Shown: positions 1-64,000, numbered from the stretch's first letter. The stretch is DNA of 64,000 nt from Gammaproteobacteria bacterium (GCA_026709505.1 JAPOSW010000120.1:1680-65679); one strand, 5' to 3'. Numbers and translations are program-made. Notes: generated by a model from the sequence alone, not told the origin.

Positions 1-1574
1 ATCAAGGACATATCCTGTTTGGAGTCTTCTGCTGAAGCCAGTTGTCTTTCGAGTTCCGGAATGCGCCAATGCTGAAATTCGGCCATTCGCTCCAGATCCC
101 TGCTTCGCTCGGCCTGCTCCAATTCAATACGAGCACGGTCAAGCTGTTCGCGGATATGCTGACTTCCCTGGACAGCAGATTTCTCGATTTTCCATGCTTC
201 CTCAAGGTCCGCATATTCTTTCTCCAGATTGCGAATCTCTGATTCCAGATCCATTCTCCGCCTTTGGGTTGCCTCATCCGTTTCCTTCTTCAAAGCCTCA
301 TGCTCTATTTTCAAAAGAATCAACCGTCTATCCAGACGATCCAAGGATTCGGGCTTGGAATCAATTTCCATGCGAATACGGCTAGCCGCCTCATCAACCA
401 GATCAATTGCCTTGTCAGGTAACTTACGATCGCTGATATACCGGTGAGATAGGCTGGCAGCCGCTACAATAGCCGGATCAGTGATTGTTACGCTATGGTG
501 CACTTCATAACGCTCTTTCAATCCGCGCAATATGGCAACCGTGTCTTCAACAGTAGGTTCATCGACCAATACCTTTTGAAACCGACGCTCCAGAGCCGCA
601 TCTTTTTCGACGTATTTACGATATTCATTCAGTGTAGTAGCCCCTACACAATGCAACTCTCCACGTGCAAGTGCAGGCTTCAACATGTTGCCGGCATCCA
701 TGGAGCCTTCGGCTTTGCCTGCCCCGACTACGGTGTGCAGCTCATCGATAAACAGAATAACCTGTCCTTCCTGTTTGGATAAATTCTGAAGTACGCCTTT
801 CAGCCTTTCCTCGAACTCTCCCCTGAATTTGGTGCCGGCCAGCAATGCACCGAGATCAAGGGACAACACCCGTTTGTTGCGAACGCCCTCAGGAACCTCG
901 CTTTTTACAATCCGTTGTGCCAAGCCTTCAATGATTGCGGTCTTGCCCACACCGGGCTCTCCAATCAGAACCGGATTGTTTTTGGTTCGTCTTTGCAGTA
1001 CTTGAATCGTTCTGCGTATCTCATCATCACGCCCAATGACAGGATCGAGCTTGCCCTGTTCCGCACGCTCAGTAATATCAACAGTATATTTCTCGAGTGC
1101 CTCGCGGTTCTCCTCGGCACTTTGGCTGTCAACTGTTTCACCGCCTCGAATCTGGTCAATGACTGATGCAACCAGTGTTTGTGAAGCACCCGCACTTCGC
1201 ATCAGTTTTCCCAGTTCACCCTGGTCTGAGACTGCTGCCAGAACAAACATTTCAACAGAGATAAACTGATCCCCCCGATCCTGAGAAAGCCTGTCGCAAA
1301 CATTCAACATCTTCACAAGCTGATTCGAAAAGCTTATTTCTCCTTCATTGCCTTCAATCCGTGCAAACCGATCAACAATATCGCCCAAGCCCGAACGCAG
1401 TCTGTTTACATCGACTCCACCTCTGGAAAGAAAGCCGCTGACTCCCTTGTCTTGATCAAGGAGTGCCAGCATTACATGGACTGGTTCCACAACGGCATGA
1501 CTCCGGCCTATCGCAAGGCTCTGGGCATCGGATAAAGCGATCTGAAATCGGTTGGTAAATTTATCGATTCGCAT
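1..1574 (-). CDS. clpB: ClpB disaggregase (AAA+ chaperone), N-terminal ~524 codons; the gene continues past the left window edge
   Basis: Not in the ORF track because no stop lies inside the window. My translation of the minus strand from ATG at 1574..1572 gives [39 protein letters not shown]. It continues through Walker [26 protein letters not shown], Walker [42 protein letters not shown] and a coiled-coil middle domain. The frame stays open to position 3. Confidence 0.9.
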
Positions 1575-1626
1575 ACAGTTTATTACGACTTGTGTCGAGT
1601 TCCGCTACTCTTCAAACAATTCAACA

Positions 1627-1655
1627 TATGTGGGGAGATTGGAACGAAGTTCAAG
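1627..1655 (-). promoter_or_regulatory. Sigma-32 (heat-shock) type promoter upstream of clpB
   Basis: The minus strand reads CTTGAA-cttcgttccaatct-CCCCACATA, about 50 nt upstream of the clpB ATG. This matches the remembered E. coli sigma-32 consensus CTTGAA-N13-15-CCCCATnT. Confidence 0.55.
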
Positions 1656-2084
1656 ATAGCACATAATACTTTTCACGAACCCTGACAGGTGAAAAAACGC
1701 GTCATTTCTCCTGGCTTAATATGTGAGGTTCATGGGAAATAGGCGGTGTCTCTTTACAGCAGTCTTGCTACTGATCGGGCGGGGCACTGGGATATCATCA
1801 TTAAAAGAGCTGTTGCCAATCCCCGCATGACCTGATTACGTAACATGAGGAATTTTATTGAATTACAGGCAGTAACGTAATAGATATTCAATGACCTTGA
1901 ACCACTGGTACAAGCTTTGAACGCTGCCTCAAAGGACACCTTTGAGGTGGCCTGTGCAGAACCTTGCATCTGCTTGGGTAGCCCTACCATGCCTACTTGG
2001 CAGGGGCTAATCTTCAATGATTCGTCTTTTTTGCATAATGGAGCAATATCTCGTATTGCCTCTTGGAGCCTTTAACCAAAACAG

Positions 2085-2758
2085 ATGCAGAAAATGAAGC
2101 TAATAATGAGAACACCCCTCATCAAATTAGCGGTCGGTTTGTTTCTGTCGGGTATGGCATTGCCAGCGGTGGCTTGCCTTCACGACGATAATCCATGTGT
2201 GTATAGTTCAGATGGTGGCAGGATTTCCGACAGTGCACACGTCGACAGTACCGCCTATGTTGGCCCGAATTCATGGGTTTGCGAGTACAGCCGGGTCTCC
2301 GATCAAGCCGTTCTCCGCAGTGTCTCAACCTATGGAAATGCCCATATTTATGGAAACGCACGATTGATTTCAGCGCGTATCGAGAGTATCTTTCAAGTTT
2401 ACGGAAACGCGAAAGTGATTGGGGCACGTGTCGTAGGCCGTGCTCGTGTTTATGACCGGGCAACAGTCATGAACAGCGCATCTGTTTCCGGTAGCGCAAA
2501 GATGTACGGGCGGCAAAAGTTACTGGAATCAACACAGAGGTTACAGACAACGCCGAAATTTATGGAACGGCGATTGTCGCCGACGGAGCCAAGATTATTG
2601 GAAGAAAGGTCAACTGCGGCCGCTGGGTCGGGATCACCGTGACCACCAACCAGACTGGCCAGTGCGGCAATAATGGTCAAAGCACAAATACCGAAGCCGA
2701 CGATCTGGGTTCAGTACCCAGCAATCCGATCAGCGAAGGTAATACGCAGTCTGAATGA
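2085..2758 (+). pseudogene. Secreted/lipoprotein-like repeat protein (tandem YGNA/YGTA beta-helix-like repeats) with a 1-nt frameshift
   Basis: ORF 2085..2642 has a signal peptide with a lipobox-like AVAC, followed by repeats YGNAHIYGNARLI..YGNAKVIGARVVGRARVY. After ..SAKMYG (about 2505-2512, sequence tacgggcggcaaaag) the repeat pattern continues only in another frame: AAKVTGINTEVTDNAEIYGTAIVADGAKIIGRKV...GNTQSE, stop at 2756..2758. Confidence 0.5.
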
Positions 2759-2815
2759 TCGAACATGAATGCCGCACTACAATTTGGGCGGCTTTCGGGT
2801 CTCTCTCTTTATACT

Positions 2816-3433
2816 CTAACAAACCTCATGGAACAGCGCTAACCATGTGCTAGTCAAGAGCCAAGTGGTGCAGGATGCTGCCGCTCCCCACCACAGATTC
2901 CTGCATACGTTCAACGCACTCGGTTCCTCATGGTACAGTTTGCACATGACCATGTTCCTGACGATATCCATTTTAGTTTTGTGAAGGTGTTGGCAAATCA
3001 CTGAATATTTTCCAACGTTTCCCCACATGGGCCTGTAACCATGATGCTCCGCTTCCTTCGGACAGGTCCCGCAGGACACAGTTCCCTGCCGTTATGAGAA
3101 CGTTCATATAACCGCCGTCAACAGTACTGTCAGACGTCCCTGAACAGCTGACGGAGGCCATGATGGTTCGAAGGAAGAAAAGTCCGTTCTGGTCATGGGC
3201 AACGAACGGCAATGAGTCCAGTCTGCATCACTGGTCAATCCTCTTCCAGTAGCTCGAATTGCTTCCGTCATTCCGGCTCCACGGGAAACCGTCATCGACT
3301 TCCCATTCTTGTCCATCAGACATTCAATGAACAATTGGCGGTTGATGTCCAGCCCTAAACGAGGTTCAAACGCCCGTTTTGCTTCCACGAGCAAATGACC
3401 AGACGCGTGTTCCAGACAAGATGATATCGACAT
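2816..3433 (-). mobile_element. Degenerate IS3-family (IS2/IS407-like) DDE transposase OrfB remnant spread over three frames
   Basis: Three adjacent minus-strand ORFs (3104..3433, 2973..3212, 2816..3079) join into weak matches to the remembered IS3 integrase-core C-terminus. HDQNGLFF resembles DNGpEF. NVLITAGNCVLRDLSEG resembles NafIESFNGrLRDEcLn. LYHEEPSALNVC resembles YN.eRPHSALgy. No intact frame remains. Confidence 0.4.
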
Positions 3434-3938
3434 ACGCTACGGTTTCGAATTTCGGCAGGCTAAAAACCGGGTGGTTTCTGGCCTCCGGCATTCGTCAATA
3501 GGCTTTTTGTTCCTTACGAGTAACTGATAGCGTGCTCATGTGAACCGGTTTTTTCAATTTGGGATCAACCTAGGATATACAAGCTTCTAATCCTGGGGCG
3601 CTTTTGCACACAAGCAACAGGATGCTGAATTCAAGGGAATCGAATTCCCCACCAGATCATCCATTTTATTGATGAGCATAACCTGCTCGGCGAGATGACC
3701 CATCTTCGCGGTGTTTACACAAACCTGATCGGCAACTTTATCCGCACAAAACCCGTAAGTTCTGCTGCTCGAACTTCAGGTCATTGGCCTGAACCATCAA
3801 AATACTACATGAACACAGCAATCGCTAAAATCAGGACAACGACCATCATCACCGCCGTGCTTAAGGCGATTGGAATAGAAAACAGTGTCTCGGACATTTT
3901 CACTGTCTCATTCGTGAAATTCTGATAGTTTAGATTGT

Positions 3939-5551
3939 TTATCCGTGGCTTTCATCATGATTGCAATCAATGGTCCCCTCCCTAATCAAGCAGTCCAGTC
4001 TTTTCGCCACAAGCTGCGCAAAAGGGAGAATATCCTGATCAGTACTGGCTCTCTCTAGAGCTTTCATGTACAGGCCGCGACCTTCAACCCTGATTACAGT
4101 CCATGGATATCCTCCGGATGCCAGCATCGCATTCATAACAAAGCGGCCCATGCGTCCGTTCCCATCCGGGTAGGGATGAATATATCCAAATAGCCAGTGT
4201 CCCAGCACTGCACGAACGGACGGTTCGGTTTCGTTCTCCAGAAGGTCGAAAAAAGCCCGCATCGCATCGCCAACCATCTCCTTGCGCGGAGGCACATGTC
4301 GCGACTCTCGAATATGCACAGCATGATTGCGATATCCCGCAAGCTCGGCTGCCTCGATCAGACCGGCCGTGACGCAAGGCAAAAACAATTCGCGATACCA
4401 TTCATTATGCTCCTCACGAATCAGGACTCCGGCACTAGCACCATTCAATATCCCGCTGACTGCTTCCCGCACGAGCCGAAATGACTGCCAGTAACCATGG
4501 GCTGCCAATGCATCTCGACTCTCTGTGTCCATGCGAATCGTGTCAGGATTCCAGTTTCCCGAACGTACTCGGTCGATTAGACCCGGCGTCACTCGGTAGC
4601 CTTCAATCGAAAGGGAATGATAGGCATCGCTCTGATAGATATTGTCAACACTGGACAAGTATGCTCCAGGGTCTTCGGGAAGGCCTGGTGGAACTGGAAA
4701 TGCATTGATCACCTGCTTCCGCATGGTCTTCCACAGAGATTGCAGGCGACCGACAATCGGCACCTGGATTCGACTGGGCAGATCGATAGTCTGAGTCGGA
4801 TCAAATGGATTAGCCTCATAGACAGCATAGCCAACGCGTCTCATGACATTCAAAATTTCCCTAGCTATGTCATCCCTGCCAATTGTGACGCAAGGCACCA
4901 GCCAGCCTTCCGGCAATCACAGAGTGGCCGCCCTCAAGCAAACGCCTGAGTATCCCATCTGCATTATGAATACCTGAAAGCATGACCTGCGCTTCAACTG
5001 GATTACGAGTAAAGAATGCCTCTGGTACAAGCACCAATGCCGCTTCAGGCGAAAACAAGCGTAGTTCGTCTCGACCCGTGAGGTCAGACTCCGGCGGCAT
5101 TTTTTTGCTTGAGGTCGAATATGGACGAGCCGAACAACAGATTGACGGTATTGTTAGCCCCCTTGGGCGAACAGACAATTACCTGTCTGGGAATAACGGT
5201 ATTTTCGGCATGAAGCAGTAACGATTGTTCGGGAGTCAGATGCCAGTCTCGCTCAAACCTTTCTGTACAATAATTCGTGCAGAACTCCCAAAAAGAAGCA
5301 AACCAGGGTGTGGTATCGTTAGGGTCCGCATCCGGGCTGGAAGAGATGAGCCAGCCTTTCATGACTGGACACAAAAACCCGTTTTTTATGAGCCGCTCGC
5401 GATGAGCACGCGATAACTCGCTGGACCGGAAAACCCGTCGTCCACGGCTTTGCAGTCTTTGAAACAGCGTCAACGAAGCAGCAAGTTTCTCATTGAGTCC
5501 GGTCATGCGTATGAAATCAAGCGCAAGCTTGCTCGATACTGGGCAAGGCAA
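3939..5551 (-). pseudogene. Fic/DOC-family protein (AMPylase-type) with an N-terminal wHTH-like region, broken into three reading frames
   Basis: Fic motif HPYPDGNGRMGRFVMNAM lies in ORF 3939..4916. ORFs 5084..5551 and 4870..5178 read as its N-terminal continuation in two other frames. One shift coincides with the T7 run near 5100..5106, the other lies near 4905..4920. Confidence 0.7.
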
Positions 5552-5892
5552 TAGACTTGTTTGCCGAATTCAATGTCAACGAAAATCTACAAGAGGCACA
5601 CCGCAACGATACTGGAGACAGTGACAGCCCAGCATAACAATGCCATGGCAACAAACCCTGCTGTCGATGGATCGTGCCAGCAATTCTGGGTTTGGCGGAA
5701 CCTCATGGACTTGGCTTTTATTTTGATGATATTAAGGCTTGAAACCCAAAACATAAAGTATTAATGCCTGAACCAGAACTGCTGGTCTCTCCATCCAATC
5801 ATGAAAGTCGAAAGGAGAATTACTATATAATCCATGCAGTGAATGATGACAGAATCAAGCAAGTACTCCAAACCCCTTGTAATGGATCGATT

Positions 5893-7281
5893 ATGACCAC
5901 TGAAATAGTGATTCTCGCTGGCGGGAGCGGCAAGCGCATGCTTTCCGGACGGCCGAAAGTGCTGCATATCCTGGGGGGACGCCCCTTGCTCCATCACATC
6001 ATTGAATCTTCATCGGCAGTCCAGCCGGACAAAATCAACATCGTGGTAGGAGGGACAACCAAAGACTTCATCGTCAACGAGGTGAGCCGACATCCTCTGA
6101 ATATGATGAACCCAAATACCGAAATTGCCTGGATAACCCAGCCTTTTCCCGAGGGGACCGGGCAAGCGGCATTGATTAGTGTTGAAAAAATTGATGATGA
6201 TGCTACCGTCATTATCCTGAATGGCGATATGCCACTGATAATGCCGGAAACGATTGCACGTACAGCCGAGGTTGGCGACAACCTGAACATGGTGACATGC
6301 AGTCTGGACAACCCGAAAAGCTATGGACGCATCCTGCGCACCAAGGACAATAAAATAAATGGCGTTATCGAAGAGCTGGATGCCACTGATTCACAGCGAG
6401 AAATCTCGGAAGTCAACGTCAACTGCTTCGGAGCAAAGGCAGCCTGGCTAAAAAAATGGCTGCCCAGTCTGAAAACCAGGAATGCCATGGGAGAATATTA
6501 CCTGACCGACATTGTCTCGATGGCGGCAGCCGATGGACATGATATTCAATGCATTGCTCCATTAGACCCGCAAGAAATACTTGGGGCCAACAATCATGTT
6601 GAACTCGCAAATATAGAGAGAATATACCAAAAAAGAGTTGCTACCCGGCTTATGAAGGAAGGGGTCAGCATTATGGACCCGACGCGCTTTGACATGCGTG
6701 GCATTCTTAAACATGGGCTCGATTGCCGAATCGATATTAATGTCATTCTTGAAGGCAAGGTCAGGATTGGGCACAATGTTTCGATCGGGGCAAATTCAAT
6801 CATAAGAAACAGCGTGATTGGCAATAATTCGGTCATCCTTGAAAACTCGATGATCGAAAATTCCATGGTAGGATCCCATTGCATGATTGGCCCGTATGCC
6901 CGAATCCGCCCCATATCACTGATTGGAGACCATGCCAGGATTGGCAACTTTGTGGAGATCAAGGAAAGCCTGATCGACAGCGAAACCAAAGCCAGCCATC
7001 TCTCCTATATCGGCAATGCACGGATAGGCAAGAATGTGAATATTGGCGCAGGAGTCATAACAGCCAATTACGATGGATCGGGCAAACACAAAACAACGAT
7101 TCAGGACAATGTGTTCATCGGCTCAGATAGCCAACTGGTAGCACCGCTGAACATCGGTGAAGGGGCAACAATAGGTGCTGGCAGCAGCATCACAAGAGAT
7201 GTTGACAGTAGATGCCTGGTCATTACCCGAGCCCAGCGCAAGTCCTTCCCAAACTGGCAGCGCGGCAAGCCGAAGAAGTGA
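5893..7281 (+). CDS. glmU: Bifunctional GlcNAc-1-P uridyltransferase / GlcN-1-P acetyltransferase
   Basis: MTTEIVILAGGSGKRM nucleotidyltransferase N-terminus (ATG at 5893) and C-terminal hexapeptide left-handed beta-helix repeats. glmS lies immediately downstream. The track ORF begins further upstream at 5764. Confidence 0.9.
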   Translation: MTTEIVILAGGSGKRMLSGRPKVLHILGGRPLLHHIIESSSAVQPDKINIVVGGTTKDFIVNEVSRHPLNMMNPNTEIAWITQPFPEGTGQAALISVEKIDDDATVIILNGDMPLIMPETIARTAEVGDNLNMVTCSLDNPKSYGRILRTKDNKINGVIEELDATDSQREISEVNVNCFGAKAAWLKKWLPSLKTRNAMGEYYLTDIVSMAAADGHDIQCIAPLDPQEILGANNHVELANIERIYQKRVATRLMKEGVSIMDPTRFDMRGILKHGLDCRIDINVILEGKVRIGHNVSIGANSIIRNSVIGNNSVILENSMIENSMVGSHCMIGPYARIRPISLIGDHARIGNFVEIKESLIDSETKASHLSYIGNARIGKNVNIGAGVITANYDGSGKHKTTIQDNVFIGSDSQLVAPLNIGEGATIGAGSSITRDVDSRCLVITRAQRKSFPNWQRGKPKK

Positions 7282-7331
7282 TAGTCTGAACTTGCCAGAC
7301 AATAACGCTCTCCTTGTTTTTCGGTCTCACG

Positions 7332-9164
7332 ATGTGCGGAATCATAGGCGCGGTATCCAACTCAAATGTTCTGCCGGTCTTGCTGGGCGGTCTGAAACGC
7401 CTCGAATATCGGGGCTATGATTCATCCGGTCTCGCTGTAATTAACGAACCGGGAAAGTTCCTGCGATTACGCGCACCGGGCAAGCTGGTTGAACTCGAGC
7501 GCGCCGTGAGCGCCAATGGCGAAATTAGCGGCCTGACCGGTATTGCGCACACTCGCTGGGCAACACACGGCCCGCCCACCGAACAAAACGCGCATCCCCA
7601 TATAAGCGGCGGTCGAATTGCTCTGGTCTGCAATGGCATCGTGGAAAACCATGAAGAGCTTCGAACCCTGCTGACCGACGAGGGGATGGAATTTCAGTCG
7701 GAAACCGATACCGAAGTCATCGTCAACCTCATCTTTCTGCATATGGATAAGGGTTCTGACTTCATGACGGCAGTCAGAACCTGCATAGGATCCTTGAAAG
7801 GTGCATTCGCACTGGGGATTGTGAATGCGGATGAGCCTGGGCGAATTATTGGTGCACGGCGCGGCTCACCCCTGATCGCAGGGATTGGCGAGGCCGGAGT
7901 CTACCTGGCATCGGACATTTCAGCGATGATCGCGCAAACACGCAAATTTATCGTGCTTGAGAATGGAGATATCGCTGACATACGCCAGGGGAAGATAGAA
8001 ATCACCAATCTGGATGGACAACTTCAGAACCGCGATACCCGAATCAGCGATTTGAAGCCACAAGCAATGGAGATTGGTGATTATCGCCATTACATGGAAA
8101 AGGAAATCTTCGAGCAGGGGCAAGCCGTGTCCGATACCCTTGAAGGACGGATTACCGCATCCCGGGTGCTTGAGGCCTGTTTTGGAACGGAGGCAGAGCG
8201 CATTTTCGACAAAACGGAAAATATACAGATCCTTGCTTGCGGCACCAGTTATCATGCGGGTCTGGTTGCAAAATACTGGCTTGAGAGTGTTGGCATGCCG
8301 TGCCAGGTCGAGATTGCCAGCGAATTCACCTCCCGCAAGCATCCTACTCCCAAAAACTGCCTGGTAGTCTCACTCTCCCAATCCGGTGAAACGATCGATA
8401 CCCTCACTGCCCTGGATTATGCGAAACACTGCGGTTACGCGCATTCCCTGGCCATCTGCAATGTCCCGGACAGTTCCCTGGTACGCAATTCGGAATTGAT
8501 CCTCATGACTCATGCTGGCCCGGAAATTGGTGTTGCATCCACCAAGGCATTTGTCACGCAATTGGTCGCATTGCGCCTGCTTTCGATCATTATGGCACGC
8601 AAGAATTCATCGAGCGACCTGGATGAAGCCGACTCCATTCGCGAATTAAGGGAACTTCCCGCCAATGTCGAATCCACCCTGGAATTGGAACCGGCAATTC
8701 AGGAAATTGCGCAACAGTTTGCGAACAAGCAGCATGCTTTGTTTCTGGCGCGAGGCATCCATTTTCCGATCGCCATGGAAGGCGCATTGAAACTGAAGGA
8801 AATCAGCTATGTGCATGCAGAAGCTTATGCCGCAGGTGAACTCAAGCACGGCCCATTGGCGCTTGTCGATCAGGATATGCCGGTGGTATCAGTAGCTCCT
8901 AACGATGCACAGCTTGACAAATTGAAAGGCAATATTGAAGAAGTTCGGGCACGTGGTGGAAAGCTGATCGTTTTTGCAGATTCCGAAACCCGATTGTCCA
9001 GCCGGGAAAATCTACAGGTCATAAACATAGCATCCGTGGAGAGTTCCATCGCCCCCATTATATTCACGATCCCATTGCAATTGCTCGCCTATCATGTCGC
9101 TTTGATCAAGGGCACTGATATCGACAAACCCAGAAATCTGGCAAAGTCGGTGACGGTTGAATAG
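7332..9164 (+). CDS. glmS: Glutamine--fructose-6-phosphate aminotransferase
   Basis: N-terminus MCGIIGAV (Cys2 nucleophile, ATG at 7332), RWATHG, two SIS domains, C-terminal ...LAKSVTVE. Confidence 0.95.
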   Translation: MCGIIGAVSNSNVLPVLLGGLKRLEYRGYDSSGLAVINEPGKFLRLRAPGKLVELERAVSANGEISGLTGIAHTRWATHGPPTEQNAHPHISGGRIALVCNGIVENHEELRTLLTDEGMEFQSETDTEVIVNLIFLHMDKGSDFMTAVRTCIGSLKGAFALGIVNADEPGRIIGARRGSPLIAGIGEAGVYLASDISAMIAQTRKFIVLENGDIADIRQGKIEITNLDGQLQNRDTRISDLKPQAMEIGDYRHYMEKEIFEQGQAVSDTLEGRITASRVLEACFGTEAERIFDKTENIQILACGTSYHAGLVAKYWLESVGMPCQVEIASEFTSRKHPTPKNCLVVSLSQSGETIDTLTALDYAKHCGYAHSLAICNVPDSSLVRNSELILMTHAGPEIGVASTKAFVTQLVALRLLSIIMARKNSSSDLDEADSIRELRELPANVESTLELEPAIQEIAQQFANKQHALFLARGIHFPIAMEGALKLKEISYVHAEAYAAGELKHGPLALVDQDMPVVSVAPNDAQLDKLKGNIEEVRARGGKLIVFADSETRLSSRENLQVINIASVESSIAPIIFTIPLQLLAYHVALIKGTDIDKPRNLAKSVTVE

Positions 9165-9437
9165 GCACATTGATCCAACATGGACTGCATTATCGGGCTC
9201 TTGTGAAATGAACACCTGCACCATTCGTTTCATGACTGTGCTATCATTTGATCAGCCTCCGGGTAGGCCGGGTAATGCGTTGTCCCGGTAGATGGTAGTC
9301 CTTTTCTTAAAAGGAGTTCGTACTGCATCGAGGTTAACGTCTCGTCCCGGAGGCACTCTTCCCGATGATCGCAAAACCCTCCGATTAGCAACACGTATTA
9401 TGCCTAGACTAAGTGCTCGGCAGTCTTCCGTCAGTCA

Positions 9438-9779
9438 ATGAGCTTGTATGCAAGAATTTACCAAATCGTTGCACAGATTCCGCACGGCAAGGTAATCAAT
9501 TATGGCAGCATCGCAAATGTGATCGGGTGTTCCGCCAGACAGGTCGGTTATGCCATGGCATCAATTCCCAATGACCTGGATCTGCCCTGGCATCGAGTCG
9601 TCAATTCAAGGGGCGAGATCAGCATGCGAAAACAGGGTCATGGAGACCTTGATCAAAAGCGCCTTTTGATTGAGGAAGGCGTGCTTTTTGACAGTACCGG
9701 ACGTATTGATCTGGAACATCACTGTTGGCGGATGAACCAGGATGTGCTTGACAGAGAAACGCTAGAAGCTTGCGGCTAG
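9438..9779 (+). CDS. Alkyltransferase-like (ATL) protein of the MGMT DNA-binding fold; active-site Cys replaced by Trp
   Basis: IPHGKVINYGSIANVIG...ARQVGYAM...LPWHRVVNSRGEIS. It has PWHRV instead of PCHRV, as in the YbaZ/Atl-type proteins I remember. Confidence 0.75.
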   Translation: MSLYARIYQIVAQIPHGKVINYGSIANVIGCSARQVGYAMASIPNDLDLPWHRVVNSRGEISMRKQGHGDLDQKRLLIEEGVLFDSTGRIDLEHHCWRMNQDVLDRETLEACG

Positions 9780-9794
9780 ACGATCGGACAGAGC

Positions 9795-10787
9795 ATGACT
9801 CCCACTATTGCAATCACCACCGGAGAACCTGCTGGAATCGGCCCCGATGTATGCGTGAAAGCAGCCATGCAGGCCCATGATGCCCACATCGTGTTTATTG
9901 CGGACCCAGCCATCATCGAAACAAGGGCCGCCCTGCTCGAAATTGATGTTGAAATCCGCGAGCATGAAATTGACAAGGATATGCCTAGACACCAGCCAGG
10001 GATAATGCAGATACTGTCGATCAAGGCGCCGTATCCTCCCGTTCCCGGCGAATTAAATCCGGGAAACGGTTCGTATGTTATCGAAATCATTGACAAGGCC
10101 GTTGACCTTTGCAAAACCGGTCATTGCGATGCCATGGTCACTGCATCGGTTCAAAAGAACGTAATCAATCAATCCGGCATACCTTTTACGGGCCATACCG
10201 AATGGATTGCCGACAGAACCGGTGCCAATCATCCGGTCATGATGCTGGCCAATCAAAAGCTCCGGGTTTGTCTCGCAACGATACATGTTCCACTTGCTCA
10301 AGTACCCAAATGCATTACCCGGGACAGCCTGTGCCGAGTCATCGAGATAATCCATTGCGATATGCAGAAGACGTTTGGACTGGAGAATCCCCGCATTGCT
10401 GTATGTGGATTGAACCCCCATGCCGGCGAGTCTGGACTTCTGGGCAGCGAAGAGATCGAGATTCTGGAACCTGCAATCGCCTCATTGCGGCAAGGAGGAA
10501 TATCCGTTGTTGGACCGATACCGGCTGATACTGCATTCACACCCCGAAACCTCGGCAATTGTGATGTTGTGCTTGCCATGTATCATGATCAGGGATTGCC
10601 GGTAATCAAGCACTCCGGATTTGGCGAAGTAGTCAACATCACGCTGGGACTGCCAATCATTCGCACTTCAGTAGATCACGGCACTGCGCTGGATCTGGCG
10701 GGCACAGGCAAAGCAGAGCATTCGAGCTTGTGTGCGGCTCTGGACATGGCCATCGATCTGTCAAGACGCAGATCTTCTCAAAATTGA
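9795..10787 (+). CDS. pdxA: 4-hydroxythreonine-4-phosphate dehydrogenase
   Basis: IAITTGEPAGIGPD N-terminus, FTGHTEW, GLNPHAGE and SVDHGTALDLAG motifs. Conserved pdxA-rsmA adjacency. Confidence 0.9.
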   Translation: MTPTIAITTGEPAGIGPDVCVKAAMQAHDAHIVFIADPAIIETRAALLEIDVEIREHEIDKDMPRHQPGIMQILSIKAPYPPVPGELNPGNGSYVIEIIDKAVDLCKTGHCDAMVTASVQKNVINQSGIPFTGHTEWIADRTGANHPVMMLANQKLRVCLATIHVPLAQVPKCITRDSLCRVIEIIHCDMQKTFGLENPRIAVCGLNPHAGESGLLGSEEIEILEPAIASLRQGGISVVGPIPADTAFTPRNLGNCDVVLAMYHDQGLPVIKHSGFGEVVNITLGLPIIRTSVDHGTALDLAGTGKAEHSSLCAALDMAIDLSRRRSSQN

Positions 10788-11563
10788 GTCGCATCACGCC
10801 TCGAAAGCGATTTGGCCAGCACTTTCTGACCGACCAGGTCGTACTCGAATCAATCATCAGGGCCTTTTCGCCCAAACGGGATGACCGAGTACTTGAAATC
10901 GGACCTGGGACTGGAATCCTGACCGAGGTCTTGCTGGATCACCTGGATTATCTGGTTGCAATTGAAATTGACCGAGATATGGTGAAGCACCTGAATCAAC
11001 GGTTCTCAAAAGACTCGCTCTCGATCCTTCAACAGAATGTTCTGGACACCAATATTCGATCGCTCGATGTTCCTGGAAAAAGCCCCAGCCTCCGGATTAT
11101 CGGCAACCTTCCATACAATATATCTACACCCTTGCTGTTTCACATTTTCGACAGCCTCGATATTGTCCAGGACATGCTGTTCATGGTCCAGAAGGAAATT
11201 GCTCTCAGACTTATCGCTCAGGCCGGTGATCGGAACTATGGCAGACTCTCGGTAATGGCCGGCTTGCATGTCGATACAGAACTTCTGTTTGATGTTCAAC
11301 CAGAGAGCTTTTCTCCACCCCCGAAAGTCACCTCATCCATGATACATATGCAGCCCAAATATCCTGCCATCAAGCCAAAGAACCGGAAAAGACTGGCAAT
11401 ATTAGTCAAAGCTGCGTTTTCGAATCGCCGAAAAACCTTGCGCAATGCACTGTCGAGAATGGTTGCCCCCGAGCAATACAAGCGACTCGGAATTGATGAT
11501 TCATTGCGTCCCGAGAACCTCGAACCCCACGATTACTTGCGACTATCGGAGATCAGGGACTAG
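10784..11563 (+). CDS. rsmA: 16S rRNA (adenine1518/1519-N6)-dimethyltransferase
   Basis: RKRFGQHFL, SAM motif LEIGPGTGILT, NLPYNISTP. The start is uncertain. TTG at 10784 overlaps the pdxA stop as TTGA and gives a normal-length N-terminus. The track ORF uses GTG at 10730. Confidence 0.85.
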   Translation: MSRITPRKRFGQHFLTDQVVLESIIRAFSPKRDDRVLEIGPGTGILTEVLLDHLDYLVAIEIDRDMVKHLNQRFSKDSLSILQQNVLDTNIRSLDVPGKSPSLRIIGNLPYNISTPLLFHIFDSLDIVQDMLFMVQKEIALRLIAQAGDRNYGRLSVMAGLHVDTELLFDVQPESFSPPPKVTSSMIHMQPKYPAIKPKNRKRLAILVKAAFSNRRKTLRNALSRMVAPEQYKRLGIDDSLRPENLEPHDYLRLSEIRD

Positions 11564-12288
11564 TCTCTCACAACAGGCAATCGGGAGAGATTCTCAAGGA
11601 TTGCGGTCTCGATTTCCGCATTCAACTCTCTGGTTTTCTTTCCATTGGTGCAAATGGGCTGACCGATGACGAGATCGATTGTTCCGGAATGCTTGAGCAA
11701 GCTGTTTTTTGGCCAGAACACGCCAGCATTGTGCGCTACCGGCACAACCGGCGCTCCTGTCCTTGCCGCAATCAAGGCCCCGCCAATCTGAAATTTTCCT
11801 GGCCGCCCCGGAGGCTGGCGGGTACCCTCTGGAAAGATGACCAGCCACCTTCCCTCCTTGAGACGACTGGTTCCCTGTTTGACCAGACTGTCCAGTGCCC
11901 GCATTTTTTGCTCGCGGTCTATAGCTACGGGGCGGGTCATTACAAGCCCCCAGCCCAGAAACGGTATTTTTAGCAGGCTTTTTTTGAGTAGATACGATTG
12001 GGTCGGGAAGATTAACTGGAAAGCCAGGGTTTCCCAGGCTGACTGATGATTGGAAATGATAATTGAGGGTTGATTCGGAATATTTTCCCTTCCCTGAATA
12101 CTGACTGTAATGCCGTAAATTACTGACAGAGTCCAGATGTTGAATCGTGCCCACTGAAGAATGATTCGATCCTTCAGGTTTGACGAGATACAGGAACCAA
12201 TGACTGCCAGCAGGAAAATGATGACAGCGCTCACGACCTGGCCAATTAGGTACACCAATGCACAAATGTACTGCATAGCACAATCCAA
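11560..12288 (-). CDS. plsC: 1-acyl-sn-glycerol-3-phosphate acyltransferase
   Basis: N-terminal TM segment, acyltransferase boxes NHQSAWET and VIFPEGTR. Confidence 0.85.
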   Translation of the reverse strand: MDCAMQYICALVYLIGQVVSAVIIFLLAVIGSCISSNLKDRIILQWARFNIWTLSVIYGITVSIQGRENIPNQPSIIISNHQSAWETLAFQLIFPTQSYLLKKSLLKIPFLGWGLVMTRPVAIDREQKMRALDSLVKQGTSRLKEGRWLVIFPEGTRQPPGRPGKFQIGGALIAARTGAPVVPVAHNAGVFWPKNSLLKHSGTIDLVIGQPICTNGKKTRELNAEIETAILENLSRLPVVRD

Positions 12289-12292
12289 CCGG

Positions 12293-12859
12293 TCAATGCG
12301 GTTGATGCAACAGCTCGGTCACAAACGATTCCAGATCAGGATAAACCGGGGTGCTTGCCAAATCCTGATGCTGGCCTGAGCGAATTTGCTCATAGGTACG
12401 CTCCCCCTTGCCGGTTCTTACCAGAATCGGCCTGGCTGAAGCCGCCCTTGCAGCCTGTAAATCCCTGAGGGAATCTCCCACTGCATGGACCTCCCGCAAA
12501 TCAACGTTTAACCGTTCAGCGAGTTTGAAGAACAGGCCCGGTGCTGGTTTGCGGCAGCTGCAATTCTCTTTCCTGCTGTGAGGACAGAAAAAAATCGCAC
12601 TGATCTCACCCCCGAACCGGGACAGTTCACTGAACATTTTCTGGTGGATTTTGTTCAGCATGTTGATCGACAGCAATCCCTGGGAAATGCCGGATTGGTT
12701 GGTAATGATCACGACAATGTATTTTTCGCGACCGAGTCTTGCAATGGCCTCAAGACTGCCGGGTATTGCCGTCCACTCTTCCGGGGATTTGATAAATGAA
12801 TCCGAATCCTGGTTGATCACGCCATCTCGATCAAGAATGACTAGCTTGAATTTATTCAT
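12293..12859 (-). CDS. gmhB: D-glycero-beta-D-manno-heptose-1,7-bisphosphate 7-phosphatase
   Basis: HAD motif LVILDRDGVIN, the Cys-rich insert CPHSRKENCSCRKP, and GDSLRD. Confidence 0.85.
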   Translation of the reverse strand: MNKFKLVILDRDGVINQDSDSFIKSPEEWTAIPGSLEAIARLGREKYIVVIITNQSGISQGLLSINMLNKIHQKMFSELSRFGGEISAIFFCPHSRKENCSCRKPAPGLFFKLAERLNVDLREVHAVGDSLRDLQAARAASARPILVRTGKGERTYEQIRSGQHQDLASTPVYPDLESFVTELLHQPH

Positions 12860-13193
12860 GCGATTTTTCGAAATGAGACACTCGAATTCTCCCCTTTATC
12901 ATTTTGGATGATCGCCCGGACAGTTTCTCCATTTTCTGCCAGAATGCCTCATTGAGATCGAATTTGGCTGCAATGGCACTGCCAAGCAGCAGTATCAGCA
13001 AGTCTGCGCATTCTTCCGATAGCTGGTCGATACCCTTGCCCTTGCTGACACAGGCGGATATCTCGCCGAGTTCTTCGGCCATCAAGGCAACCCGATACAC
13101 CATGTCTTCACCGACATACTTTTCAAATTCATGCTTGTCATGAAATGCCTGAACCGCTTGAAGCATCTCGGCGAAGGAGTCAGCATTCGTCAT
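12852..13193 (-). CDS. MazG-like nucleotide pyrophosphohydrolase family protein (small, all-alpha)
   Basis: MAEELGEIS ... LSEECADLLILLLG, an EExxE...ExxD-type MazG signature. The ATG at 13193 (MTNADSF) is chosen over the upstream track start. The gene overlaps the glyS stop and the gmhB start. Confidence 0.6.
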   Translation of the reverse strand: MTNADSFAEMLQAVQAFHDKHEFEKYVGEDMVYRVALMAEELGEISACVSKGKGIDQLSEECADLLILLLGSAIAAKFDLNEAFWQKMEKLSGRSSKMIKGRIRVSHFEKSHE

Positions 13194-15339
13194 GATTTTC
13201 GATCCTGATCTGGGAGAAATCAACCACATCCAGAAACATTGAGCGAATGGACTGCAGCAGTTTTATTCGATTATTCCGCACTGCTGGATTTTCGGCATTG
13301 ACCAGAACGTTGTCGAAAAACTGATCAATGCGAGTGCATATGCTGAACAGGCTGTGAAATCCTTTTGTGTAGTTTCCCCGTTGCCTGTCTTCAAGCACGC
13401 TGGATTCCATGTCAATCAATGCCTTGACCAATTCCTGTTCGCTCTCATTCTCGATGAGATCCATATCGATACTTGTGGGAGAAAAAGGTTCATTTGGTTC
13501 ATTGCGCAGAATATTGGAGATGCGTTTATTGATGGCAAGGATTGATTCCGCCATTTCTCGCTCTTCACTGACGAGCTTTTGAATCGACTCGATACGATTA
13601 ACAAGATCTAGCGGTCGGGTTGGCTTTCCGGCCATCGCAGCGTTCCAGAGATCAGTTTCATATCCTTGGTTCGACATGAGCTGTCGCGATCTTCCGAAAA
13701 CATACTCCATGAGGTTCTGACTCACTTTCCGTCCAGTATCGATATTATTCCAGCCCTGTTTCCGATACTGCCGCATGCCCCGACTGATCATTTCCTCCAG
13801 ATCCAGATCGATTCGATTTTCAATCAGAATCCGCAAAACGCCTAACGATGCACGGCGCAAGCTAAAGGGATCCCTCTCTCCGCTTGGAATATCGCCGCAT
13901 GCAAAAATTCCACACAGGGTATCGATTCGATCTGCAATCGCGACACTGCTCGCAATGCCGACAGCGGGCAGCTTATCACCCGAGAATCTCGGCAAGTAGT
14001 GGGATTCGACTGCTTCTGCGATACTTGTTTCGATTCCCTGTGCATCAGCATAGTACCGTCCAACTACCCCCTGAAGTTTCGGAAACTCGCCGACCATTTC
14101 CGTTACCAGGTCTGTCTTGCATAGCCGTGATGCCAGTTCGGTAGCAGCTTCATCCAGACCCAGATGACTTGAGATTTTTTTCGCCAGCCTGGCAATGCGT
14201 TGTGATTTGTCAAAAATGGAACCCAGTCTATTATGAAAGACCACTGTCTTTAATCGATCGAATCGATCCACCAGCGGTATCTTCTGGTCCGTGTGCCAGA
14301 AAAACTCGGCATCGGCGAGTCTCGCTCCGAGAACTCGCTCATTGCCTTTGCGCACTCGTTCCGGATCCTGGCTATCCAGATTGGTGACTACAATGAACCG
14401 GGATGCGATCCGGTTACTCTGATCAACCAGTGGGAAGTATTTTTGATGCGCGGTCATGGTTTCGATCAAGACTTCTTCGGGGAGCTTCAGGAAACGCTCA
14501 TCAAAAGAACCCTCCAGAGCAACGGGCCATTCTGTCAAGCCGACTACTTCATCCAATAGCTCCGGGTCGATTAAAGCCTTGAGACTGTTCGCTTCGGCAA
14601 GACGATTTACCTGTTCCTGAATTATCGATTTTCGAGACGAGTAGTCTGCGATCACAAAACCCTTCTGCTGCAGTTCATCAGCATAGCGGTCTGCATCGCC
14701 GATTGAAAAATGCTCCGGCGCATGAAAACGATGGCCACGAGTGATCCGCCCTGTTTTCAGTCCCATGACTTCAAAATCAAGAACTGCATGACCATGCAAG
14801 GCAAGCCCCCAGTGCACTGGACGCACAAATCCATGCTCGCAATCACCCCAGCGCATGCGCTTGGGGATTGGCAATTGACGAATCGCATCATTCAGTATTT
14901 CCGGGATGATGGTCTCGAGGGATTTCCCCGGAATCGCCCGGGTATATGCCAGCCACTGCTTCTTGTCAATTATGAGGGTTTCCAGCTCACTCACGGCAAC
15001 GCCGCAAGAGCGGGCAAAGCCCTCCGCAGCCGGTGTTGGAGATCCATTTTTCCCAAAAGCCGCCGACACTGAAGGCCCTTTCTTGAGCTGTTCCTGATCA
15101 GGCTGAACACTCAGAACCTGTTCAATCTTGACTGCGATTCTTCGAGGACTTGCAAAGGAATGCCAAGGCGAATTACTATCGCTCAGCATGCATGCCTCTC
15201 TTAGAGCATTACCGATAGACCCTGAAAAGGCATCTGACAGGGATTGCAGTGCCTTGGGCGGCAGTTCTTCCGTTCCTATCTCAATGAGAAGGGTATCTGC
15301 CTTGTTTTCCGTTGATGCTGATCTATCCGGCACCGGCAC
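13180..15339 (-). CDS. glyS: Glycine--tRNA ligase beta subunit
   Basis: [16 protein letters not shown]-terminal signature, length ~719 aa, directly downstream of and overlapping glyQ. Confidence 0.95.
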
Positions 15340-16249
15340 TGCCCCCCCTTGTTGCGTCCTTGCCTGAAAGGTCGTTCAGCCTCGGAAAACCCATTTTCTC
15401 CCGGCTTGCATAGTATCCTTTGGCTACACCGCGGGCCAAGTCACGAACGCGTGCGATATATCGAGCCCGTTCAGTCACGCCGATCGCCTGTCTGGCATCA
15501 AGCAGGTTGAACGTATGCGAGGCCTTAAGCACCTGTTCATACGCCGGCAATGGCAAATCGCATTCAACAAGATGTTTCGCTGAATTTTCCGCTGATTCAA
15601 ATTGCGCTAACAGCGTATCAATATCCGCATGTTCAAAGTTGTAGGCAGACTGTTCAAGTTCATTCTGCCTGTAGATATCTCCGTAGGTCCAGACCGTCTC
15701 GCCATCGGCCCAGACAAGGTCAAACAGGGAATCAACACCCTGGACATACATCGCGATCCGCTCAAGCCCATACGTGATCTCTCCGGTAACAGGCCGGCAG
15801 TCAAGCCCGCCAGCCTGCTGGAAATAGGTGAACTGCGACACTTCCATGCCATTGAGCCAAACTTCCCATCCCAGCCCCCAGGCTCCCAGTGTGGGCGATT
15901 CCCAGTCATCCTCAACGAAGCGTATATCATCTTTCAGGAAATCGAATCCGAGGTTTTGCAGTGATCCAATATAGAGGTCCTGGAAATCTTCAGGCGAAGG
16001 CTTCATGACTACCTGAAACTGGAAATAGTGCTGTGTCCGGTTGGGGTTCTCGCCATAGCGGCCATCGGCAGGACGTCTTGAGGGCTGGACATAGGCCGCC
16101 CGTATCGGTTCAGGACCGATTGCGGCAAGGAAGGTCGCGGGATGAAAAGTCCCCGCCCCCACTTCCATGTCATAAGGCTGCAAGACCACGCAATCCTGGT
16201 CAGACCAGTACTGCTGCAATGTAAATATCAGTTGCTGGAAAGTGAGCAT
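15323..16249 (-). CDS. glyQ: Glycine--tRNA ligase alpha subunit
   Basis: [37 protein letters not shown] (start chosen at 16249), ...[11 protein letters not shown]. Confidence 0.95.
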
Positions 16250-16274
16250 TCCCTTTATCTTTCGATTAGCCAAT

Positions 16275-17873
16275 TCAGGTTTTGGCATCACTGCCTGTTG
16301 TTTTGCGATTCAGCAGGAGTTGAGTAAGGCGATCCAGCTCTTGAAAACGATCGCCCCGAATCAACAGCCGGAGAATTGGCCGGCGGCTTTTCTCCAGAAC
16401 CAGAAAATCTCCATCTGACTGAGCCCGATGCAAACGGCTGAATCCATATTTTCGACCAGGTATGTCTATTTCGATTCCACCCTCTTCAACAATCTCCAGA
16501 AAACACCCGATTTGGGGGCCGCCCTTGTGCAGTTGTCCAGTGGAATGAAGATACCTTGGCCCGAACCCGATTGTAACAGCGCCAAATCGAGACTTGAACG
16601 CATCAGCCAGTTTTTCCAGGGATTCTTCAACCCGGACTTCCCTCGGCAAATAAGCAAGTATAGCGAGATAACTGTCCTGTCCGGCTTGTTTGCAAAAATT
16701 CCCTACCCTATTCCTTATGACATCTGGAGTCTGGGTATCGAACCGAATTGTGGAATGACTGAAATCGTGATTTTCCACCATCACCGACCGTGATTGATTA
16801 CCCTCTACGATGTGCCGCGACTGCTTTTTCGAAGCCTCTACGTCCGGCTGATCAAATGCATTGACGTTTAGAAGGCTCGAGACGACCGAAGTTGCCGCCA
16901 TCCACAGCATGAAGATTCCACCCAGGTCATACTCATCCTGCATGGTGATGGTGGCGTGCCCGGGTGCTTGATGCCCCTCGTCCGATGAGTTGAGGCAGCC
17001 CTGCATGCCAATTTTCACGGATCGGTAGTTCCCGGAAGATACCATTCGCTCATTAATCCTGTCCGGCTCAACAGGAAGAATCCCTTTTCCCTGTTTGCCG
17101 GTACTCTCGGCAACGAGCTGCTCGATCCAGGCAAAGAGCGAACCGAGAGGAGAAGGCAAATCAAGCCCCAGAAGGCCATAACCCGAGGTTGAGCATGCGC
17201 TCATGATTTCGATGAGATTTACCAGGTCAGGAGATTGTCCAGATAGATAATCAAGCCATTTTTTTCGTAGCCGACTGCCAAGTCGTACCAGGTCAATCCC
17301 CAATAATGCAGCGGGTAAAAGAGCAAAGTAGCTCAAGGCCGAATATCGGCCAACGATGTCCCTTGGATTAACTGAAAGATGCAGAAATTCCTCGCTTAAA
17401 GCAGTTTTTGCCAGCTGCGTACCCGGATCGGTAATTGCCAGAAACCGCTTATTTGGGGGACCGTCAAGGGTTTTGGCTCTCTCGTGCAGCCATGAATACA
17501 GGGCCAGTGTTTCGATAGTCGTCCCGGATTTGCTGGAAACGACAAACAGAGTCTTGTCGTTTATCTCGAGTTGATTCAATGTTTCCGGAGAAGTCGTGTC
17601 CACTACTACCAACTCTGGAAAGTTTCTCTTCCTGCCAAACACGGAATAAAGTACTTCGACAGACAGGCTTGAGCCCCCCATTCCCATAAGCAGTATTTGC
17701 TTGACCTGGCGATCCATTACCAGCAAAGAGGCCCATTGCATGAGATCACTGCCATGCTGTTCGATGAAATCGACAGAATCAAGCCAGCCAAGTGGCGGGC
17801 TGTGCTCGCCTGGCCAAAGGGATTGATCACGGGCAACGAGCCGCTCAATTAGTGCTTCGGGAGTTTCATGCAT
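16275..17873 (-). CDS. pgi: Glucose-6-phosphate isomerase (SIS-domain PGI family)
   Basis: [10 protein letters not shown] and [18 protein letters not shown] motifs; ~530 aa. Confidence 0.75.
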
Positions 17874-18087
17874 GGCAGTTAAAGGAAAATTGGCTTGCTG
17901 GATTCATCAGACAGTGCCAAGGCTTCAGACATCGCGCAGTCGTAAACAATAATCATACGCAAATTCCTATACAATGAGCAACGTCGCATCATACACCGAT
18001 CATCCCAAACCCTCAAATTTCCAGCTTGATAAATCACTATAAATTTGTGATATAACTATTTAACCTTAAAAAATAATCACTCATATC

Positions 18088-19116
18088 ATGAAGACTGTAT
18101 ATGCCGAAGACCACAAGCTCAGAAATTCAAAAACCGAGCTATATGGAGGCCAACTGGTCTCCCCGTTCGAGTCACCAGAGCGCATGGAATATGTGTTGAA
18201 ACAAATCCATGAAACCGGACTGGGAGAAATCATCAAGCCTCGTGAATTCTCGATGAACCCGATTCTACGCATTCATGACTCCAGGTTTGTTGATTTTCTT
18301 GAGACTTGCTGGGAAAAATGGAAGAGCGTGGGTTATGAAGGAGAGGCAATTCCTACAATTCAGCCAGTGCGAGGGATGCGGCAATGCATTCCTGAACACG
18401 TCGAGGGACAGCTGGGCTACTTTTCCCTGTCGATCGAAACATCCATCAGCGAGGGAACATAGGAAGCCGTTCTGGCGAGTGCCAGGGTTGCCCTCACTGC
18501 CCAAGACCTGATGAAGGAAGGTCATAATGCAGCTTTTGCATTGTGCCGCCCGCCTGGACATCATGCTGCCGCCGACATGTTTGGTGGGTATTGTTTTTTC
18601 AACAATGCAGCAGTTTGTGCCCAGGCCTTCTTGGATCAGGGCGCACGGAGGGCAGCCATTCTGGATGTGGACTTTCATCATGGCAATGGTACTCAATCAA
18701 TCTTCTATGACCGGAAGGATGTCATGTATCTCTCGCTGCATGGAGATCCGGAACACGCTTTCCCGCACTTTCTTGGCTATGCCGATGAATCGGGGATTGA
18801 TCTGGGCGATGGATTTAACCACAACTACCCAATGCCGCCAGATACTACCTATTCGAAATGGTTCAAAGCACTCGAAGACGCATGTTCGAAAATCAAGGCC
18901 TATGCCCCGGATGCTCTGGTTGTATCGCTCGGCGTGGACACCTTTGAAGAAGATCCCATTTCCTTTTTCAAGTTGAAGAGTGATGATTTCAGGCATTATG
19001 GCCGCTATCTGGGCAAGCTTGCCTTGCCCACACTCTTCATCATGGAGGGCGGTTACGCGATAGAGAAAATCGGCATAAATACCGTCAATGTACTCATGGG
19101 ATTTGAAGAATCCTGA
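18088..19116 (+). pseudogene. Histone deacetylase-family amidohydrolase (acetylpolyamine/acetoin-utilisation type) with a single in-frame TAG
   Basis: ORFs 18088..18462 and 18511..19116 are in the same frame. The sequence reads ...SISEGT-TAG(18460..18462)-EAVLASARVAL...CRPPGHHA...DVDFHHGNGTQ...EGGY. The stop sits where this family normally has Trp (G-T-W-E-A), so TGG>TAG. Confidence 0.75.
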
Positions 19117-19126
19117 CGAAGTTCGA

Positions 19127-19818
19127 CATGTATTATCGCCTGCTCAAGAGCGCGGTTTTACTAAGCTTGGGTGGCTGAATTCCAGACATGGCTTTTCCTA
19201 CGGCCATTACGGTGACCCGGAATTTATGGGATTCGGGACTTTGCGGGCGATCAATGAGGATCGGGGAGAACCCCGAACCGTTTCTGATGCCCATGGTCAT
19301 CGGGGCATGGAAATCATTTCCTATGTCACGGAAGATGCGCATGAGCATCGAGATTCACTCGGTAATGATTCGAAGATTCTGCCGGGAGAAGTACAGATCA
19401 TGACGGCAGGTACTGGAATCCGACAAAGCGAGTTCAATCCGTCCAATGACATTGCCCGTGCATTTTCTGCAAAGCTGAACCGCTCCGGAACAAAGTGGTC
19501 TTGATCTCGGATACAGGCAAAAGGGCTTTCCAGTCGAAGAAAGACGCAACCCACTATGCCTGGTTGCTTCTCATGATGAGGACCCCTGAAAATTAACCAG
19601 GGTGCTTATCTCCATTTGTCGGAGCCATCGTCTGGGCAGAATAACGAATTTGCGGCAAGGGACAACGCCGGATATGGATACAGGCCACTCGAAGTTCCTT
19701 GACTGTCAACAGCCTACAGCTTGAGGCTGGAGACGGAGTCGGCATCATTGGCAGACAAACGCTGTCGATTTCTACTGCCGCAAGCTCCGAGTTTCTGCTG
19801 TTTGACCTTGCGGAATGA
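19127..19818 (+). pseudogene. Pirin/YhhW-like cupin, heavily decayed (several frameshifts plus an in-frame TGA)
   Basis: ERGFTKLGWLNSRHGFSYGHYGDPEFMGFGTLRAINED...MTAGTGIRQSEFNPS in one frame. Then PVHFLQS-TGA(19476..19478)-TAPEQSGLDLGYRQKGFPVEERRNPLCLVASHDED in a second frame. Then GPLKINQGAYLHL and ...LQLEAGDGVGIIGRQTLSISTAASSEFLLFDLAE (stop 19816..19818) in two further frames. No clear start codon. Confidence 0.7.
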
Positions 19819-19842
19819 GCACACGGCTTTCGTCCCGAACAA

Positions 19843-21510
19843 TCAGAACAGACCTTCCACTTCGCCCTGTTTATTTATACGAATGCGGTTTGCTGCCGGC
19901 ACTCTCGGCAGCCCGGGCATCGTCATAATATCGCCGCAGACGACAACAACAAAACCAGCTCCTGCTGACAACCGAACCTCGCGAATCTCCAGGGTATGCC
20001 CCACTGGCGCACCTTTCCTTGCCGGGTCCGTGGAAAAACTGTACTGCGTCTTTGCAATACAAACGGGCAGATCTCCATAGCCGCTGTTTTGAAAGTCATC
20101 GATCTGGTTGCGCGTTCGCGCATCGGCAACTATTCCATCTGCATGATAAATTCTTGTTGCAACTGCTTCAATCTTTTCCCAAATCGGCATTCCATCTGGA
20201 TATGTCATCGTAAAGTTGGCATCCTCCGTATCAATTAGCTCGACTACTGCCTCCGCCAAATCAGTTGCACCCTTTCCTCCTTCAGCCCAGTGATTCGCCA
20301 TAACTGCCTTGATGCCATACCCTGAACAGACTTCCTTGACCGTAGATATCTCGGCATCGGTATCTGCTTCGAAGCGGTTAATGGCAACGACTAGGGGCAG
20401 GCCGAAGCGACGGATATTTTCAATATGACGAGCGAGATTGCCGCATCCATTCCGAACCGCTTCGGCATTTTCGTTAGACAGGTCTTTCTTGTCGATGCCG
20501 GCATGCATCTTGAGTGCACGGATTGTCGCGACAAGCACCACGGCGTCTGGAGAAATGCCGCTTTGACGGCATTTGATATCGAGGAATTTTTCTGCGCCCA
20601 GATCAGCGCCAAACCCGGCTTCAGTCACCACGTAATCCGCCATCTTCATAGCTGCCCGCGTCGCAATCAGCGAATTGCAGCCATGGGCAATATTGGCAAA
20701 CGGACCCCCATGAACGAATGCAGGGTTATGTTCCAGAGTCTGTACCAAGTTTGGGGCAAGTGCATCTCGGAGCAGCACGGTCATGGGTCCGGGCGCATTC
20801 ACTGCATCTGCTGTCACCGGTTTTCGATCACGGGTGTAGCCGATGACAATTCTAGACAACCTCTGTTCCAGATCCTGAATGCCATTGGCCAGACAGAATA
20901 TTGCCATCACCTCCGACGCAACCGTGATATCAAATCCGTCTTCTCTCGGAAATCCATTCTTTACCCCGCCCAGTGAGCTCGTAATCTGACGCAAGGCGCG
21001 GTCATTCATGTCCACGACCCGTCGCCAGCTTATTCGACGTACATCAATGCCGACATCGTTGCCCCAGTAAATATGGTTGTCCATGAGTGCAGACAGCAGA
21101 CTGTGTGCCGAAGTGATCGCGTGAAAATCTCCAGTGAAGTGAAGATTGATGTCTTCCATGGGAATCACCTGTGCATACCCACCGCCAGCAGCTCCGCCCT
21201 TCATTCCGAAACAGGGTCCCAGCGAAGGTTCACGCAAGCACACCATCGACTTCTTACCGATCTGATTGAGTCCATCAGTCAGGCCAACGGATGTGGTGGT
21301 TTTGCCCTCCCCCGCAGGAGTCGGGGTAATCGCCGTGACCAAAATCAGCTTGCCATCCGGTTTGGAGGATAGGGACTGGATATGGTTGAGATCGACCTTG
21401 GCCTTAGTATTCCCATATGGCACCAAGGCTTCATGAGGAATGCCAAGACGGTCTGCAATCTCGGTGACTGGCTTGATCGGTGCAGCTCGTGCAATATCAA
21501 TATCGCTCAT
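19843..21510 (-). CDS. fhs: Formate--tetrahydrofolate ligase
   Basis: [15 protein letters not shown]..., [21 protein letters not shown]-loop, 555 aa. Confidence 0.95.
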
Positions 21511-21558
21511 AAATAATCAATCCGATAGAATTAAAATGTTGAAAGTAAACCCGACTAA

Positions 21559-24306
21559 TCAAGCAGTGCTCACTCTTGCTGCACAGAACTTGAATTCAGG
21601 GATTTTGCCAATAGGGTCCAGTGCGGAGTTCGTCAAAACGTTTGCTGCCGCTTCAACATAACAGAATGGCACAAATACCATATTCTCTGGAACCGCTTCA
21701 TCCATTCTTGCCACCAGTTCGATCGAGCCACGACGAGTGGATACCTGAATTCGTTCACCCGGCACTACTTTGAGCTTTTCCAGGGTGTGTGAGGAAAGCG
21801 TCGCTACAGCTTCCGGTTCAATGCTGTCCAGCACACTGGCTCTTCTAGTCATGGCTCCGGTATGCCAGTGCTCGAGTTGTCGCCCAGTACTCAGGATCAT
21901 GGGAAAGTCTTCATCCGGCAACTCGTCGGGCGAGATGATTCCAGCCGGTACGATTTTGCCTTTTCCACTTTGAGTGGGGAATCCGCCTTGAAAAACAATG
22001 TCATTGCCGGGGCGGTCCGGGGCATCACAGGGATACGTTACTGAACTTTCATTTTCTATGCGCTCCCAGGAGATATTGTTCAGAGATGGCATGACACTGG
22101 ACATTTCCCGATAGATATCTGAGGGGCTTCGATAATCCCAACCCATGCCGATCCGTTTTCCGATTTCTGTGGTAATCCACCAATCATGACGGGCCTCGCC
22201 CGGAAGCTGCAGCGCCTGCCGACCCATCTGAATCTGTCGGTTGGTATTGGTGACGGTTCCATCCTTTTCCGGCCAGGCTGAAGCAGGCAGTATCACATCG
22301 GCATGAAATGCCGTTTCAGTCAGGAAGATATCCTGAACAACCAGATGCTGTAGACTAGCCAGCGCCTCTCGAGCATGCCTGGCATCCGGATCGGACATTG
22401 CCGGGTTCTCTCCCATGATGTACATGCCGCGAATCTGTCCATCATGAATGGCACGCATGATCTCGACCACGGTCAGTCCCTTCTGTGGATCAAGCGATGT
22501 ACCCCATGCGTCTTCAAAGCGGGATTTCGGATTCTCCTCAAATACCGGCTGATAATCGGGATACATCATGGGGATTAATCCTGCATCGGATGCCCCCTGA
22601 ACATTGTTCTGTCCACGCAGTGGATGCAAGCCGGTTCCGGGTCGGCCAATCTGGCCCGTAATCAGCGACAGGGCAATCAGGCAACGTGCGTTATCCGTGC
22701 CATGCACATGTTGAGAAATACCCATCCCCCAGAATATGATGGATGCTCTGGAGATGGCATATTTTCTGGCCACTACCCTCAGGGTTTCAGCATCAATGCC
22801 ACAAACATCCTCCATGTTTTCAGGAGAAAACTCACGGATATGCCTACTGAGACTCTCGAATCCTTCTGTATGCTGACTCACATACTGTTGGTCATACAAC
22901 TCCTCTTCAACAATGGTATGGAGAATCGCATTCAGCATTGCAACATCCGAACCTGGCTTGAACTGCAGGGTATGCGTGGCATATCGCTGCAACTGGGTTC
23001 TTCTTGGATCCATGAGAATCAGGGCTGTTCCCCTTTTTGCCGCCTGCTTGAAAAACGTCGCGGCGACCGGATGATTGCTGGTTGGGTTGGCACCAATCAG
23101 AATAACGCAGTCCGACTCCTCTGCAGCCATAAAGGGAGCCGATACTGCACCAGACCCAATGCCTTCCAGAAGTGCTGCAACGGATGAGGCATGACACAGA
23201 CGGGTACAGTGATCAACGTTGTTCGTTCCGAAGCCGGCACGTATCAATTTCTGGAATATGTAAGCTTCCTCGTTGGTGCATTTAGCCGATCCGAAGCCAG
23301 CCATCGCACTACTGCCATGCTCATCTCGTATCTGCTTGAGACCGCCAGCCGCATAACCAAGCGCCTCCTCCCAGCTTGCTTCCCGGAAATGGCTGCGGTA
23401 ATTGGCGGCATCAACTGTGTCATTCCCTGATTTCGATGCACCATCAAGTCGGATTAGCGGTTTAGTCAGTCGATGAGGGTGTTTGACATAATCGAATCCG
23501 AAGCGCCCCTTTACGCAAAGCCGATTGCGATTTGAAGGACCATTTCTTCCCTGTACGGCAATAATCTCATTATCATGAGTCTGATAGGTTACCTGGCATC
23601 CCACGCCACAATAAGGGCATACACTGTCGACTTCAGTAAGATTAGGAGCTTTGTCGATTCCTTTTTCATCAACCCGGGCTGACTCCATCAATGCCCCGGT
23701 TGGACAGGCCTGAACGCATTCACCACAGGCAACACAGGTGCTAGCCCCCATTGGGTCATCGAAATCGAAGGCAATTTTTGCATGGTGACCACGGTTGGCC
23801 ATGCCAATCACATCATTGACCTGCACCTCTCGACAGGCCCGAACACAAAGATTGCACTGAATGCAGGCATCAAGGGCCACATGCATGGCGGGATGACTAA
23901 GATCGCGTTCGATATGATCTCGTGCCGGAAACCGACTGGAAGTCATATTCAGGGTCTCTGCCCACTTCCATAACCTTGAGTTTCTCTCATGCGCATTTTC
24001 ACGAGACGGTTGATCCGCGATCAGCAGTTCCATGACCAATGACTGGGATTTTCCGGCACGCTCCGAGTCAGATCGAACCACCATTCCTTCGGCTGCTTTT
24101 CGAAGACAGGATGCTGCCAAAGCCCTCTCGCCTTCGATTTCCACGACGCAGGCCCGACAATTGCCATCCGGACGATAATCGGGCTGGGGTAGATGGCAAA
24201 GATGCGGGATGCATATATTTTCACGATCTGCGGCCTGCCAAATGGTTTCCCCCTCAAATGCCTTGATGATCTTTCCGTTGAGGGTAAAGGAAATGGTCTT
24301 ACTCAT
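21559..24306 (-). CDS. fdsA: NAD-dependent formate dehydrogenase alpha (catalytic molybdopterin) subunit
   Basis: N-terminal 2Fe-2S and 4Fe-4S Cys clusters (CRACVVEI, CIQCNLCVRAC, CVACGECVQACP), then the molybdopterin oxidoreductase body. The ORF is uninterrupted, so this is a Cys-type enzyme with no in-frame TGA. Confidence 0.9.
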   Translation of the reverse strand: MSKTISFTLNGKIIKAFEGETIWQAADRENICIPHLCHLPQPDYRPDGNCRACVVEIEGERALAASCLRKAAEGMVVRSDSERAGKSQSLVMELLIADQPSRENAHERNSRLWKWAETLNMTSSRFPARDHIERDLSHPAMHVALDACIQCNLCVRACREVQVNDVIGMANRGHHAKIAFDFDDPMGASTCVACGECVQACPTGALMESARVDEKGIDKAPNLTEVDSVCPYCGVGCQVTYQTHDNEIIAVQGRNGPSNRNRLCVKGRFGFDYVKHPHRLTKPLIRLDGASKSGNDTVDAANYRSHFREASWEEALGYAAGGLKQIRDEHGSSAMAGFGSAKCTNEEAYIFQKLIRAGFGTNNVDHCTRLCHASSVAALLEGIGSGAVSAPFMAAEESDCVILIGANPTSNHPVAATFFKQAAKRGTALILMDPRRTQLQRYATHTLQFKPGSDVAMLNAILHTIVEEELYDQQYVSQHTEGFESLSRHIREFSPENMEDVCGIDAETLRVVARKYAISRASIIFWGMGISQHVHGTDNARCLIALSLITGQIGRPGTGLHPLRGQNNVQGASDAGLIPMMYPDYQPVFEENPKSRFEDAWGTSLDPQKGLTVVEIMRAIHDGQIRGMYIMGENPAMSDPDARHAREALASLQHLVVQDIFLTETAFHADVILPASAWPEKDGTVTNTNRQIQMGRQALQLPGEARHDWWITTEIGKRIGMGWDYRSPSDIYREMSSVMPSLNNISWERIENESSVTYPCDAPDRPGNDIVFQGGFPTQSGKGKIVPAGIISPDELPDEDFPMILSTGRQLEHWHTGAMTRRASVLDSIEPEAVATLSSHTLEKLKVVPGERIQVSTRRGSIELVARMDEAVPENMVFVPFCYVEAAANVLTNSALDPIGKIPEFKFCAARVSTA

Positions 24307-24309
24307 CGC

Positions 24310-26007
24310 TCACAAATCCTCGGGGAAATATTTCAGGACACAGTTGATGGGGTTGCCTGCCGCTTGGCCCAGGCCGCATATCGAAGCCTCGGTCATGACG
24401 GTGCTGAGGTCTTCGAGCAGTTCTGTGTCCCACTTGGGCTTTGCCATCAACTTGGCGGCTTTTTCGGTTCCACTTCGGCATGGCGTGCACTGACCGCAGC
24501 TTTCATCGCGAAAAAACCGCATCAGATTCAGTGCAACATCCTTCATGTTATCCTGATCACTGAATATGACAATGGCCGCCGAGCCAATGAAGCATCCGTA
24601 TTCCTGAAGCATGCCGAAGTCCAACGGGACATCGTCGATCGAGGCAGGAAGGATGCCCCCTGACGCACCTCCGGGAAGGTAGGCCTTGAATTCGTGGCCA
24701 TCCAACATGCCCCCACAATGTTCATCTATCAATTCCCGGATAGTAATTCCTGCTGAAACCAGTTTGACGCCCGGGTTTTTTATCCGCCCAGATACCGAGT
24801 AGCTTCGCAAACCGAAACAGCCATTGGCGCCTGAATCTGCGAACCACTTGGGGCCTTTTTCAACGATATCGCGAATCCAGTGCAAGGTCTCCACATTGTT
24901 TTCCAGAGTCGGCCGACCAAACAAGCCGACTTCAGCCACATAAGGTGGACGATTGCGGGGCAATCCTCTTTTTCCTTCGATGGATTCAATCATTGCAGAC
25001 TCCTCGCCACAGATGTAGGCCCCTGCCCCCCGACGAATCTCGATCCCCAGATGATCAGCAAGTCCAGCGAACTGGACTTTCGAAATCTCTTCCCTGAGCA
25101 AGGCAATAATGGCCGGATATTCATCTCTGATATAAACGTAGGACTTTTCTATGCCAACGACCCATGCTGCAATCAGCATGCCTTCGATGAAGCGGTGTGG
25201 ATCACGCTCTAGATAGTAACGATCCTTGAAAGTTCCCGGCTCTCCCTCATCAATGTTGACTGCCATCAACCGGGGGGCTTCAAAGCCTCGAACTATGCGC
25301 CATTTTCGGCCGGCCGGAAATCCTGCTCCACCCAATCCCTTTAACTGTGATGCATCCAGATCATCAAGAATCCGCTCGTGAGAATACTCGCCATCCCGAC
25401 AGGCTTTCCACAATCGATAACCTCCCGAATCACAATACTCTTCAAAGCCAATATAGTCAGGGATTATCGGATGAATGTGCCTGCCTTCAACAGCTTCGGA
25501 TAGTTTCTGTTCAGTCGCATGGTCGATATGGTTATGACCGACTTCGGCTACCGGGGCGGTTGCACAACGTCCCATACATGGAGCGCGCAGAATCCTCACT
25601 CCTTCAATGGCTGACTGTTCAAGATCGTGAATCAGTTTTTCCGCATTGGCGAGTTGGCAGGAAATGCTGTCGCAAACCCGGATTGTCAGAGGCGGTGGCG
25701 GCAACTCGTCTTCATGCACAATGTCAAAGTGTGCATAGAACGTAGCAACTTCATAGACTTCACTCTGTGACAAGCGTACCTCATCCGCAAGAGCTGCCAG
25801 ATTCCGGCTCGACAAATATCCATATCGGTCCTGAATGAAATGCAGATATTCAATTAGAAGATCACGCCTCGGAGAATCGCCGATCAGTGCTCTTATCTTG
25901 GCCTTTGCTGACTGGTCGACCTGTCTACCTTTGGTATAGGGACGGGCTTTTCGGCCATCGGAATTCCGGAACCTACCTGACATGACTTCAATCGTATTTG
26001 TCTGCAT
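24310..26007 (-). CDS. fdsB: Formate dehydrogenase diaphorase subunit, fused NuoE-like (FdsG) plus NuoF-like (FdsB)
   Basis: NuoE-like N-terminus (YEVATFYAHF...CDSISCQL...APCMGRC) and NuoF-like body (GLGGAGFPAGRKW, ESCGQCTPCR). The start is ambiguous (26040, 26007 or 25983). Confidence 0.85.
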   Translation of the reverse strand: MQTNTIEVMSGRFRNSDGRKARPYTKGRQVDQSAKAKIRALIGDSPRRDLLIEYLHFIQDRYGYLSSRNLAALADEVRLSQSEVYEVATFYAHFDIVHEDELPPPPLTIRVCDSISCQLANAEKLIHDLEQSAIEGVRILRAPCMGRCATAPVAEVGHNHIDHATEQKLSEAVEGRHIHPIIPDYIGFEEYCDSGGYRLWKACRDGEYSHERILDDLDASQLKGLGGAGFPAGRKWRIVRGFEAPRLMAVNIDEGEPGTFKDRYYLERDPHRFIEGMLIAAWVVGIEKSYVYIRDEYPAIIALLREEISKVQFAGLADHLGIEIRRGAGAYICGEESAMIESIEGKRGLPRNRPPYVAEVGLFGRPTLENNVETLHWIRDIVEKGPKWFADSGANGCFGLRSYSVSGRIKNPGVKLVSAGITIRELIDEHCGGMLDGHEFKAYLPGGASGGILPASIDDVPLDFGMLQEYGCFIGSAAIVIFSDQDNMKDVALNLMRFFRDESCGQCTPCRSGTEKAAKLMAKPKWDTELLEDLSTVMTEASICGLGQAAGNPINCVLKYFPEDL

Positions 26008-26504
26008 AAAAGTATTCCGACCGATACAGCATAGGCTCAAGAAAAAGTGTTGCGAGTATACAAAATTTATTCACGGTAAATTGTAACCCAGTCCCCCATT
26101 TGCGACACGAACATAAACAATTGAATCATGCATGCCGCCCCGGACTGGAATGACCGAGTTTATGGCAGGTATAATTTGCAAAAGAGGAAATGCCCTCCAA
26201 AATTTCTGCGACCATTTCTAAATCTGACCAGACTTTCTGGTCATTGGAGTTTTCTGATGAAGCGAATTTCTTCAATGCCGGTTCTCGGGATGGGCTCGCT
26301 TGCAGTCGAGATTTCCCGTAGCCTTGTTTATCCCGTGTTGTCTATCACTCGTTTTCCGTGCTGTTGAACAACTCGGATTGAAGACGACCAAATGTAATGG
26401 GGCATTCCATAACATATAGGTTCAGGATATGAATCCGGAAAATTCAAATAGGTTATTTTAAAATAAAAGCTTTATATAACCTAATTTATGATACAGTATT
26501 CGTC

Positions 26505-27707
26505 ATGATTGAACGTGACATCGCCCCTCGGTTAATCCAGGCTGCCAAGGCTTGGCCAGCAATCACCTTGACTGGTCCACGTCAAAGCGGCAAGACAACA
26601 CTTTGCCGCGCTTTATTTCCGGACAAGCAATACCTGTCTTTGGAGGCGTTGGATAAACGGGTTTTCGCTACAGAAGACCCTCGTGGATTTCTGGCTCAAA
26701 TGCCGGATGGGGGAATCATTGATGAAGTTCAAAGAGTACCCGAGTTGCTCTCCTATCTGCAGGGCTATGTTGATGACAATCCAGCGCCGGGGCGCTGGAT
26801 TCTAACTGGCTCTCACAACTTCTCTCTACTGAAATCAATCGGCCAGTCACTTGCTGGGCGCACCGCCGTTTATGAATTGCTCCCGCTTTCTCGCGAAGAA
26901 CTCCTGCGATTTGGAAACCATCCCAAAACCATGGAGGAAAGCCTCCTCATGGGCTCCTATCCGCGCGTGTTCGATGAGGGGCTAGAAGTCTCGGACTGGT
27001 TCGGGTCCTACACATCCACCTATCTTGAACGTGATGTGCGAATGATTGGCAACGTCAGCGACCTCGGGAACTTCAGGCGTTTTTTGATGCTGTGTGCAGG
27101 TCGGACTTCCCAGCTGCTGAATCTTTCATCACTTGCTGGAGATTGCGGGATTTCGCAACCAACTGCAAAAGCCTGGATCGATATTCTCGAAACTGGCTAT
27201 ATAGCTTTCCGGCTACCGCCACTGATCAGCAATCTTCGCAAGAGAATCGTAAAGATGCCCAAGCTGCATTTCCTTGATACTGGACTGATTTGCTGGCTGC
27301 TGGGAATTCATGCTCCAGAGCAACTGCACACGCATCCGCTTCGCGGGCCGATTTTCGAGACATGGATTATCGCAGAGCTTGTCAAGCGAAAAGCAAATCT
27401 GGGCGAGACCGGCAGTTTCTCATACTACCGAGACCAGAACGGTGCGGAGGCTGACCTGATTATTGAAAAATCGGCGGGCAAGATTATTGTCGAATGCAAG
27501 TCTTCTTCCACTCCATCGTCAAACCTCATTGGCAATGCCCTTCGTATTCAAGCGCATCTTAAACGAGCGGACATTCAATCCAATGTGGTTGCGGTGTACG
27601 CCGGTGATCAAGTCCAGCATCGAGAAAAGGGCAGTTTGATTCCCTGGAATAAACTCCATGCGATTGACTGGGATACACATGTCCAGCAATGCCGCAAAGC
27701 CATGTAA
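26505..27707 (+). CDS. AAA+ ATPase of the AAA_14/DUF4143 type (function unknown)
   Basis: Walker A LTGPRQSGKTTL, IIDEVQRVPEL Walker B-like, and the typical ~400-aa architecture of this family. Confidence 0.7.
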   Translation: MIERDIAPRLIQAAKAWPAITLTGPRQSGKTTLCRALFPDKQYLSLEALDKRVFATEDPRGFLAQMPDGGIIDEVQRVPELLSYLQGYVDDNPAPGRWILTGSHNFSLLKSIGQSLAGRTAVYELLPLSREELLRFGNHPKTMEESLLMGSYPRVFDEGLEVSDWFGSYTSTYLERDVRMIGNVSDLGNFRRFLMLCAGRTSQLLNLSSLAGDCGISQPTAKAWIDILETGYIAFRLPPLISNLRKRIVKMPKLHFLDTGLICWLLGIHAPEQLHTHPLRGPIFETWIIAELVKRKANLGETGSFSYYRDQNGAEADLIIEKSAGKIIVECKSSSTPSSNLIGNALRIQAHLKRADIQSNVVAVYAGDQVQHREKGSLIPWNKLHAIDWDTHVQQCRKAM

Positions 27708-27864
27708 TATGCCAACATGCCCTTCTCAGACTTTCATGAGGTTCAGTCTAATGTACTACAAGTTGATGAGGCCATTGCATCCATTCTCTTTTGGAAAGCC
27801 ATGGCGCATGAGATGGCTTCGGGCCTTCAGAACAAGCACTTGATCAAAAAGCATTGCCTATAAG

Positions 27865-29304
27865 TTACTCAATGGCTTGACCAATTCGGGAGACATGGAT
27901 AAGATTCGTTGTTCCTGAAGCTCCAAAAGGCAAGCCTGCTGTAATGACCACAGCCTGCCCCTGAGACGCAAACTCCTCAGAAACGGCTATTTCCTTGGCG
28001 GCATTAATCACCTGCAAGACATCTGCCTCCTGATTCGCCACATTAACAACTACTGGATGCACCCCCCAAACCATCGACATGTAGCGGGCAGCTCGAATGG
28101 ATGGCGTAATGCTCAAAATCGGGGATAGGGGGCGCTCACGAGCAACGCGCAAACTGGTGCTGCCGGAAGATGTATAGGTTACTGTTGCTGCAGCCGAATC
28201 CAGAATTTCAGTGATTCTCTGAATACTGTTACTGATTGCATCTGCCGTGGTATTCATGGGTTCAGGGTGCTGCGCCTGAATAATCGCCTGATACTCTGGA
28301 TCCTTCTCAACCTCCTCGATAATGCTATTCATCATCAACACTGATTCAACCGGGTATCGCCCTGCTGCCGATTCTGCTGACAGCATGACCGCATCGACGC
28401 CGTCATAAATCGCAGTTGACACATCCGAGGCTTCTGCGCGGGTTGGAAGCGGGTTTGACACCATCGAATCCAGCATGTGTGTTGCGACCACTACCGGCTT
28501 TCCAACCTGGCGGCAGGTTCGAATGATTTTTTTCTGGGCAATGGGGACCTGCTCTGGAGCCAGCTCAACGCCCAGATCACCGCGCGCAATCATAATTCCG
28601 TCACAAAGATCCAGAATTTGGTCGATGGATTCAAGGGCCGAGGGCTTTTCCAGCTTGACCATGATTCTGGCCCTTCCATCGACAGCCTGACGCATCATAT
28701 CAACATCCTGTGGAGTCTGGACAAATGACTGGGCAATCCAGTCCGCTCCATGTTCAAGGGCGAATTCAATATCCTTTTGATCTTTTTCGGTGATGCAGGA
28801 AATGGGAAGAACGACATTGGGAATGTTCACCCCCTTGTTTGCTCGAATCGTGCCCCCAACAATGACTTTGGTATCTGCATACGATTCTTCACAATGCGTT
28901 ACTTCCAGTTTTACACGACCGTCATCAATCAGGAGTTCACTGCCAATTCCCAAGGCTTTAAATATCTCAGGATGTGGCAATGGTGCCCGGCTTCTGTTGC
29001 CCGGTTCTGGATTTAGGTCGAGCCGATATGACGTATCATTTTGCAGGTCCACACCTTCCTGCAAAAATTCACCGAGACGGAGTTTCGGGCCCTGGATATC
29101 CGCCATGATGCCTACCGGTCGTGATACGGCTTCCTCATGTTTGCGGATGATTTGAATCCGTTCACCATGGCTGTCATGATTGCCATGGCTGAAGTTTAAT
29201 CTGAATACGTCAACTCCGGCATACAAGAGTTTTTCAATAATGTCTGATGTCGAACTTGCCGGACCCAGTGTTGCAACGACTTTGGCTTTTCGATTTCTAC
29301 GCAT
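27865..29304 (-). CDS. pyk: Pyruvate kinase
   Basis: MRRNRKAKVVATLGPAS, FRLNFSHG, IMIARGDLGVE, MLSAESAAGRYP. Confidence 0.95.
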   Translation of the reverse strand: MRRNRKAKVVATLGPASSTSDIIEKLLYAGVDVFRLNFSHGNHDSHGERIQIIRKHEEAVSRPVGIMADIQGPKLRLGEFLQEGVDLQNDTSYRLDLNPEPGNRSRAPLPHPEIFKALGIGSELLIDDGRVKLEVTHCEESYADTKVIVGGTIRANKGVNIPNVVLPISCITEKDQKDIEFALEHGADWIAQSFVQTPQDVDMMRQAVDGRARIMVKLEKPSALESIDQILDLCDGIMIARGDLGVELAPEQVPIAQKKIIRTCRQVGKPVVVATHMLDSMVSNPLPTRAEASDVSTAIYDGVDAVMLSAESAAGRYPVESVLMMNSIIEEVEKDPEYQAIIQAQHPEPMNTTADAISNSIQRITEILDSAAATVTYTSSGSTSLRVARERPLSPILSITPSIRAARYMSMVWGVHPVVVNVANQEADVLQVINAAKEIAVSEEFASQGQAVVITAGLPFGASGTTNLIHVSRIGQAIE

Positions 29305-29562
29305 GGATGTCCCTGGCGACAGTTGTGGATTCTTCTGAATTTGCTACGAGCAGATGCAGGGCAAATATAAATGGGATTTGAAGATATTGGTGTTCGAGCA
29401 GTTTATCGAACAAACACAATCGGGCAGTAAGATCACCGGTTATCCTCTAAAACGACGCCACGACCGGCTTTTGGTGATGACTCTTGGATAACGCCATAAT
29501 CATGCCTGGATCCTTACAAGTTTCAGACATCCGAAAACATGGTTCACTCTGATGGTTAAAAT

Positions 29563-29943
29563 TCAACAAGTTGTGTCATTTTCAGGATCAATCGAAGAAA
29601 AAATCTCTTGAATATCCTTCTTTAAGTCTGGCAGATCTTTTTCAATTACATTCCAGATTATATTTAAATCCAGGCTGAGATACCGATGGGCAATTACGTT
29701 CCGGAATACAGAGATTTCACGCCAGGGTATACCGTTATATTTTTGCTTGACTGGATCGCTCAAAAGCTGTGTTGATTCTGCAAGAATTTGCAAATTCCGT
29801 AAAACTGCATCCTGAACTATCTGTGATTCAAGGAAGGCTTTGCGTCCCTTCTGTGAATATTCCTCAATCCGGCCTATGTATGTAGGAATATGTTCCAGTA
29901 AATATGCATCTGAGAACGCATCGGAGAATAATTTTCTCCTCAC
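29563..29943 (-). CDS. hepT: HepT-type (DUF86/HEPN) toxin of an MNT-HepT pair
   Basis: RX4HXY motif in FRNVIAHRYLSLD. 4-nt overlap with the upstream nucleotidyltransferase gene. Confidence 0.8.
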   Translation of the reverse strand: MRRKLFSDAFSDAYLLEHIPTYIGRIEEYSQKGRKAFLESQIVQDAVLRNLQILAESTQLLSDPVKQKYNGIPWREISVFRNVIAHRYLSLDLNIIWNVIEKDLPDLKKDIQEIFSSIDPENDTTC

Positions 29944-30251
29944 AACTGCACCGCCTCCTTTATAACCCTCTCACGTAACGCTGGATCGATAACGTTTTCT
30001 GTCAGTACATCAAACCGTCGACCTAGAAGATCCCGTACATCCATCAACAATCCGTCCAAAGCCAGCCCACTCACACCTTCAGGAAGTGAAACCAGCAAAT
30101 CAACATCACTGGAATCATCAGCATCTCCCCTTGCCATAGAACCAAAAACACTTACTGATTCTATGCCGTAGGAACCGGCTATATCAAGAATGTTTTTTCG
30201 ATTTTTTTCAATCAAATCGTGCATTAATTCTCTCCAGAATGTCTGCCGCAC
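29940..30251 (-). CDS. mntA: MNT-type minimal nucleotidyltransferase antitoxin
   Basis: GSMARGDADDSSDVDLLV (GS...DxD) polymerase-beta-like nucleotidyltransferase motif. Confidence 0.8.
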   Translation of the reverse strand: MRQTFWRELMHDLIEKNRKNILDIAGSYGIESVSVFGSMARGDADDSSDVDLLVSLPEGVSGLALDGLLMDVRDLLGRRFDVLTENVIDPALRERVIKEAVQL

Positions 30252-30366
30252 TGAATCAGTTTACAGCATTTTCATTGTAGGCAATGATTTTAGAAACCTG
30301 TTTTAATGCCTTTTGATTTTCTGTTTTTGACAATAATATGCAAGATTCATGCGAATACACTGATCA

Positions 30367-31620
30367 TCAATAAGAGTCGCAAGTTAGATCACCTATAGCC
30401 CGCTCTAGCCATTGAATCGCCTGTTTGACACTCTCATCCGGTTGGGTGCAGTCAAAAGGCATACAAATCAGAAAATTTCCGTCAAAAAAGCGAAAGTGCA
30501 GAGGGTCTTTGAATCGCGGGTTTTGCGGATAGACCAACATCACAGTCTTACATTTATAACGTTTACTGTAAGCATAAATCTGATATAGGTCAGATTGCGT
30601 TATTTTATGTTTTGAGTCGACACGCTTCCCTTCGAATTTTTTCCATTTTGCATCCAATACAAACTGATGGGCTTCGTTCTTCATAAGGACTATGTCTGGC
30701 TTCATATTATAGGTTTCCTTCTCTTCAAACATAGATATTTGCGGTCCTTGAGTCTTTACCCCATACTCTTTTTGGCAGCTACGAAATGCAGTAGATACAA
30801 AATCCTCAAACACCTTTTCCATTGGAAATAACAGTGAGATATTTGCATGCTTCCCACTGTATGCGGTCAACCCCTTGTCAAACAGAAATAGGCCAACCCA
30901 TTGCATGACTGGACGATAGAGTGGCATGGAACGATCTATGTGATGAGCTTTCCAGTCTGATCGAATATTGATTGATTCCGGCACATCTGAAAAGGCCATA
31001 TCCATTTGATGGTGAAGTACTTGATTCTCTTCACCTCGAATACGTCTACCAAGTCTGTTGAGTGTACTTCGAATTAATCTGTTTGCGGGACGATTGACAC
31101 TGAATATCTCGTGTTCCACAAAAAGCCGCGATGCATTGACAAGATTCTGACGCAGGTGCTCTTGAAATAGGAGACGCCCTCGAAGATAGGGGAGATTTTC
31201 TTCGACTGGAATATAACGGTGAGCAAGTCCTGAACGGATCAACTTTTGGAGGTCTATCAGAAACAGTCGAACAAATATATCCAGCATTGGGAATCTGGAC
31301 ATGGAACGAATACTGCTTTCGTTTTCGGGTAGACTGCCTTTCAGACCACGGTAGCATCTCAGCATTTTGAGAAAAACCTGTTTTGCTTTCTCGTTATTGC
31401 TGTCGTTATCAGAGTCTACACCAAATTCAATTTTAGGCAGAATTTCGAGAACAAAACCATGTCGGGAGGTTATTACTCCGACATAGTTTTCCGCTATCAA
31501 ATAACCCTGGTATTGATGAAGACCTTTATCGGTTACATCCAATAGAGCGGAGGCATCTCTTTGAGAAATGGCATCACCTATCTTGAGTTTTTTATACTCG
31601 CACAGAGTTACATAGTGCAT
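30367..31620 (-). CDS. mcrC: McrC-like nuclease subunit of a McrBC-type restriction system
   Basis: 417 aa. The C-terminal PD-(D/E)xK-like region is NMKPDIVLMKNEAHQFVLDAKWKKF. The N-terminal region resembles McrC proteins I remember (LPKIEF..., RGRLLFQEHLRQN). Same strand as mcrB. Confidence 0.75.
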   Translation of the reverse strand: MHYVTLCEYKKLKIGDAISQRDASALLDVTDKGLHQYQGYLIAENYVGVITSRHGFVLEILPKIEFGVDSDNDSNNEKAKQVFLKMLRCYRGLKGSLPENESSIRSMSRFPMLDIFVRLFLIDLQKLIRSGLAHRYIPVEENLPYLRGRLLFQEHLRQNLVNASRLFVEHEIFSVNRPANRLIRSTLNRLGRRIRGEENQVLHHQMDMAFSDVPESINIRSDWKAHHIDRSMPLYRPVMQWVGLFLFDKGLTAYSGKHANISLLFPMEKVFEDFVSTAFRSCQKEYGVKTQGPQISMFEEKETYNMKPDIVLMKNEAHQFVLDAKWKKFEGKRVDSKHKITQSDLYQIYAYSKRYKCKTVMLVYPQNPRFKDPLHFRFFDGNFLICMPFDCTQPDESVKQAIQWLERAIGDLTCDSY

Positions 31621-31804
31621 CAGATTTATACTTTATTACGCAAAAGTAATAACTGCCGCGTAGGCGTACTTGAAAACAATCATCTGTCCGACCCTAAAAT
31701 TATGACTTTTTCGTATTTCTGATAGACATGGATTAAGAAGTTTTCATCTGAAATTTAGACCAATTTGGGCTGAAAATTAAGTCTCGGTGCCAAAAGATGA
31801 TAAA

Positions 31805-32386
31805 TCACGGACCTTCCGCAATGAGTTCTTTTTCCAGTTCGACAATCGCCGCAACCAGATTTCGAAAACTCGAGGATCGTTGATTTTTCATATCCAAATG
31901 CTGGCCAATCGCTCGAGAACCGGCAATTTTTTTATATTTGTTTTCAGTCAAGGACTGAAGAAGACGGCTCGGATTATCCTGTTCATCAGGGGAACGAAAT
32001 TTTCTTGATTGCTGCCTTTGCGATATTCCCCTTATGCCGAGCGCCTTTTCGACGGCAGACAAATCCGCCAGATAAAATGCCTCAAGTTCCTTGCATGCAA
32101 TGCGCACTCTGCACTTGCCTGCCTTTCCTGATTGATCGCATAATTCAAGCAGGCCGTTCTTGACCTTTTCACAGTCTGGATGACTGTCCTGATCGCGCAG
32201 AACAATAAAACGCACCCTTTCTTTCTGATAGCTGCGAATCTTTCTGACTAACTGTTTTTCTAGATCCTGCTTACCTTGAAATGGGATGAATCGGTGCTCT
32301 GTACCATCCTTCAACAATCTTGGCAACAAGGACTCCAGCATAGCCCCGGCAGAAAATTCTTCGAGAAGAAATACAATTTCCCTCAT
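31805..32386 (-). CDS. Small TOPRIM-like protein, DUF4276-type
   Basis: 193 aa. It has an N-terminal acidic IVFLLEEFSAGAMLESLLPRLL and a later FIVLRDQDS (E ... DxD arrangement typical of TOPRIM). ATGA start/stop overlap with the upstream ATPase at 32383..32386. The family name is from memory of ATPase+DUF4276 gene pairs, not from a search. Confidence 0.55.
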   Translation of the reverse strand: MREIVFLLEEFSAGAMLESLLPRLLKDGTEHRFIPFQGKQDLEKQLVRKIRSYQKERVRFIVLRDQDSHPDCEKVKNGLLELCDQSGKAGKCRVRIACKELEAFYLADLSAVEKALGIRGISQRQQSRKFRSPDEQDNPSRLLQSLTENKYKKIAGSRAIGQHLDMKNQRSSSFRNLVAAIVELEKELIAEGP

Positions 32387-33576
32387 CGCGGATTAGCCCC
32401 ATCAAAGAAGCCTTGCCTCCATAGATAGCCAAGCTGATCTCCCTCTTCGACATAAACAGCAATCTGTGAATGGTCATTGGCTCGCTGTATTTGCGAGAAA
32501 CCCTGATCCTTGACTAGCCAGCATACTTCTTCCAGATCAAGGGCATTCAGGAAATCAGGAGAGTGCGTTGTAACGAATACTTGCCCTCCTCGACTTGAGT
32601 ATTCGCGGAACTCTTCAGCGAGCTCCAGCATCAATTCCGGGTACAGCTGATTCTCCGGTTCCTCGATACAAAGCAGTGGATGCGGGTTCGGATCATGCAA
32701 TAGCACCAGATAGGCGAATATCTTGATCGTTCCGTCAGATACATAACGGTCAAGAAATGGCGTCTTGAAAGAACCGTCCTGGAAACGCATGGTCAGATAC
32801 CCATCTTCCATTAACCTAGGTTCAATAGACGATAAGCCGGGAATACGACGGCTCATGGTTTCAAGAATCTTGTCGAAAACCACTTTATGCTCCTGGTATA
32901 GATAACGCGCTACGAGTGGCAGGTTCTCCCCGGATTCGGACAAGTGCTCCGTTTCACCTGCGGCATCCTTTCGTCCCCTCGCAGCACTGATGTGAAAATC
33001 GGAAACATGCCAGTTTTCGATCAGGTTCAGCAAGGCATTGGCCGCCTTGAAGCGTTCAAATTGTCCTAGTCCCTTGATTGCCAGAGTATGAGGGGCTACA
33101 TTCTGCTGTTCTTGATCAAGTTCTTCGTCAGGCTTGTCGAAATCTTCCTCGTTGGCGATTGCGTACCCCTGGCCATTAGAAAAATCCAGAAAATGAAAGG
33201 GGCGACCATAGCGACCCCGCTTGTAGCGCAATATTTCCCTTCGAACCACTGGAGAGCCCTTTCGCTCATCAATCTCCAGCAAGTAGGTGACGAGTCGTTC
33301 TGACTTAGCGACGACCATTCGACACTGTATTTCAATACCTATCGAGTCCTGCTCTGGATTGCAGCCCCGGCTCAATACTTCAGGAAAACGCCCTCGCTTG
33401 TCCAGTGCACGACGGATATTCCCTTTCAGGCAGTCATGCAAAAACCCGAACGCATCAAGCAATGTTGACTTCCCTGTGCCGTTTGCACCAACGATGACCA
33501 GAAAGGGTGGAATATCTTCCAATCGTACATCGCGAAATGCCTTGAAGTTCTTCAGGTGAATTGTTTCGACTCTCAT
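32383..33576 (-). CDS. ABC/SMC-like ATPase (AAA_15/AAA_21-type, OLD/PARIS AriA/AbiLi-like N-terminal module)
   Basis: MRVETIHLKNFKAFRDV...VIVGANGTGKSTLLDA (Walker A), YVSDGT (signature-like), HPLLCIEEPENQLYP (Walker B/D-loop), VFVTTHSPDF (H-loop). The start at 33576 is preferred over the track start at 33666. Confidence 0.75.
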   Translation of the reverse strand: MRVETIHLKNFKAFRDVRLEDIPPFLVIVGANGTGKSTLLDAFGFLHDCLKGNIRRALDKRGRFPEVLSRGCNPEQDSIGIEIQCRMVVAKSERLVTYLLEIDERKGSPVVRREILRYKRGRYGRPFHFLDFSNGQGYAIANEEDFDKPDEELDQEQQNVAPHTLAIKGLGQFERFKAANALLNLIENWHVSDFHISAARGRKDAAGETEHLSESGENLPLVARYLYQEHKVVFDKILETMSRRIPGLSSIEPRLMEDGYLTMRFQDGSFKTPFLDRYVSDGTIKIFAYLVLLHDPNPHPLLCIEEPENQLYPELMLELAEEFREYSSRGGQVFVTTHSPDFLNALDLEEVCWLVKDQGFSQIQRANDHSQIAVYVEEGDQLGYLWRQGFFDGANPR

Positions 33577-33692
33577 AGATCGGTTATGCGTGATTATTCG
33601 TTTAGCATACTGATTTATAGTAGAAGTTCGGGACGGAATTTTAGACGGCCTATCAATAAGAAGCAAAATCCAGTCTTTGCGAATTTGTGAAT

Positions 33693-35786
33693 TTATTCCG
33701 ATGGGAGCTCCGATTCCGCTGAATGACTTAACTGATAGACTTTTCGATACTGATCTGGATCGGTCCAGGCCTTATCACTATCCGGCAAACGGGCATAAAT
33801 CGTCTGATCTTCGTTGAAGGTATCTATATCTAGATTGGGGTAATTTACCTCCTTCTTTACTACAAATGAGTTCTTTCCAAGCACAGAGTGGATTTTATTC
33901 CAGTCATTGAAAAAATATTCCTGAAGCAATGGGAAAATTTTGTTCTGGAAAGTTTCAGCCAAATTATCGATTGTTTTTATGTTCATAAGGTATGTATGGC
34001 CTATCTGATGCTCACGGTCAAGCAGTACAGTGATGCGTTCATTAATTGTCTTCAAAAGTTCGGACAAGTTTATTCCTTCAATTTCGGGGAGGTTCTTATA
34101 AACAGGCATCATTTCTGCGAAGGTAAATCGCCGTCTCAACGCTGTATCAAGCAACAAGATTGAGCGATCTGCAGTATTCATGGTGCCAAGAAGATAGAGA
34201 TTGCGGGGTACCCCAAACTCTTCGCCTGAATAAGGAAGGGTGACTGTTGTCTCATCTTCCCTGCCCAACCGCCTTGAATCCTCGATCAGCGTAATCAGTT
34301 CGCCGAAGATTTTAGCAATGTTGCCACGATTGATTTCATCAATAATCAAGACATAACGCTTACTCGGGTTATCTTTTGCTGTTTTGGCGATATTCTTGAA
34401 AATTCCGGGCTTTATTTCATAAGTCAGTTGCCCTTTAGTGGTGGTTTTTGGCTTTATACCTTCAATGAAATCTTCATAGGCGTAATTCTGGTGAAACGTG
34501 ATCATGGCAATCTGGCCATTTCCACCTTCCGGGTTGTAGCATGATTCTTTGAAAGTTTGGTTATCTGCATCATTCTCGCCTTGATGCTTACCGATAATTT
34601 TCAGACTTAGTCCTTTTGTTTTGTATGTTTTGCCAGTTCCCGGAGGGCCAAAGAGAATCTGGTTGAGTGGAAGTTGTTTCTCATTTGAATCCCTAGTTTC
34701 TTCCTCATGATTGTCATTAATGAGTTCAGATTTGTACCTAATAATCAAAAACGTATTTTTATATCTTGGTGATTCTTTAAACCAACCAATTATTTTCTCC
34801 TTGGCATTACTAAAGGCGGCAGATACCTGTTTTGCACCATCAGTTTCAAGATTACCCTTCTCTTTATTTATCCATACAACATGGATTCTTGCGTCTTCTT
34901 TCCAACCATTCTTGTAGTCATTCTCTAGAACAATGCCAATACCTCGCCCTTGCATCCCACGACGGACAAGAACAACATTACCTGGCTTTGGATCCTTCAC
35001 AGGATATTGTTTTTTTCCATTTATTGAAGTAGGTCCTCCAGTTCGAACCCAATTGTTTTCGTTGAACTCATCCCAATAATCTTCACCGTTACCGTACACA
35101 TCTGTGCCTATTTGAAAAAACTGGGGATTAGATGATAGGAGATCTTTTTGAAGATATGCGAAAAGGTTGATTTCCTTATAGTCGCAACTCGGAAACATAT
35201 CTCTGGCCTGACCGATATGCAGTTTGTACTTGTCCAGATTGCCGAGTTCTCTATTTGGACTGAACGATATAATATTTTTCAACCATTCATCAAAAGGACA
35301 GAATATGCTCGGGTTTATCAGGAACAAGGCCTGTGTTAGTTTGGCGAGGCCAACATTTTTAATCTTAAGTACTTCATCGAATTCGTCTGAATCAATTTTA
35401 TCGATACTGACTACAGCGCTCCGAAACAGTCTCCAAAGCAATTCCGGATTGCCTTCGCCATTTCCATGAAACAAGAGATTCCGAGGTATTGGAGTCGGAA
35501 ACGTAAACGCATGTTCCGATTCGAGAGATGGGATTTCGGCCAACTCGAACACCTCGGTGACGCTAGAATAGACACGATCTCTAGAATTGTCTGTGTTATA
35601 GCTTGCTATGGTATAGACAAACGAGAAAGGATCGATATTGTTGTCGCCATAATTTAACAGGCCCTGCGTGCCCTCTTCCTTCCAGTTGATATTTTTCGCC
35701 TTTTCAATCAGATATTTATTATCTTTTTCTGCAATTTTTTGGGCGAGTTGACTGAACCATGGAACCCAGTCATAGATTTCTTTCAT
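33693..35786 (-). CDS. mcrB: McrB-like GTPase/AAA+ subunit with a ~370-aa non-canonical N-terminal region
   Basis: LFGPPGTGKTY (aa ~379), VLIIDEINRGNIAKIFGEL, LLGTMNTADRS, RRRF: the McrB-type AAA+ GTPase motif set. The N-terminal 370 aa lack any motif I can name. Confidence 0.8.
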   Translation of the reverse strand: MKEIYDWVPWFSQLAQKIAEKDNKYLIEKAKNINWKEEGTQGLLNYGDNNIDPFSFVYTIASYNTDNSRDRVYSSVTEVFELAEIPSLESEHAFTFPTPIPRNLLFHGNGEGNPELLWRLFRSAVVSIDKIDSDEFDEVLKIKNVGLAKLTQALFLINPSIFCPFDEWLKNIISFSPNRELGNLDKYKLHIGQARDMFPSCDYKEINLFAYLQKDLLSSNPQFFQIGTDVYGNGEDYWDEFNENNWVRTGGPTSINGKKQYPVKDPKPGNVVLVRRGMQGRGIGIVLENDYKNGWKEDARIHVVWINKEKGNLETDGAKQVSAAFSNAKEKIIGWFKESPRYKNTFLIIRYKSELINDNHEEETRDSNEKQLPLNQILFGPPGTGKTYKTKGLSLKIIGKHQGENDADNQTFKESCYNPEGGNGQIAMITFHQNYAYEDFIEGIKPKTTTKGQLTYEIKPGIFKNIAKTAKDNPSKRYVLIIDEINRGNIAKIFGELITLIEDSRRLGREDETTVTLPYSGEEFGVPRNLYLLGTMNTADRSILLLDTALRRRFTFAEMMPVYKNLPEIEGINLSELLKTINERITVLLDREHQIGHTYLMNIKTIDNLAETFQNKIFPLLQEYFFNDWNKIHSVLGKNSFVVKKEVNYPNLDIDTFNEDQTIYARLPDSDKAWTDPDQYRKVYQLSHSAESELPSE

Positions 35787-35795
35787 AGATACTTC

Positions 35796-36182
35796 TCAGT
35801 TAATAGTCCCATAATGATATTTCAAGACATTCAACAAGTTGAGAGATTCAGCGATTCTGGCAAGCCGTTTGTCAGCTGTCCATATCAAAACATCTTTTTC
35901 TATTTTTGCTGATGCGACAAGATGAGCATCAATGTAGCCGATCCCCTTTTCCGCCATTATTATGTCGGGAGAGAAAAATCATAACTTCTTCATGACTTGC
36001 CACAACAACGCAGGGAAGCCTATTCCAAAGTTTTATCAAATGGTTTCGATTGTGCAAATTGCCGCACGCCAGTTCACCTATCACCATGGGGGGTATACAA
36101 ATATTTTCCCGAAACAGGGCTTAAAATACTCATCTCCGTATCGCAGATGATCGACCCAGGCTGATGTGTCAACCAAAATCAT
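35796..36182 (-). pseudogene. vapC: VapC (PIN-domain) toxin remnant with at least two frameshifts
   Basis: The ATG at 36182 overlaps the vapB stop (ATGA). MILVDTSAWVDHL... hits a stop after 33 codons at the C6 run (plus-strand G6 at ~36087-36092). It continues as MVIGELACGNLHNRNHLIKLWNRLPCVVVASHEEV in a second frame and IMAEKGIGYIDAHLVASAKIEKDVLIWTADKRLARIAE in a third. Confidence 0.75.
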
Positions 36183-36397
36183 TCGTTATCAGGATCAGGG
36201 TCAAATCTGCGTCTATGAATTGGGGTAAGTTGAGGCTCGCTTCCCCCTAACGCAGCAAGGCGACGGGCAGACTCTCGTTGAATCAGTGCTGTCAGAGCCT
36301 CCCTCATCAAAGCAGATTTTCCGTTTATACCGGTTAACTCAACCGCATCTTCAAATAACTTGCTGTCTATAGTAAGCGTGGTTCGCATGTCGATCAA
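36179..36397 (-). CDS. vapB: VapB-type antitoxin (RHH/phd-like), intact
   Basis: MRTTLTIDSKLFEDAVELTGINGKSALMREALTALIQRESARRL is typical of VapB family antitoxins. It lies directly upstream of the PIN remnant. Confidence 0.7.
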   Translation of the reverse strand: MIDMRTTLTIDSKLFEDAVELTGINGKSALMREALTALIQRESARRLAALGGSEPQLTPIHRRRFDPDPDNE

Positions 36398-36635
36398 AAT
36401 ACCGCATTAAATTAAGCATCATTATGCATCAAATTCAGCATATATGCGGTTACTGACACAATGAAGGCTATCCCAAGTTATTCTATTGACGAGTCTTTGT
36501 GATCGTCGATATGTATAGAAATTACCTGAGCCGGGCAGGCAATTATCAGTCTGATACGCTATTCAACAAGCCCGCACCTTCATCCTCCAAACCTATCTGT
36601 TCCACCCCCATCCCGACTTTTTCATGTGTTTGCGG

Positions 36636-37787
36636 TCAAGATAGACCCGCTGTTTGTTCTTTTATGAAACCCATCAGGCTCGGGATACCCGGCTCATAGC
36701 CAAGCTGTTCTCCTTCGGCTCTCATAACTCTCCAGATATAGCCGAGGTGCTCCAGTTTTTTTACGCTTTCCTTTTTCCCAGCCAGTTTGTTTACCTCCAG
36801 TATGGGAATTGGCCTATTTTCATTGTAAATAAACGCTCTGGCGATTTCTGCTGCAGGATGTAGCAATTCCTGATCATCAAGTTCAGAGAACCGTTTCGCA
36901 TACATCTGATGTATGCGCATATTGACTTTTGATTCTGCATCAAACACCGTTTCCATGCTAATGATGTGTTGTTCTTTATGAACCAGTTCTTCCATCAGAC
37001 ATTTCCCCCAAAGCTGAATAAAGAACGGGTAGCAGTGCGTCTTGATGGCCACTCTCTCCGCCACATTCTCAGCAAACTGTATGTCAAAAGACTCTAGCGG
37101 CTTGATTAAAGCCTCAACTGATTCTTGCAACGAAAGCCGCCCCAGCGGAAATATTTCGCAACGTTCCCAGAATGTAGCTTCTGCCTGACTCAAAGTACTC
37201 ATCAAGCCCGGTGTACCGGACAGTACAAGAAAGAAAGGAAGATTCTTCCACCGAACTGTCTGACTAGCATTCAGCAGGTCTTCTGCTGTTTTCTCATCCA
37301 GTCTTTGCGCTTCATCCACTATTAATACTACAGGATTGGCGGTACAACGCTCTTGTATGGCAGTCTTTATACCGTCCGAACGCTGAATTTTTAGGTTTGC
37401 CGTAGCCTCCGCAATAAATGCTTTAACTTTGCCCGTAATTTCCTGTACTACTGGAGCCGCCTCTCGGCCTTCCGACCTGATCCAGTGATCAAGCTTTTCC
37501 GGCGTTCTTATTTCTGAGGGCGTAACCCACAATATCTCTATGCTCTCTCCATATTCTTTGCTTGAATTATCTGCAAGGTTATGCAAAAGGGAAGTCTTGC
37601 CATTGCCCCGCGGCCCGTAGACAATCATATTCTGATATCCCTGATGCTTTTTCATTAGAGTATAGACTGCCAGTTGAAAAAACTGCTTCTCACTTTCGCG
37701 GCCAGCAAGAAACGGAGGGGCATCGCCGCCATCACCCGGGGTAAACAGCGTGAGCAACTCGCTTTTTTTATCAAGAATGCTATTCAT
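36636..37787 (-). CDS. Orphan ORC/Cdc6-like AAA+ ATPase (AAA_16/AAA_22-type) with a C-terminal wHTH-like tail
   Basis: FLAGRESEKQ...VYGPRGNGKTSLL (Walker A), VVLIVDEAQRLD (Walker B), C-terminal ...LEHLGYIWRV...GYEPGIPSLMGFI. No adjacent partner gene. Confidence 0.6.
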   Translation of the reverse strand: MNSILDKKSELLTLFTPGDGGDAPPFLAGRESEKQFFQLAVYTLMKKHQGYQNMIVYGPRGNGKTSLLHNLADNSSKEYGESIEILWVTPSEIRTPEKLDHWIRSEGREAAPVVQEITGKVKAFIAEATANLKIQRSDGIKTAIQERCTANPVVLIVDEAQRLDEKTAEDLLNASQTVRWKNLPFFLVLSGTPGLMSTLSQAEATFWERCEIFPLGRLSLQESVEALIKPLESFDIQFAENVAERVAIKTHCYPFFIQLWGKCLMEELVHKEQHIISMETVFDAESKVNMRIHQMYAKRFSELDDQELLHPAAEIARAFIYNENRPIPILEVNKLAGKKESVKKLEHLGYIWRVMRAEGEQLGYEPGIPSLMGFIKEQTAGLS

Positions 37788-38198
37788 CTAAATACTGACA
37801 TAAAATCAGTGAATCCTAGTATACCTCAACATTGCCGAGGCATTATCGTGCTGCAGTCTCTCCACCAACCCAAATCAATGCCAATCTTTGTTGTCTAGTG
37901 CGAAGTCAGCGTTTTGCTACTGACATGGTCATTGCATGGCCCTTCGCCCTGATTTAGTCAATGTCCTCGCAGGACTTGAGGATATCCCTTAGCCCAGCTT
38001 TCGCGATTCTGCCTAAGGGGTGAGAGGCTGACGGTTCCTGTCTATGGTTTATCGAGGACAACTTCATGGACGATATCGTCAACGACATTAATTTTAGCCA
38101 TCCCAGCGAAGTGTTGGGCAACTGCAAATCCAGGATCCAGCATCAGCAGAAATGCTTCTGGTTTCTGGCCCATCATAGTTTCCCATATGAGTAATCAA

Positions 38199-40007
38199 TT
38201 ATTGAGGCGAGTAACGAAGCGTGATCAGAAAATTACGCCCGTCCTGATTGTATCCTTGAATCGTCTCGTAATCCTCATCAAACAAATTGTTGATCTTTAA
38301 CTCCAGATTCCAGTGCTGTTTGAACAGCCGGGTCAGACGCGTATCAACACGGCCGAACCCGTCAACCCGGTTTTTATTTGCGGCATCATCGTAACTCTTG
38401 CCCTGATAGTGTAGCGAAATGCCTGCCTCCCAAGGATCAAAATTCTGGGAAACATCTAAAAACGCAAGTTGTTTTGCTCGTCTGCGCAACTGTTTATTGC
38501 GATTGATGCCACTGTTGTTCAATGGCTCTTGAAGTGTAAGACTACCGTTAACATCCATGTTTCTATAAGACGCTTTAAAACCTACTTCAAGACCAGTAAT
38601 CAATGCCTTGTCAATGTTTGAAGGAGGCCATCCGGCAATCATGTTTTCGATTTCGGTTCTATAGACATTGGCGGACACTTCAGCATTCGCTTTTCGAAGC
38701 GCTATTCCGATATCGACACTGCTTGACTCCTCAGGGCTTAGATCGGGATCGCCCGCATCTGGCCAGTACAACTGGTTAAATGTCGGGGCTTGGAAGGCCG
38801 TGCCATATGAGCCAGTTAGTCTCCAAACTTCATGTATGTCTCTCCCGAATGCTAAAGAACCGGTTGTTTTTTCGCCATACTGTTCATTATCGTCCAAACG
38901 AACCGATGCCTCAACATCTACAGCGTTGAAGTTCGAGCGAATTAATGCAAAGTAACCGACGTTGTCTCTTTGATTGGCATCATACTTTGTCGTGCTTTCG
39001 ACTTCATCTTCAATGAAGTCGATACCTGAGACTACTCGATGTTTTGTCCAGTCCAGTACATTCTGCCAGGAAACCTGTTGTTTTCGGGTGTTGTATCGAT
39101 TGCTGAAACTTCCATTCACAAATACATCACGTTTGTCAGCAGATTCTGACAAGGTCAAGCTACCATGAATTGAATCATTAACAGTCCAATCACCTCTAAC
39201 ATGGAAAGTACGCAAAAGAGCCTTTGACTCATAATCTGACGTACTGGAAAATCCATCGTATTCAGTTTCATTGTCCGAAAGTGTCAAGCCAGAAGACAAG
39301 TCGACGTGATCAGAGATGTTCACTCCTCCTTTCAAATTCAATGACTGATTTTGATAACCATCCATATCGGGATTGTTGTTTTTTCGAAAATTGAATCCCC
39401 TCGTTTCTTCAGTGACGGCATGAAGACTATACCGGACATCGTCATGACTCCCTGAAACACCAGCTTCCACATCGTATGTATCGTGACTTCCCGAAGAAAT
39501 TGCCAACAGAGGACGCAGTGCTTCCCCTCCCTGACGGGTGAAGATCTGTATAACGCCGCCAATAGCCTCAGAGCCATATAGACTAGATCGGGGACCACGT
39601 ACAACCTCGATTTTCTCCACTATGGAAAGAGGAATATGTTCAAGCGATGTCGCTCCCGAAGTAGCCGACCCGATTTTGATTCCATCAACCAAGACCAAGA
39701 CATTTGTACTGGAAGTACCCCTCAAAAATATGCTGGAAGTAGATCCGCGTCCGCCATTGCTTATGACAACCAATCCCGGTACTCTGGAGAGGATATCATC
39801 AACACTTTTTCCTCCGCTTCGATCAATCTCTTCGCGGCCAATCACGGTGACCGGAGCCATTGTTTCATCGACTGTTTCTGCGGCTCTGGAAGAAGTTACG
39901 ACTATGGTTAGAGGATCCTCATCCTGTTCATCGCCGTAAGCGGAATAGGGTATTGCAACAATACCTGCACTCAAGGCCAAAATGGCCCAAAAAGGGGAGT
40001 ATTTCAT
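38199..40007 (-). CDS. btuB: TonB-dependent outer-membrane cobalamin receptor
   Basis: Signal peptide MKYSPFWAILALSAGIVAIPYSAYG (start chosen at 40007). TonB box region DPLTIVVTSSR. Plug domain, beta-barrel, and C-terminal ...NFLITLRYSPQ with an aromatic-rich end. A cobalamin riboswitch lies immediately upstream. Confidence 0.85.
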   Translation of the reverse strand: MKYSPFWAILALSAGIVAIPYSAYGDEQDEDPLTIVVTSSRAAETVDETMAPVTVIGREEIDRSGGKSVDDILSRVPGLVVISNGGRGSTSSIFLRGTSSTNVLVLVDGIKIGSATSGATSLEHIPLSIVEKIEVVRGPRSSLYGSEAIGGVIQIFTRQGGEALRPLLAISSGSHDTYDVEAGVSGSHDDVRYSLHAVTEETRGFNFRKNNNPDMDGYQNQSLNLKGGVNISDHVDLSSGLTLSDNETEYDGFSSTSDYESKALLRTFHVRGDWTVNDSIHGSLTLSESADKRDVFVNGSFSNRYNTRKQQVSWQNVLDWTKHRVVSGIDFIEDEVESTTKYDANQRDNVGYFALIRSNFNAVDVEASVRLDDNEQYGEKTTGSLAFGRDIHEVWRLTGSYGTAFQAPTFNQLYWPDAGDPDLSPEESSSVDIGIALRKANAEVSANVYRTEIENMIAGWPPSNIDKALITGLEVGFKASYRNMDVNGSLTLQEPLNNSGINRNKQLRRRAKQLAFLDVSQNFDPWEAGISLHYQGKSYDDAANKNRVDGFGRVDTRLTRLFKQHWNLELKINNLFDEDYETIQGYNQDGRNFLITLRYSPQ

Positions 40008-40069
40008 CTGTAATTTTCTGGGAAATGCACCACCCGTGCATGTATCAAGTCCATCCTGCATGGCAGGAT

Positions 40070-40290
40070 CCCTGATCAGGCCGGTCTCCGGACTCATGAG
40101 TTGAAATCGATTTTTCCGATTTCCTTGCCTGCAGCCTTCCCGTATCAGACAGCTACAGTGACCAGAATAAAATCCTGATGCAGACAATCAATCATTTACC
40201 GTTGCGGGGGCAGTATCGGGTTTGCCATGAGCGACCTATTCAATCGCCAGACGCACCGATTTCCCGTTTCATCCCGGTTCATTCAACCGG
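40070..40290 (-). promoter_or_regulatory. Cobalamin (B12) riboswitch in the btuB leader
   Basis: The minus strand contains aaACGGGAAatcGGTGcG, ACTGCCCCCGCAACGGTAA, GGTCACTG, GGGAAGGC and the B12-box AGTCCGGAGACCGGCC (plus 40079..40094). These parallel the E. coli btuB leader elements as I remember them. A 7-bp hairpin ATCCTGC/GCAGGAT (40052..40069) lies between the B12 box and the start codon. Confidence 0.8.
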
Positions 40291-40412
40291 GAATACCCGA
40301 ACAGCTCAATTATAAGGTGAGAATTGAAATATTTTCAATCAAAAATTTTCGCAACTGCCCTGCCGGGCATGAGAAACATGAATGCGAGATCAAGTTTCGG
40401 AATAACTCAGAA

Positions 40413-40811
40413 TTAGACCCAGTTTTCCAGAAGCAGTCCCTTCACTCGTTGAAACTCTTTCAAGTTATTGGCAACAAGCGTCAATCCCTCGCTTCTGGCA
40501 TGAGCGGCGATGTGCAAATCATTAACTCCGATTACCTGTCCCCTGAATTCAAGGTCTGCACGAATTTCCCCATAGTGAGTTGCCTCTTTCATGCCATACT
40601 CCAGAATTGCCAGCCGTGAAACAAAATCATTCAGCTGCTTACGATTGTGATCGACCTTTAAACTCTTCTCGACACCATGAGCCAGTTCGGCCAAGGTGAC
40701 TGAGCTGATGCACAACTCGCCGGCAAAGCGATTGAAAGTTTCCAGGGTTCCGGCCGGACGATTCTTGATCACATAGATAGAAATGCTGGTATCAAGCAGA
40801 TACTTAAGCAT
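40413..40811 (-). CDS. vapC: VapC (PIN-domain) toxin, apparently intact
   Basis: MLKYLLDTSISIYVIKN...SVTLAELAHG...NDLHIAAHA...LVANNLKEF: the four acidic PIN positions appear present. Confidence 0.8.
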   Translation of the reverse strand: MLKYLLDTSISIYVIKNRPAGTLETFNRFAGELCISSVTLAELAHGVEKSLKVDHNRKQLNDFVSRLAILEYGMKEATHYGEIRADLEFRGQVIGVNDLHIAAHARSEGLTLVANNLKEFQRVKGLLLENWV

Positions 40812-40823
40812 CAGCGACTCCAG

Positions 40824-41057
40824 TCAGAAAGGCCCTCTTTCTGACAGCTTTTGATCCGGGCGCTTTTCCATGAAGCCTTCGCTCGGCCTCTCATCAGCAA
40901 GGAAAAAACTGTCGCATGAGCCATTTACAGGAGACAGTATCCGGTCCTTTCCGGCTATCCGAACATGCACATGGGGGACATTCTCGGAAAATCGAACTTC
41001 TACTGGAAGCCTCACCGCCTAGGTGCGATTGTTCATGAATATGGATCCGACTTTCAT
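40824..41057 (-). pseudogene. vapB: AbrB/SpoVT-type VapB (VagC-like) antitoxin interrupted by an in-frame TAG at codon 13
   Basis: From ATG 41057: MKVGSIFMNNRT-TAG(41019..41021)[31 protein letters not shown]...FMEKRPDQ. Remembered VagC begins MRTVSIFKNGNNRAIRLPRDLDF, and relatives have SQAVRLP, so the stop sits at a Gln-type position (CAG>TAG). The track ORF restarts at GTG 41015. Confidence 0.7.
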
Positions 41058-41597
41058 AGTTCATAATTATTGAGCGTGTGCACATGAGGTCTTTACAATT
41101 ATTGGCCAAATAGCAAGTGTTTGTGCAGGTTCACGCATGAGCGACCAAGGTCAAAGTTCATCGGCAGGTAAACAACCTGTTGACTGGAATTGGGGTAAAA
41201 AACGATATGGCTCTATAGGTATGCACGATCAGTTACTCGCGGTCAAGCTGGGAGTCTGCGAGTCGAGACGTCTACGCGATGGTTCTGATGTTTCTCCGCA
41301 GTTTTCTGAACGAAAACCGAATGAGTGGCCATGGTTCCCTCAACCGATTTGTATTAACAGCGGATTCCTACCGTCCAGGTACAATCTGAACTGGTTTTGA
41401 CCTTGACTCGGAAGTATCAAAAGATGCGGACATTGTCATCCTACAGGCATCCGAACCGGCTTTAAACATTCGGGAGTTTGAGGTTTATTTGAGGTTCCAC
41501 CCGTTGCTACTTGATGGCGGACAGGCCCACTTCGAAGCGCTTGTAAAAGTGTACCCGGATGCCGTTTCCTTTGCGGCCCCGTTCCGGCAAGTAACAC

Positions 41598-42262
41598 ATG
41601 ACTGACATTCCCAATTTGGGTACTATAATGCCCAACATGGGTATAAAAGATTCAGTAAATATCGCTGACGATCCCGAAAACACCAGTGTCTGGGGATCAT
41701 CTTCGGCACTTGCAGACGCACTTTTCACCACGTCTCAGCAAAAGGTGCTAGCCTTGCTTTTCGGACAGCCAGACCGAAAATTCTTCATGACCGAAACCAT
41801 CAGTCTGGCTGGTTGCGGGCGGGGTGCAGTACAGCGTGAACTCGCCAAGCTGGCCAGGTGCGGGCTCGCGACTGTATCCAAGGTCGGAAACCGGAGATAT
41901 TATCGTGCAAATCCTGAGTCCCCACCGTTCGAAGAGTTATGCAGCATCGTGCGCAAGACAGTCGGCGTGGAGATATCCATCCGGAAAGCACTGGTTCCGC
42001 TTGAAGACCGGCTAGCGCTAGCCGTGCTCTTCGGATCGATTGCCAAAGGGGCATTGACCTGCTGCTGGTTTCAGAAGAACTGACACTAGAGACGGTATGC
42101 AATGCCTTGTCGTCGGCTGAAAAATCATTGGACCGACGCATAAATCCCACACTCCTCAGATTGGACGAATTCCAGCTTAGACGCAAGGGTAAGTACGGAT
42201 TTATTGCGCAGGCGCTTGATAAGCCACATAGTGTTTTGGCGAGCAGTTCCGATCACACATAA
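41598..42262 (+). pseudogene. wHTH + minimal nucleotidyltransferase (MNT/AbiEii-like) protein with the NTase motif disrupted by a frameshift
   Basis: wHTH: QQKVLALLFGQPDRKFFMTETISLAGCGRGAVQRELAKLARCGL. The NTase start is AVLFGSIAKG, after which the frame is lost. The continuation IDLLLVSEELTLETVCNALSSAEKSLDRRINPTLLRLDEF...SSSDHT (stop 42260..42262) lies in another frame. Part of the GS...DxD motif is missing. Confidence 0.6.
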
Positions 42263-42691
42263 GCATCTGGATAATCTGGCGAGAGCAGACACTCTCAAGA
42301 TCGAAGGTACAACAACCCAGGAAATTTCCAAGCTAATTCGCTCTGGGACAGCACGACTAGCGGATGCCAAAAAAGAAAATCTAAGCCCTGAATCTCGATT
42401 CGACCTTGTTTACAACTCAGCGCATGCTTTATCCCTTGCTGCGCTGCGGATGGCAGGCTATCGCTCTGGCAGCTGTTATTTGGTATTCCAGTGGTTTTTC
42501 GGCATACACTACATTTCCCGAGCGATCAGTGGCGGATTCTGGATCAAGCACATCGAAAGAGAAACATTATGGAATATGAAGGTGTTATTGATATTGATAA
42601 AAACCTACTTGAGGCAATAATTAGGGTAACCGAAGAAGTCGCTGAACGAGTATTGATCAGATGTTCGGACAAGCCACCAGAATCGCAATAA
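42204..42691 (+). pseudogene. HEPN-like partner of the preceding nucleotidyltransferase, frameshifted
   Basis: ORF 42204..42620 (…SRFDLVYNSAHALSLAALRMAGYRS) and ORF 42491..42691 (…HTLHFPSDQWRILDQAHRKRNIMEYEGVIDID) read as the two halves of one ~150-aa helical protein, with an R-N-x-x-E-Y type motif. The halves are in different frames. Confidence 0.45.
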
Positions 42692-42997
42692 TCCTGTAGA
42701 AGCATTGCAATAGCCGAGAATTCTTTGATCTACATTTTGGGTCGTTTGTTTCATCATTGATTAATCCTTTCGCCTCAGCGGTCTAGCCCTTCACAAACCC
42801 ACTGGATGTATGTTTACTCACTCGGTTCCCTTTCTCCGAAATCATGCCAATTCGAGTATCTGGATCAAAGTTTCAACGATCATACATTGGAAAATACGGT
42901 ACCTATACCGGTTAACCATGCATAATGAGCAGCTTGATCTATGAGACTGGGTGGATCATGCACAAACTATACAGATCAGCCAAGCTAGAATAATACC

Positions 42998-43468
42998 ATG
43001 ATTGACAATGTCAGCCCTTCAACCCGGTCCCGCATGATGCGGGCAATACCCAGCAAGAATACGAAGCCGGAACTATCTCTTCGAAAAGGCCTGTTCAGGG
43101 CTGGGTTCAGGTTTCGGCTTCACAGGAAGAACCTTGCGGGAAAGCCGGATATAGTCCTGACAAAATACAATGCGGTTATTTTTGTACATGGCTGTTTCTG
43201 GCATCGCCATGAAGGCTGTAGCTTAGCAACCATACCTTCTAGTCATAAGGATTACTGGATGCGTAAATTCGACAGTAATGTCGAACGTGACAACAGGAAT
43301 CGCGAACAGTTGATTTCTTCAGGCTGGCGAGTAGCAATTGTCTGGGAATGTGGCCTTAGGAAGCAGCCAGATAGAGTCATTTCCGATGTCGCACATTGGC
43401 TGAAGAATGATGATAGCCAGTCTGCAGAATTTGCTGATTCAGAAGTAGATTACAAAAACGAGAACTAA
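42998..43468 (+). CDS. vsr: Very-short-patch repair endonuclease
   Basis: SRMMRAIPSKNTKPELSLRKGLFRAGFRFRLHRKNLAGKPDIVLTKYNAVIFVHGCFWHRHEGC...RDNRNREQLISSGWRVAIVWECGL is the classic Vsr sequence pattern. Confidence 0.85.
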   Translation: MIDNVSPSTRSRMMRAIPSKNTKPELSLRKGLFRAGFRFRLHRKNLAGKPDIVLTKYNAVIFVHGCFWHRHEGCSLATIPSSHKDYWMRKFDSNVERDNRNREQLISSGWRVAIVWECGLRKQPDRVISDVAHWLKNDDSQSAEFADSEVDYKNEN

Positions 43469-44093
43469 TCGCAACAGTTGAATAGCATATGCCCAGAGCG
43501 TAATCATGGTTCCGGTTTCAAAACCCATGGACAGGATTTGCCGGGCTAGTTTGCAATCGACGCAACTTCCTTGACACGCACTGACCTGAAACGGCACCAA
43601 ACGAAAACAACAAAGCACAATGACGGCCCTTTCTATTGAGATAGCGATACGGGAATTCCTACTGACCGCCAACCACGGAGCCTGCATTGAATGTCCGTTG
43701 CAATGGAAATAGAAAACGAATAGTGATACGAAGGAATCGAAATGACTGAAGCAAGTTACATCATCGGAACACTCAGATCCATGGATTATCTTCATTCTGA
43801 TGCCGAATCTGGAAGCAGTCATTTTCTCGCGTCCCACTGTTGGCATGCGAGGAGTGTCATCCAACCGGAAGGAACATGAAAAAGTCTTCTTTATCTTTTG
43901 CAGTAATTGTGTGATACGATAATCTCACCCGCTGAAAATCCTATTGCTCCATGCAACAAATACGAAAAATGATGCGGTTTTTACCCTGTGGTTTTCCTTG
44001 CTTCCGGGGTTATGGTGCGCCCTTTCCTGGTCATACTCTACAGACCTGGGTCCATTATGTTCGGGATAGATCCAGGAGCGGAGGGCGGTATCG

Positions 44094-45410
44094 ATGAACG
44101 AAGTTCAAGAAAGAGAGCTGAAGTCTTTTCTCCGGCAGACGGAGGGCACGCCGCCGCCGGTGTTTGTCGGAAGGGACGGAGTGCTGGACGACATTGCGCT
44201 GGCAGCCTGGCAGGTATGGGAGGGTACGGGTGGAGGCATGCACGGCATGGAGAAGGCAACCCGGATTGTCCAGGGTGCGCCGGGGGCCGGCAAGAGCTCG
44301 ATCCTGAACGAGATCGCTCGGAACCCCGGGAGGCTGTGCATGGAGGACGGCACGGTTCCGATGGTGCTGGTGCTCAAGTCCGGGGACATCCAGGGACCCG
44401 TAGACATTCTCAGGCCGCTGGCCGAGAAGATGCATCCTTCCGGGTCCCGCGAGTTCATGGCCAGAATCAGCAGGAACACCGGCGGCGAGGCGGGCTTTGG
44501 CCTTGGACTGTTCCGGTTCGTCCGCAAGAGGGAAACCGGCATCGAACATGCGGAGCCGGATGCAGACTGGAACGCTTTCGGCGCATGGGCCGAACGGCAC
44601 GGCGGATTCGACCGGCCGGTCGTCCTCGCCATTGACGAGGCACAGCGGTTTGACCGTGTTCCGGAAGACCCGCTCTCCAAGCTGTTTCAGAGTCTCCATG
44701 ACGGATGCGGCCTGCCGGTCGCCCTGGTGCTGGCCGGGCTCAGCGACACCGAATACTCGGCCGGCAGGATGGACCTGACCCGCATTCCGGCCGGGCAGAA
44801 GCACAGCATCGGATGCTTTCCGGAACAGGAGGCCGAGGAATACATGACACGGTCATGCGCCCATTTCGGAATCGGCACTGCGGGCTTCGAGCACGAGATC
44901 GGCCGGCTGGCCGAGCCCTGTGACGGCTGGCCCCGACACCTGCACATCGTCCTCAAGGCCCTTGGCAGGGAAGCCCTGAGAACAGGCGGCGACCTCGGCA
45001 AGGCGGAGTGGGAAAGAATTCGCATCGAAATCATGACCGGAAGGGACGGATACTACGGTCACCAGTTTTCAGCCGAGATGAAGGATGCCATAAACCTCAC
45101 CGCCAGGGTGATGGCAGAACTGGACCGCTGTCAGAGCCGTGCTCGCATCAAGTACCTGATGGACGGCCTGCATGAGTCGGACCCCCGGAAATACCGCTTC
45201 CCTGTCGGGATGGATGCGGACTCCTTCTTCGTTCATCTCGTGCACAGGGGAACATTGCACGAGGAATCCGTTGACCGGTTTGCCTGCCCCATCCCGTCTT
45301 TCCGCACCTATCTGCTTGATCAGGGAGGGATCGTTGAGAACCCTTCCCCGAAACCAGGTCCTGTCGGCTATACCGACAGATCAGCTACGGGCAATTCGAT
45401 TGATACATGA
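44094..45410 (+). CDS. GC-rich orphan ORC/Cdc6-like AAA+ ATPase (same broad family as 36636..37787)
   Basis: VFVGRDGVLDD...VQGAPGAGKSSIL (Walker A), VVLAIDEAQRFD (Walker B), C-terminal ...LVHRGTLHEE...CPIPSFRTYLL. The gene is visibly far more GC-rich than its surroundings. The overlapping ORFs on both strands are attributed to stop-codon paucity. Confidence 0.65.
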   Translation: MNEVQERELKSFLRQTEGTPPPVFVGRDGVLDDIALAAWQVWEGTGGGMHGMEKATRIVQGAPGAGKSSILNEIARNPGRLCMEDGTVPMVLVLKSGDIQGPVDILRPLAEKMHPSGSREFMARISRNTGGEAGFGLGLFRFVRKRETGIEHAEPDADWNAFGAWAERHGGFDRPVVLAIDEAQRFDRVPEDPLSKLFQSLHDGCGLPVALVLAGLSDTEYSAGRMDLTRIPAGQKHSIGCFPEQEAEEYMTRSCAHFGIGTAGFEHEIGRLAEPCDGWPRHLHIVLKALGREALRTGGDLGKAEWERIRIEIMTGRDGYYGHQFSAEMKDAINLTARVMAELDRCQSRARIKYLMDGLHESDPRKYRFPVGMDADSFFVHLVHRGTLHEESVDRFACPIPSFRTYLLDQGGIVENPSPKPGPVGYTDRSATGNSIDT

Positions 45411-45839
45411 TTCAGCGACCAGTCGGGTTACGGTTTTCCTGATGTCGTTGCCAGAAACTTGATGTTACATGCAATCCAGTCGAAGAAACCCCGGCATTCG
45501 GCCTGTAAAGTCATGTCGAACAGCAAGTGTAGCAATTATGGAAACGCTTACATAAATTTGAAAGGCATAATGGTGCCGACTTGCTGGAAATCATCGACAT
45601 AATCTTGCTTGGCTATGGCATAACTTACACTTATGAACATGGCGCATCTGGTTTTTCAAGCATCACTTAACTTTCTTTATCGGAGACTGATGATTGAGGG
45701 AGAAATCCAGCTAATTTGCATTAATCCAGGCAGTATGCTGCATGACTGTTTTTGCATTGATCAAACACTACATACAGCGATCTGGGCTGACAAAAAACAC
45801 TGAAAAAGCATTTCGCAAATTTCTGCAGGTTTAGAAACG

Positions 45840-46589
45840 TCAAAGGGAAAGATAGGCTGCCAACAGAACCAGAGTACCTGCTTCGGCAACTTCGACTTGG
45901 GCACCATAAACATCACCGGTATATCCTTCAATCTTTCTGGCAATGAAAAACCACACCAGTATGGCGCCAAGCAAACATCCGATCGCTGAAAAAACATACC
46001 CAGGCAGTGAGATCAACAATAAGACCAGTGAAAGCAGCGCCGCATCAAGCAGAACATTTTTGCGCATCAGGGCATCGCCAAGGCCAGTTCCCAGACCTTG
46101 TGCACGAAGATATGGCTTCTCCATAATCGTCAGGACCAGCAAAATACGAGACAGGGTTGCCGCAAATAACGGCACCATGAATGCGCCTTGGGAAAATAAC
46201 CAGCTGAGTGACGTCCATTTGATGAGCAGAACGGATACAACTGCCACTATCGCACCAGCCCCTATCTGTTGATCCTTCATGATCACCAATATGCGTTCCT
46301 TGTCGAAACCACCCATGACTGCATCTCCACAATCGGCCAGACCATCAAGATGCAGCGCTCCTGTAATGGCTATCCATAACGCCAGTGCGAGTGCGCCAGC
46401 AACAGTATGTGGAATGCTTAGCCAGACAATCATGATTGCCGCACTCAATGACAGCAGTGCGCCTATGGTCAGGCCAACAAGACCATACCACTTGACCGCT
46501 GCCCCGGACATTTCAGGTTGATGACGAAACCCCTTTCCCAAAGGTATTCGGGTCAGAAACCCGAAAGCCTGCCTGATCTCTTCAATCAT
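45840..46589 (-). CDS. cobS: Adenosylcobinamide-GDP ribazoletransferase (cobalamin synthase)
   Basis: Polytopic membrane protein, FLTRIPLG N-terminus, HLDGLADCGDA motif. Lies in the cobUTCS cluster. Confidence 0.9.
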   Translation of the reverse strand: MIEEIRQAFGFLTRIPLGKGFRHQPEMSGAAVKWYGLVGLTIGALLSLSAAIMIVWLSIPHTVAGALALALWIAITGALHLDGLADCGDAVMGGFDKERILVIMKDQQIGAGAIVAVVSVLLIKWTSLSWLFSQGAFMVPLFAATLSRILLVLTIMEKPYLRAQGLGTGLGDALMRKNVLLDAALLSLVLLLISLPGYVFSAIGCLLGAILVWFFIARKIEGYTGDVYGAQVEVAEAGTLVLLAAYLSL

Positions 46590-47215
46590 GTGCCGGATGA
46601 ATTGTGAACATCGAGCTGATACCAGTCTTCATGGTCAGGATGATGGTAAATCTTGATCCTGCTGTGACAGGCATAAGGAATACTGAACATTGACAGTGAG
46701 GATGGTTTCAGGTCAAGCGTGCAGCAGTATATGGCACGCATCACGCCAGCATGGGCAAACAACAGAATCTGCTGTCCATGATAAGACTGAATGATTTCGT
46801 TGACCGAATTCTGGACTCTCTCCAGAAAACCGCCATAGCTCTCACCGCCATGCGGGGCTGATTGCTCAGGATGGCCGATCCAATGTTGCCACTGTCCGGG
46901 ATACCCTTCATTGATATCCTGAAAAGTGAGTGTTTCCCATTCACCGAAATCGACTTCAGCAAAGTCATGATGTTCCATACATGGAATTTCCAACGACTTG
47001 GCAATCTCAAAAGCGAATTCACAACAGCGTTTTCGGGGAGATGTAAGCACGATGTCCCAGCGGTGCCCAAGGTCAGTAAGCTTGCGGCATTGGGTTACCA
47101 ATTGCTGCCACCCGGTTTGTGAAAGCACGGGATCGGTGACTCCACATATTTTGCTCCCCAACTCGTGCTCACCATGACGTATTACATCAAGTTGAGTACA
47201 GCCCCATTCAGTCAC
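46586..47215 (-). CDS. cobC: Alpha-ribazole phosphatase (histidine phosphatase family)
   Basis: LDVIRHGEH (RHG catalytic motif) and later FAHAGVMR. The start is reassigned to GTG at 47215 (8-nt overlap with the cobT stop). The track ORF extension to 47416 overlaps cobT. Confidence 0.8.
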   Translation of the reverse strand: MTEWGCTQLDVIRHGEHELGSKICGVTDPVLSQTGWQQLVTQCRKLTDLGHRWDIVLTSPRKRCCEFAFEIAKSLEIPCMEHHDFAEVDFGEWETLTFQDINEGYPGQWQHWIGHPEQSAPHGGESYGGFLERVQNSVNEIIQSYHGQQILLFAHAGVMRAIYCCTLDLKPSSLSMFSIPYACHSRIKIYHHPDHEDWYQLDVHNSSGT

Positions 47216-48257
47216 GGTCCGATACTCCCGCCTCGTCAAACGTTGCCATATTGTTATGCAGTTCACAGGCCGAATCCACCAGATCATAGGCAATGGCAGC
47301 ACCACTACCCTCTCCAAGCCGCATGCCAAGCGAAAGCATCGGATCGGCTTGAAGCACCTGCAACACGCTGACGTGACCCGGTTCCTGGGAGACATGTGCA
47401 AACAACATCCAGGCACGTGTATCGGGATTCAACTTGCAGGCCACCAAAGCAGCCACACTGGATATGAAGCCATCGACAATAATCGTAACGCCCAGCATGG
47501 AAGCACGAATGTAAAAACCGGCCAGGGCAGCGATTTCGTAGCCCCCAAGTTCAGTCAGAATTCGCAACGGGTCCGACTGACTGCCAATTCGAACCAGCGA
47601 TTTTTCGATTACGGATTGTTTGCGTAAGATGCCTTGCTCATCAAGTCCGGTTCCGGGGCCAACAAGATCTGGTACTGCGGCAACTCCCAAAGCAGCAGCC
47701 AGAGCACTCGCACAGGTTGTATTGCCAATCCCCATTTCACCGCCGATCACAATCTGACATTGTGTCAAGTATTCATCCATGACATTTCGGCCGAGTGACA
47801 GAGCTGCCAGGGTTTCTTCACTGGTCATCGCGCTTTCTTCAAGAAAATTCCTGGTGCCATGGCCAACTGGTCGATCAATGACGGGTTCTGGATAGCCATC
47901 CCGTCTTGTAGTTCCCGCATTGACAATGCATAACTGTGCTTTCGCTCGTTTCGCAAGCACGCTAATGGCAGCGCCACCACTCAAAAAATTCAGCACCATC
48001 TGTGAGGTGACCTCTGGAGGAAATGCGCTGACCCCTTCTTTGGTGACACCATGATCACCAGCGAATACCGCAATTCCAAGTGGTGATGCTTGCGGTCGAA
48101 GGGCACTTTGCATGGCGGCCATGTGAACCGCCACAGCCTCGAGCTTGCCGAGTGAGCCTGATGGCTTGGTAAGCATTGCCTGTCTTTCCAGTGCAGCCTC
48201 CCCTGATTTTTGGTCGGGTGGCGGTATGGAATGCGTAAACCAGTCTTTATCCTGCAT
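47208..48257 (-). CDS. cobT: Nicotinate-nucleotide--dimethylbenzimidazole phosphoribosyltransferase
   Basis: LTKPSGSLGKLE, FAGDHGV, GGEMGIGNTT motifs. Confidence 0.9.
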   Translation of the reverse strand: MQDKDWFTHSIPPPDQKSGEAALERQAMLTKPSGSLGKLEAVAVHMAAMQSALRPQASPLGIAVFAGDHGVTKEGVSAFPPEVTSQMVLNFLSGGAAISVLAKRAKAQLCIVNAGTTRRDGYPEPVIDRPVGHGTRNFLEESAMTSEETLAALSLGRNVMDEYLTQCQIVIGGEMGIGNTTCASALAAALGVAAVPDLVGPGTGLDEQGILRKQSVIEKSLVRIGSQSDPLRILTELGGYEIAALAGFYIRASMLGVTIIVDGFISSVAALVACKLNPDTRAWMLFAHVSQEPGHVSVLQVLQADPMLSLGMRLGEGSGAAIAYDLVDSACELHNNMATFDEAGVSDRD

Positions 48258-48768
48258 TGCTTGTCTTTATCCGGTTGGGAATTCCGCACAGCATCTGGGT
48301 AACTGTGTCTGCCTGTTGCGCGATATCCTGTTGCAGTTTTCCGCTTTCATCAACGAATTCTCGAGCCAGTGATCCGGTAGGGATCACCCCCATGCCGGTC
48401 TCATTAGACACCAGCCAGAGTGATCCCTGAATGAGCTTTAACCCGGCAAGAAATCGCTCACGCTCATTATTCCAGCCTTGCCGGTCCTCGCGACATAGCC
48501 AGTTCGATAGCCAGAGGGTCAGGCAGTCAACGACTGCCGATTCGTTATTTTTTAACTTGCCGAGGATTTGTGACAGATATAGCGGCTCCTCGACCAGCCT
48601 CCATTGCTCGCCTCGTCGACGCTGATGCTGATTAATTCTCTCTGCCATCTCCCGATCCCCTGCTTCTGCAGTCGCTATATAGAGTGGATAATCACTGGAT
48701 TCAAGTGCGCACTGTTCGGCATAACGGCTTTTTCCACTACGAGCACCGCCCACAATCAACTCGATCAT
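48247..48768 (-). CDS. cobU: Adenosylcobinamide kinase / adenosylcobinamide-phosphate guanylyltransferase
   Basis: MIELIVGGARSGKSRYAE P-loop, YIATA, 173 aa. Confidence 0.9.
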   Translation of the reverse strand: MIELIVGGARSGKSRYAEQCALESSDYPLYIATAEAGDREMAERINQHQRRRGEQWRLVEEPLYLSQILGKLKNNESAVVDCLTLWLSNWLCREDRQGWNNERERFLAGLKLIQGSLWLVSNETGMGVIPTGSLAREFVDESGKLQQDIAQQADTVTQMLCGIPNRIKTSNAG

Positions 48769-48788
48769 GAATGGAATGTCTTCAAGGT

Positions 48789-49229
48789 TTAATTGTTCTG
48801 AGGTGATTCAACGACTTCTACCTCGGTCTTGATTTCACCGCCCTTCATGAAGTTCAGCGTAAGGTCGAATCTCTGTCCTGGAACTAGCGGCTCGACAAGC
48901 CCCATCAGCATGATGTGATGTCCGCCTGGCTCCATTGTCAAAGAGCTATTGCCGGGAATTTCAAGGGAGTGATGGTGATGCATTTTCATTTGCCCATGAT
49001 CATGCGAGGTAGTATGCAGCTCAACACTGTTAGATACGCCTGTTGTTGCATCCATCAGCATATCTGCTTGAGAACCTTTATTCTCGATTAGCAGATAGAC
49101 AGCACCATTTTTTGAAGATGGCGGTACAGCCAAGCTCCATGCAGAGGAAACCGACACGTCACCTGCATGAGATCCAATACTGAAAGCCAATAGGCCAAAG
49201 CCGACTAATGCGCTTTTCGATTTATACAT
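48789..49229 (-). CDS. Periplasmic copper chaperone PCu(A)C (DUF461) family protein
   Basis: Signal peptide, GAVYLLIENKG, His/Met-rich MKMHHHHSLEIP and EPGGHHIMLMGL. Confidence 0.7.
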   Translation of the reverse strand: MYKSKSALVGFGLLAFSIGSHAGDVSVSSAWSLAVPPSSKNGAVYLLIENKGSQADMLMDATTGVSNSVELHTTSHDHGQMKMHHHHSLEIPGNSSLTMEPGGHHIMLMGLVEPLVPGQRFDLTLNFMKGGEIKTEVEVVESPQNN

Positions 49230-49569
49230 AACTTCTCCTTGCCTGTTGAACGGAAATATGCAGCTGCGATAGGCCGTGCATGGTCATTGGGCTTATCGAC
49301 GGAACGTTGAATCAAGAGAAACACTGGGCAGAATCCCTCTCTTGTCAGGATCAGCAAAATGGCTGCTTCATAAGCGACCCGGTTTGCAAAATTATATCTC
49401 AAATACCAACAACTGCTTCATGGCTATCGATGACCGAATACTCTTATTGCCCAGATTGAGCAGGGAAAGACATCAAGCCGGCCAATCGATCCACTCGATA
49501 GACGTTGCTGGATCCACGATCATGGGTATCTAAATGATTGCATAGTCGCCTTGCCGCAGCAACTGGAAC

Positions 49570-50844
49570 TTATCCCCTCTCAATTATTCTCAGCCCCTTG
49601 TTTATACCTTCAAGAATTGGCGTTGAAGTTGATGTTGGCACTCCGGCATCGATCGCCATGGCAACTGTCTTGTTCGCGGCATCATCCATTCGAACAAGAA
49701 GGTCAGAAAAAAATCCATCCATATCCGGTTCGTGAAATCCTGCTTTTTTGCCAGTCTGATGAAAATGCCGGAGCTGGATTTCGTTGAGACGGTAATGCCT
49801 GCTGTTTCCCCATGCCATTGCCACCTTGATTTTCTGATCCGGAAATTCCGGAAACGAAGAGGAAGAAGCAACATCATACAACGGGGTGAGCCGGTATCCA
49901 TCTGGCGAGAGAAATATTGAAAAGTTTTTCGCATGACCATCAATGGCGGCCAACAGCCAGTATACGATTTGCGTCTTCATGAAAGCCATTCTAGATTCAT
50001 GCGGAGCGATTGCGCCGTTCATGAACTTCAAAATATCCACAATACCTGGGCCGCCATAGGCTTGGTACTTGCGAAATGGAAGAATCCCAAGCGCTTGACA
50101 CATGTCTTCTTGCGGTAGCCGATATATCACTCCTTCATGCCAGATACGTTCAAAACGTTCTACTACGATCACTGGCTTGTTATCAAATAGCATACCTTCA
50201 GCTATTGCTGCATCAAGGCCCAAGTTACGGCAAAATTCCAGACAAAGCCATTCATTCCAGGGCATGTCAGAAAATTCGTTGTTCGCCTGACCATTTCTCA
50301 TAGGCGGCTTGAATATGTGGGAGGTAGGCGTTGGTCCAATGGGTAAATGCCATTGATTGTTGATACGAAGAAAGGCAGTTTTTTGTTGCTCACCTGCAAT
50401 GGAGAGGCGAAAGTTCTCTTTGCCGCCCTGTACGCCGAGGGGAGCAGTTACGAGAGATGCGATCCGAGAAGCAATTTCCTTGTCATCCACTTTTCTAAAT
50501 TCCTGCTTCACAGGGCTATCAGTATCAAACCCCTCAGGAACAAAGCGCAATGCTCCAACACAATCCGATCCAACAGCCGCCAAGAGATCAAAGGTTCTGG
50601 TGATGGCAGCCTTTACTCGAGTCGCTATTTTTTCTCTTGTTGTACGACTATCGGGCAACAGTCCGTCAAAGTAGCTAGCCACTTTTTCTCCTGACCAGAT
50701 GCGATCGGAGAGTGGCATGGACATGGAGATGGGGAATTGCCTTTCAGAGGAAAGCCACTCCGGAGTGTAGCAAAAAGACGTTCCACCGCCAGGTTCACGA
50801 CAATACATGCCAACTTTACTTGTACCGACATATGCTTCAAGCAC
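49570..50844 (-). CDS. hipA: HipA-family serine/threonine kinase toxin without an adjacent hipB
   Basis: LSIAGEQQKTAF (P-loop-like), AAIDGHAKNFSIFL (catalytic loop), LTPLYDVASS (Mg-binding Asp). The N-terminal VLEAYVGTSKVGMY...FCYTPEWL is HipA-like. The start is assigned to GTG 50844. The track extension to 51057 reads through IS-derived sequence as a low-complexity Ser-rich peptide. Confidence 0.8.
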   Translation of the reverse strand: MLEAYVGTSKVGMYCREPGGGTSFCYTPEWLSSERQFPISMSMPLSDRIWSGEKVASYFDGLLPDSRTTREKIATRVKAAITRTFDLLAAVGSDCVGALRFVPEGFDTDSPVKQEFRKVDDKEIASRIASLVTAPLGVQGGKENFRLSIAGEQQKTAFLRINNQWHLPIGPTPTSHIFKPPMRNGQANNEFSDMPWNEWLCLEFCRNLGLDAAIAEGMLFDNKPVIVVERFERIWHEGVIYRLPQEDMCQALGILPFRKYQAYGGPGIVDILKFMNGAIAPHESRMAFMKTQIVYWLLAAIDGHAKNFSIFLSPDGYRLTPLYDVASSSSFPEFPDQKIKVAMAWGNSRHYRLNEIQLRHFHQTGKKAGFHEPDMDGFFSDLLVRMDDAANKTVAMAIDAGVPTSTSTPILEGINKGLRIIERG

Positions 50845-50869
50845 ACGTCTTTGACGCTTGCGGCTCGAG

Positions 50870-51007
50870 CTAGGGCGTGTTAACACTACGAAGTGCATTG
50901 ACGACAAGTGCAAAGACGATAAATCCGAGGAACATGACGTCAAGCTTGTCGAAGCGCGAGAAGACCCGGCGGAAGCCCTTGAGCCGTCTGAAGAAGGGCC
51001 GTATATT
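50870..51007 (-). mobile_element. IS5-family transposase C-terminal remnant (~45 codons)
   Basis: NIRPFFRRLKGFRRVFSRFDKLDVMFLGFIVFALVVNAL matches the remembered IS5-family C-terminal signature RN.IERFF..LK.FRRIATRYDKLA.NFL.F. No upstream transposase body is present. Confidence 0.6.
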
Positions 51008-51059
51008 GGATAACTCCTCTTCGCATATAATCTGCAAACCTTGATTTTGAGCATCATTC

Positions 51060-51689
51060 ATGAACAAATCCATCGACTGGTATTTTGATTTCATCTCGCC
51101 CTTTGCCTATTTTCAGCATAGGCACTTGATCAACGAACACCCCGATATTGAAATTCGCTACCACCCGGTCCTGCTCGGTGCCCTGTTTGTGCAAAACCAG
51201 CACAAGGGACCTGCCGAAATTCCAGTCAAGCGCATCATGACGTATCGCTACTGCATCTGGCATGCAAAACAGCATCAAATACCCTTCCGATTTCCGGATG
51301 TGCATCCCTATCGCCCGGTCAATGTCTTGAGAATGGCCCTCGCTGCTGGCGTCAACGCGGAAACCGTCTCTAAGATATTCGAATTCATCTGGGTCGATGG
51401 AAAAAGCCCCGATCAACCCGAACGCCTGGATGAATTGGCATCGCGTCTCGAACTGGATGGGCATCAGAGTGCGACAACAAAGCCGGAAATAAAAAACCAG
51501 TTAAGGCAAAACACCGAACGCGCGATTGAACTCGGTATCTTTGGCGTGCCAACCTCGTCCATTGGCAATCAGCTGTTCTGGGGGCATGATCAAACCCCGA
51601 TGATTCTCGAATACCTGAACAATCCTCAGCTATTCGAGGATGAAGAATACCGCAGAATAGATGCCATCCGGGACGGTCTCGGAAAATAG
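51060..51689 (+). CDS. 2-hydroxychromene-2-carboxylate isomerase family (DsbA-like thioredoxin fold) protein
   Basis: IDWYFDFISPFAYF N-terminus and C-terminal GIFGVPTSSIGNQLFWGHDQ. Confidence 0.7.
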   Translation: MNKSIDWYFDFISPFAYFQHRHLINEHPDIEIRYHPVLLGALFVQNQHKGPAEIPVKRIMTYRYCIWHAKQHQIPFRFPDVHPYRPVNVLRMALAAGVNAETVSKIFEFIWVDGKSPDQPERLDELASRLELDGHQSATTKPEIKNQLRQNTERAIELGIFGVPTSSIGNQLFWGHDQTPMILEYLNNPQLFEDEEYRRIDAIRDGLGK

Positions 51690-51700
51690 ATTCGACATAA

Positions 51701-52372
51701 TCACTCCATGTAGCGCGTAAAGTTCGAGACTTCTTCGCGCACTGTGCGGTAATGATTGACCGGGTCCGAATTGTCTTCATATCCGACAGCGAGCCCGCAG
51801 ATTACCGTGTAGTCATCGCTGAACCCGACATGCTCCCTGACCAGTTCAGGGTATTCACCGAGTGATGCCTGGGGACAGGTATCAAGGCCATGGTCCATGG
51901 CTGCCAGCATGATCGACTGCAGGAATATCCCATAATCGAGATAGGAACCGGTTTCCATAATCCGGTCCATGAAAAACAACAGCATGACTGGAGCATCGAA
52001 AGATCGATAGTTGGCAGCCCATTGGGATTTCCTTCTCTCAATATCTTCACGTTCAATACTGAGCGCCTTGTACAAAGCTTTGCCGCATTCGATCCTGCGC
52101 CGCCTGTACGGATCCTTCCAGTCAACCGGATAGTATTGATAGTCCATCTTGCCTCGAACACCGCGCCAGAATTCCATTTCGATTTTCTCGCCCAGCGTTC
52201 TTTTGCTCTCTCCGCGCAGTACCACAACCTCCCAGGGCTGGGTATTCGAGCCTGAAGCCGCCCAGCGGGCCGTATCCAGAATGGTGTTTATGGTTTCCAC
52301 ACCCACCTCGCGGTTCAGGAATTTCCGGACTGATTTACGATTACGAATCGCTTCACTGACATTCATGGGCAA
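51701..52372 (-). CDS. Nitroreductase family protein
   Basis: VSEAIRNRKSVRKF N-terminus, SGSNTQPWE motif, 223 aa. Confidence 0.75.
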   Translation of the reverse strand: MPMNVSEAIRNRKSVRKFLNREVGVETINTILDTARWAASGSNTQPWEVVVLRGESKRTLGEKIEMEFWRGVRGKMDYQYYPVDWKDPYRRRRIECGKALYKALSIEREDIERRKSQWAANYRSFDAPVMLLFFMDRIMETGSYLDYGIFLQSIMLAAMDHGLDTCPQASLGEYPELVREHVGFSDDYTVICGLAVGYEDNSDPVNHYRTVREEVSNFTRYME

Positions 52373-52412
52373 TCAAGAGAAATGTATCAGCAAGATCCGG
52401 AACCCATTTCCA

Positions 52413-54026
52413 TCATGCGATCTCACGCAATTTGCGGCGGATGATCTTGCCGGTTGTGGTCAATGGAAATTCTTCAATAAAGGCGATTTCCCGAGGATAT
52501 TCATGCGGCGAGAGCCGCAGCTTAACCCATTCTTGCAGGTCATTGATCAAGGATTCTGACTCTTCATATCCCGTATTCAGGCAAACAAAGGCCTTCACGA
52601 TCTCGGTTCTCATCGGGTCGGGCTTGCCAACCACCGCACAAATCGCCACCGCTGGGTGGCCCAGAAGACAGTTTTCGATCTCGCCCGGCCCAATGCGGTA
52701 CCCTGCCGAGGTAATCACGTCATCGTTTCGACCAACAAAGCGGATTGCTCCACTCTCTACAAGCATGCCGGTATCACCGGTCAGCAGCCATTCACCAGAG
52801 TATTTTTCAAGCGTGTTTTCGGGCTTGTTCCAGTATTCAAGAAACATCACGGGGGTTTTCCCGCGCACGGCGATCTGTCCCCGTTGATTGGGCCCCAGCG
52901 GTGTCCCATACTCATTGATCACCTGAACATCATGTCCAGGTACTGCAAACCCCATCACACCCGGTTCAGGAGGCGCCAGCGCCCCACAAGATGAAACGAT
53001 CATGTTGCATTCGGTTTGACCATAGAATTCGTTGATCCACAGGCCAAATGCTTCATGACCCCATTCAAGAAGTTCGGTTCCCAATGACTCTCCGGCACTT
53101 GCGATACTCCTCATTTCGGTTTTATGCCGATCCTTGCTCCATGCCATTCTCATCATTTTCAGCGCAGTCGGAGGAATGAATGCATTGCGAATACCGTGTT
53201 TGCTGATAAATTCAAATGCAAATTCACCATCGAATTTAGGCATGCGGTATGAAACTACGGGCACTGCATGATGCAGACCGGGCATCAGCACATCCATGAG
53301 TCCGCCAATCCATGCCCAATCTGCCGGAGTCCAGAGCTTGTCGCCATCCTGGGGCAAAAAGTCATGGCTCATTTCGACCCCGGGCAAATGACCCAGCAAG
53401 GACCGATGAGCGTGCAAAGTGCCTTTGGGGCTTCCGGTGGTGCCAGATGTGTAGATGATGAGGGCCGGATCGTTGGAATTTGTGTTTACGGTCTCGAACT
53501 GCTCGCTGCACCTGGGCAACTCTGAGAGCAGATCCAGGGCGTCTTCACTCGCCTCATCAATGCAGAGGTATTGCCTTAGACCACCCAGTTTACCCCGAAT
53601 CGCCGCAAGTTTTGTGAGGCCTTCGTGATTGGTAATGATCGCGCGGGCACCGGAGTCCTTCAAGCGGTATTCGAGAGCCTCTTCGCCGAACAGGGTAAAC
53701 AGCGGAATCGAGATACCAGCTAGCTTCCATGCTGCAATATGTGCGATAGCCGTCCAGGGATTTTGAGGGAGAAGTATGCCAACCCGGTCTCCGCGCTCAA
53801 TGCCGAGTTCTGCCAGCAGGTTTGCGAGTCGATTGGCTCTCTCCCGAAGTTCTGCAAAACTGACTTCTTCGGTTCGGTCTCCGTGATCATGAATGATTGC
53901 TGTCCGGTTTGGTGCTGATACCGCCCAGCGGTCACAGACATCGGCCGCCATGTTGTATCGCTCTGGCACCTCCCAACGGAACAGGCTTCGGACTTCTTCC
54001 AGAGTCGAGCCAGGCGGTAACATCAT
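52413..54026 (-). CDS. AMP-dependent acyl-CoA synthetase/ligase
   Basis: AMP-binding motif IIYTSGTTGSPKG, GYRIGPGEIE, and C-terminal lysine region TTTGKIIRRKLR. Confidence 0.85.
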   Translation of the reverse strand: MMLPPGSTLEEVRSLFRWEVPERYNMAADVCDRWAVSAPNRTAIIHDHGDRTEEVSFAELRERANRLANLLAELGIERGDRVGILLPQNPWTAIAHIAAWKLAGISIPLFTLFGEEALEYRLKDSGARAIITNHEGLTKLAAIRGKLGGLRQYLCIDEASEDALDLLSELPRCSEQFETVNTNSNDPALIIYTSGTTGSPKGTLHAHRSLLGHLPGVEMSHDFLPQDGDKLWTPADWAWIGGLMDVLMPGLHHAVPVVSYRMPKFDGEFAFEFISKHGIRNAFIPPTALKMMRMAWSKDRHKTEMRSIASAGESLGTELLEWGHEAFGLWINEFYGQTECNMIVSSCGALAPPEPGVMGFAVPGHDVQVINEYGTPLGPNQRGQIAVRGKTPVMFLEYWNKPENTLEKYSGEWLLTGDTGMLVESGAIRFVGRNDDVITSAGYRIGPGEIENCLLGHPAVAICAVVGKPDPMRTEIVKAFVCLNTGYEESESLINDLQEWVKLRLSPHEYPREIAFIEEFPLTTTGKIIRRKLREIA

Positions 54027-54039
54027 TCATTCTCCAATA

Positions 54040-54900
54040 TCAGGAGTAGTCATAGAAACCCTTGCCAGTCTTCCTTCCAAGATGGTTAGCGTCTACCATT
54101 TTCACGAGAAGAGGACAGGGACGATACTTGGATTCTCCAAGTCCTTCATGAAGCACATTCATTACCGAGAGCAGCACATCCAGACCAATCAGGTCGGCAA
54201 GGGCCAGTGGCCCGATCGGGTGATTCATGCCCAGCTTCATGATTTCGTCGATGTCCGCAGCTTCTGCGATGCCCTCATGAAGTGCAAAGATCGCCTCGTT
54301 AATCATCGGGCAGAGGATTCGGTTGGATATAAATCCGGGGCTGTCGTTGGCCGGGACCGGGGTCTTGCCGATCTTGAGCGTCAAGTCACGAGTAGTCTGA
54401 TAGGTCGCATCATCGGTCTGGAGAGCCTTGATGATCTCGACAAGAGCCATCACTGGGACCGGATTCATGAAATGCATGCCAATCACCCGATTCGGACGGT
54501 TTGTACATGCCGCCAATTTGGTTAGGGAAATGGATGATGTGTTGGAAGCGATGATCACTTCGGAACGACATATCCCGTCAATTTGACTGAGCAAGTCGAA
54601 CTTGAGTTGCGGCGTCTCCGGCGCGGCTTCAATTACGAAATCGACATCCTTCAGTTCATTCAGGGTTATTGATGTACTGATCGACTGCAATGTGCGGTTT
54701 CGATCCTGCGTTGCGATTATCCCTTTTTTGACCATTCGTGCAAGCGAGGAATCGATGGCCTCCAGCCCCCGGTCCAGCGCCGACTGACTGACATCAATCA
54801 GGCAGACTTGAAAGTCTGAATACGCAAAAGTCTGTGCAATTCCGTTACCCATCGTTCCAGCGCCAATAACGCCAATGTGCCTGATCGCCATATTGCCCAT
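54040..54900 (-). CDS. hbd: 3-hydroxyacyl/3-hydroxybutyryl-CoA dehydrogenase
   Basis: [15 protein letters not shown] Rossmann motif, [27 protein letters not shown]. Confidence 0.85.
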
Positions 54901-54942
54901 GTCTTGTTTAATCCTGTTTGCCTGTTCTGAAAAGGAGAACCG

Positions 54943-57900
54943 CTACATATTGCGACGGTATTGTCCCCCGACCTCATATAACACATCGCATATCTGGCCC
55001 AGTGAGCAATACTTGACGGCATCGACCAGTTTCCCGAATATGTTTTCATTATTGATTGCCGCTTCACGAATCCGTTGCAGGGCATGAGGGGAAGATTCGC
55101 GATTCTGCTGCTTGAATTCGGCAAGCCTGTTTATTTGATTCAGTTTTTCCTTCTCGGTAGACCGGGATAACTCAACGCTCTCCGGGCCGGATTGCGGATT
55201 CGGGTTGATGAAGGTATTTACCCCGATTACTGGCCATGTCCCGTCATGCTTGCGCTGTTCATAATACATCGATTCTTCCTGAATCTTGCCCCGCTGATAG
55301 CCGGTTTCCATGGCGCCTAGCACCCCTCCCCGTTCCGAAATCCTTTCAAATTCACGGAGCACGGCCTCTTCAACCAGATCAGTCAATTCCTCAATAATGA
55401 AACTGCCCTGATTGGGATTTTCATTCATGGCAAGACCCCACTCCCGGTTAATAATCAGCTGAATGGCCAGAGCACGCCGGACTGATTCATCGGTTGGAGT
55501 GGTGATCGCTTCGTCATAGGCATTGGTATGCAGGCTGTTGCAGTTGTCATAAATTGCAATCAGTGCCTGAAGTGAAGTGCGAATATCATTGAAATCGATT
55601 TCCTGGGCGTGCAGGGAGCGACCCGAGGTCTGTACATGATACTTGAGTTTCTGGGATCGTTCATTGGCACCGTAGCGATCACGCATTGTCACTGACCAGA
55701 TTCTACGTGCCACCCGTCCCATCACCGAATACTCGGGACACATGCCATTGCTGAAGAAAAACGAGAGGTTCGGGGCAAAGTCATCAATGTCCATGCCTCT
55801 CGCCAGATAAGCCTCGACATAGGTAAAGCCATTGGCCAATGTGAAGGCAAGCTGCGAGATCGGATTTGCTCCGGCTTCTGCAATGTGGTAGCCGGAGATC
55901 GAAACCGAATAGAAATTGCGAATCCGGTTCCAGATGAAGTACTCCTGAATATCGCCCATTAACTTGAGTGCGAACTCGGTCGAGAAAATGCAGGTGTTTT
56001 GCCCCTGATCTTCTTTCAGGATATCTGCCTGAACCGTGCCCCGGACCTCTGCGAGTGCCCGGGTACGGATTTCCGCCGCCTGCCCCTGGTCCGGATTCTT
56101 GCCCTCCTTATCGATGAATTGCTGCATTTTCTGATCGATGGCGGTATTCAGGAACATCGCCAGAATGATCGGCGCAGGGCCATTGATCGTCATGGAAACG
56201 GACGTTGCCGGATCGCAAAGATCAAATCCGGAATAGAGCACCTTCATGTCATCGAGGGTTGCAATCGATACTCCGGAATTGCCAACCTTGCCGTATATGT
56301 CCGGACGCTTATCCGGGTCGCATCCATACAGGGTAACCGAATCAAATGCAGTCGATAACCGCTTGGCTTCGGAATGCTCGCTGAGAGTCTTGAAACGCTT
56401 GTTGGTCTTGAATGCATCGCCCTCCCCGGCAAACATGCGTGTCGGGTCTTCGCCATCGCGCTTGAAGGGGAAAACGCCTGCCGTAAACGGAAAGCGGCCG
56501 GGGAGATTCTCTGTCATCAGCCAGCGTGCCAATTCACCGTGATCCTTGAATTTGGGCAGGGCTACCCGATTGACCCGTGAACCCGATAGGGTTGTTTTCT
56601 GCAGTGGATTCGTGATTGTTCGGCCCCGAACTTCAAATTCATGCACGTCACCAGAATAATCCTCACAAACCCCGGGCCATTCCTCAAGTAAACTCTTAAC
56701 CGAGGGTTCGAGCTTGGCATCAAGATCCCGAATCAACCCGTCAATACTCTCCGGTACGTCTTGTCCGGCCAGCATGAGCATGTTCCTGGTTTCTGATACC
56801 TGCTGGATTGAGCGTGCCATGCCCGATTGTTGCTTGGCATTGTTCCGGTAGTTTCTGACCGCATCGGCAATCTCCGCGAGGTAGCGAATCTTCTTTTCGG
56901 GAATGATGCGGTTCTGGTCGGTCGAAGTGCGCGTGCCCGAATAAGGCATACCATCGGCCTCCTGATCAAGGCCGTGTGGTTTAAGCTGTTGAATGATCTC
57001 ATGAGACAGGGCCGTTACACCGTCATCGTTAAACTGCGAAGCCATGGTGCCAAATACCGGCATACTCTCGGGAGGCGAGGAGAATGCCTCGCGGTTACGC
57101 TGCACCTGCTTGCATACATCCCGGTAGGCATCCTGGGCGCCATTTCGATCGAACTTGTTTATTGCGACCACATCCGCGAAATCCAGCATGTCGATCTTTT
57201 CCAGCTGCGATGCTGCTCCATACTCGGGGGTCATGACATACAATGAACAATTCACCATGTCCGTAATTGCAGTATCCCCCTGCCCGATCCCCGGGGTTTC
57301 AACGATAACCAGATCGAACCCTGCAGACTGGCATAAACGGATCATGTCGGGAAGATGGGCAGGAATTTCCGAGCCACTGCCCCGAGTTGCTATCGAGCGC
57401 ATGAAAATATTCGCATGATCGATCGCATTCATGCGTATTCTGTCTCCGAGAAGGGCTCCACCAGTCCGGCGACGCGTTGGGTCCACGGCCAGCAATGCAA
57501 TTTTCATGGCATCGGCAAACCCCAATCGAAAACGCAATATCAACTCGTCGGTCAATGAGGACTTGCCTGCACCGCCGGTCCCAGTGATGCCAAGCACCGG
57601 TGCGCTCTTCCTGGCATCAATATCATTGACAAGGGTCGGCGATGCTTCACCACTTTCAATGGCAGTCAAGGCTTGCGCAAGAATTCGAAAACTACCCCTT
57701 TTCACCTCTTCAAGTGTTTTCGGCGCGTCGGCGCAGAGATCGAATGAACTCAGCGCGATCGTATTCTCGATCATGCCGGTCAGTCCCAGCTGCTGGCCGT
57801 CTTCCGGAGTGTAAATTCGGGTTATGCCATACTCTTCGAGAATCCTTTTCTCTTCGGGCACGATAACTCCCCCTCCGCCTGCGAAGATTCGGATTTTTTC

Positions 57901-58194
57901 GCCGCCACGTTCACGCAGCATGTCGAGCATATATTTGAGGTATTCGACATGACCGCCTTGGTAGGAACTGATTGCTATACCGTGAACATCCTCCTGCAGC
58001 GCCGCATTCACGACCTGCTCAACTGAGCGGTTGTGTCCGAGATGGATAACTTCCACGCCCTGATTCTGGAGAATCCTGCGCATGATGTTGATGGCCGCAT
58101 CATGACCGTCAAACAGGCTCGCCGCTGTAACAAATCGGATGTAGGGCTGGATTGCTACCTGCGAATCAATCTCTGAGCATTCGGGTTTTCCCAT
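54943..58194 (-). CDS. icmF: Fused isobutyryl-CoA mutase (B12-binding domain + MeaB-like G-protein + mutase catalytic domain)
   Basis: 1083 aa. N-terminal B12-binding [12 protein letters not shown] (DxHxxG), G-domain [13 protein letters not shown] and AINKFD, and a C-terminal methylmalonyl-CoA-mutase-like TIM barrel. Confidence 0.85.
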
Positions 58195-58239
58195 TTCGAA
58201 CTCGCTGGAAGTTGGACTTTTTCAGTCAGGAATGATACA

Positions 58240-58253
58240 TTACGTTTACGTAA
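58240..58253. promoter_or_regulatory. Perfect 14-bp palindrome TTACGT-TT-ACGTAA, a candidate MerR/LiuR-type operator in the icmF / merR divergent region
   Basis: Seen directly in the 80-bp divergent intergenic region, 22 bp upstream of the MerR-family gene start. The assignment to LiuR is inference from context. Confidence 0.4.
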
Positions 58254-58274
58254 GCGTCAACTCAGGTCATTTTC

Positions 58275-58685
58275 ATGCCGCCGGGATTCATGTCCAGTAC
58301 CAAGACATATACTATATCGGATTTGGCGAAACATTTCGATTTAACGACAAGAGCCATCCGTTTTTATGAATCAGAGGGGCTACTCTTGCCAAAACGAGAG
58401 AAAAATCGTCGCATTTATGATGAAAAAGACCGTATTCGCCTGAAGTTGATTTTACGCGGCAAGCGTCTGGGGTTTACACTTTCCGAGATCAAGACGACAA
58501 TGGATCTTTATGACAATCAGCCGAATGAGATTGCTCAACTTGAGTATGTGCTCAGAGTCATTGAAAGCCATCGCAAAACGCTTGAGCAGAAGCATAATGA
58601 CATAAAAAACACCTTGACGGACATGGATGAGATGAGCAACAAGCTGATGACAGCATTAGACAATCTCTCGAAACCAACCCGATAA
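58275..58685 (+). CDS. MerR-family transcriptional regulator (LiuR-like by context)
   Basis: YTISDLAKHFDLTTRAIRFYESEGLL MerR HTH followed by a coiled-coil dimerisation helix. Flanked by acyl-CoA metabolism genes. Confidence 0.8.
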   Translation: MPPGFMSSTKTYTISDLAKHFDLTTRAIRFYESEGLLLPKREKNRRIYDEKDRIRLKLILRGKRLGFTLSEIKTTMDLYDNQPNEIAQLEYVLRVIESHRKTLEQKHNDIKNTLTDMDEMSNKLMTALDNLSKPTR

Positions 58686-58710
58686 TTGACGCGAAACTGC
58701 CCCTGCCCCT

Positions 58711-60510
58711 ATGAGTTACTACAAAACCCCCACGCGTGACTTTATGTTTGCCATTCAGCATTTGGCTGATCTGGAAGGGATCATGTCCCTGCCGGACAAT
58801 GAAGATATCAGCCCAGAACTGGTTCAGGCGGTTATTGAGGAGGCCGGAAAAATCGCCGAAGAAGTTCTGGACCCGCTCAACAAAGTGGGGGATTTGCAGG
58901 GCGTGCGCCTTGAAAATGATCAGGTGCTGACCGCGGAAGGCTGGAAGGAAGCTTATCAAACCTTTATTGAGGGTGGGTGGAATGGACTGCCCTTCAAGCC
59001 TGAACGGGGCGGTCAAGGACTGCCATGGCTGATTTCAACGGCGATCATCGAGATATGGCACTCGGTCAACATGTCATTCGCGCTCTGCCCCCTGCTGACT
59101 CAGGCCGCGGTTGAAGCGATTGAACTGCACGGCTCAGAGGAGCAGAAAAAAACCTATTTGCCTAATCTTGTGCACGGAACCTGGACTGGCACCATGAATC
59201 TGACCGAATCACATGCCGGGTCGGATTTGGCCATGATCAAGACTACCGCAACACCGAATGGCGATCATTATCTTGTTCAGGGGCAAAAAGTATTCATTAC
59301 CTATGGTGATCATGACCTCACCGAAAACATCATTCATCTGGTGCTGGCACGCATCCCGGATGCGCCGAAGGGAATCAAGGGTATCTCGCTATTCATTGTT
59401 CCCAAGTTTTTACCGGATGCGGATGGAAACTGGACCATTCGCAACGATGTTGAGACCATTTCCCTGGAGCACAAACTGGGCATTCATGCAAGCCCTACTG
59501 CCGTGATCGGGTATGGAACCGGCAAGTACCGGAACCCAAAAGGCGCTGTTGGCTACCTGGTCGGTGAAGCGAACAGGGGAATGCACTACATGTTCACGAT
59601 GATGAATCTTGCAAGGCTTGCGGTCGGCGTTGAAGCCAATGGCGTGTCCGAACGTGCCTATCAGCACTCCGTTGCTTATGCCAAAGAACGTTTGCAAGGT
59701 CCGGACCCAGAAAAAGGACATAGCCCGGTTTCGATTATCAACCACCCGGATGTAAAACGTATGCTGATGGTGCAAAAGAGTCGGATCGAAGGACTACGCT
59801 CAGTTGGCTTGTTACTCGGGGCCTCGATTGACAAAAGCATCAGGCATCCGGATCCGGAAGTTCGAGAATTCAATCAGGTGATGACAGAAATACTTACCCC
59901 GATCGTCAAGGCCAATATGACCGATTTTGGACTGGAAAATGTCTCGCTGGCCCTCCAGATCCATGGTGGCATGGGATTCATTGAGGAGACCGGTGCCGCT
60001 CAATACTATCGTGATCAACGCATCACGCCGATTTACGAGGGAACCAGCGGGATCCAGGCACTTGATCTGGTCACTCGCAAAACCCTTCGCGATCAAGGCA
60101 AGGGAGCCTGCATGGTTGTACAGCATATCCGTGACGATACCAAGCCCATCAATGATCCAAGGCTGAAGGGGCTGATCGAAGTGATGAATCATGCTATTCA
60201 GGCAGTGGAAACTTCCATCGACCATATTCTGCATCTGAGCAAGGAAAACCCCGCTAAGCCCGCTGCTATCTGTGATGCTTATCTCAAGCTCTGGGGGCTG
60301 GTGTTCTGTGGCTGGCATCTGCTCAAGGCCGCTGACATATCACTGACCCGGATTGGGAGCGGCGATGGTTTTTATGAAAACAAGATCACTACTGCACAGT
60401 TCTTTTTTGATCATGACATGCCCAAGGTACAGCTATACTGGAACATCATTGAAAATGGTGCCGATACCCTTGTGGACATGAATTCAGGAATATTTGACAT
60501 GGCATCGTAA
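58711..60510 (+). CDS. Large (~600 aa) acyl-CoA dehydrogenase
   Basis: GTMNLTESHAGSDL, KVFITYGDHD, QIHGGMGFIEE and IYEGTSGIQ ACAD motifs, plus a C-terminal extension. Confidence 0.85.
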   Translation: MSYYKTPTRDFMFAIQHLADLEGIMSLPDNEDISPELVQAVIEEAGKIAEEVLDPLNKVGDLQGVRLENDQVLTAEGWKEAYQTFIEGGWNGLPFKPERGGQGLPWLISTAIIEIWHSVNMSFALCPLLTQAAVEAIELHGSEEQKKTYLPNLVHGTWTGTMNLTESHAGSDLAMIKTTATPNGDHYLVQGQKVFITYGDHDLTENIIHLVLARIPDAPKGIKGISLFIVPKFLPDADGNWTIRNDVETISLEHKLGIHASPTAVIGYGTGKYRNPKGAVGYLVGEANRGMHYMFTMMNLARLAVGVEANGVSERAYQHSVAYAKERLQGPDPEKGHSPVSIINHPDVKRMLMVQKSRIEGLRSVGLLLGASIDKSIRHPDPEVREFNQVMTEILTPIVKANMTDFGLENVSLALQIHGGMGFIEETGAAQYYRDQRITPIYEGTSGIQALDLVTRKTLRDQGKGACMVVQHIRDDTKPINDPRLKGLIEVMNHAIQAVETSIDHILHLSKENPAKPAAICDAYLKLWGLVFCGWHLLKAADISLTRIGSGDGFYENKITTAQFFFDHDMPKVQLYWNIIENGADTLVDMNSGIFDMAS

Positions 60511-60525
60511 TGACTGAATGCATGA

Positions 60526-61515
60526 ATGCCCGGCAATATTCACGGAACCAGTTTAAGCATGTATTCATCCATGATGCTGATGGCTCTTGTCATCGACGGC
60601 ATGTTTGGTTGGCCTCAAGGACTGTACATCAGATTCGGTCATCCGGTTTCATGGGTTGGCCGACTGATCTCTCGTCTTGATCGCTTATTGAACCGCAATT
60701 CCTGCTCCGAGAGTTTTCGTCGCACGACAGGATGCCTGTGCCTACTGTTCATCCTGTCTATTGTCCTTGTCCCTGCGGTATTGATCCAGGTCAAACTGCC
60801 TGAAACAGTCGACGGTTTGCTGCTCGGTGCGGTACTCAGCTGGCCCATGATCGCGGCACGCTCGCTGCATCAACATGTCAGTGCGGTACTGGATGCCCTG
60901 TCTTTGGACAACCCTCAGCATGCGAGAGAGTCGGTGGCCCAAATAGTAGGACGCGATACATCCGTTCTGGATGAACAGGGAATTTCCCGCGCTGCGCTGG
61001 AGAGTCTGGCCGAGAACACCTCTGATGGCATCGTTGCACCGATTTTCTGGGGTACGATATTTGGGCTGCCTGGCCTGTTCGCCTACAAGGCGGTCAATAC
61101 ACTGGATTCGATGATTGGACACAGAAACCAAAAATATGCCTCTTTTGGCTGGGCATCTGCGGTGCTTGATGATGCCATGAATTATTTTCCGGCAAGGCTG
61201 ACAGGATTGCTGATGGCCGTTGTTTCATCTCAACCTAGAGCAGCATTGCGCTGCATGATGAATGATGCCCGATGCCATCGCTCTCCCAATGCCGGCTGGC
61301 CTGAGTCATCACTGGCTGGAGCACTTGAAATTCGACTTTCTGGACCTCGGATATATGGCAGCTTTGTTGACAAACAGCCCTGGCTCAACAAATCAGCTCC
61401 CGACCCTGATGCGAAGACTATTCAACTCGGGCTTAGCCTCTACAACAAGGTGCTAGTTGCAGTTGGCTTTATTCTCGCCGTCATGAGCTTGATGGCTCTA
61501 GCTCTGAATCAATAA
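60526..61515 (+). CDS. cbiB: Adenosylcobinamide-phosphate synthase
   Basis: Membrane protein with LVIDGMFGWP...GHPVSWVGRLI near the N-terminus and NAGWPESSLAGAL. The true start may be an internal Met (60559 or 60571). Confidence 0.85.
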   Translation: MPGNIHGTSLSMYSSMMLMALVIDGMFGWPQGLYIRFGHPVSWVGRLISRLDRLLNRNSCSESFRRTTGCLCLLFILSIVLVPAVLIQVKLPETVDGLLLGAVLSWPMIAARSLHQHVSAVLDALSLDNPQHARESVAQIVGRDTSVLDEQGISRAALESLAENTSDGIVAPIFWGTIFGLPGLFAYKAVNTLDSMIGHRNQKYASFGWASAVLDDAMNYFPARLTGLLMAVVSSQPRAALRCMMNDARCHRSPNAGWPESSLAGALEIRLSGPRIYGSFVDKQPWLNKSAPDPDAKTIQLGLSLYNKVLVAVGFILAVMSLMALALNQ

Positions 61516-61516
61516 C

Positions 61517-62491
61517 ATGCCTGAACATGGCGGCAACCTAGATCTGGCCATCCGGCTTTACGGTGGGGTTCATGATGACTGGATCGATCTTTCAACTGGC
61601 ATCAATCCGCATCCCTACACGCTTCCCACAATTCCGGAAAAGGCTTGGTCATGCCTGCCAACCCGAGATGAAATGGACAGCTTGGAAAAGACTGCCCGTC
61701 TGGCCTATTGCACCTCCGGGCACACGGTCGCTTTTTCCGGAGCGCAATCTGCGATTCAGCTTGTCCCTCGTCTCCGAAAACCCGGGCTTGTCAATATCCT
61801 GAGTCCGACTTATGCCGAACATGCCGCTGCCTTCAAGATGGCTGGCTGGCAGGTTCAACTCGTCTCCGAGTTTGAGAAACTCATGAATTCCGATGCTGCC
61901 GTTGTTGTGAATCCCAACAATCCTGATGGACGGCAATATCAACCTGGCGAGTTGCTTGAACTCTCCGCCCATGTAGGCTTGCTAGTTGTGGATGAAAGCT
62001 TCGGGGACCCATATCCTGAACTCTCTGTAGCACCTTTGGTTACTGATCAATCTGAGTCTATAGTGGTGTTGCGCTCTTTTGGCAAGTTCTACGGTCTGGC
62101 AGGACTTCGACTGGGATTCGCAGTGGCCGATGAGCCGGATGCTGATGAACTGAGACGCTTGGCAGGTCCCTGGCCGGTTTCCGGCCCGGCCATTGCCATA
62201 GCGACAACTGCTCTTGCTGATCGTGATTGGCGAAAGGAGGCTCTTCAACGACTCAAGCGCGATTCTGCTCAGCTTGACCGACTAGCAAACCTGTGCGGCT
62301 TAAGACTGGTAGGAGGCACGTACTTGTTTCGCACCTATGAAACTGAAGGAATCGAAGACGTCAAGGAACGATTGATTAGCGAGCGGGTATGGGCACGTTT
62401 CTTTGAGGAATGCCCCAAGTGGCTTCGACTCGGCCTGCCTGCCAAGCTGGAGTACTGGGAGCGGGTTCATAGAGCCTTGCAGACGATATAG
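61517..62491 (+). CDS. cobD: L-threonine-O-3-phosphate decarboxylase (PLP aminotransferase class II fold)
   Basis: MPEHGGNLDLAIRLYG...WIDLSTGINPHPY, SFGKFYGLAGLRLGF (PLP-Lys region). Directly follows cbiB. Confidence 0.85.
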   Translation: MPEHGGNLDLAIRLYGGVHDDWIDLSTGINPHPYTLPTIPEKAWSCLPTRDEMDSLEKTARLAYCTSGHTVAFSGAQSAIQLVPRLRKPGLVNILSPTYAEHAAAFKMAGWQVQLVSEFEKLMNSDAAVVVNPNNPDGRQYQPGELLELSAHVGLLVVDESFGDPYPELSVAPLVTDQSESIVVLRSFGKFYGLAGLRLGFAVADEPDADELRRLAGPWPVSGPAIAIATTALADRDWRKEALQRLKRDSAQLDRLANLCGLRLVGGTYLFRTYETEGIEDVKERLISERVWARFFEECPKWLRLGLPAKLEYWERVHRALQTI

Positions 62492-62816
62492 AGGCTTTCG
62501 CAAGTTCGCCTGCATAATCCCAATTGCATCCAAAACCTCAGCTCATGGCATTTTTCCTTATCCCAGGTTTAACTTGGGTTAGCTCGCGGAACCGAAATTG
62601 CCAGACTCCCTCTGAATTATCTGCACAATCCATATTTCTCAAGGACATCATTGCCGCCCACGATGTCGCATTTCAAGGTGGAGTTGGGGACGTTATAAAA
62701 CCCATCGCTACAACAAAAGACTGAATAGCAATTCCCAAGAATTAGAATAACTGTTGAACCATGTAGTGAATGATATATAATATATTAAACTTATTTTTGA
62801 TTATTATGATTGATTT

Positions 62817-63182
62817 ATGCTTCATAATTATGATTTCAGGCTTGCATCCAGCGAAACGATTGAACATATCCTTGGCAAGAGGATTGAAGCGATTCGCCTG
62901 ACGCGAAATATCACTCAAAGCCAACTCGCGCGTGAAGCCGGGGTTTCGCGCAGCACAGTCACTCGACTTGCCCAGCAGAATAAGGGGATATCTCTAGATA
63001 GTTTCATCCGCATTCTCAAAGCCTTGCATCTAGAAAGCAATCTTGAAACGCTCTTGCCCGACTCCGTCTTGAGTCCGCTTGATGAGCTAGAGAAGAATAC
63101 TCGGCCAGCCAGAAAACGCGCCCGCCCCACAAAAAAGAATCAGAAAAAATGGACATGGTCAGACAAAAGTAAGACACCATGA
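62817..63182 (+). CDS. hipB: HipB-like XRE-family HTH antitoxin with a basic C-terminal tail
   Basis: IRLTRNITQSQLAREAGVSRSTVTRLAQQNKGISLDSFIRILKAL HTH. ATGA overlap with the downstream hipA-like gene. Confidence 0.75.
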   Translation: MLHNYDFRLASSETIEHILGKRIEAIRLTRNITQSQLAREAGVSRSTVTRLAQQNKGISLDSFIRILKALHLESNLETLLPDSVLSPLDELEKNTRPARKRARPTKKNQKKWTWSDKSKTP

Positions 63183-64000
63183 CTACAGCAAGTGTCGAAC
63201 TATGGGGCAGGCGCATTGGTGCCGTGACATGGGTTGCGGACCGAGGGATAGGCATCTTTCAATACACTCCGGACTTTGGTGCAAGCGGCATTGAAATTTC
63301 CCCATTGCAAATGCGGTTTCGGGAAACACCTTATGAATTTCACAACCTTAGCAAAGGTACATTTCGAGGACTGCCCGGCATGCTGGTTGATAGCCTGCCG
63401 GACAAATTCGGCAATGCCATAATCAATTTATGGCTGGCAAGCCAGAACCGGAGCGAGGCAGCTTTCAACCCTGTTGAGCGTCTTTGCTATACTGGCAAGC
63501 GCGGCATGGGTGCTCTCGAATACAAACCCATCATCGCAGGCTTGCCAACAATCGCTCGGATAGTCGAGGTGAGCCAGCTTGTCGCCTTGTCGAATCAGGT
63601 TTTGAATGATAGAGAAAGCCTCACCTGTCACTTGACGGCCGAAGGCGATGATCCAGGCATGGAAGGCATGTTGCGCGTTGGCACCTCCGCGGGCGGGGCT
63701 AGGGCCAAGGCTGTGCTTGCATGGAATGAAGAATCCGGTGAATTTCGATCAGGACAGGTAGAGGCAGGCAAGGGCTACACTCATTGGCTCATCAAGTTCG
63801 ATGGCGTAGACGAAAACAAGGATAGGGAACTTGCCGATCCCAGGGGATTCGGACGGATTGAATACGCTTACCACCTCATGGCCGTTCAAGCCGGCATCAC
63901 AATGATGCCTTGCCGCCTATGCGAAGAGGGGGGACGCGCCCACTTCATGACCAAACGCTTTGACCGCACCGATGATGGTGACAAATTGCACTACCAATCG
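63179..64000 (+). CDS. hipA: HipA-like kinase toxin, N-terminal ~274 codons; continues past the right window edge
   Basis: Not in the track (no stop in the window). My translation from ATG 63179 gives MTTASVELWGRRIGAVTWVADRGIGIFQYTPDF...LPDKFGNAIINLW...RVGTSAGGARAKAVLAW...HFMTKRFDR, the HipA N-terminal and P-loop-like elements. Confidence 0.8.
   Translation, partial: MTTASVELWGRRIGAVTWVADRGIGIFQYTPDFGASGIEISPLQMRFRETPYEFHNLSKGTFRGLPGMLVDSLPDKFGNAIINLWLASQNRSEAAFNPVERLCYTGKRGMGALEYKPIIAGLPTIARIVEVSQLVALSNQVLNDRESLTCHLTAEGDDPGMEGMLRVGTSAGGARAKAVLAWNEESGEFRSGQVEAGKGYTHWLIKFDGVDENKDRELADPRGFGRIEYAYHLMAVQAGITMMPCRLCEEGGRAHFMTKRFDRTDDGDKLHYQS

Follow-up and report, generated by a model that had tools for sequence, protein, structure and literature searches.

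The locus lies in a window of 64,000 nucleotides, the whole stretch of Gammaproteobacteria DNA analysed, and consists of four ORFs that are all on the - strand. The outer two are mcrB (33693..35786), encoding a 697-aa McrB-type AAA+ GTPase, and mcrC (30367..31620), encoding a 417-aa McrC with a PD-(D/E)xK nuclease motif. A stretch of 2,072 bp separates them and holds two genes, which encode a 397-aa ABC-type ATPase (32383..33576) and a 193-aa DUF4276 protein (31805..32386), a predicted OLD-type TOPRIM-like nuclease. The stop of the ATPase gene and the start of the DUF4276 gene overlap as ATGA at 32383..32386, and the pair is bounded by non-coding gaps of 116 bp on the mcrB side (33577..33692, - strand) and 184 bp on the mcrC side (31621..31804, - strand). 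This layout, with its 2.07-kb separation, coupled middle pair and two gaps, had been put forward in the original prediction and was confirmed throughout, as were the catalytic motifs of the four genes, all of which were found in translations and alignments. An MNT/HepT toxin-antitoxin pair (29563..30251, - strand; Pfam NTP_transf_2 and HepT-like) lies outside the four genes and is given as context. The vapC gene near the locus is fragmented.

HMM searches upheld the assignment of all four proteins (AAA_21/AAA_15, DUF4276, McrB (AAA_5) and McrC). The ATPase matches the PADLOC HEC-01 model PDLC04144 over positions 1-395 of 395 (1.3e-214, 710.6 bits), together with Pfam AAA_21 (2.6e-32) and AAA_15 (4e-21). 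It carries a Walker A motif (GANGTGKST), signature (SDGT), Walker B motif (LLCIEEPE) and H-loop (TTHS), which supports the ABC/SMC-like ATPase of about 397 aa first proposed. Its homologues number in the thousands, at 62-85% identity. A mechanical ORF list begins this gene with a TTG at 33666 (427 aa); we take the ATG at 33576, giving 397 aa, as the true start, because the HEC-01 HMM alignment begins at residue 31 of the long ORF and nucleotide homology with other loci starts exactly at this ATG. The 193-aa protein matches PDLC04143, also of HEC-01, over positions 1-188 of 190 (1.6e-82, 273.8 bits) and Pfam DUF4276 (2.2e-12; 48.1 bits, the cut-off being 30.2), a family placed in the Toprim superfamily (PMC12065111). 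The motif LLEE lies near its N terminus, with VLRDQD later, and residues E10, D65 and D67 are invariant among 120 homologues. Moreover, its AF2 model (pLDDT 90.1; strands at 2-8, 29-35, 58-65 and 92-97) has the three-layer alpha/beta fold, the Glu after strand 1 and the DxD after strand 3 of an OLD-type TOPRIM. The sole significant fold match of this model in the PDB is 6NK8_B, the OLD C-terminal TOPRIM region (E 3.1e-4, TM 0.51). The E...DxD layout read from the sequence is thus borne out by both the DUF4276 match and the fold match, and the domain calls agree with the OLD/PARIS/AbiL-Rlo-style ATPase-nuclease module that had been suggested.

[quoted passage not shown] 2024, bioRxiv 10.1101/2024.01.29.577857; PADLOC-DB v2). 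That the pair is something not yet described is ruled out, both genes matching the PADLOC HEC-01 models near full length. In the sole published assay, HEC-01 gave no phage protection in E. coli (Payne et al. 2024).

The outer genes are predicted to encode a type IV, modification-dependent McrBC system. McrC matches PF10117 (8.4e-82; 275.1 bits, the cut-off being 23.9), and its PD-(D/E)xK residues D309, D323 and K325 (D323-A-K325) are invariant among 59 homologues. McrB matches AAA_5 in Pfam (3.6e-14) and the NCBIfam McrB model at 3.2e-40, under the equivalog cut-off, and GPPGTGKT (Walker A) at residue 380, DEINR at 483 and NTAD are seen in its translation. Neither the local copy of Pfam nor PDB sequences gave a match to the N-terminal domain of about 355 aa; precomputed newer-Pfam matches of an identical protein are DUF8425, which is the N-terminal domain, AAA_5 and McrB_lid. 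The McrB AAA+ motif set and the McrC domain with its nuclease motif were both found, whereas the adjacency of mcrB and mcrC expected of one McrBC operon does not hold at this locus.

The two closest mcrBC relatives, L081 and L082, whose McrC proteins are 75-78% identical to that of the window, have mcrB and mcrC 5 bp apart and lack the pair. They have a neighbourhood in common with the window, pyk following mcrBC in both and DUF4143 being present too in L081. With blastn, window 34671..33709 corresponds to positions 326..1303 of L082 and window 31629..30406 to positions 1304..2527. These matches and the junction alignments delimit an insert of 2,067 bp (31624..33690, - strand), bounded by a 6-bp direct repeat, ATAAAT, the right copy being counted in the insert. 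The left copy (33691..33696, - strand) holds the mcrB stop codon TAA (33695..33693), and 3 bp separate the right copy (31624..31629, - strand) from the mcrC ATG downstream of it. At the left-repeat site the uninterrupted relatives read GGAATAAATCTGATG. The GGA of their TCGGAATAAATCTGATG now lies upstream of the insert in the window, where mcrC is preceded by AAAGTATAAATCTGATG. By eye, this GGA may be a Shine-Dalgarno element. L001, the nearest relative of the cassette (85%), is free-standing and has the ATPase-proximal ~69 bp of the 116-bp gap in common with it; of the 184-bp gap, which contains an AT-rich hairpin (TTATTAC-TTTTGC-GTAATAA), only the first 18 bp are shared with L001. No cassette remnants are visible in the 5-bp spacer between mcrB and mcrC of L081 and L082. 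The comparison supports the reading of a nested defence insertion, as a clean insert in a formerly abutting mcrBC. No same-species strain with an empty site was found, and at a dS of about 0.7 the syntenic relatives are too far removed for the insertion to be dated. By blastn, neither L081 nor L082 has anything corresponding to window 30405..29310; MNT/HepT is thus a second insertion, independent of the first, in the interval from mcrC to pyk.

Such an insertion may have been disruptive. It could have uncoupled mcrC translation and altered stoichiometry, leaving McrBC impaired and heading for decay in a neighbourhood where mobile defence and TA genes would simply accumulate. The displaced GGA, the fragmented vapC and the MNT/HepT insertion just downstream are consistent with this, as is the ratio of non-synonymous to synonymous SNPs between samples, 6:3 in mcrB and mcrC together against 0:5 in pyk, counts too small to tell relaxed from purifying selection. 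However, these mcrB and mcrC SNPs are clustered in an apparent recombination tract, and none of the non-synonymous changes falls on an invariant residue. Moreover, both ORFs are full length with every catalytic motif kept, and the long branches give dN/dS values of 0.16 (mcrC) and 0.27 (C-terminal part of mcrB). By these measures mcrBC is not decayed, and we consider a damaging insertion unlikely.

Nine contigs, all of one lineage and representing at least six samples, carry the four-gene arrangement at 99.76-100% identity. The window's relatives derive from metagenome assemblies, in which mis-assembly could have joined the pair into mcrBC, but the junctions are identical on all nine contigs, which come from different samples and from ENA, Logan, JGI and NCBI assemblies. 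An assembly chimera is effectively refuted.

Outside this lineage the arrangement did not recur in the loci surveyed, although rare recurrences may exist beyond them. We surveyed the best 80 of 373 HEC-01 loci with three profile sets, and none (0/80) in another species had McrB or McrC within 10 kb. The flanks of these 80 loci are hypervariable, 401 neighbours falling into 358 clusters. Type I R-M and Hma systems recur as their hosts; other loci have type IIG enzymes next to them or stand amid housekeeping genes. In six loci (L003, L006, L008, L010, L014 and L037) HEC-01 relatives are held within hsdR-hsdS-[pair]-hsdM operons, and the 4-bp ATGA overlap is present in most of the best 80. Conversely, mcrB and mcrC abut, with gaps of -35 to +51 bp and no HEC-01, in 76/76 informative McrC loci, a set that includes many near-identical gut sequences. 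The separation of the two genes is thus as odd as had been claimed, and a census of the McrBC family reports that intervening genes 'occasionally' occur (PMC11090510). The idea of an undescribed composite four-gene system fails by the terms in which it was proposed: mcrBC is uninterrupted at the same locus in both syntenic relatives (0/2 with the pair), and the gene order is repeated in 0/80 of the best HEC-01 loci (of 373) and 0/76 McrC loci.

Base composition gives a different picture from that expected of a foreign cassette. The ATPase and DUF4276 genes have GC contents of 0.492 and 0.454, compared with 0.406 for mcrB and 0.418 for mcrC. The pair is therefore less AT-rich than its hosts, as predicted, but its foreignness does not follow, since the window average is 0.493; the compositionally odd part is mcrBC and not the cassette.

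On the - strand no promoter- or terminator-like site was found in the 116-bp gap, and neither a G+C-rich terminator nor a promoter was predicted in the 184-bp gap. Given this lack of predicted terminators and the common direction of the four genes, they are probably co-transcribed. A candidate sigma-70-like promoter (35854..35882, - strand; TGGACA-17-CAGAAT, extended TG) lies ~68 bp upstream of the mcrB ATG. It comes from a consensus scan only and is a suggestion rather than evidence, because the region overall holds fewer promoter-like sites than shuffles do.

The shared orientation and terminator-free gaps also suit a model in which the embedded HEC-01 would monitor McrBC, making the four genes one two-layer system in this lineage. 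Inhibition of McrBC by a phage protein, or modified DNA escaping it, would be sensed by the ATPase, which would release the TOPRIM nuclease, much like PrrC with EcoprrI or the triggering of PARIS by Ocr. The PrrC precedent, the unchanged arrangement in at least six samples and the repeated occurrence of HEC-01 relatives inside modification-based systems (type I R-M, Hma) and beside type IIG enzymes are all in keeping with such a guard, and embedded ABC-ATPase systems have been suggested to back up their hosts (Payne et al. 2024). Against it, the association with McrBC is repeated in neither the best 80 of 373 HEC-01 loci nor the 76 McrC loci. Moreover, the highly conserved pair is also found among housekeeping genes and in several host systems, which argues that no particular partner is needed. 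We regard this model as improbable.

Taken together, these data favour, with a probability of about 0.85, a lineage-specific insertion of an autonomous HEC-01 module into mcrBC, giving two modules rather than a four-gene system. In the host system, McrB would combine a fast-evolving N-terminal DNA-reading domain with an AAA+ GTPase and recruit the PD-(D/E)xK nuclease McrC. In the ancestral state mcrB and mcrC were 5 bp apart. A 2,067-bp segment, made up of the HEC-01 pair and its non-coding flanks (about 115 bp upstream and 180 bp downstream), then entered precisely in the interval from the mcrB stop codon to the mcrC start. The event left ATAAAT as a direct repeat, together with a 12-bp duplication-like filler where mcrB ends, a pattern that fits illegitimate or microhomology-mediated recombination, or target-site duplication. 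The HEC-01 ABC ATPase is probably a sensor and scaffold, and the small OLD-type TOPRIM nuclease translationally coupled to it may cut nucleic acid once triggered. Transcription of all four genes would probably start upstream of mcrB, and from their distribution we infer that the two modules act independently. The data themselves show what the domains are, that the insertion took place and where its boundaries lie, that it is confined to one lineage and that it is stable from sample to sample.

Lastly, we compared the locus with known systems. As in the canonical McrBC of E. coli K-12, it has an McrB AAA+ GTPase with GPPGTGKT, DEINR and NTAD and a PF10117 McrC with PD-(D/E)xK, in the order mcrB to mcrC on one strand. 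It differs in that the genes do not abut, the McrB N-terminal domain is unrelated by sequence to solved ones and the NCBIfam equivalog cut-offs are not reached. MADS also pairs an ABC ATPase (MAD3) with a DUF4276 protein (MAD4), and these models match the pair weakly. Membership of MADS fails, as NCBIfam MAD3 scores 120.4 bits against an equivalog cut-off of 420 and MAD4 20.8 against 160, and models for mad1, mad2 and mad5-mad7 had no match among the proteins scanned; the mad8 model gave weak sub-threshold matches to McrB and the AAA_22 ATPase only.

PARIS (AriA/AriB) and the OLD family (P2 Old, Gabija GajA) likewise combine an AAA_15/AAA_21-type ABC ATPase with an E...DxD TOPRIM nuclease, and pairs of AAA15/21 and DUF4276 fall within the same ATPase phylogeny in the PARIS paper. 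The nuclease here, however, is DUF4276, neither the DUF4435 of AriB nor TOPRIM_Old, and unlike class 1 OLD the ATPase and nuclease are two separate genes. AriA HMMs match the ATPase at 3e-30, far weaker than the HEC-01 models, and the 193-aa protein matched neither an AriB model nor DUF4435; without an AriB-type TOPRIM partner the pair is not PARIS. The modules embedded in type I R-M (PrrC in EcoprrI, RloA/RloB and AbiL) are similar in that ATPase and nuclease genes sit as accessories inside a restriction operon and share its orientation. The pair had no match to the RloB or PrrC families, and AbiLi matches the ATPase alone, weakly. Where HEC-01 relatives lie in type I R-M operons, stop/start overlaps join the pair to its neighbours on both sides, whereas here the flanks are 116 and 184 bp of non-coding DNA.

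The closest likeness is to published HEC-01 itself, also an ATGA-coupled, same-strand ABC ATPase and DUF4276/TOPRIM-like pair that sits inside a different defence system and shares its orientation. The only hosts analysed there were Hma, BREX, DISARM and type I R-M (Payne et al. 2024), whereas here a type IV McrBC operon takes that role. The locus adds a new case of one set of defence genes nested within another, such nesting being already published for other hosts, and comparison with an empty site places this insertion to the base pair.

The gene pair separating mcrB from mcrC is a genuine, well-bounded and lineage-specific insertion of a known candidate cassette, HEC-01, into an McrBC operon. 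The closest relatives of the McrC protein lie on two contigs, L082 and L081 (78% and 75% identity), whose chromosomal neighbourhood is that of the window. In both, McrB and McrC are spaced by 5 bp and are directly followed by pyruvate kinase, with a DUF4143/AAA_14 gene further on in L081. By blastn, positions 34671..33709 of the window correspond to 326..1303 of L082, and positions 31629..30406 to the immediately adjoining 1304..2527. The junction in these relatives reads ...TCGGAATAAATCTGATG..., comprising the mcrB stop codon TAA, five bases and the mcrC ATG, whilst that in the window reads ...TCGGAATAAAT/TCAC...(2,067 bp)...AAAGTATAAAT/CTGATG. The insert (33690..31624) is bounded by a perfect 6-bp direct repeat, ATAAAT, and is positioned exactly between the mcrB stop codon and the mcrC start codon; were the pair deleted, the sequence regained would be GGAATAAATCTGATG. 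The pair is an insertion into a formerly abutting mcrBC, visible at base-pair resolution.

The original prediction had described the genes, their strands, overlap, gaps and motifs correctly. All four genes are on the reverse strand: an mcrB-like gene (33693..35786, 697 aa; Pfam AAA_5), an ABC-type ATPase (397 aa; Pfam AAA_21 and AAA_15), a 193-aa gene (31805..32386; Pfam DUF4276, 2.2e-12) and mcrC (30367..31620, 417 aa; PF10117, 8.4e-82). The ATPase appears in the mechanical ORF list as 427 aa with a TTG start. The true start codon is the ATG at 33576: the alignment to the HEC-01 profile sets in only at residue 31 of the long ORF, and similarity to other loci at the nucleotide level likewise begins precisely at this ATG. 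The ATPase gene runs into the small gene through an ATGA overlap of stop and start codons (32383..32386), and an equal 4-bp overlap occurs in most of 80 related loci. Non-coding gaps of 116 bp and 184 bp flank the pair, and the catalytic motifs are undamaged in mcrB, the ATPase, the DUF4276 gene and mcrC.

Identical copies of the ATPase were found on nine contigs, six of which were retrieved (ENA, Logan, JGI and NCBI assemblies from different samples). All six carry the order TonB receptor-AAA_22-VapB-McrB-ATPase-DUF4276-McrC-MNT-HepT-pyk-DUF4143 at 99.76-100% nucleotide identity. The matching arrangement across these samples rules out mis-assembly, and the near-identity of all instances places them in one lineage. 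Between samples there are no SNPs in the pair, 2 non-synonymous in mcrB, 4 non-synonymous and 3 synonymous in mcrC and 5, all synonymous, in pyk; these counts are small and clustered in a probable recombination tract, and therefore no conclusion on selection was drawn from them. Across window positions 27801..35819, comparison with two sample contigs (L165 and L166) gave 18 SNPs in 27.9-31.5 kb versus 0-1 in 31.5-35.8 kb, which suggests a recombination tract with a boundary inside mcrC near 31435..31468. The McrB change D511V does not fall on the Walker B aspartate. On the long branch separating the window from L081 and L082 (dS ~0.7), dN/dS is 0.16 for mcrC, 0.27 for the C-terminal part of mcrB and 0.05 for pyk, and McrBC has thus been under purifying selection on average.

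The manner of insertion is less sharply defined than its position. The junctions fit either microhomology-mediated illegitimate recombination or a 6-bp target-site duplication. At the left junction, mcrB in the window carries 12 extra bases, CTCCCATCGGAA (LPSE, with TCGGA repeated), before its stop (33696..33713, reverse strand), giving a protein of 697 aa compared to 693 aa in L081; these could have arisen during the insertion, either as filler or as a duplication. Imperfect terminal inverted repeats noted by eye 5 nt from each end (AATTCGCAAAG and CTTTTGCGTAAT) were not significant when their local alignments were compared to those of randomly drawn pairs of windows and of shuffled ends (p 0.02-0.27 by window length). 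Searching the gap sequences in the 80 other loci and the window revealed no conserved ends and no second copy in the window, the one partial exception being L001, the closest relative of the cassette, which alone shares ~69 bp of the upstream and 18 bp of the downstream non-coding end. These gap comparisons yielded no definable mobile-element boundary for the cassette. Moreover, neither a recombinase adjoining HEC-01 nor conserved element ends were seen among the 80 loci and the window. Among plasmids and phages, the cassette had only 10 plasmid matches, none reaching 60% identity, and a single phage match (34%), and no vector was identified.

The GC content of the ATPase (0.492) and DUF4276 (0.454) genes was compared to that of mcrB (0.406), mcrC (0.418), pyk (0.501) and the window average (0.493). 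It is mcrBC and the toxin-antitoxin genes that deviate from the chromosome, and the cassette does not. The pair is therefore less AT-rich than mcrB and mcrC, as had been predicted, but this could not serve as the sign of a later-arriving cassette for which it was taken. Composition alone is therefore silent on which component came first, and it is the synteny comparison that tells.

The pair itself is not an unknown module. [quoted passage not shown] HEC-01 was defined as such a pair embedded in Hma systems, has a metal-binding site in common with the B. pseudomallei OLD protein and gave no phage protection in an E. coli assay, the sole one published (Payne et al. 2024, bioRxiv 10.1101/2024.01.29.577857). 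An AlphaFold2 model of the DUF4276 protein, built with 120 homologues (mean pLDDT 90.1), has four parallel strands alternating with helices, and its only significant match in a fold search of the PDB was 6NK8_B, the C-terminal TOPRIM region of OLD (E 3.1e-4, probability 1.00, TM 0.51). A profile sequence search of the PDB with DUF4276 gave no match, such that the fold search alone was informative for this protein. Residues E10, D65 and D67 are invariant. Moreover, DUF4276 has been placed in the Toprim superfamily (PMC12065111), and AAA15/21+DUF4276 pairs fall within the shared ATPase phylogeny of the PARIS paper (PMC11464382). [quoted passage not shown] By analogy with OLD, Gabija and PARIS, the ABC ATPase of HEC-01 would serve as sensor or scaffold, and the TOPRIM nuclease coupled to it as effector. 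With 62-85% identity among at least five phyla, the ATPase is unusually conserved for a putative defence gene, and conservation on this scale makes HEC-01 a reasonable target for functional work.

Were the four genes a system of their own, their order should recur across taxa, as had been suggested; this was not borne out. We surveyed the 80 best of 373 ATPase loci, with up to 10 kb of flank, from one-genome-per-species collections. These loci (62-85% protein identity) come from Beta- and Gammaproteobacteria, Hymenobacter, Bryobacteraceae, Planctomycetota, Verrucomicrobiota and others. None of the 80 contained a homologue of McrB or McrC, whether sought by phmmer using McrB and a McrC profile from 120 homologues or by broader profiles from relatives at 33-50% identity; the result rests on these profile searches, as the Pfam tally of immediate neighbours covers the best 25 of 114 families and could by itself miss one weak McrBC hit. 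The flanks are hypervariable, with 401 neighbouring proteins falling into 358 clusters. The sole recurrent host among the 80 is the type I R-M operon, in the order hsdR-hsdS-[pair]-hsdM (L003, L006, L008, L010, L014 and L037). One further locus, L066, is HmaB-[HEC-03 + HEC-01]-HmaC, exactly the published pattern; here two candidate systems are stacked within Hma (5009..15139), HEC-03 at 7920..9302 with a small ORF and HEC-01 at 10001..11763. Three loci (L015, L033 and L061) adjoin type IIG enzymes, and many others lie among housekeeping genes, including L001 from Candidatus Poriferihabitans. From the opposite direction, all 76 informative metagenome loci with McrC relatives have an mcrB-mcrC gap of -35 to +51 bp and are without HEC-01 genes, although many are near-identical gut sequences and the independent observations number fewer than 76. 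The McrBC census says no more than that McrB and McrC are 'occasionally separated by intervening genes' (Bell et al., PMC11090510). Across the loci surveyed, the four-gene order is not a recurrent system.

The surrounding interval has received other genes. An MNT/HepT pair (29563..30251, reverse strand, within 29310..30405) lies between mcrC and pyk and is absent from L081 and L082, and is therefore a second independent insertion; it differs between samples by 5 non-synonymous and 2 synonymous changes. With two insertions, the mcrB-to-pyk interval is a small hotspot for accessory genes. Accessory genes have been both gained and lost among relatives across mcrB-pyk-DUF4143: L081 has a PDDEXK_9/AAA-ATPase_like gene (6543..8129) between pyk and DUF4143 that is absent from the window (27674..27863). 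The DUF4143/AAA_14 gene (26505..27707, forward strand) matches the PADLOC candidate PDC-S01 (1.2e-97) and is conserved in L081. Upstream of mcrB, in 35796..36397, the vapB antitoxin is intact (36179..36397, reverse strand) and vapC is fragmented, with 53 aa of the PIN C-terminus (35796..35957) overlapped by a 52-aa ORF in another frame (35929..36087). This vapC, immediately upstream of mcrB, resembles a toxin pseudogene, and the candidate mcrB promoter falls inside it. Further upstream, an AAA_22/AAA_16 STAND-like ATPase (36636..37787, reverse strand), without defence-family assignment, is missing from the retrieved stretch of L081.

McrBC belongs to the type IV restriction systems, which depend on DNA modification: McrB hexamers contact modified DNA with the N-terminal domain and, hydrolysing GTP, bring in McrC, which cleaves. 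The N-terminal ~355 aa of McrB gave no match in a PDB sequence search and are annotated as DUF8425 in newer Pfam. By blastn, nothing in L081 matches the middle of this region (34664..35288), and identity is only 67% over the first 500 bp compared to 82% over the GTPase part. The region seems to be an uncharacterised domain, putatively for DNA recognition, that evolves fast. A scan of the reverse strand predicted no G+C-rich terminator or sigma-70-like promoter in either gap, weak evidence either way, and a promoter-like site was predicted ~68 bp upstream of mcrB. Together with the shared orientation, these predictions make read-through transcription of all four genes plausible. Moreover, the insert has separated mcrC from the last codons of mcrB, where GGA is by eye a possible Shine-Dalgarno, and McrC may therefore be translated more weakly since the insertion.

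Any functional coupling of the two modules, for instance with one guarding the other, is improbable, co-orientation being the one feature that points to it. Specifically, the embedded HEC-01 might guard McrBC in this lineage, its TOPRIM nuclease being set off once McrBC is inhibited or evaded by a phage, to which we assign a probability of roughly one in ten. If true, type IV restriction systems would join the hosts whose inhibition is watched by an ABC-ATPase module. Still more speculatively, the ATAAAT duplication may be the trace of a mechanism by which the cassette itself actively inserts without a recombinase.

In summary, the apparently novel four-gene system is a documented case of defence-in-defence embedding, a published phenomenon. 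The guilt-by-embedding survey covered Hma, BREX, DISARM and type I R-M only (Payne et al. 2024, bioRxiv 10.1101/2024.01.29.577857). What is new, on a small scale, is a before-and-after view of embedding at the level of base pairs, which bears on how cassettes enter, land at junctions and spare their hosts, and that McrBC, a type IV system and a host type outside that survey, can also carry an embedded cassette.
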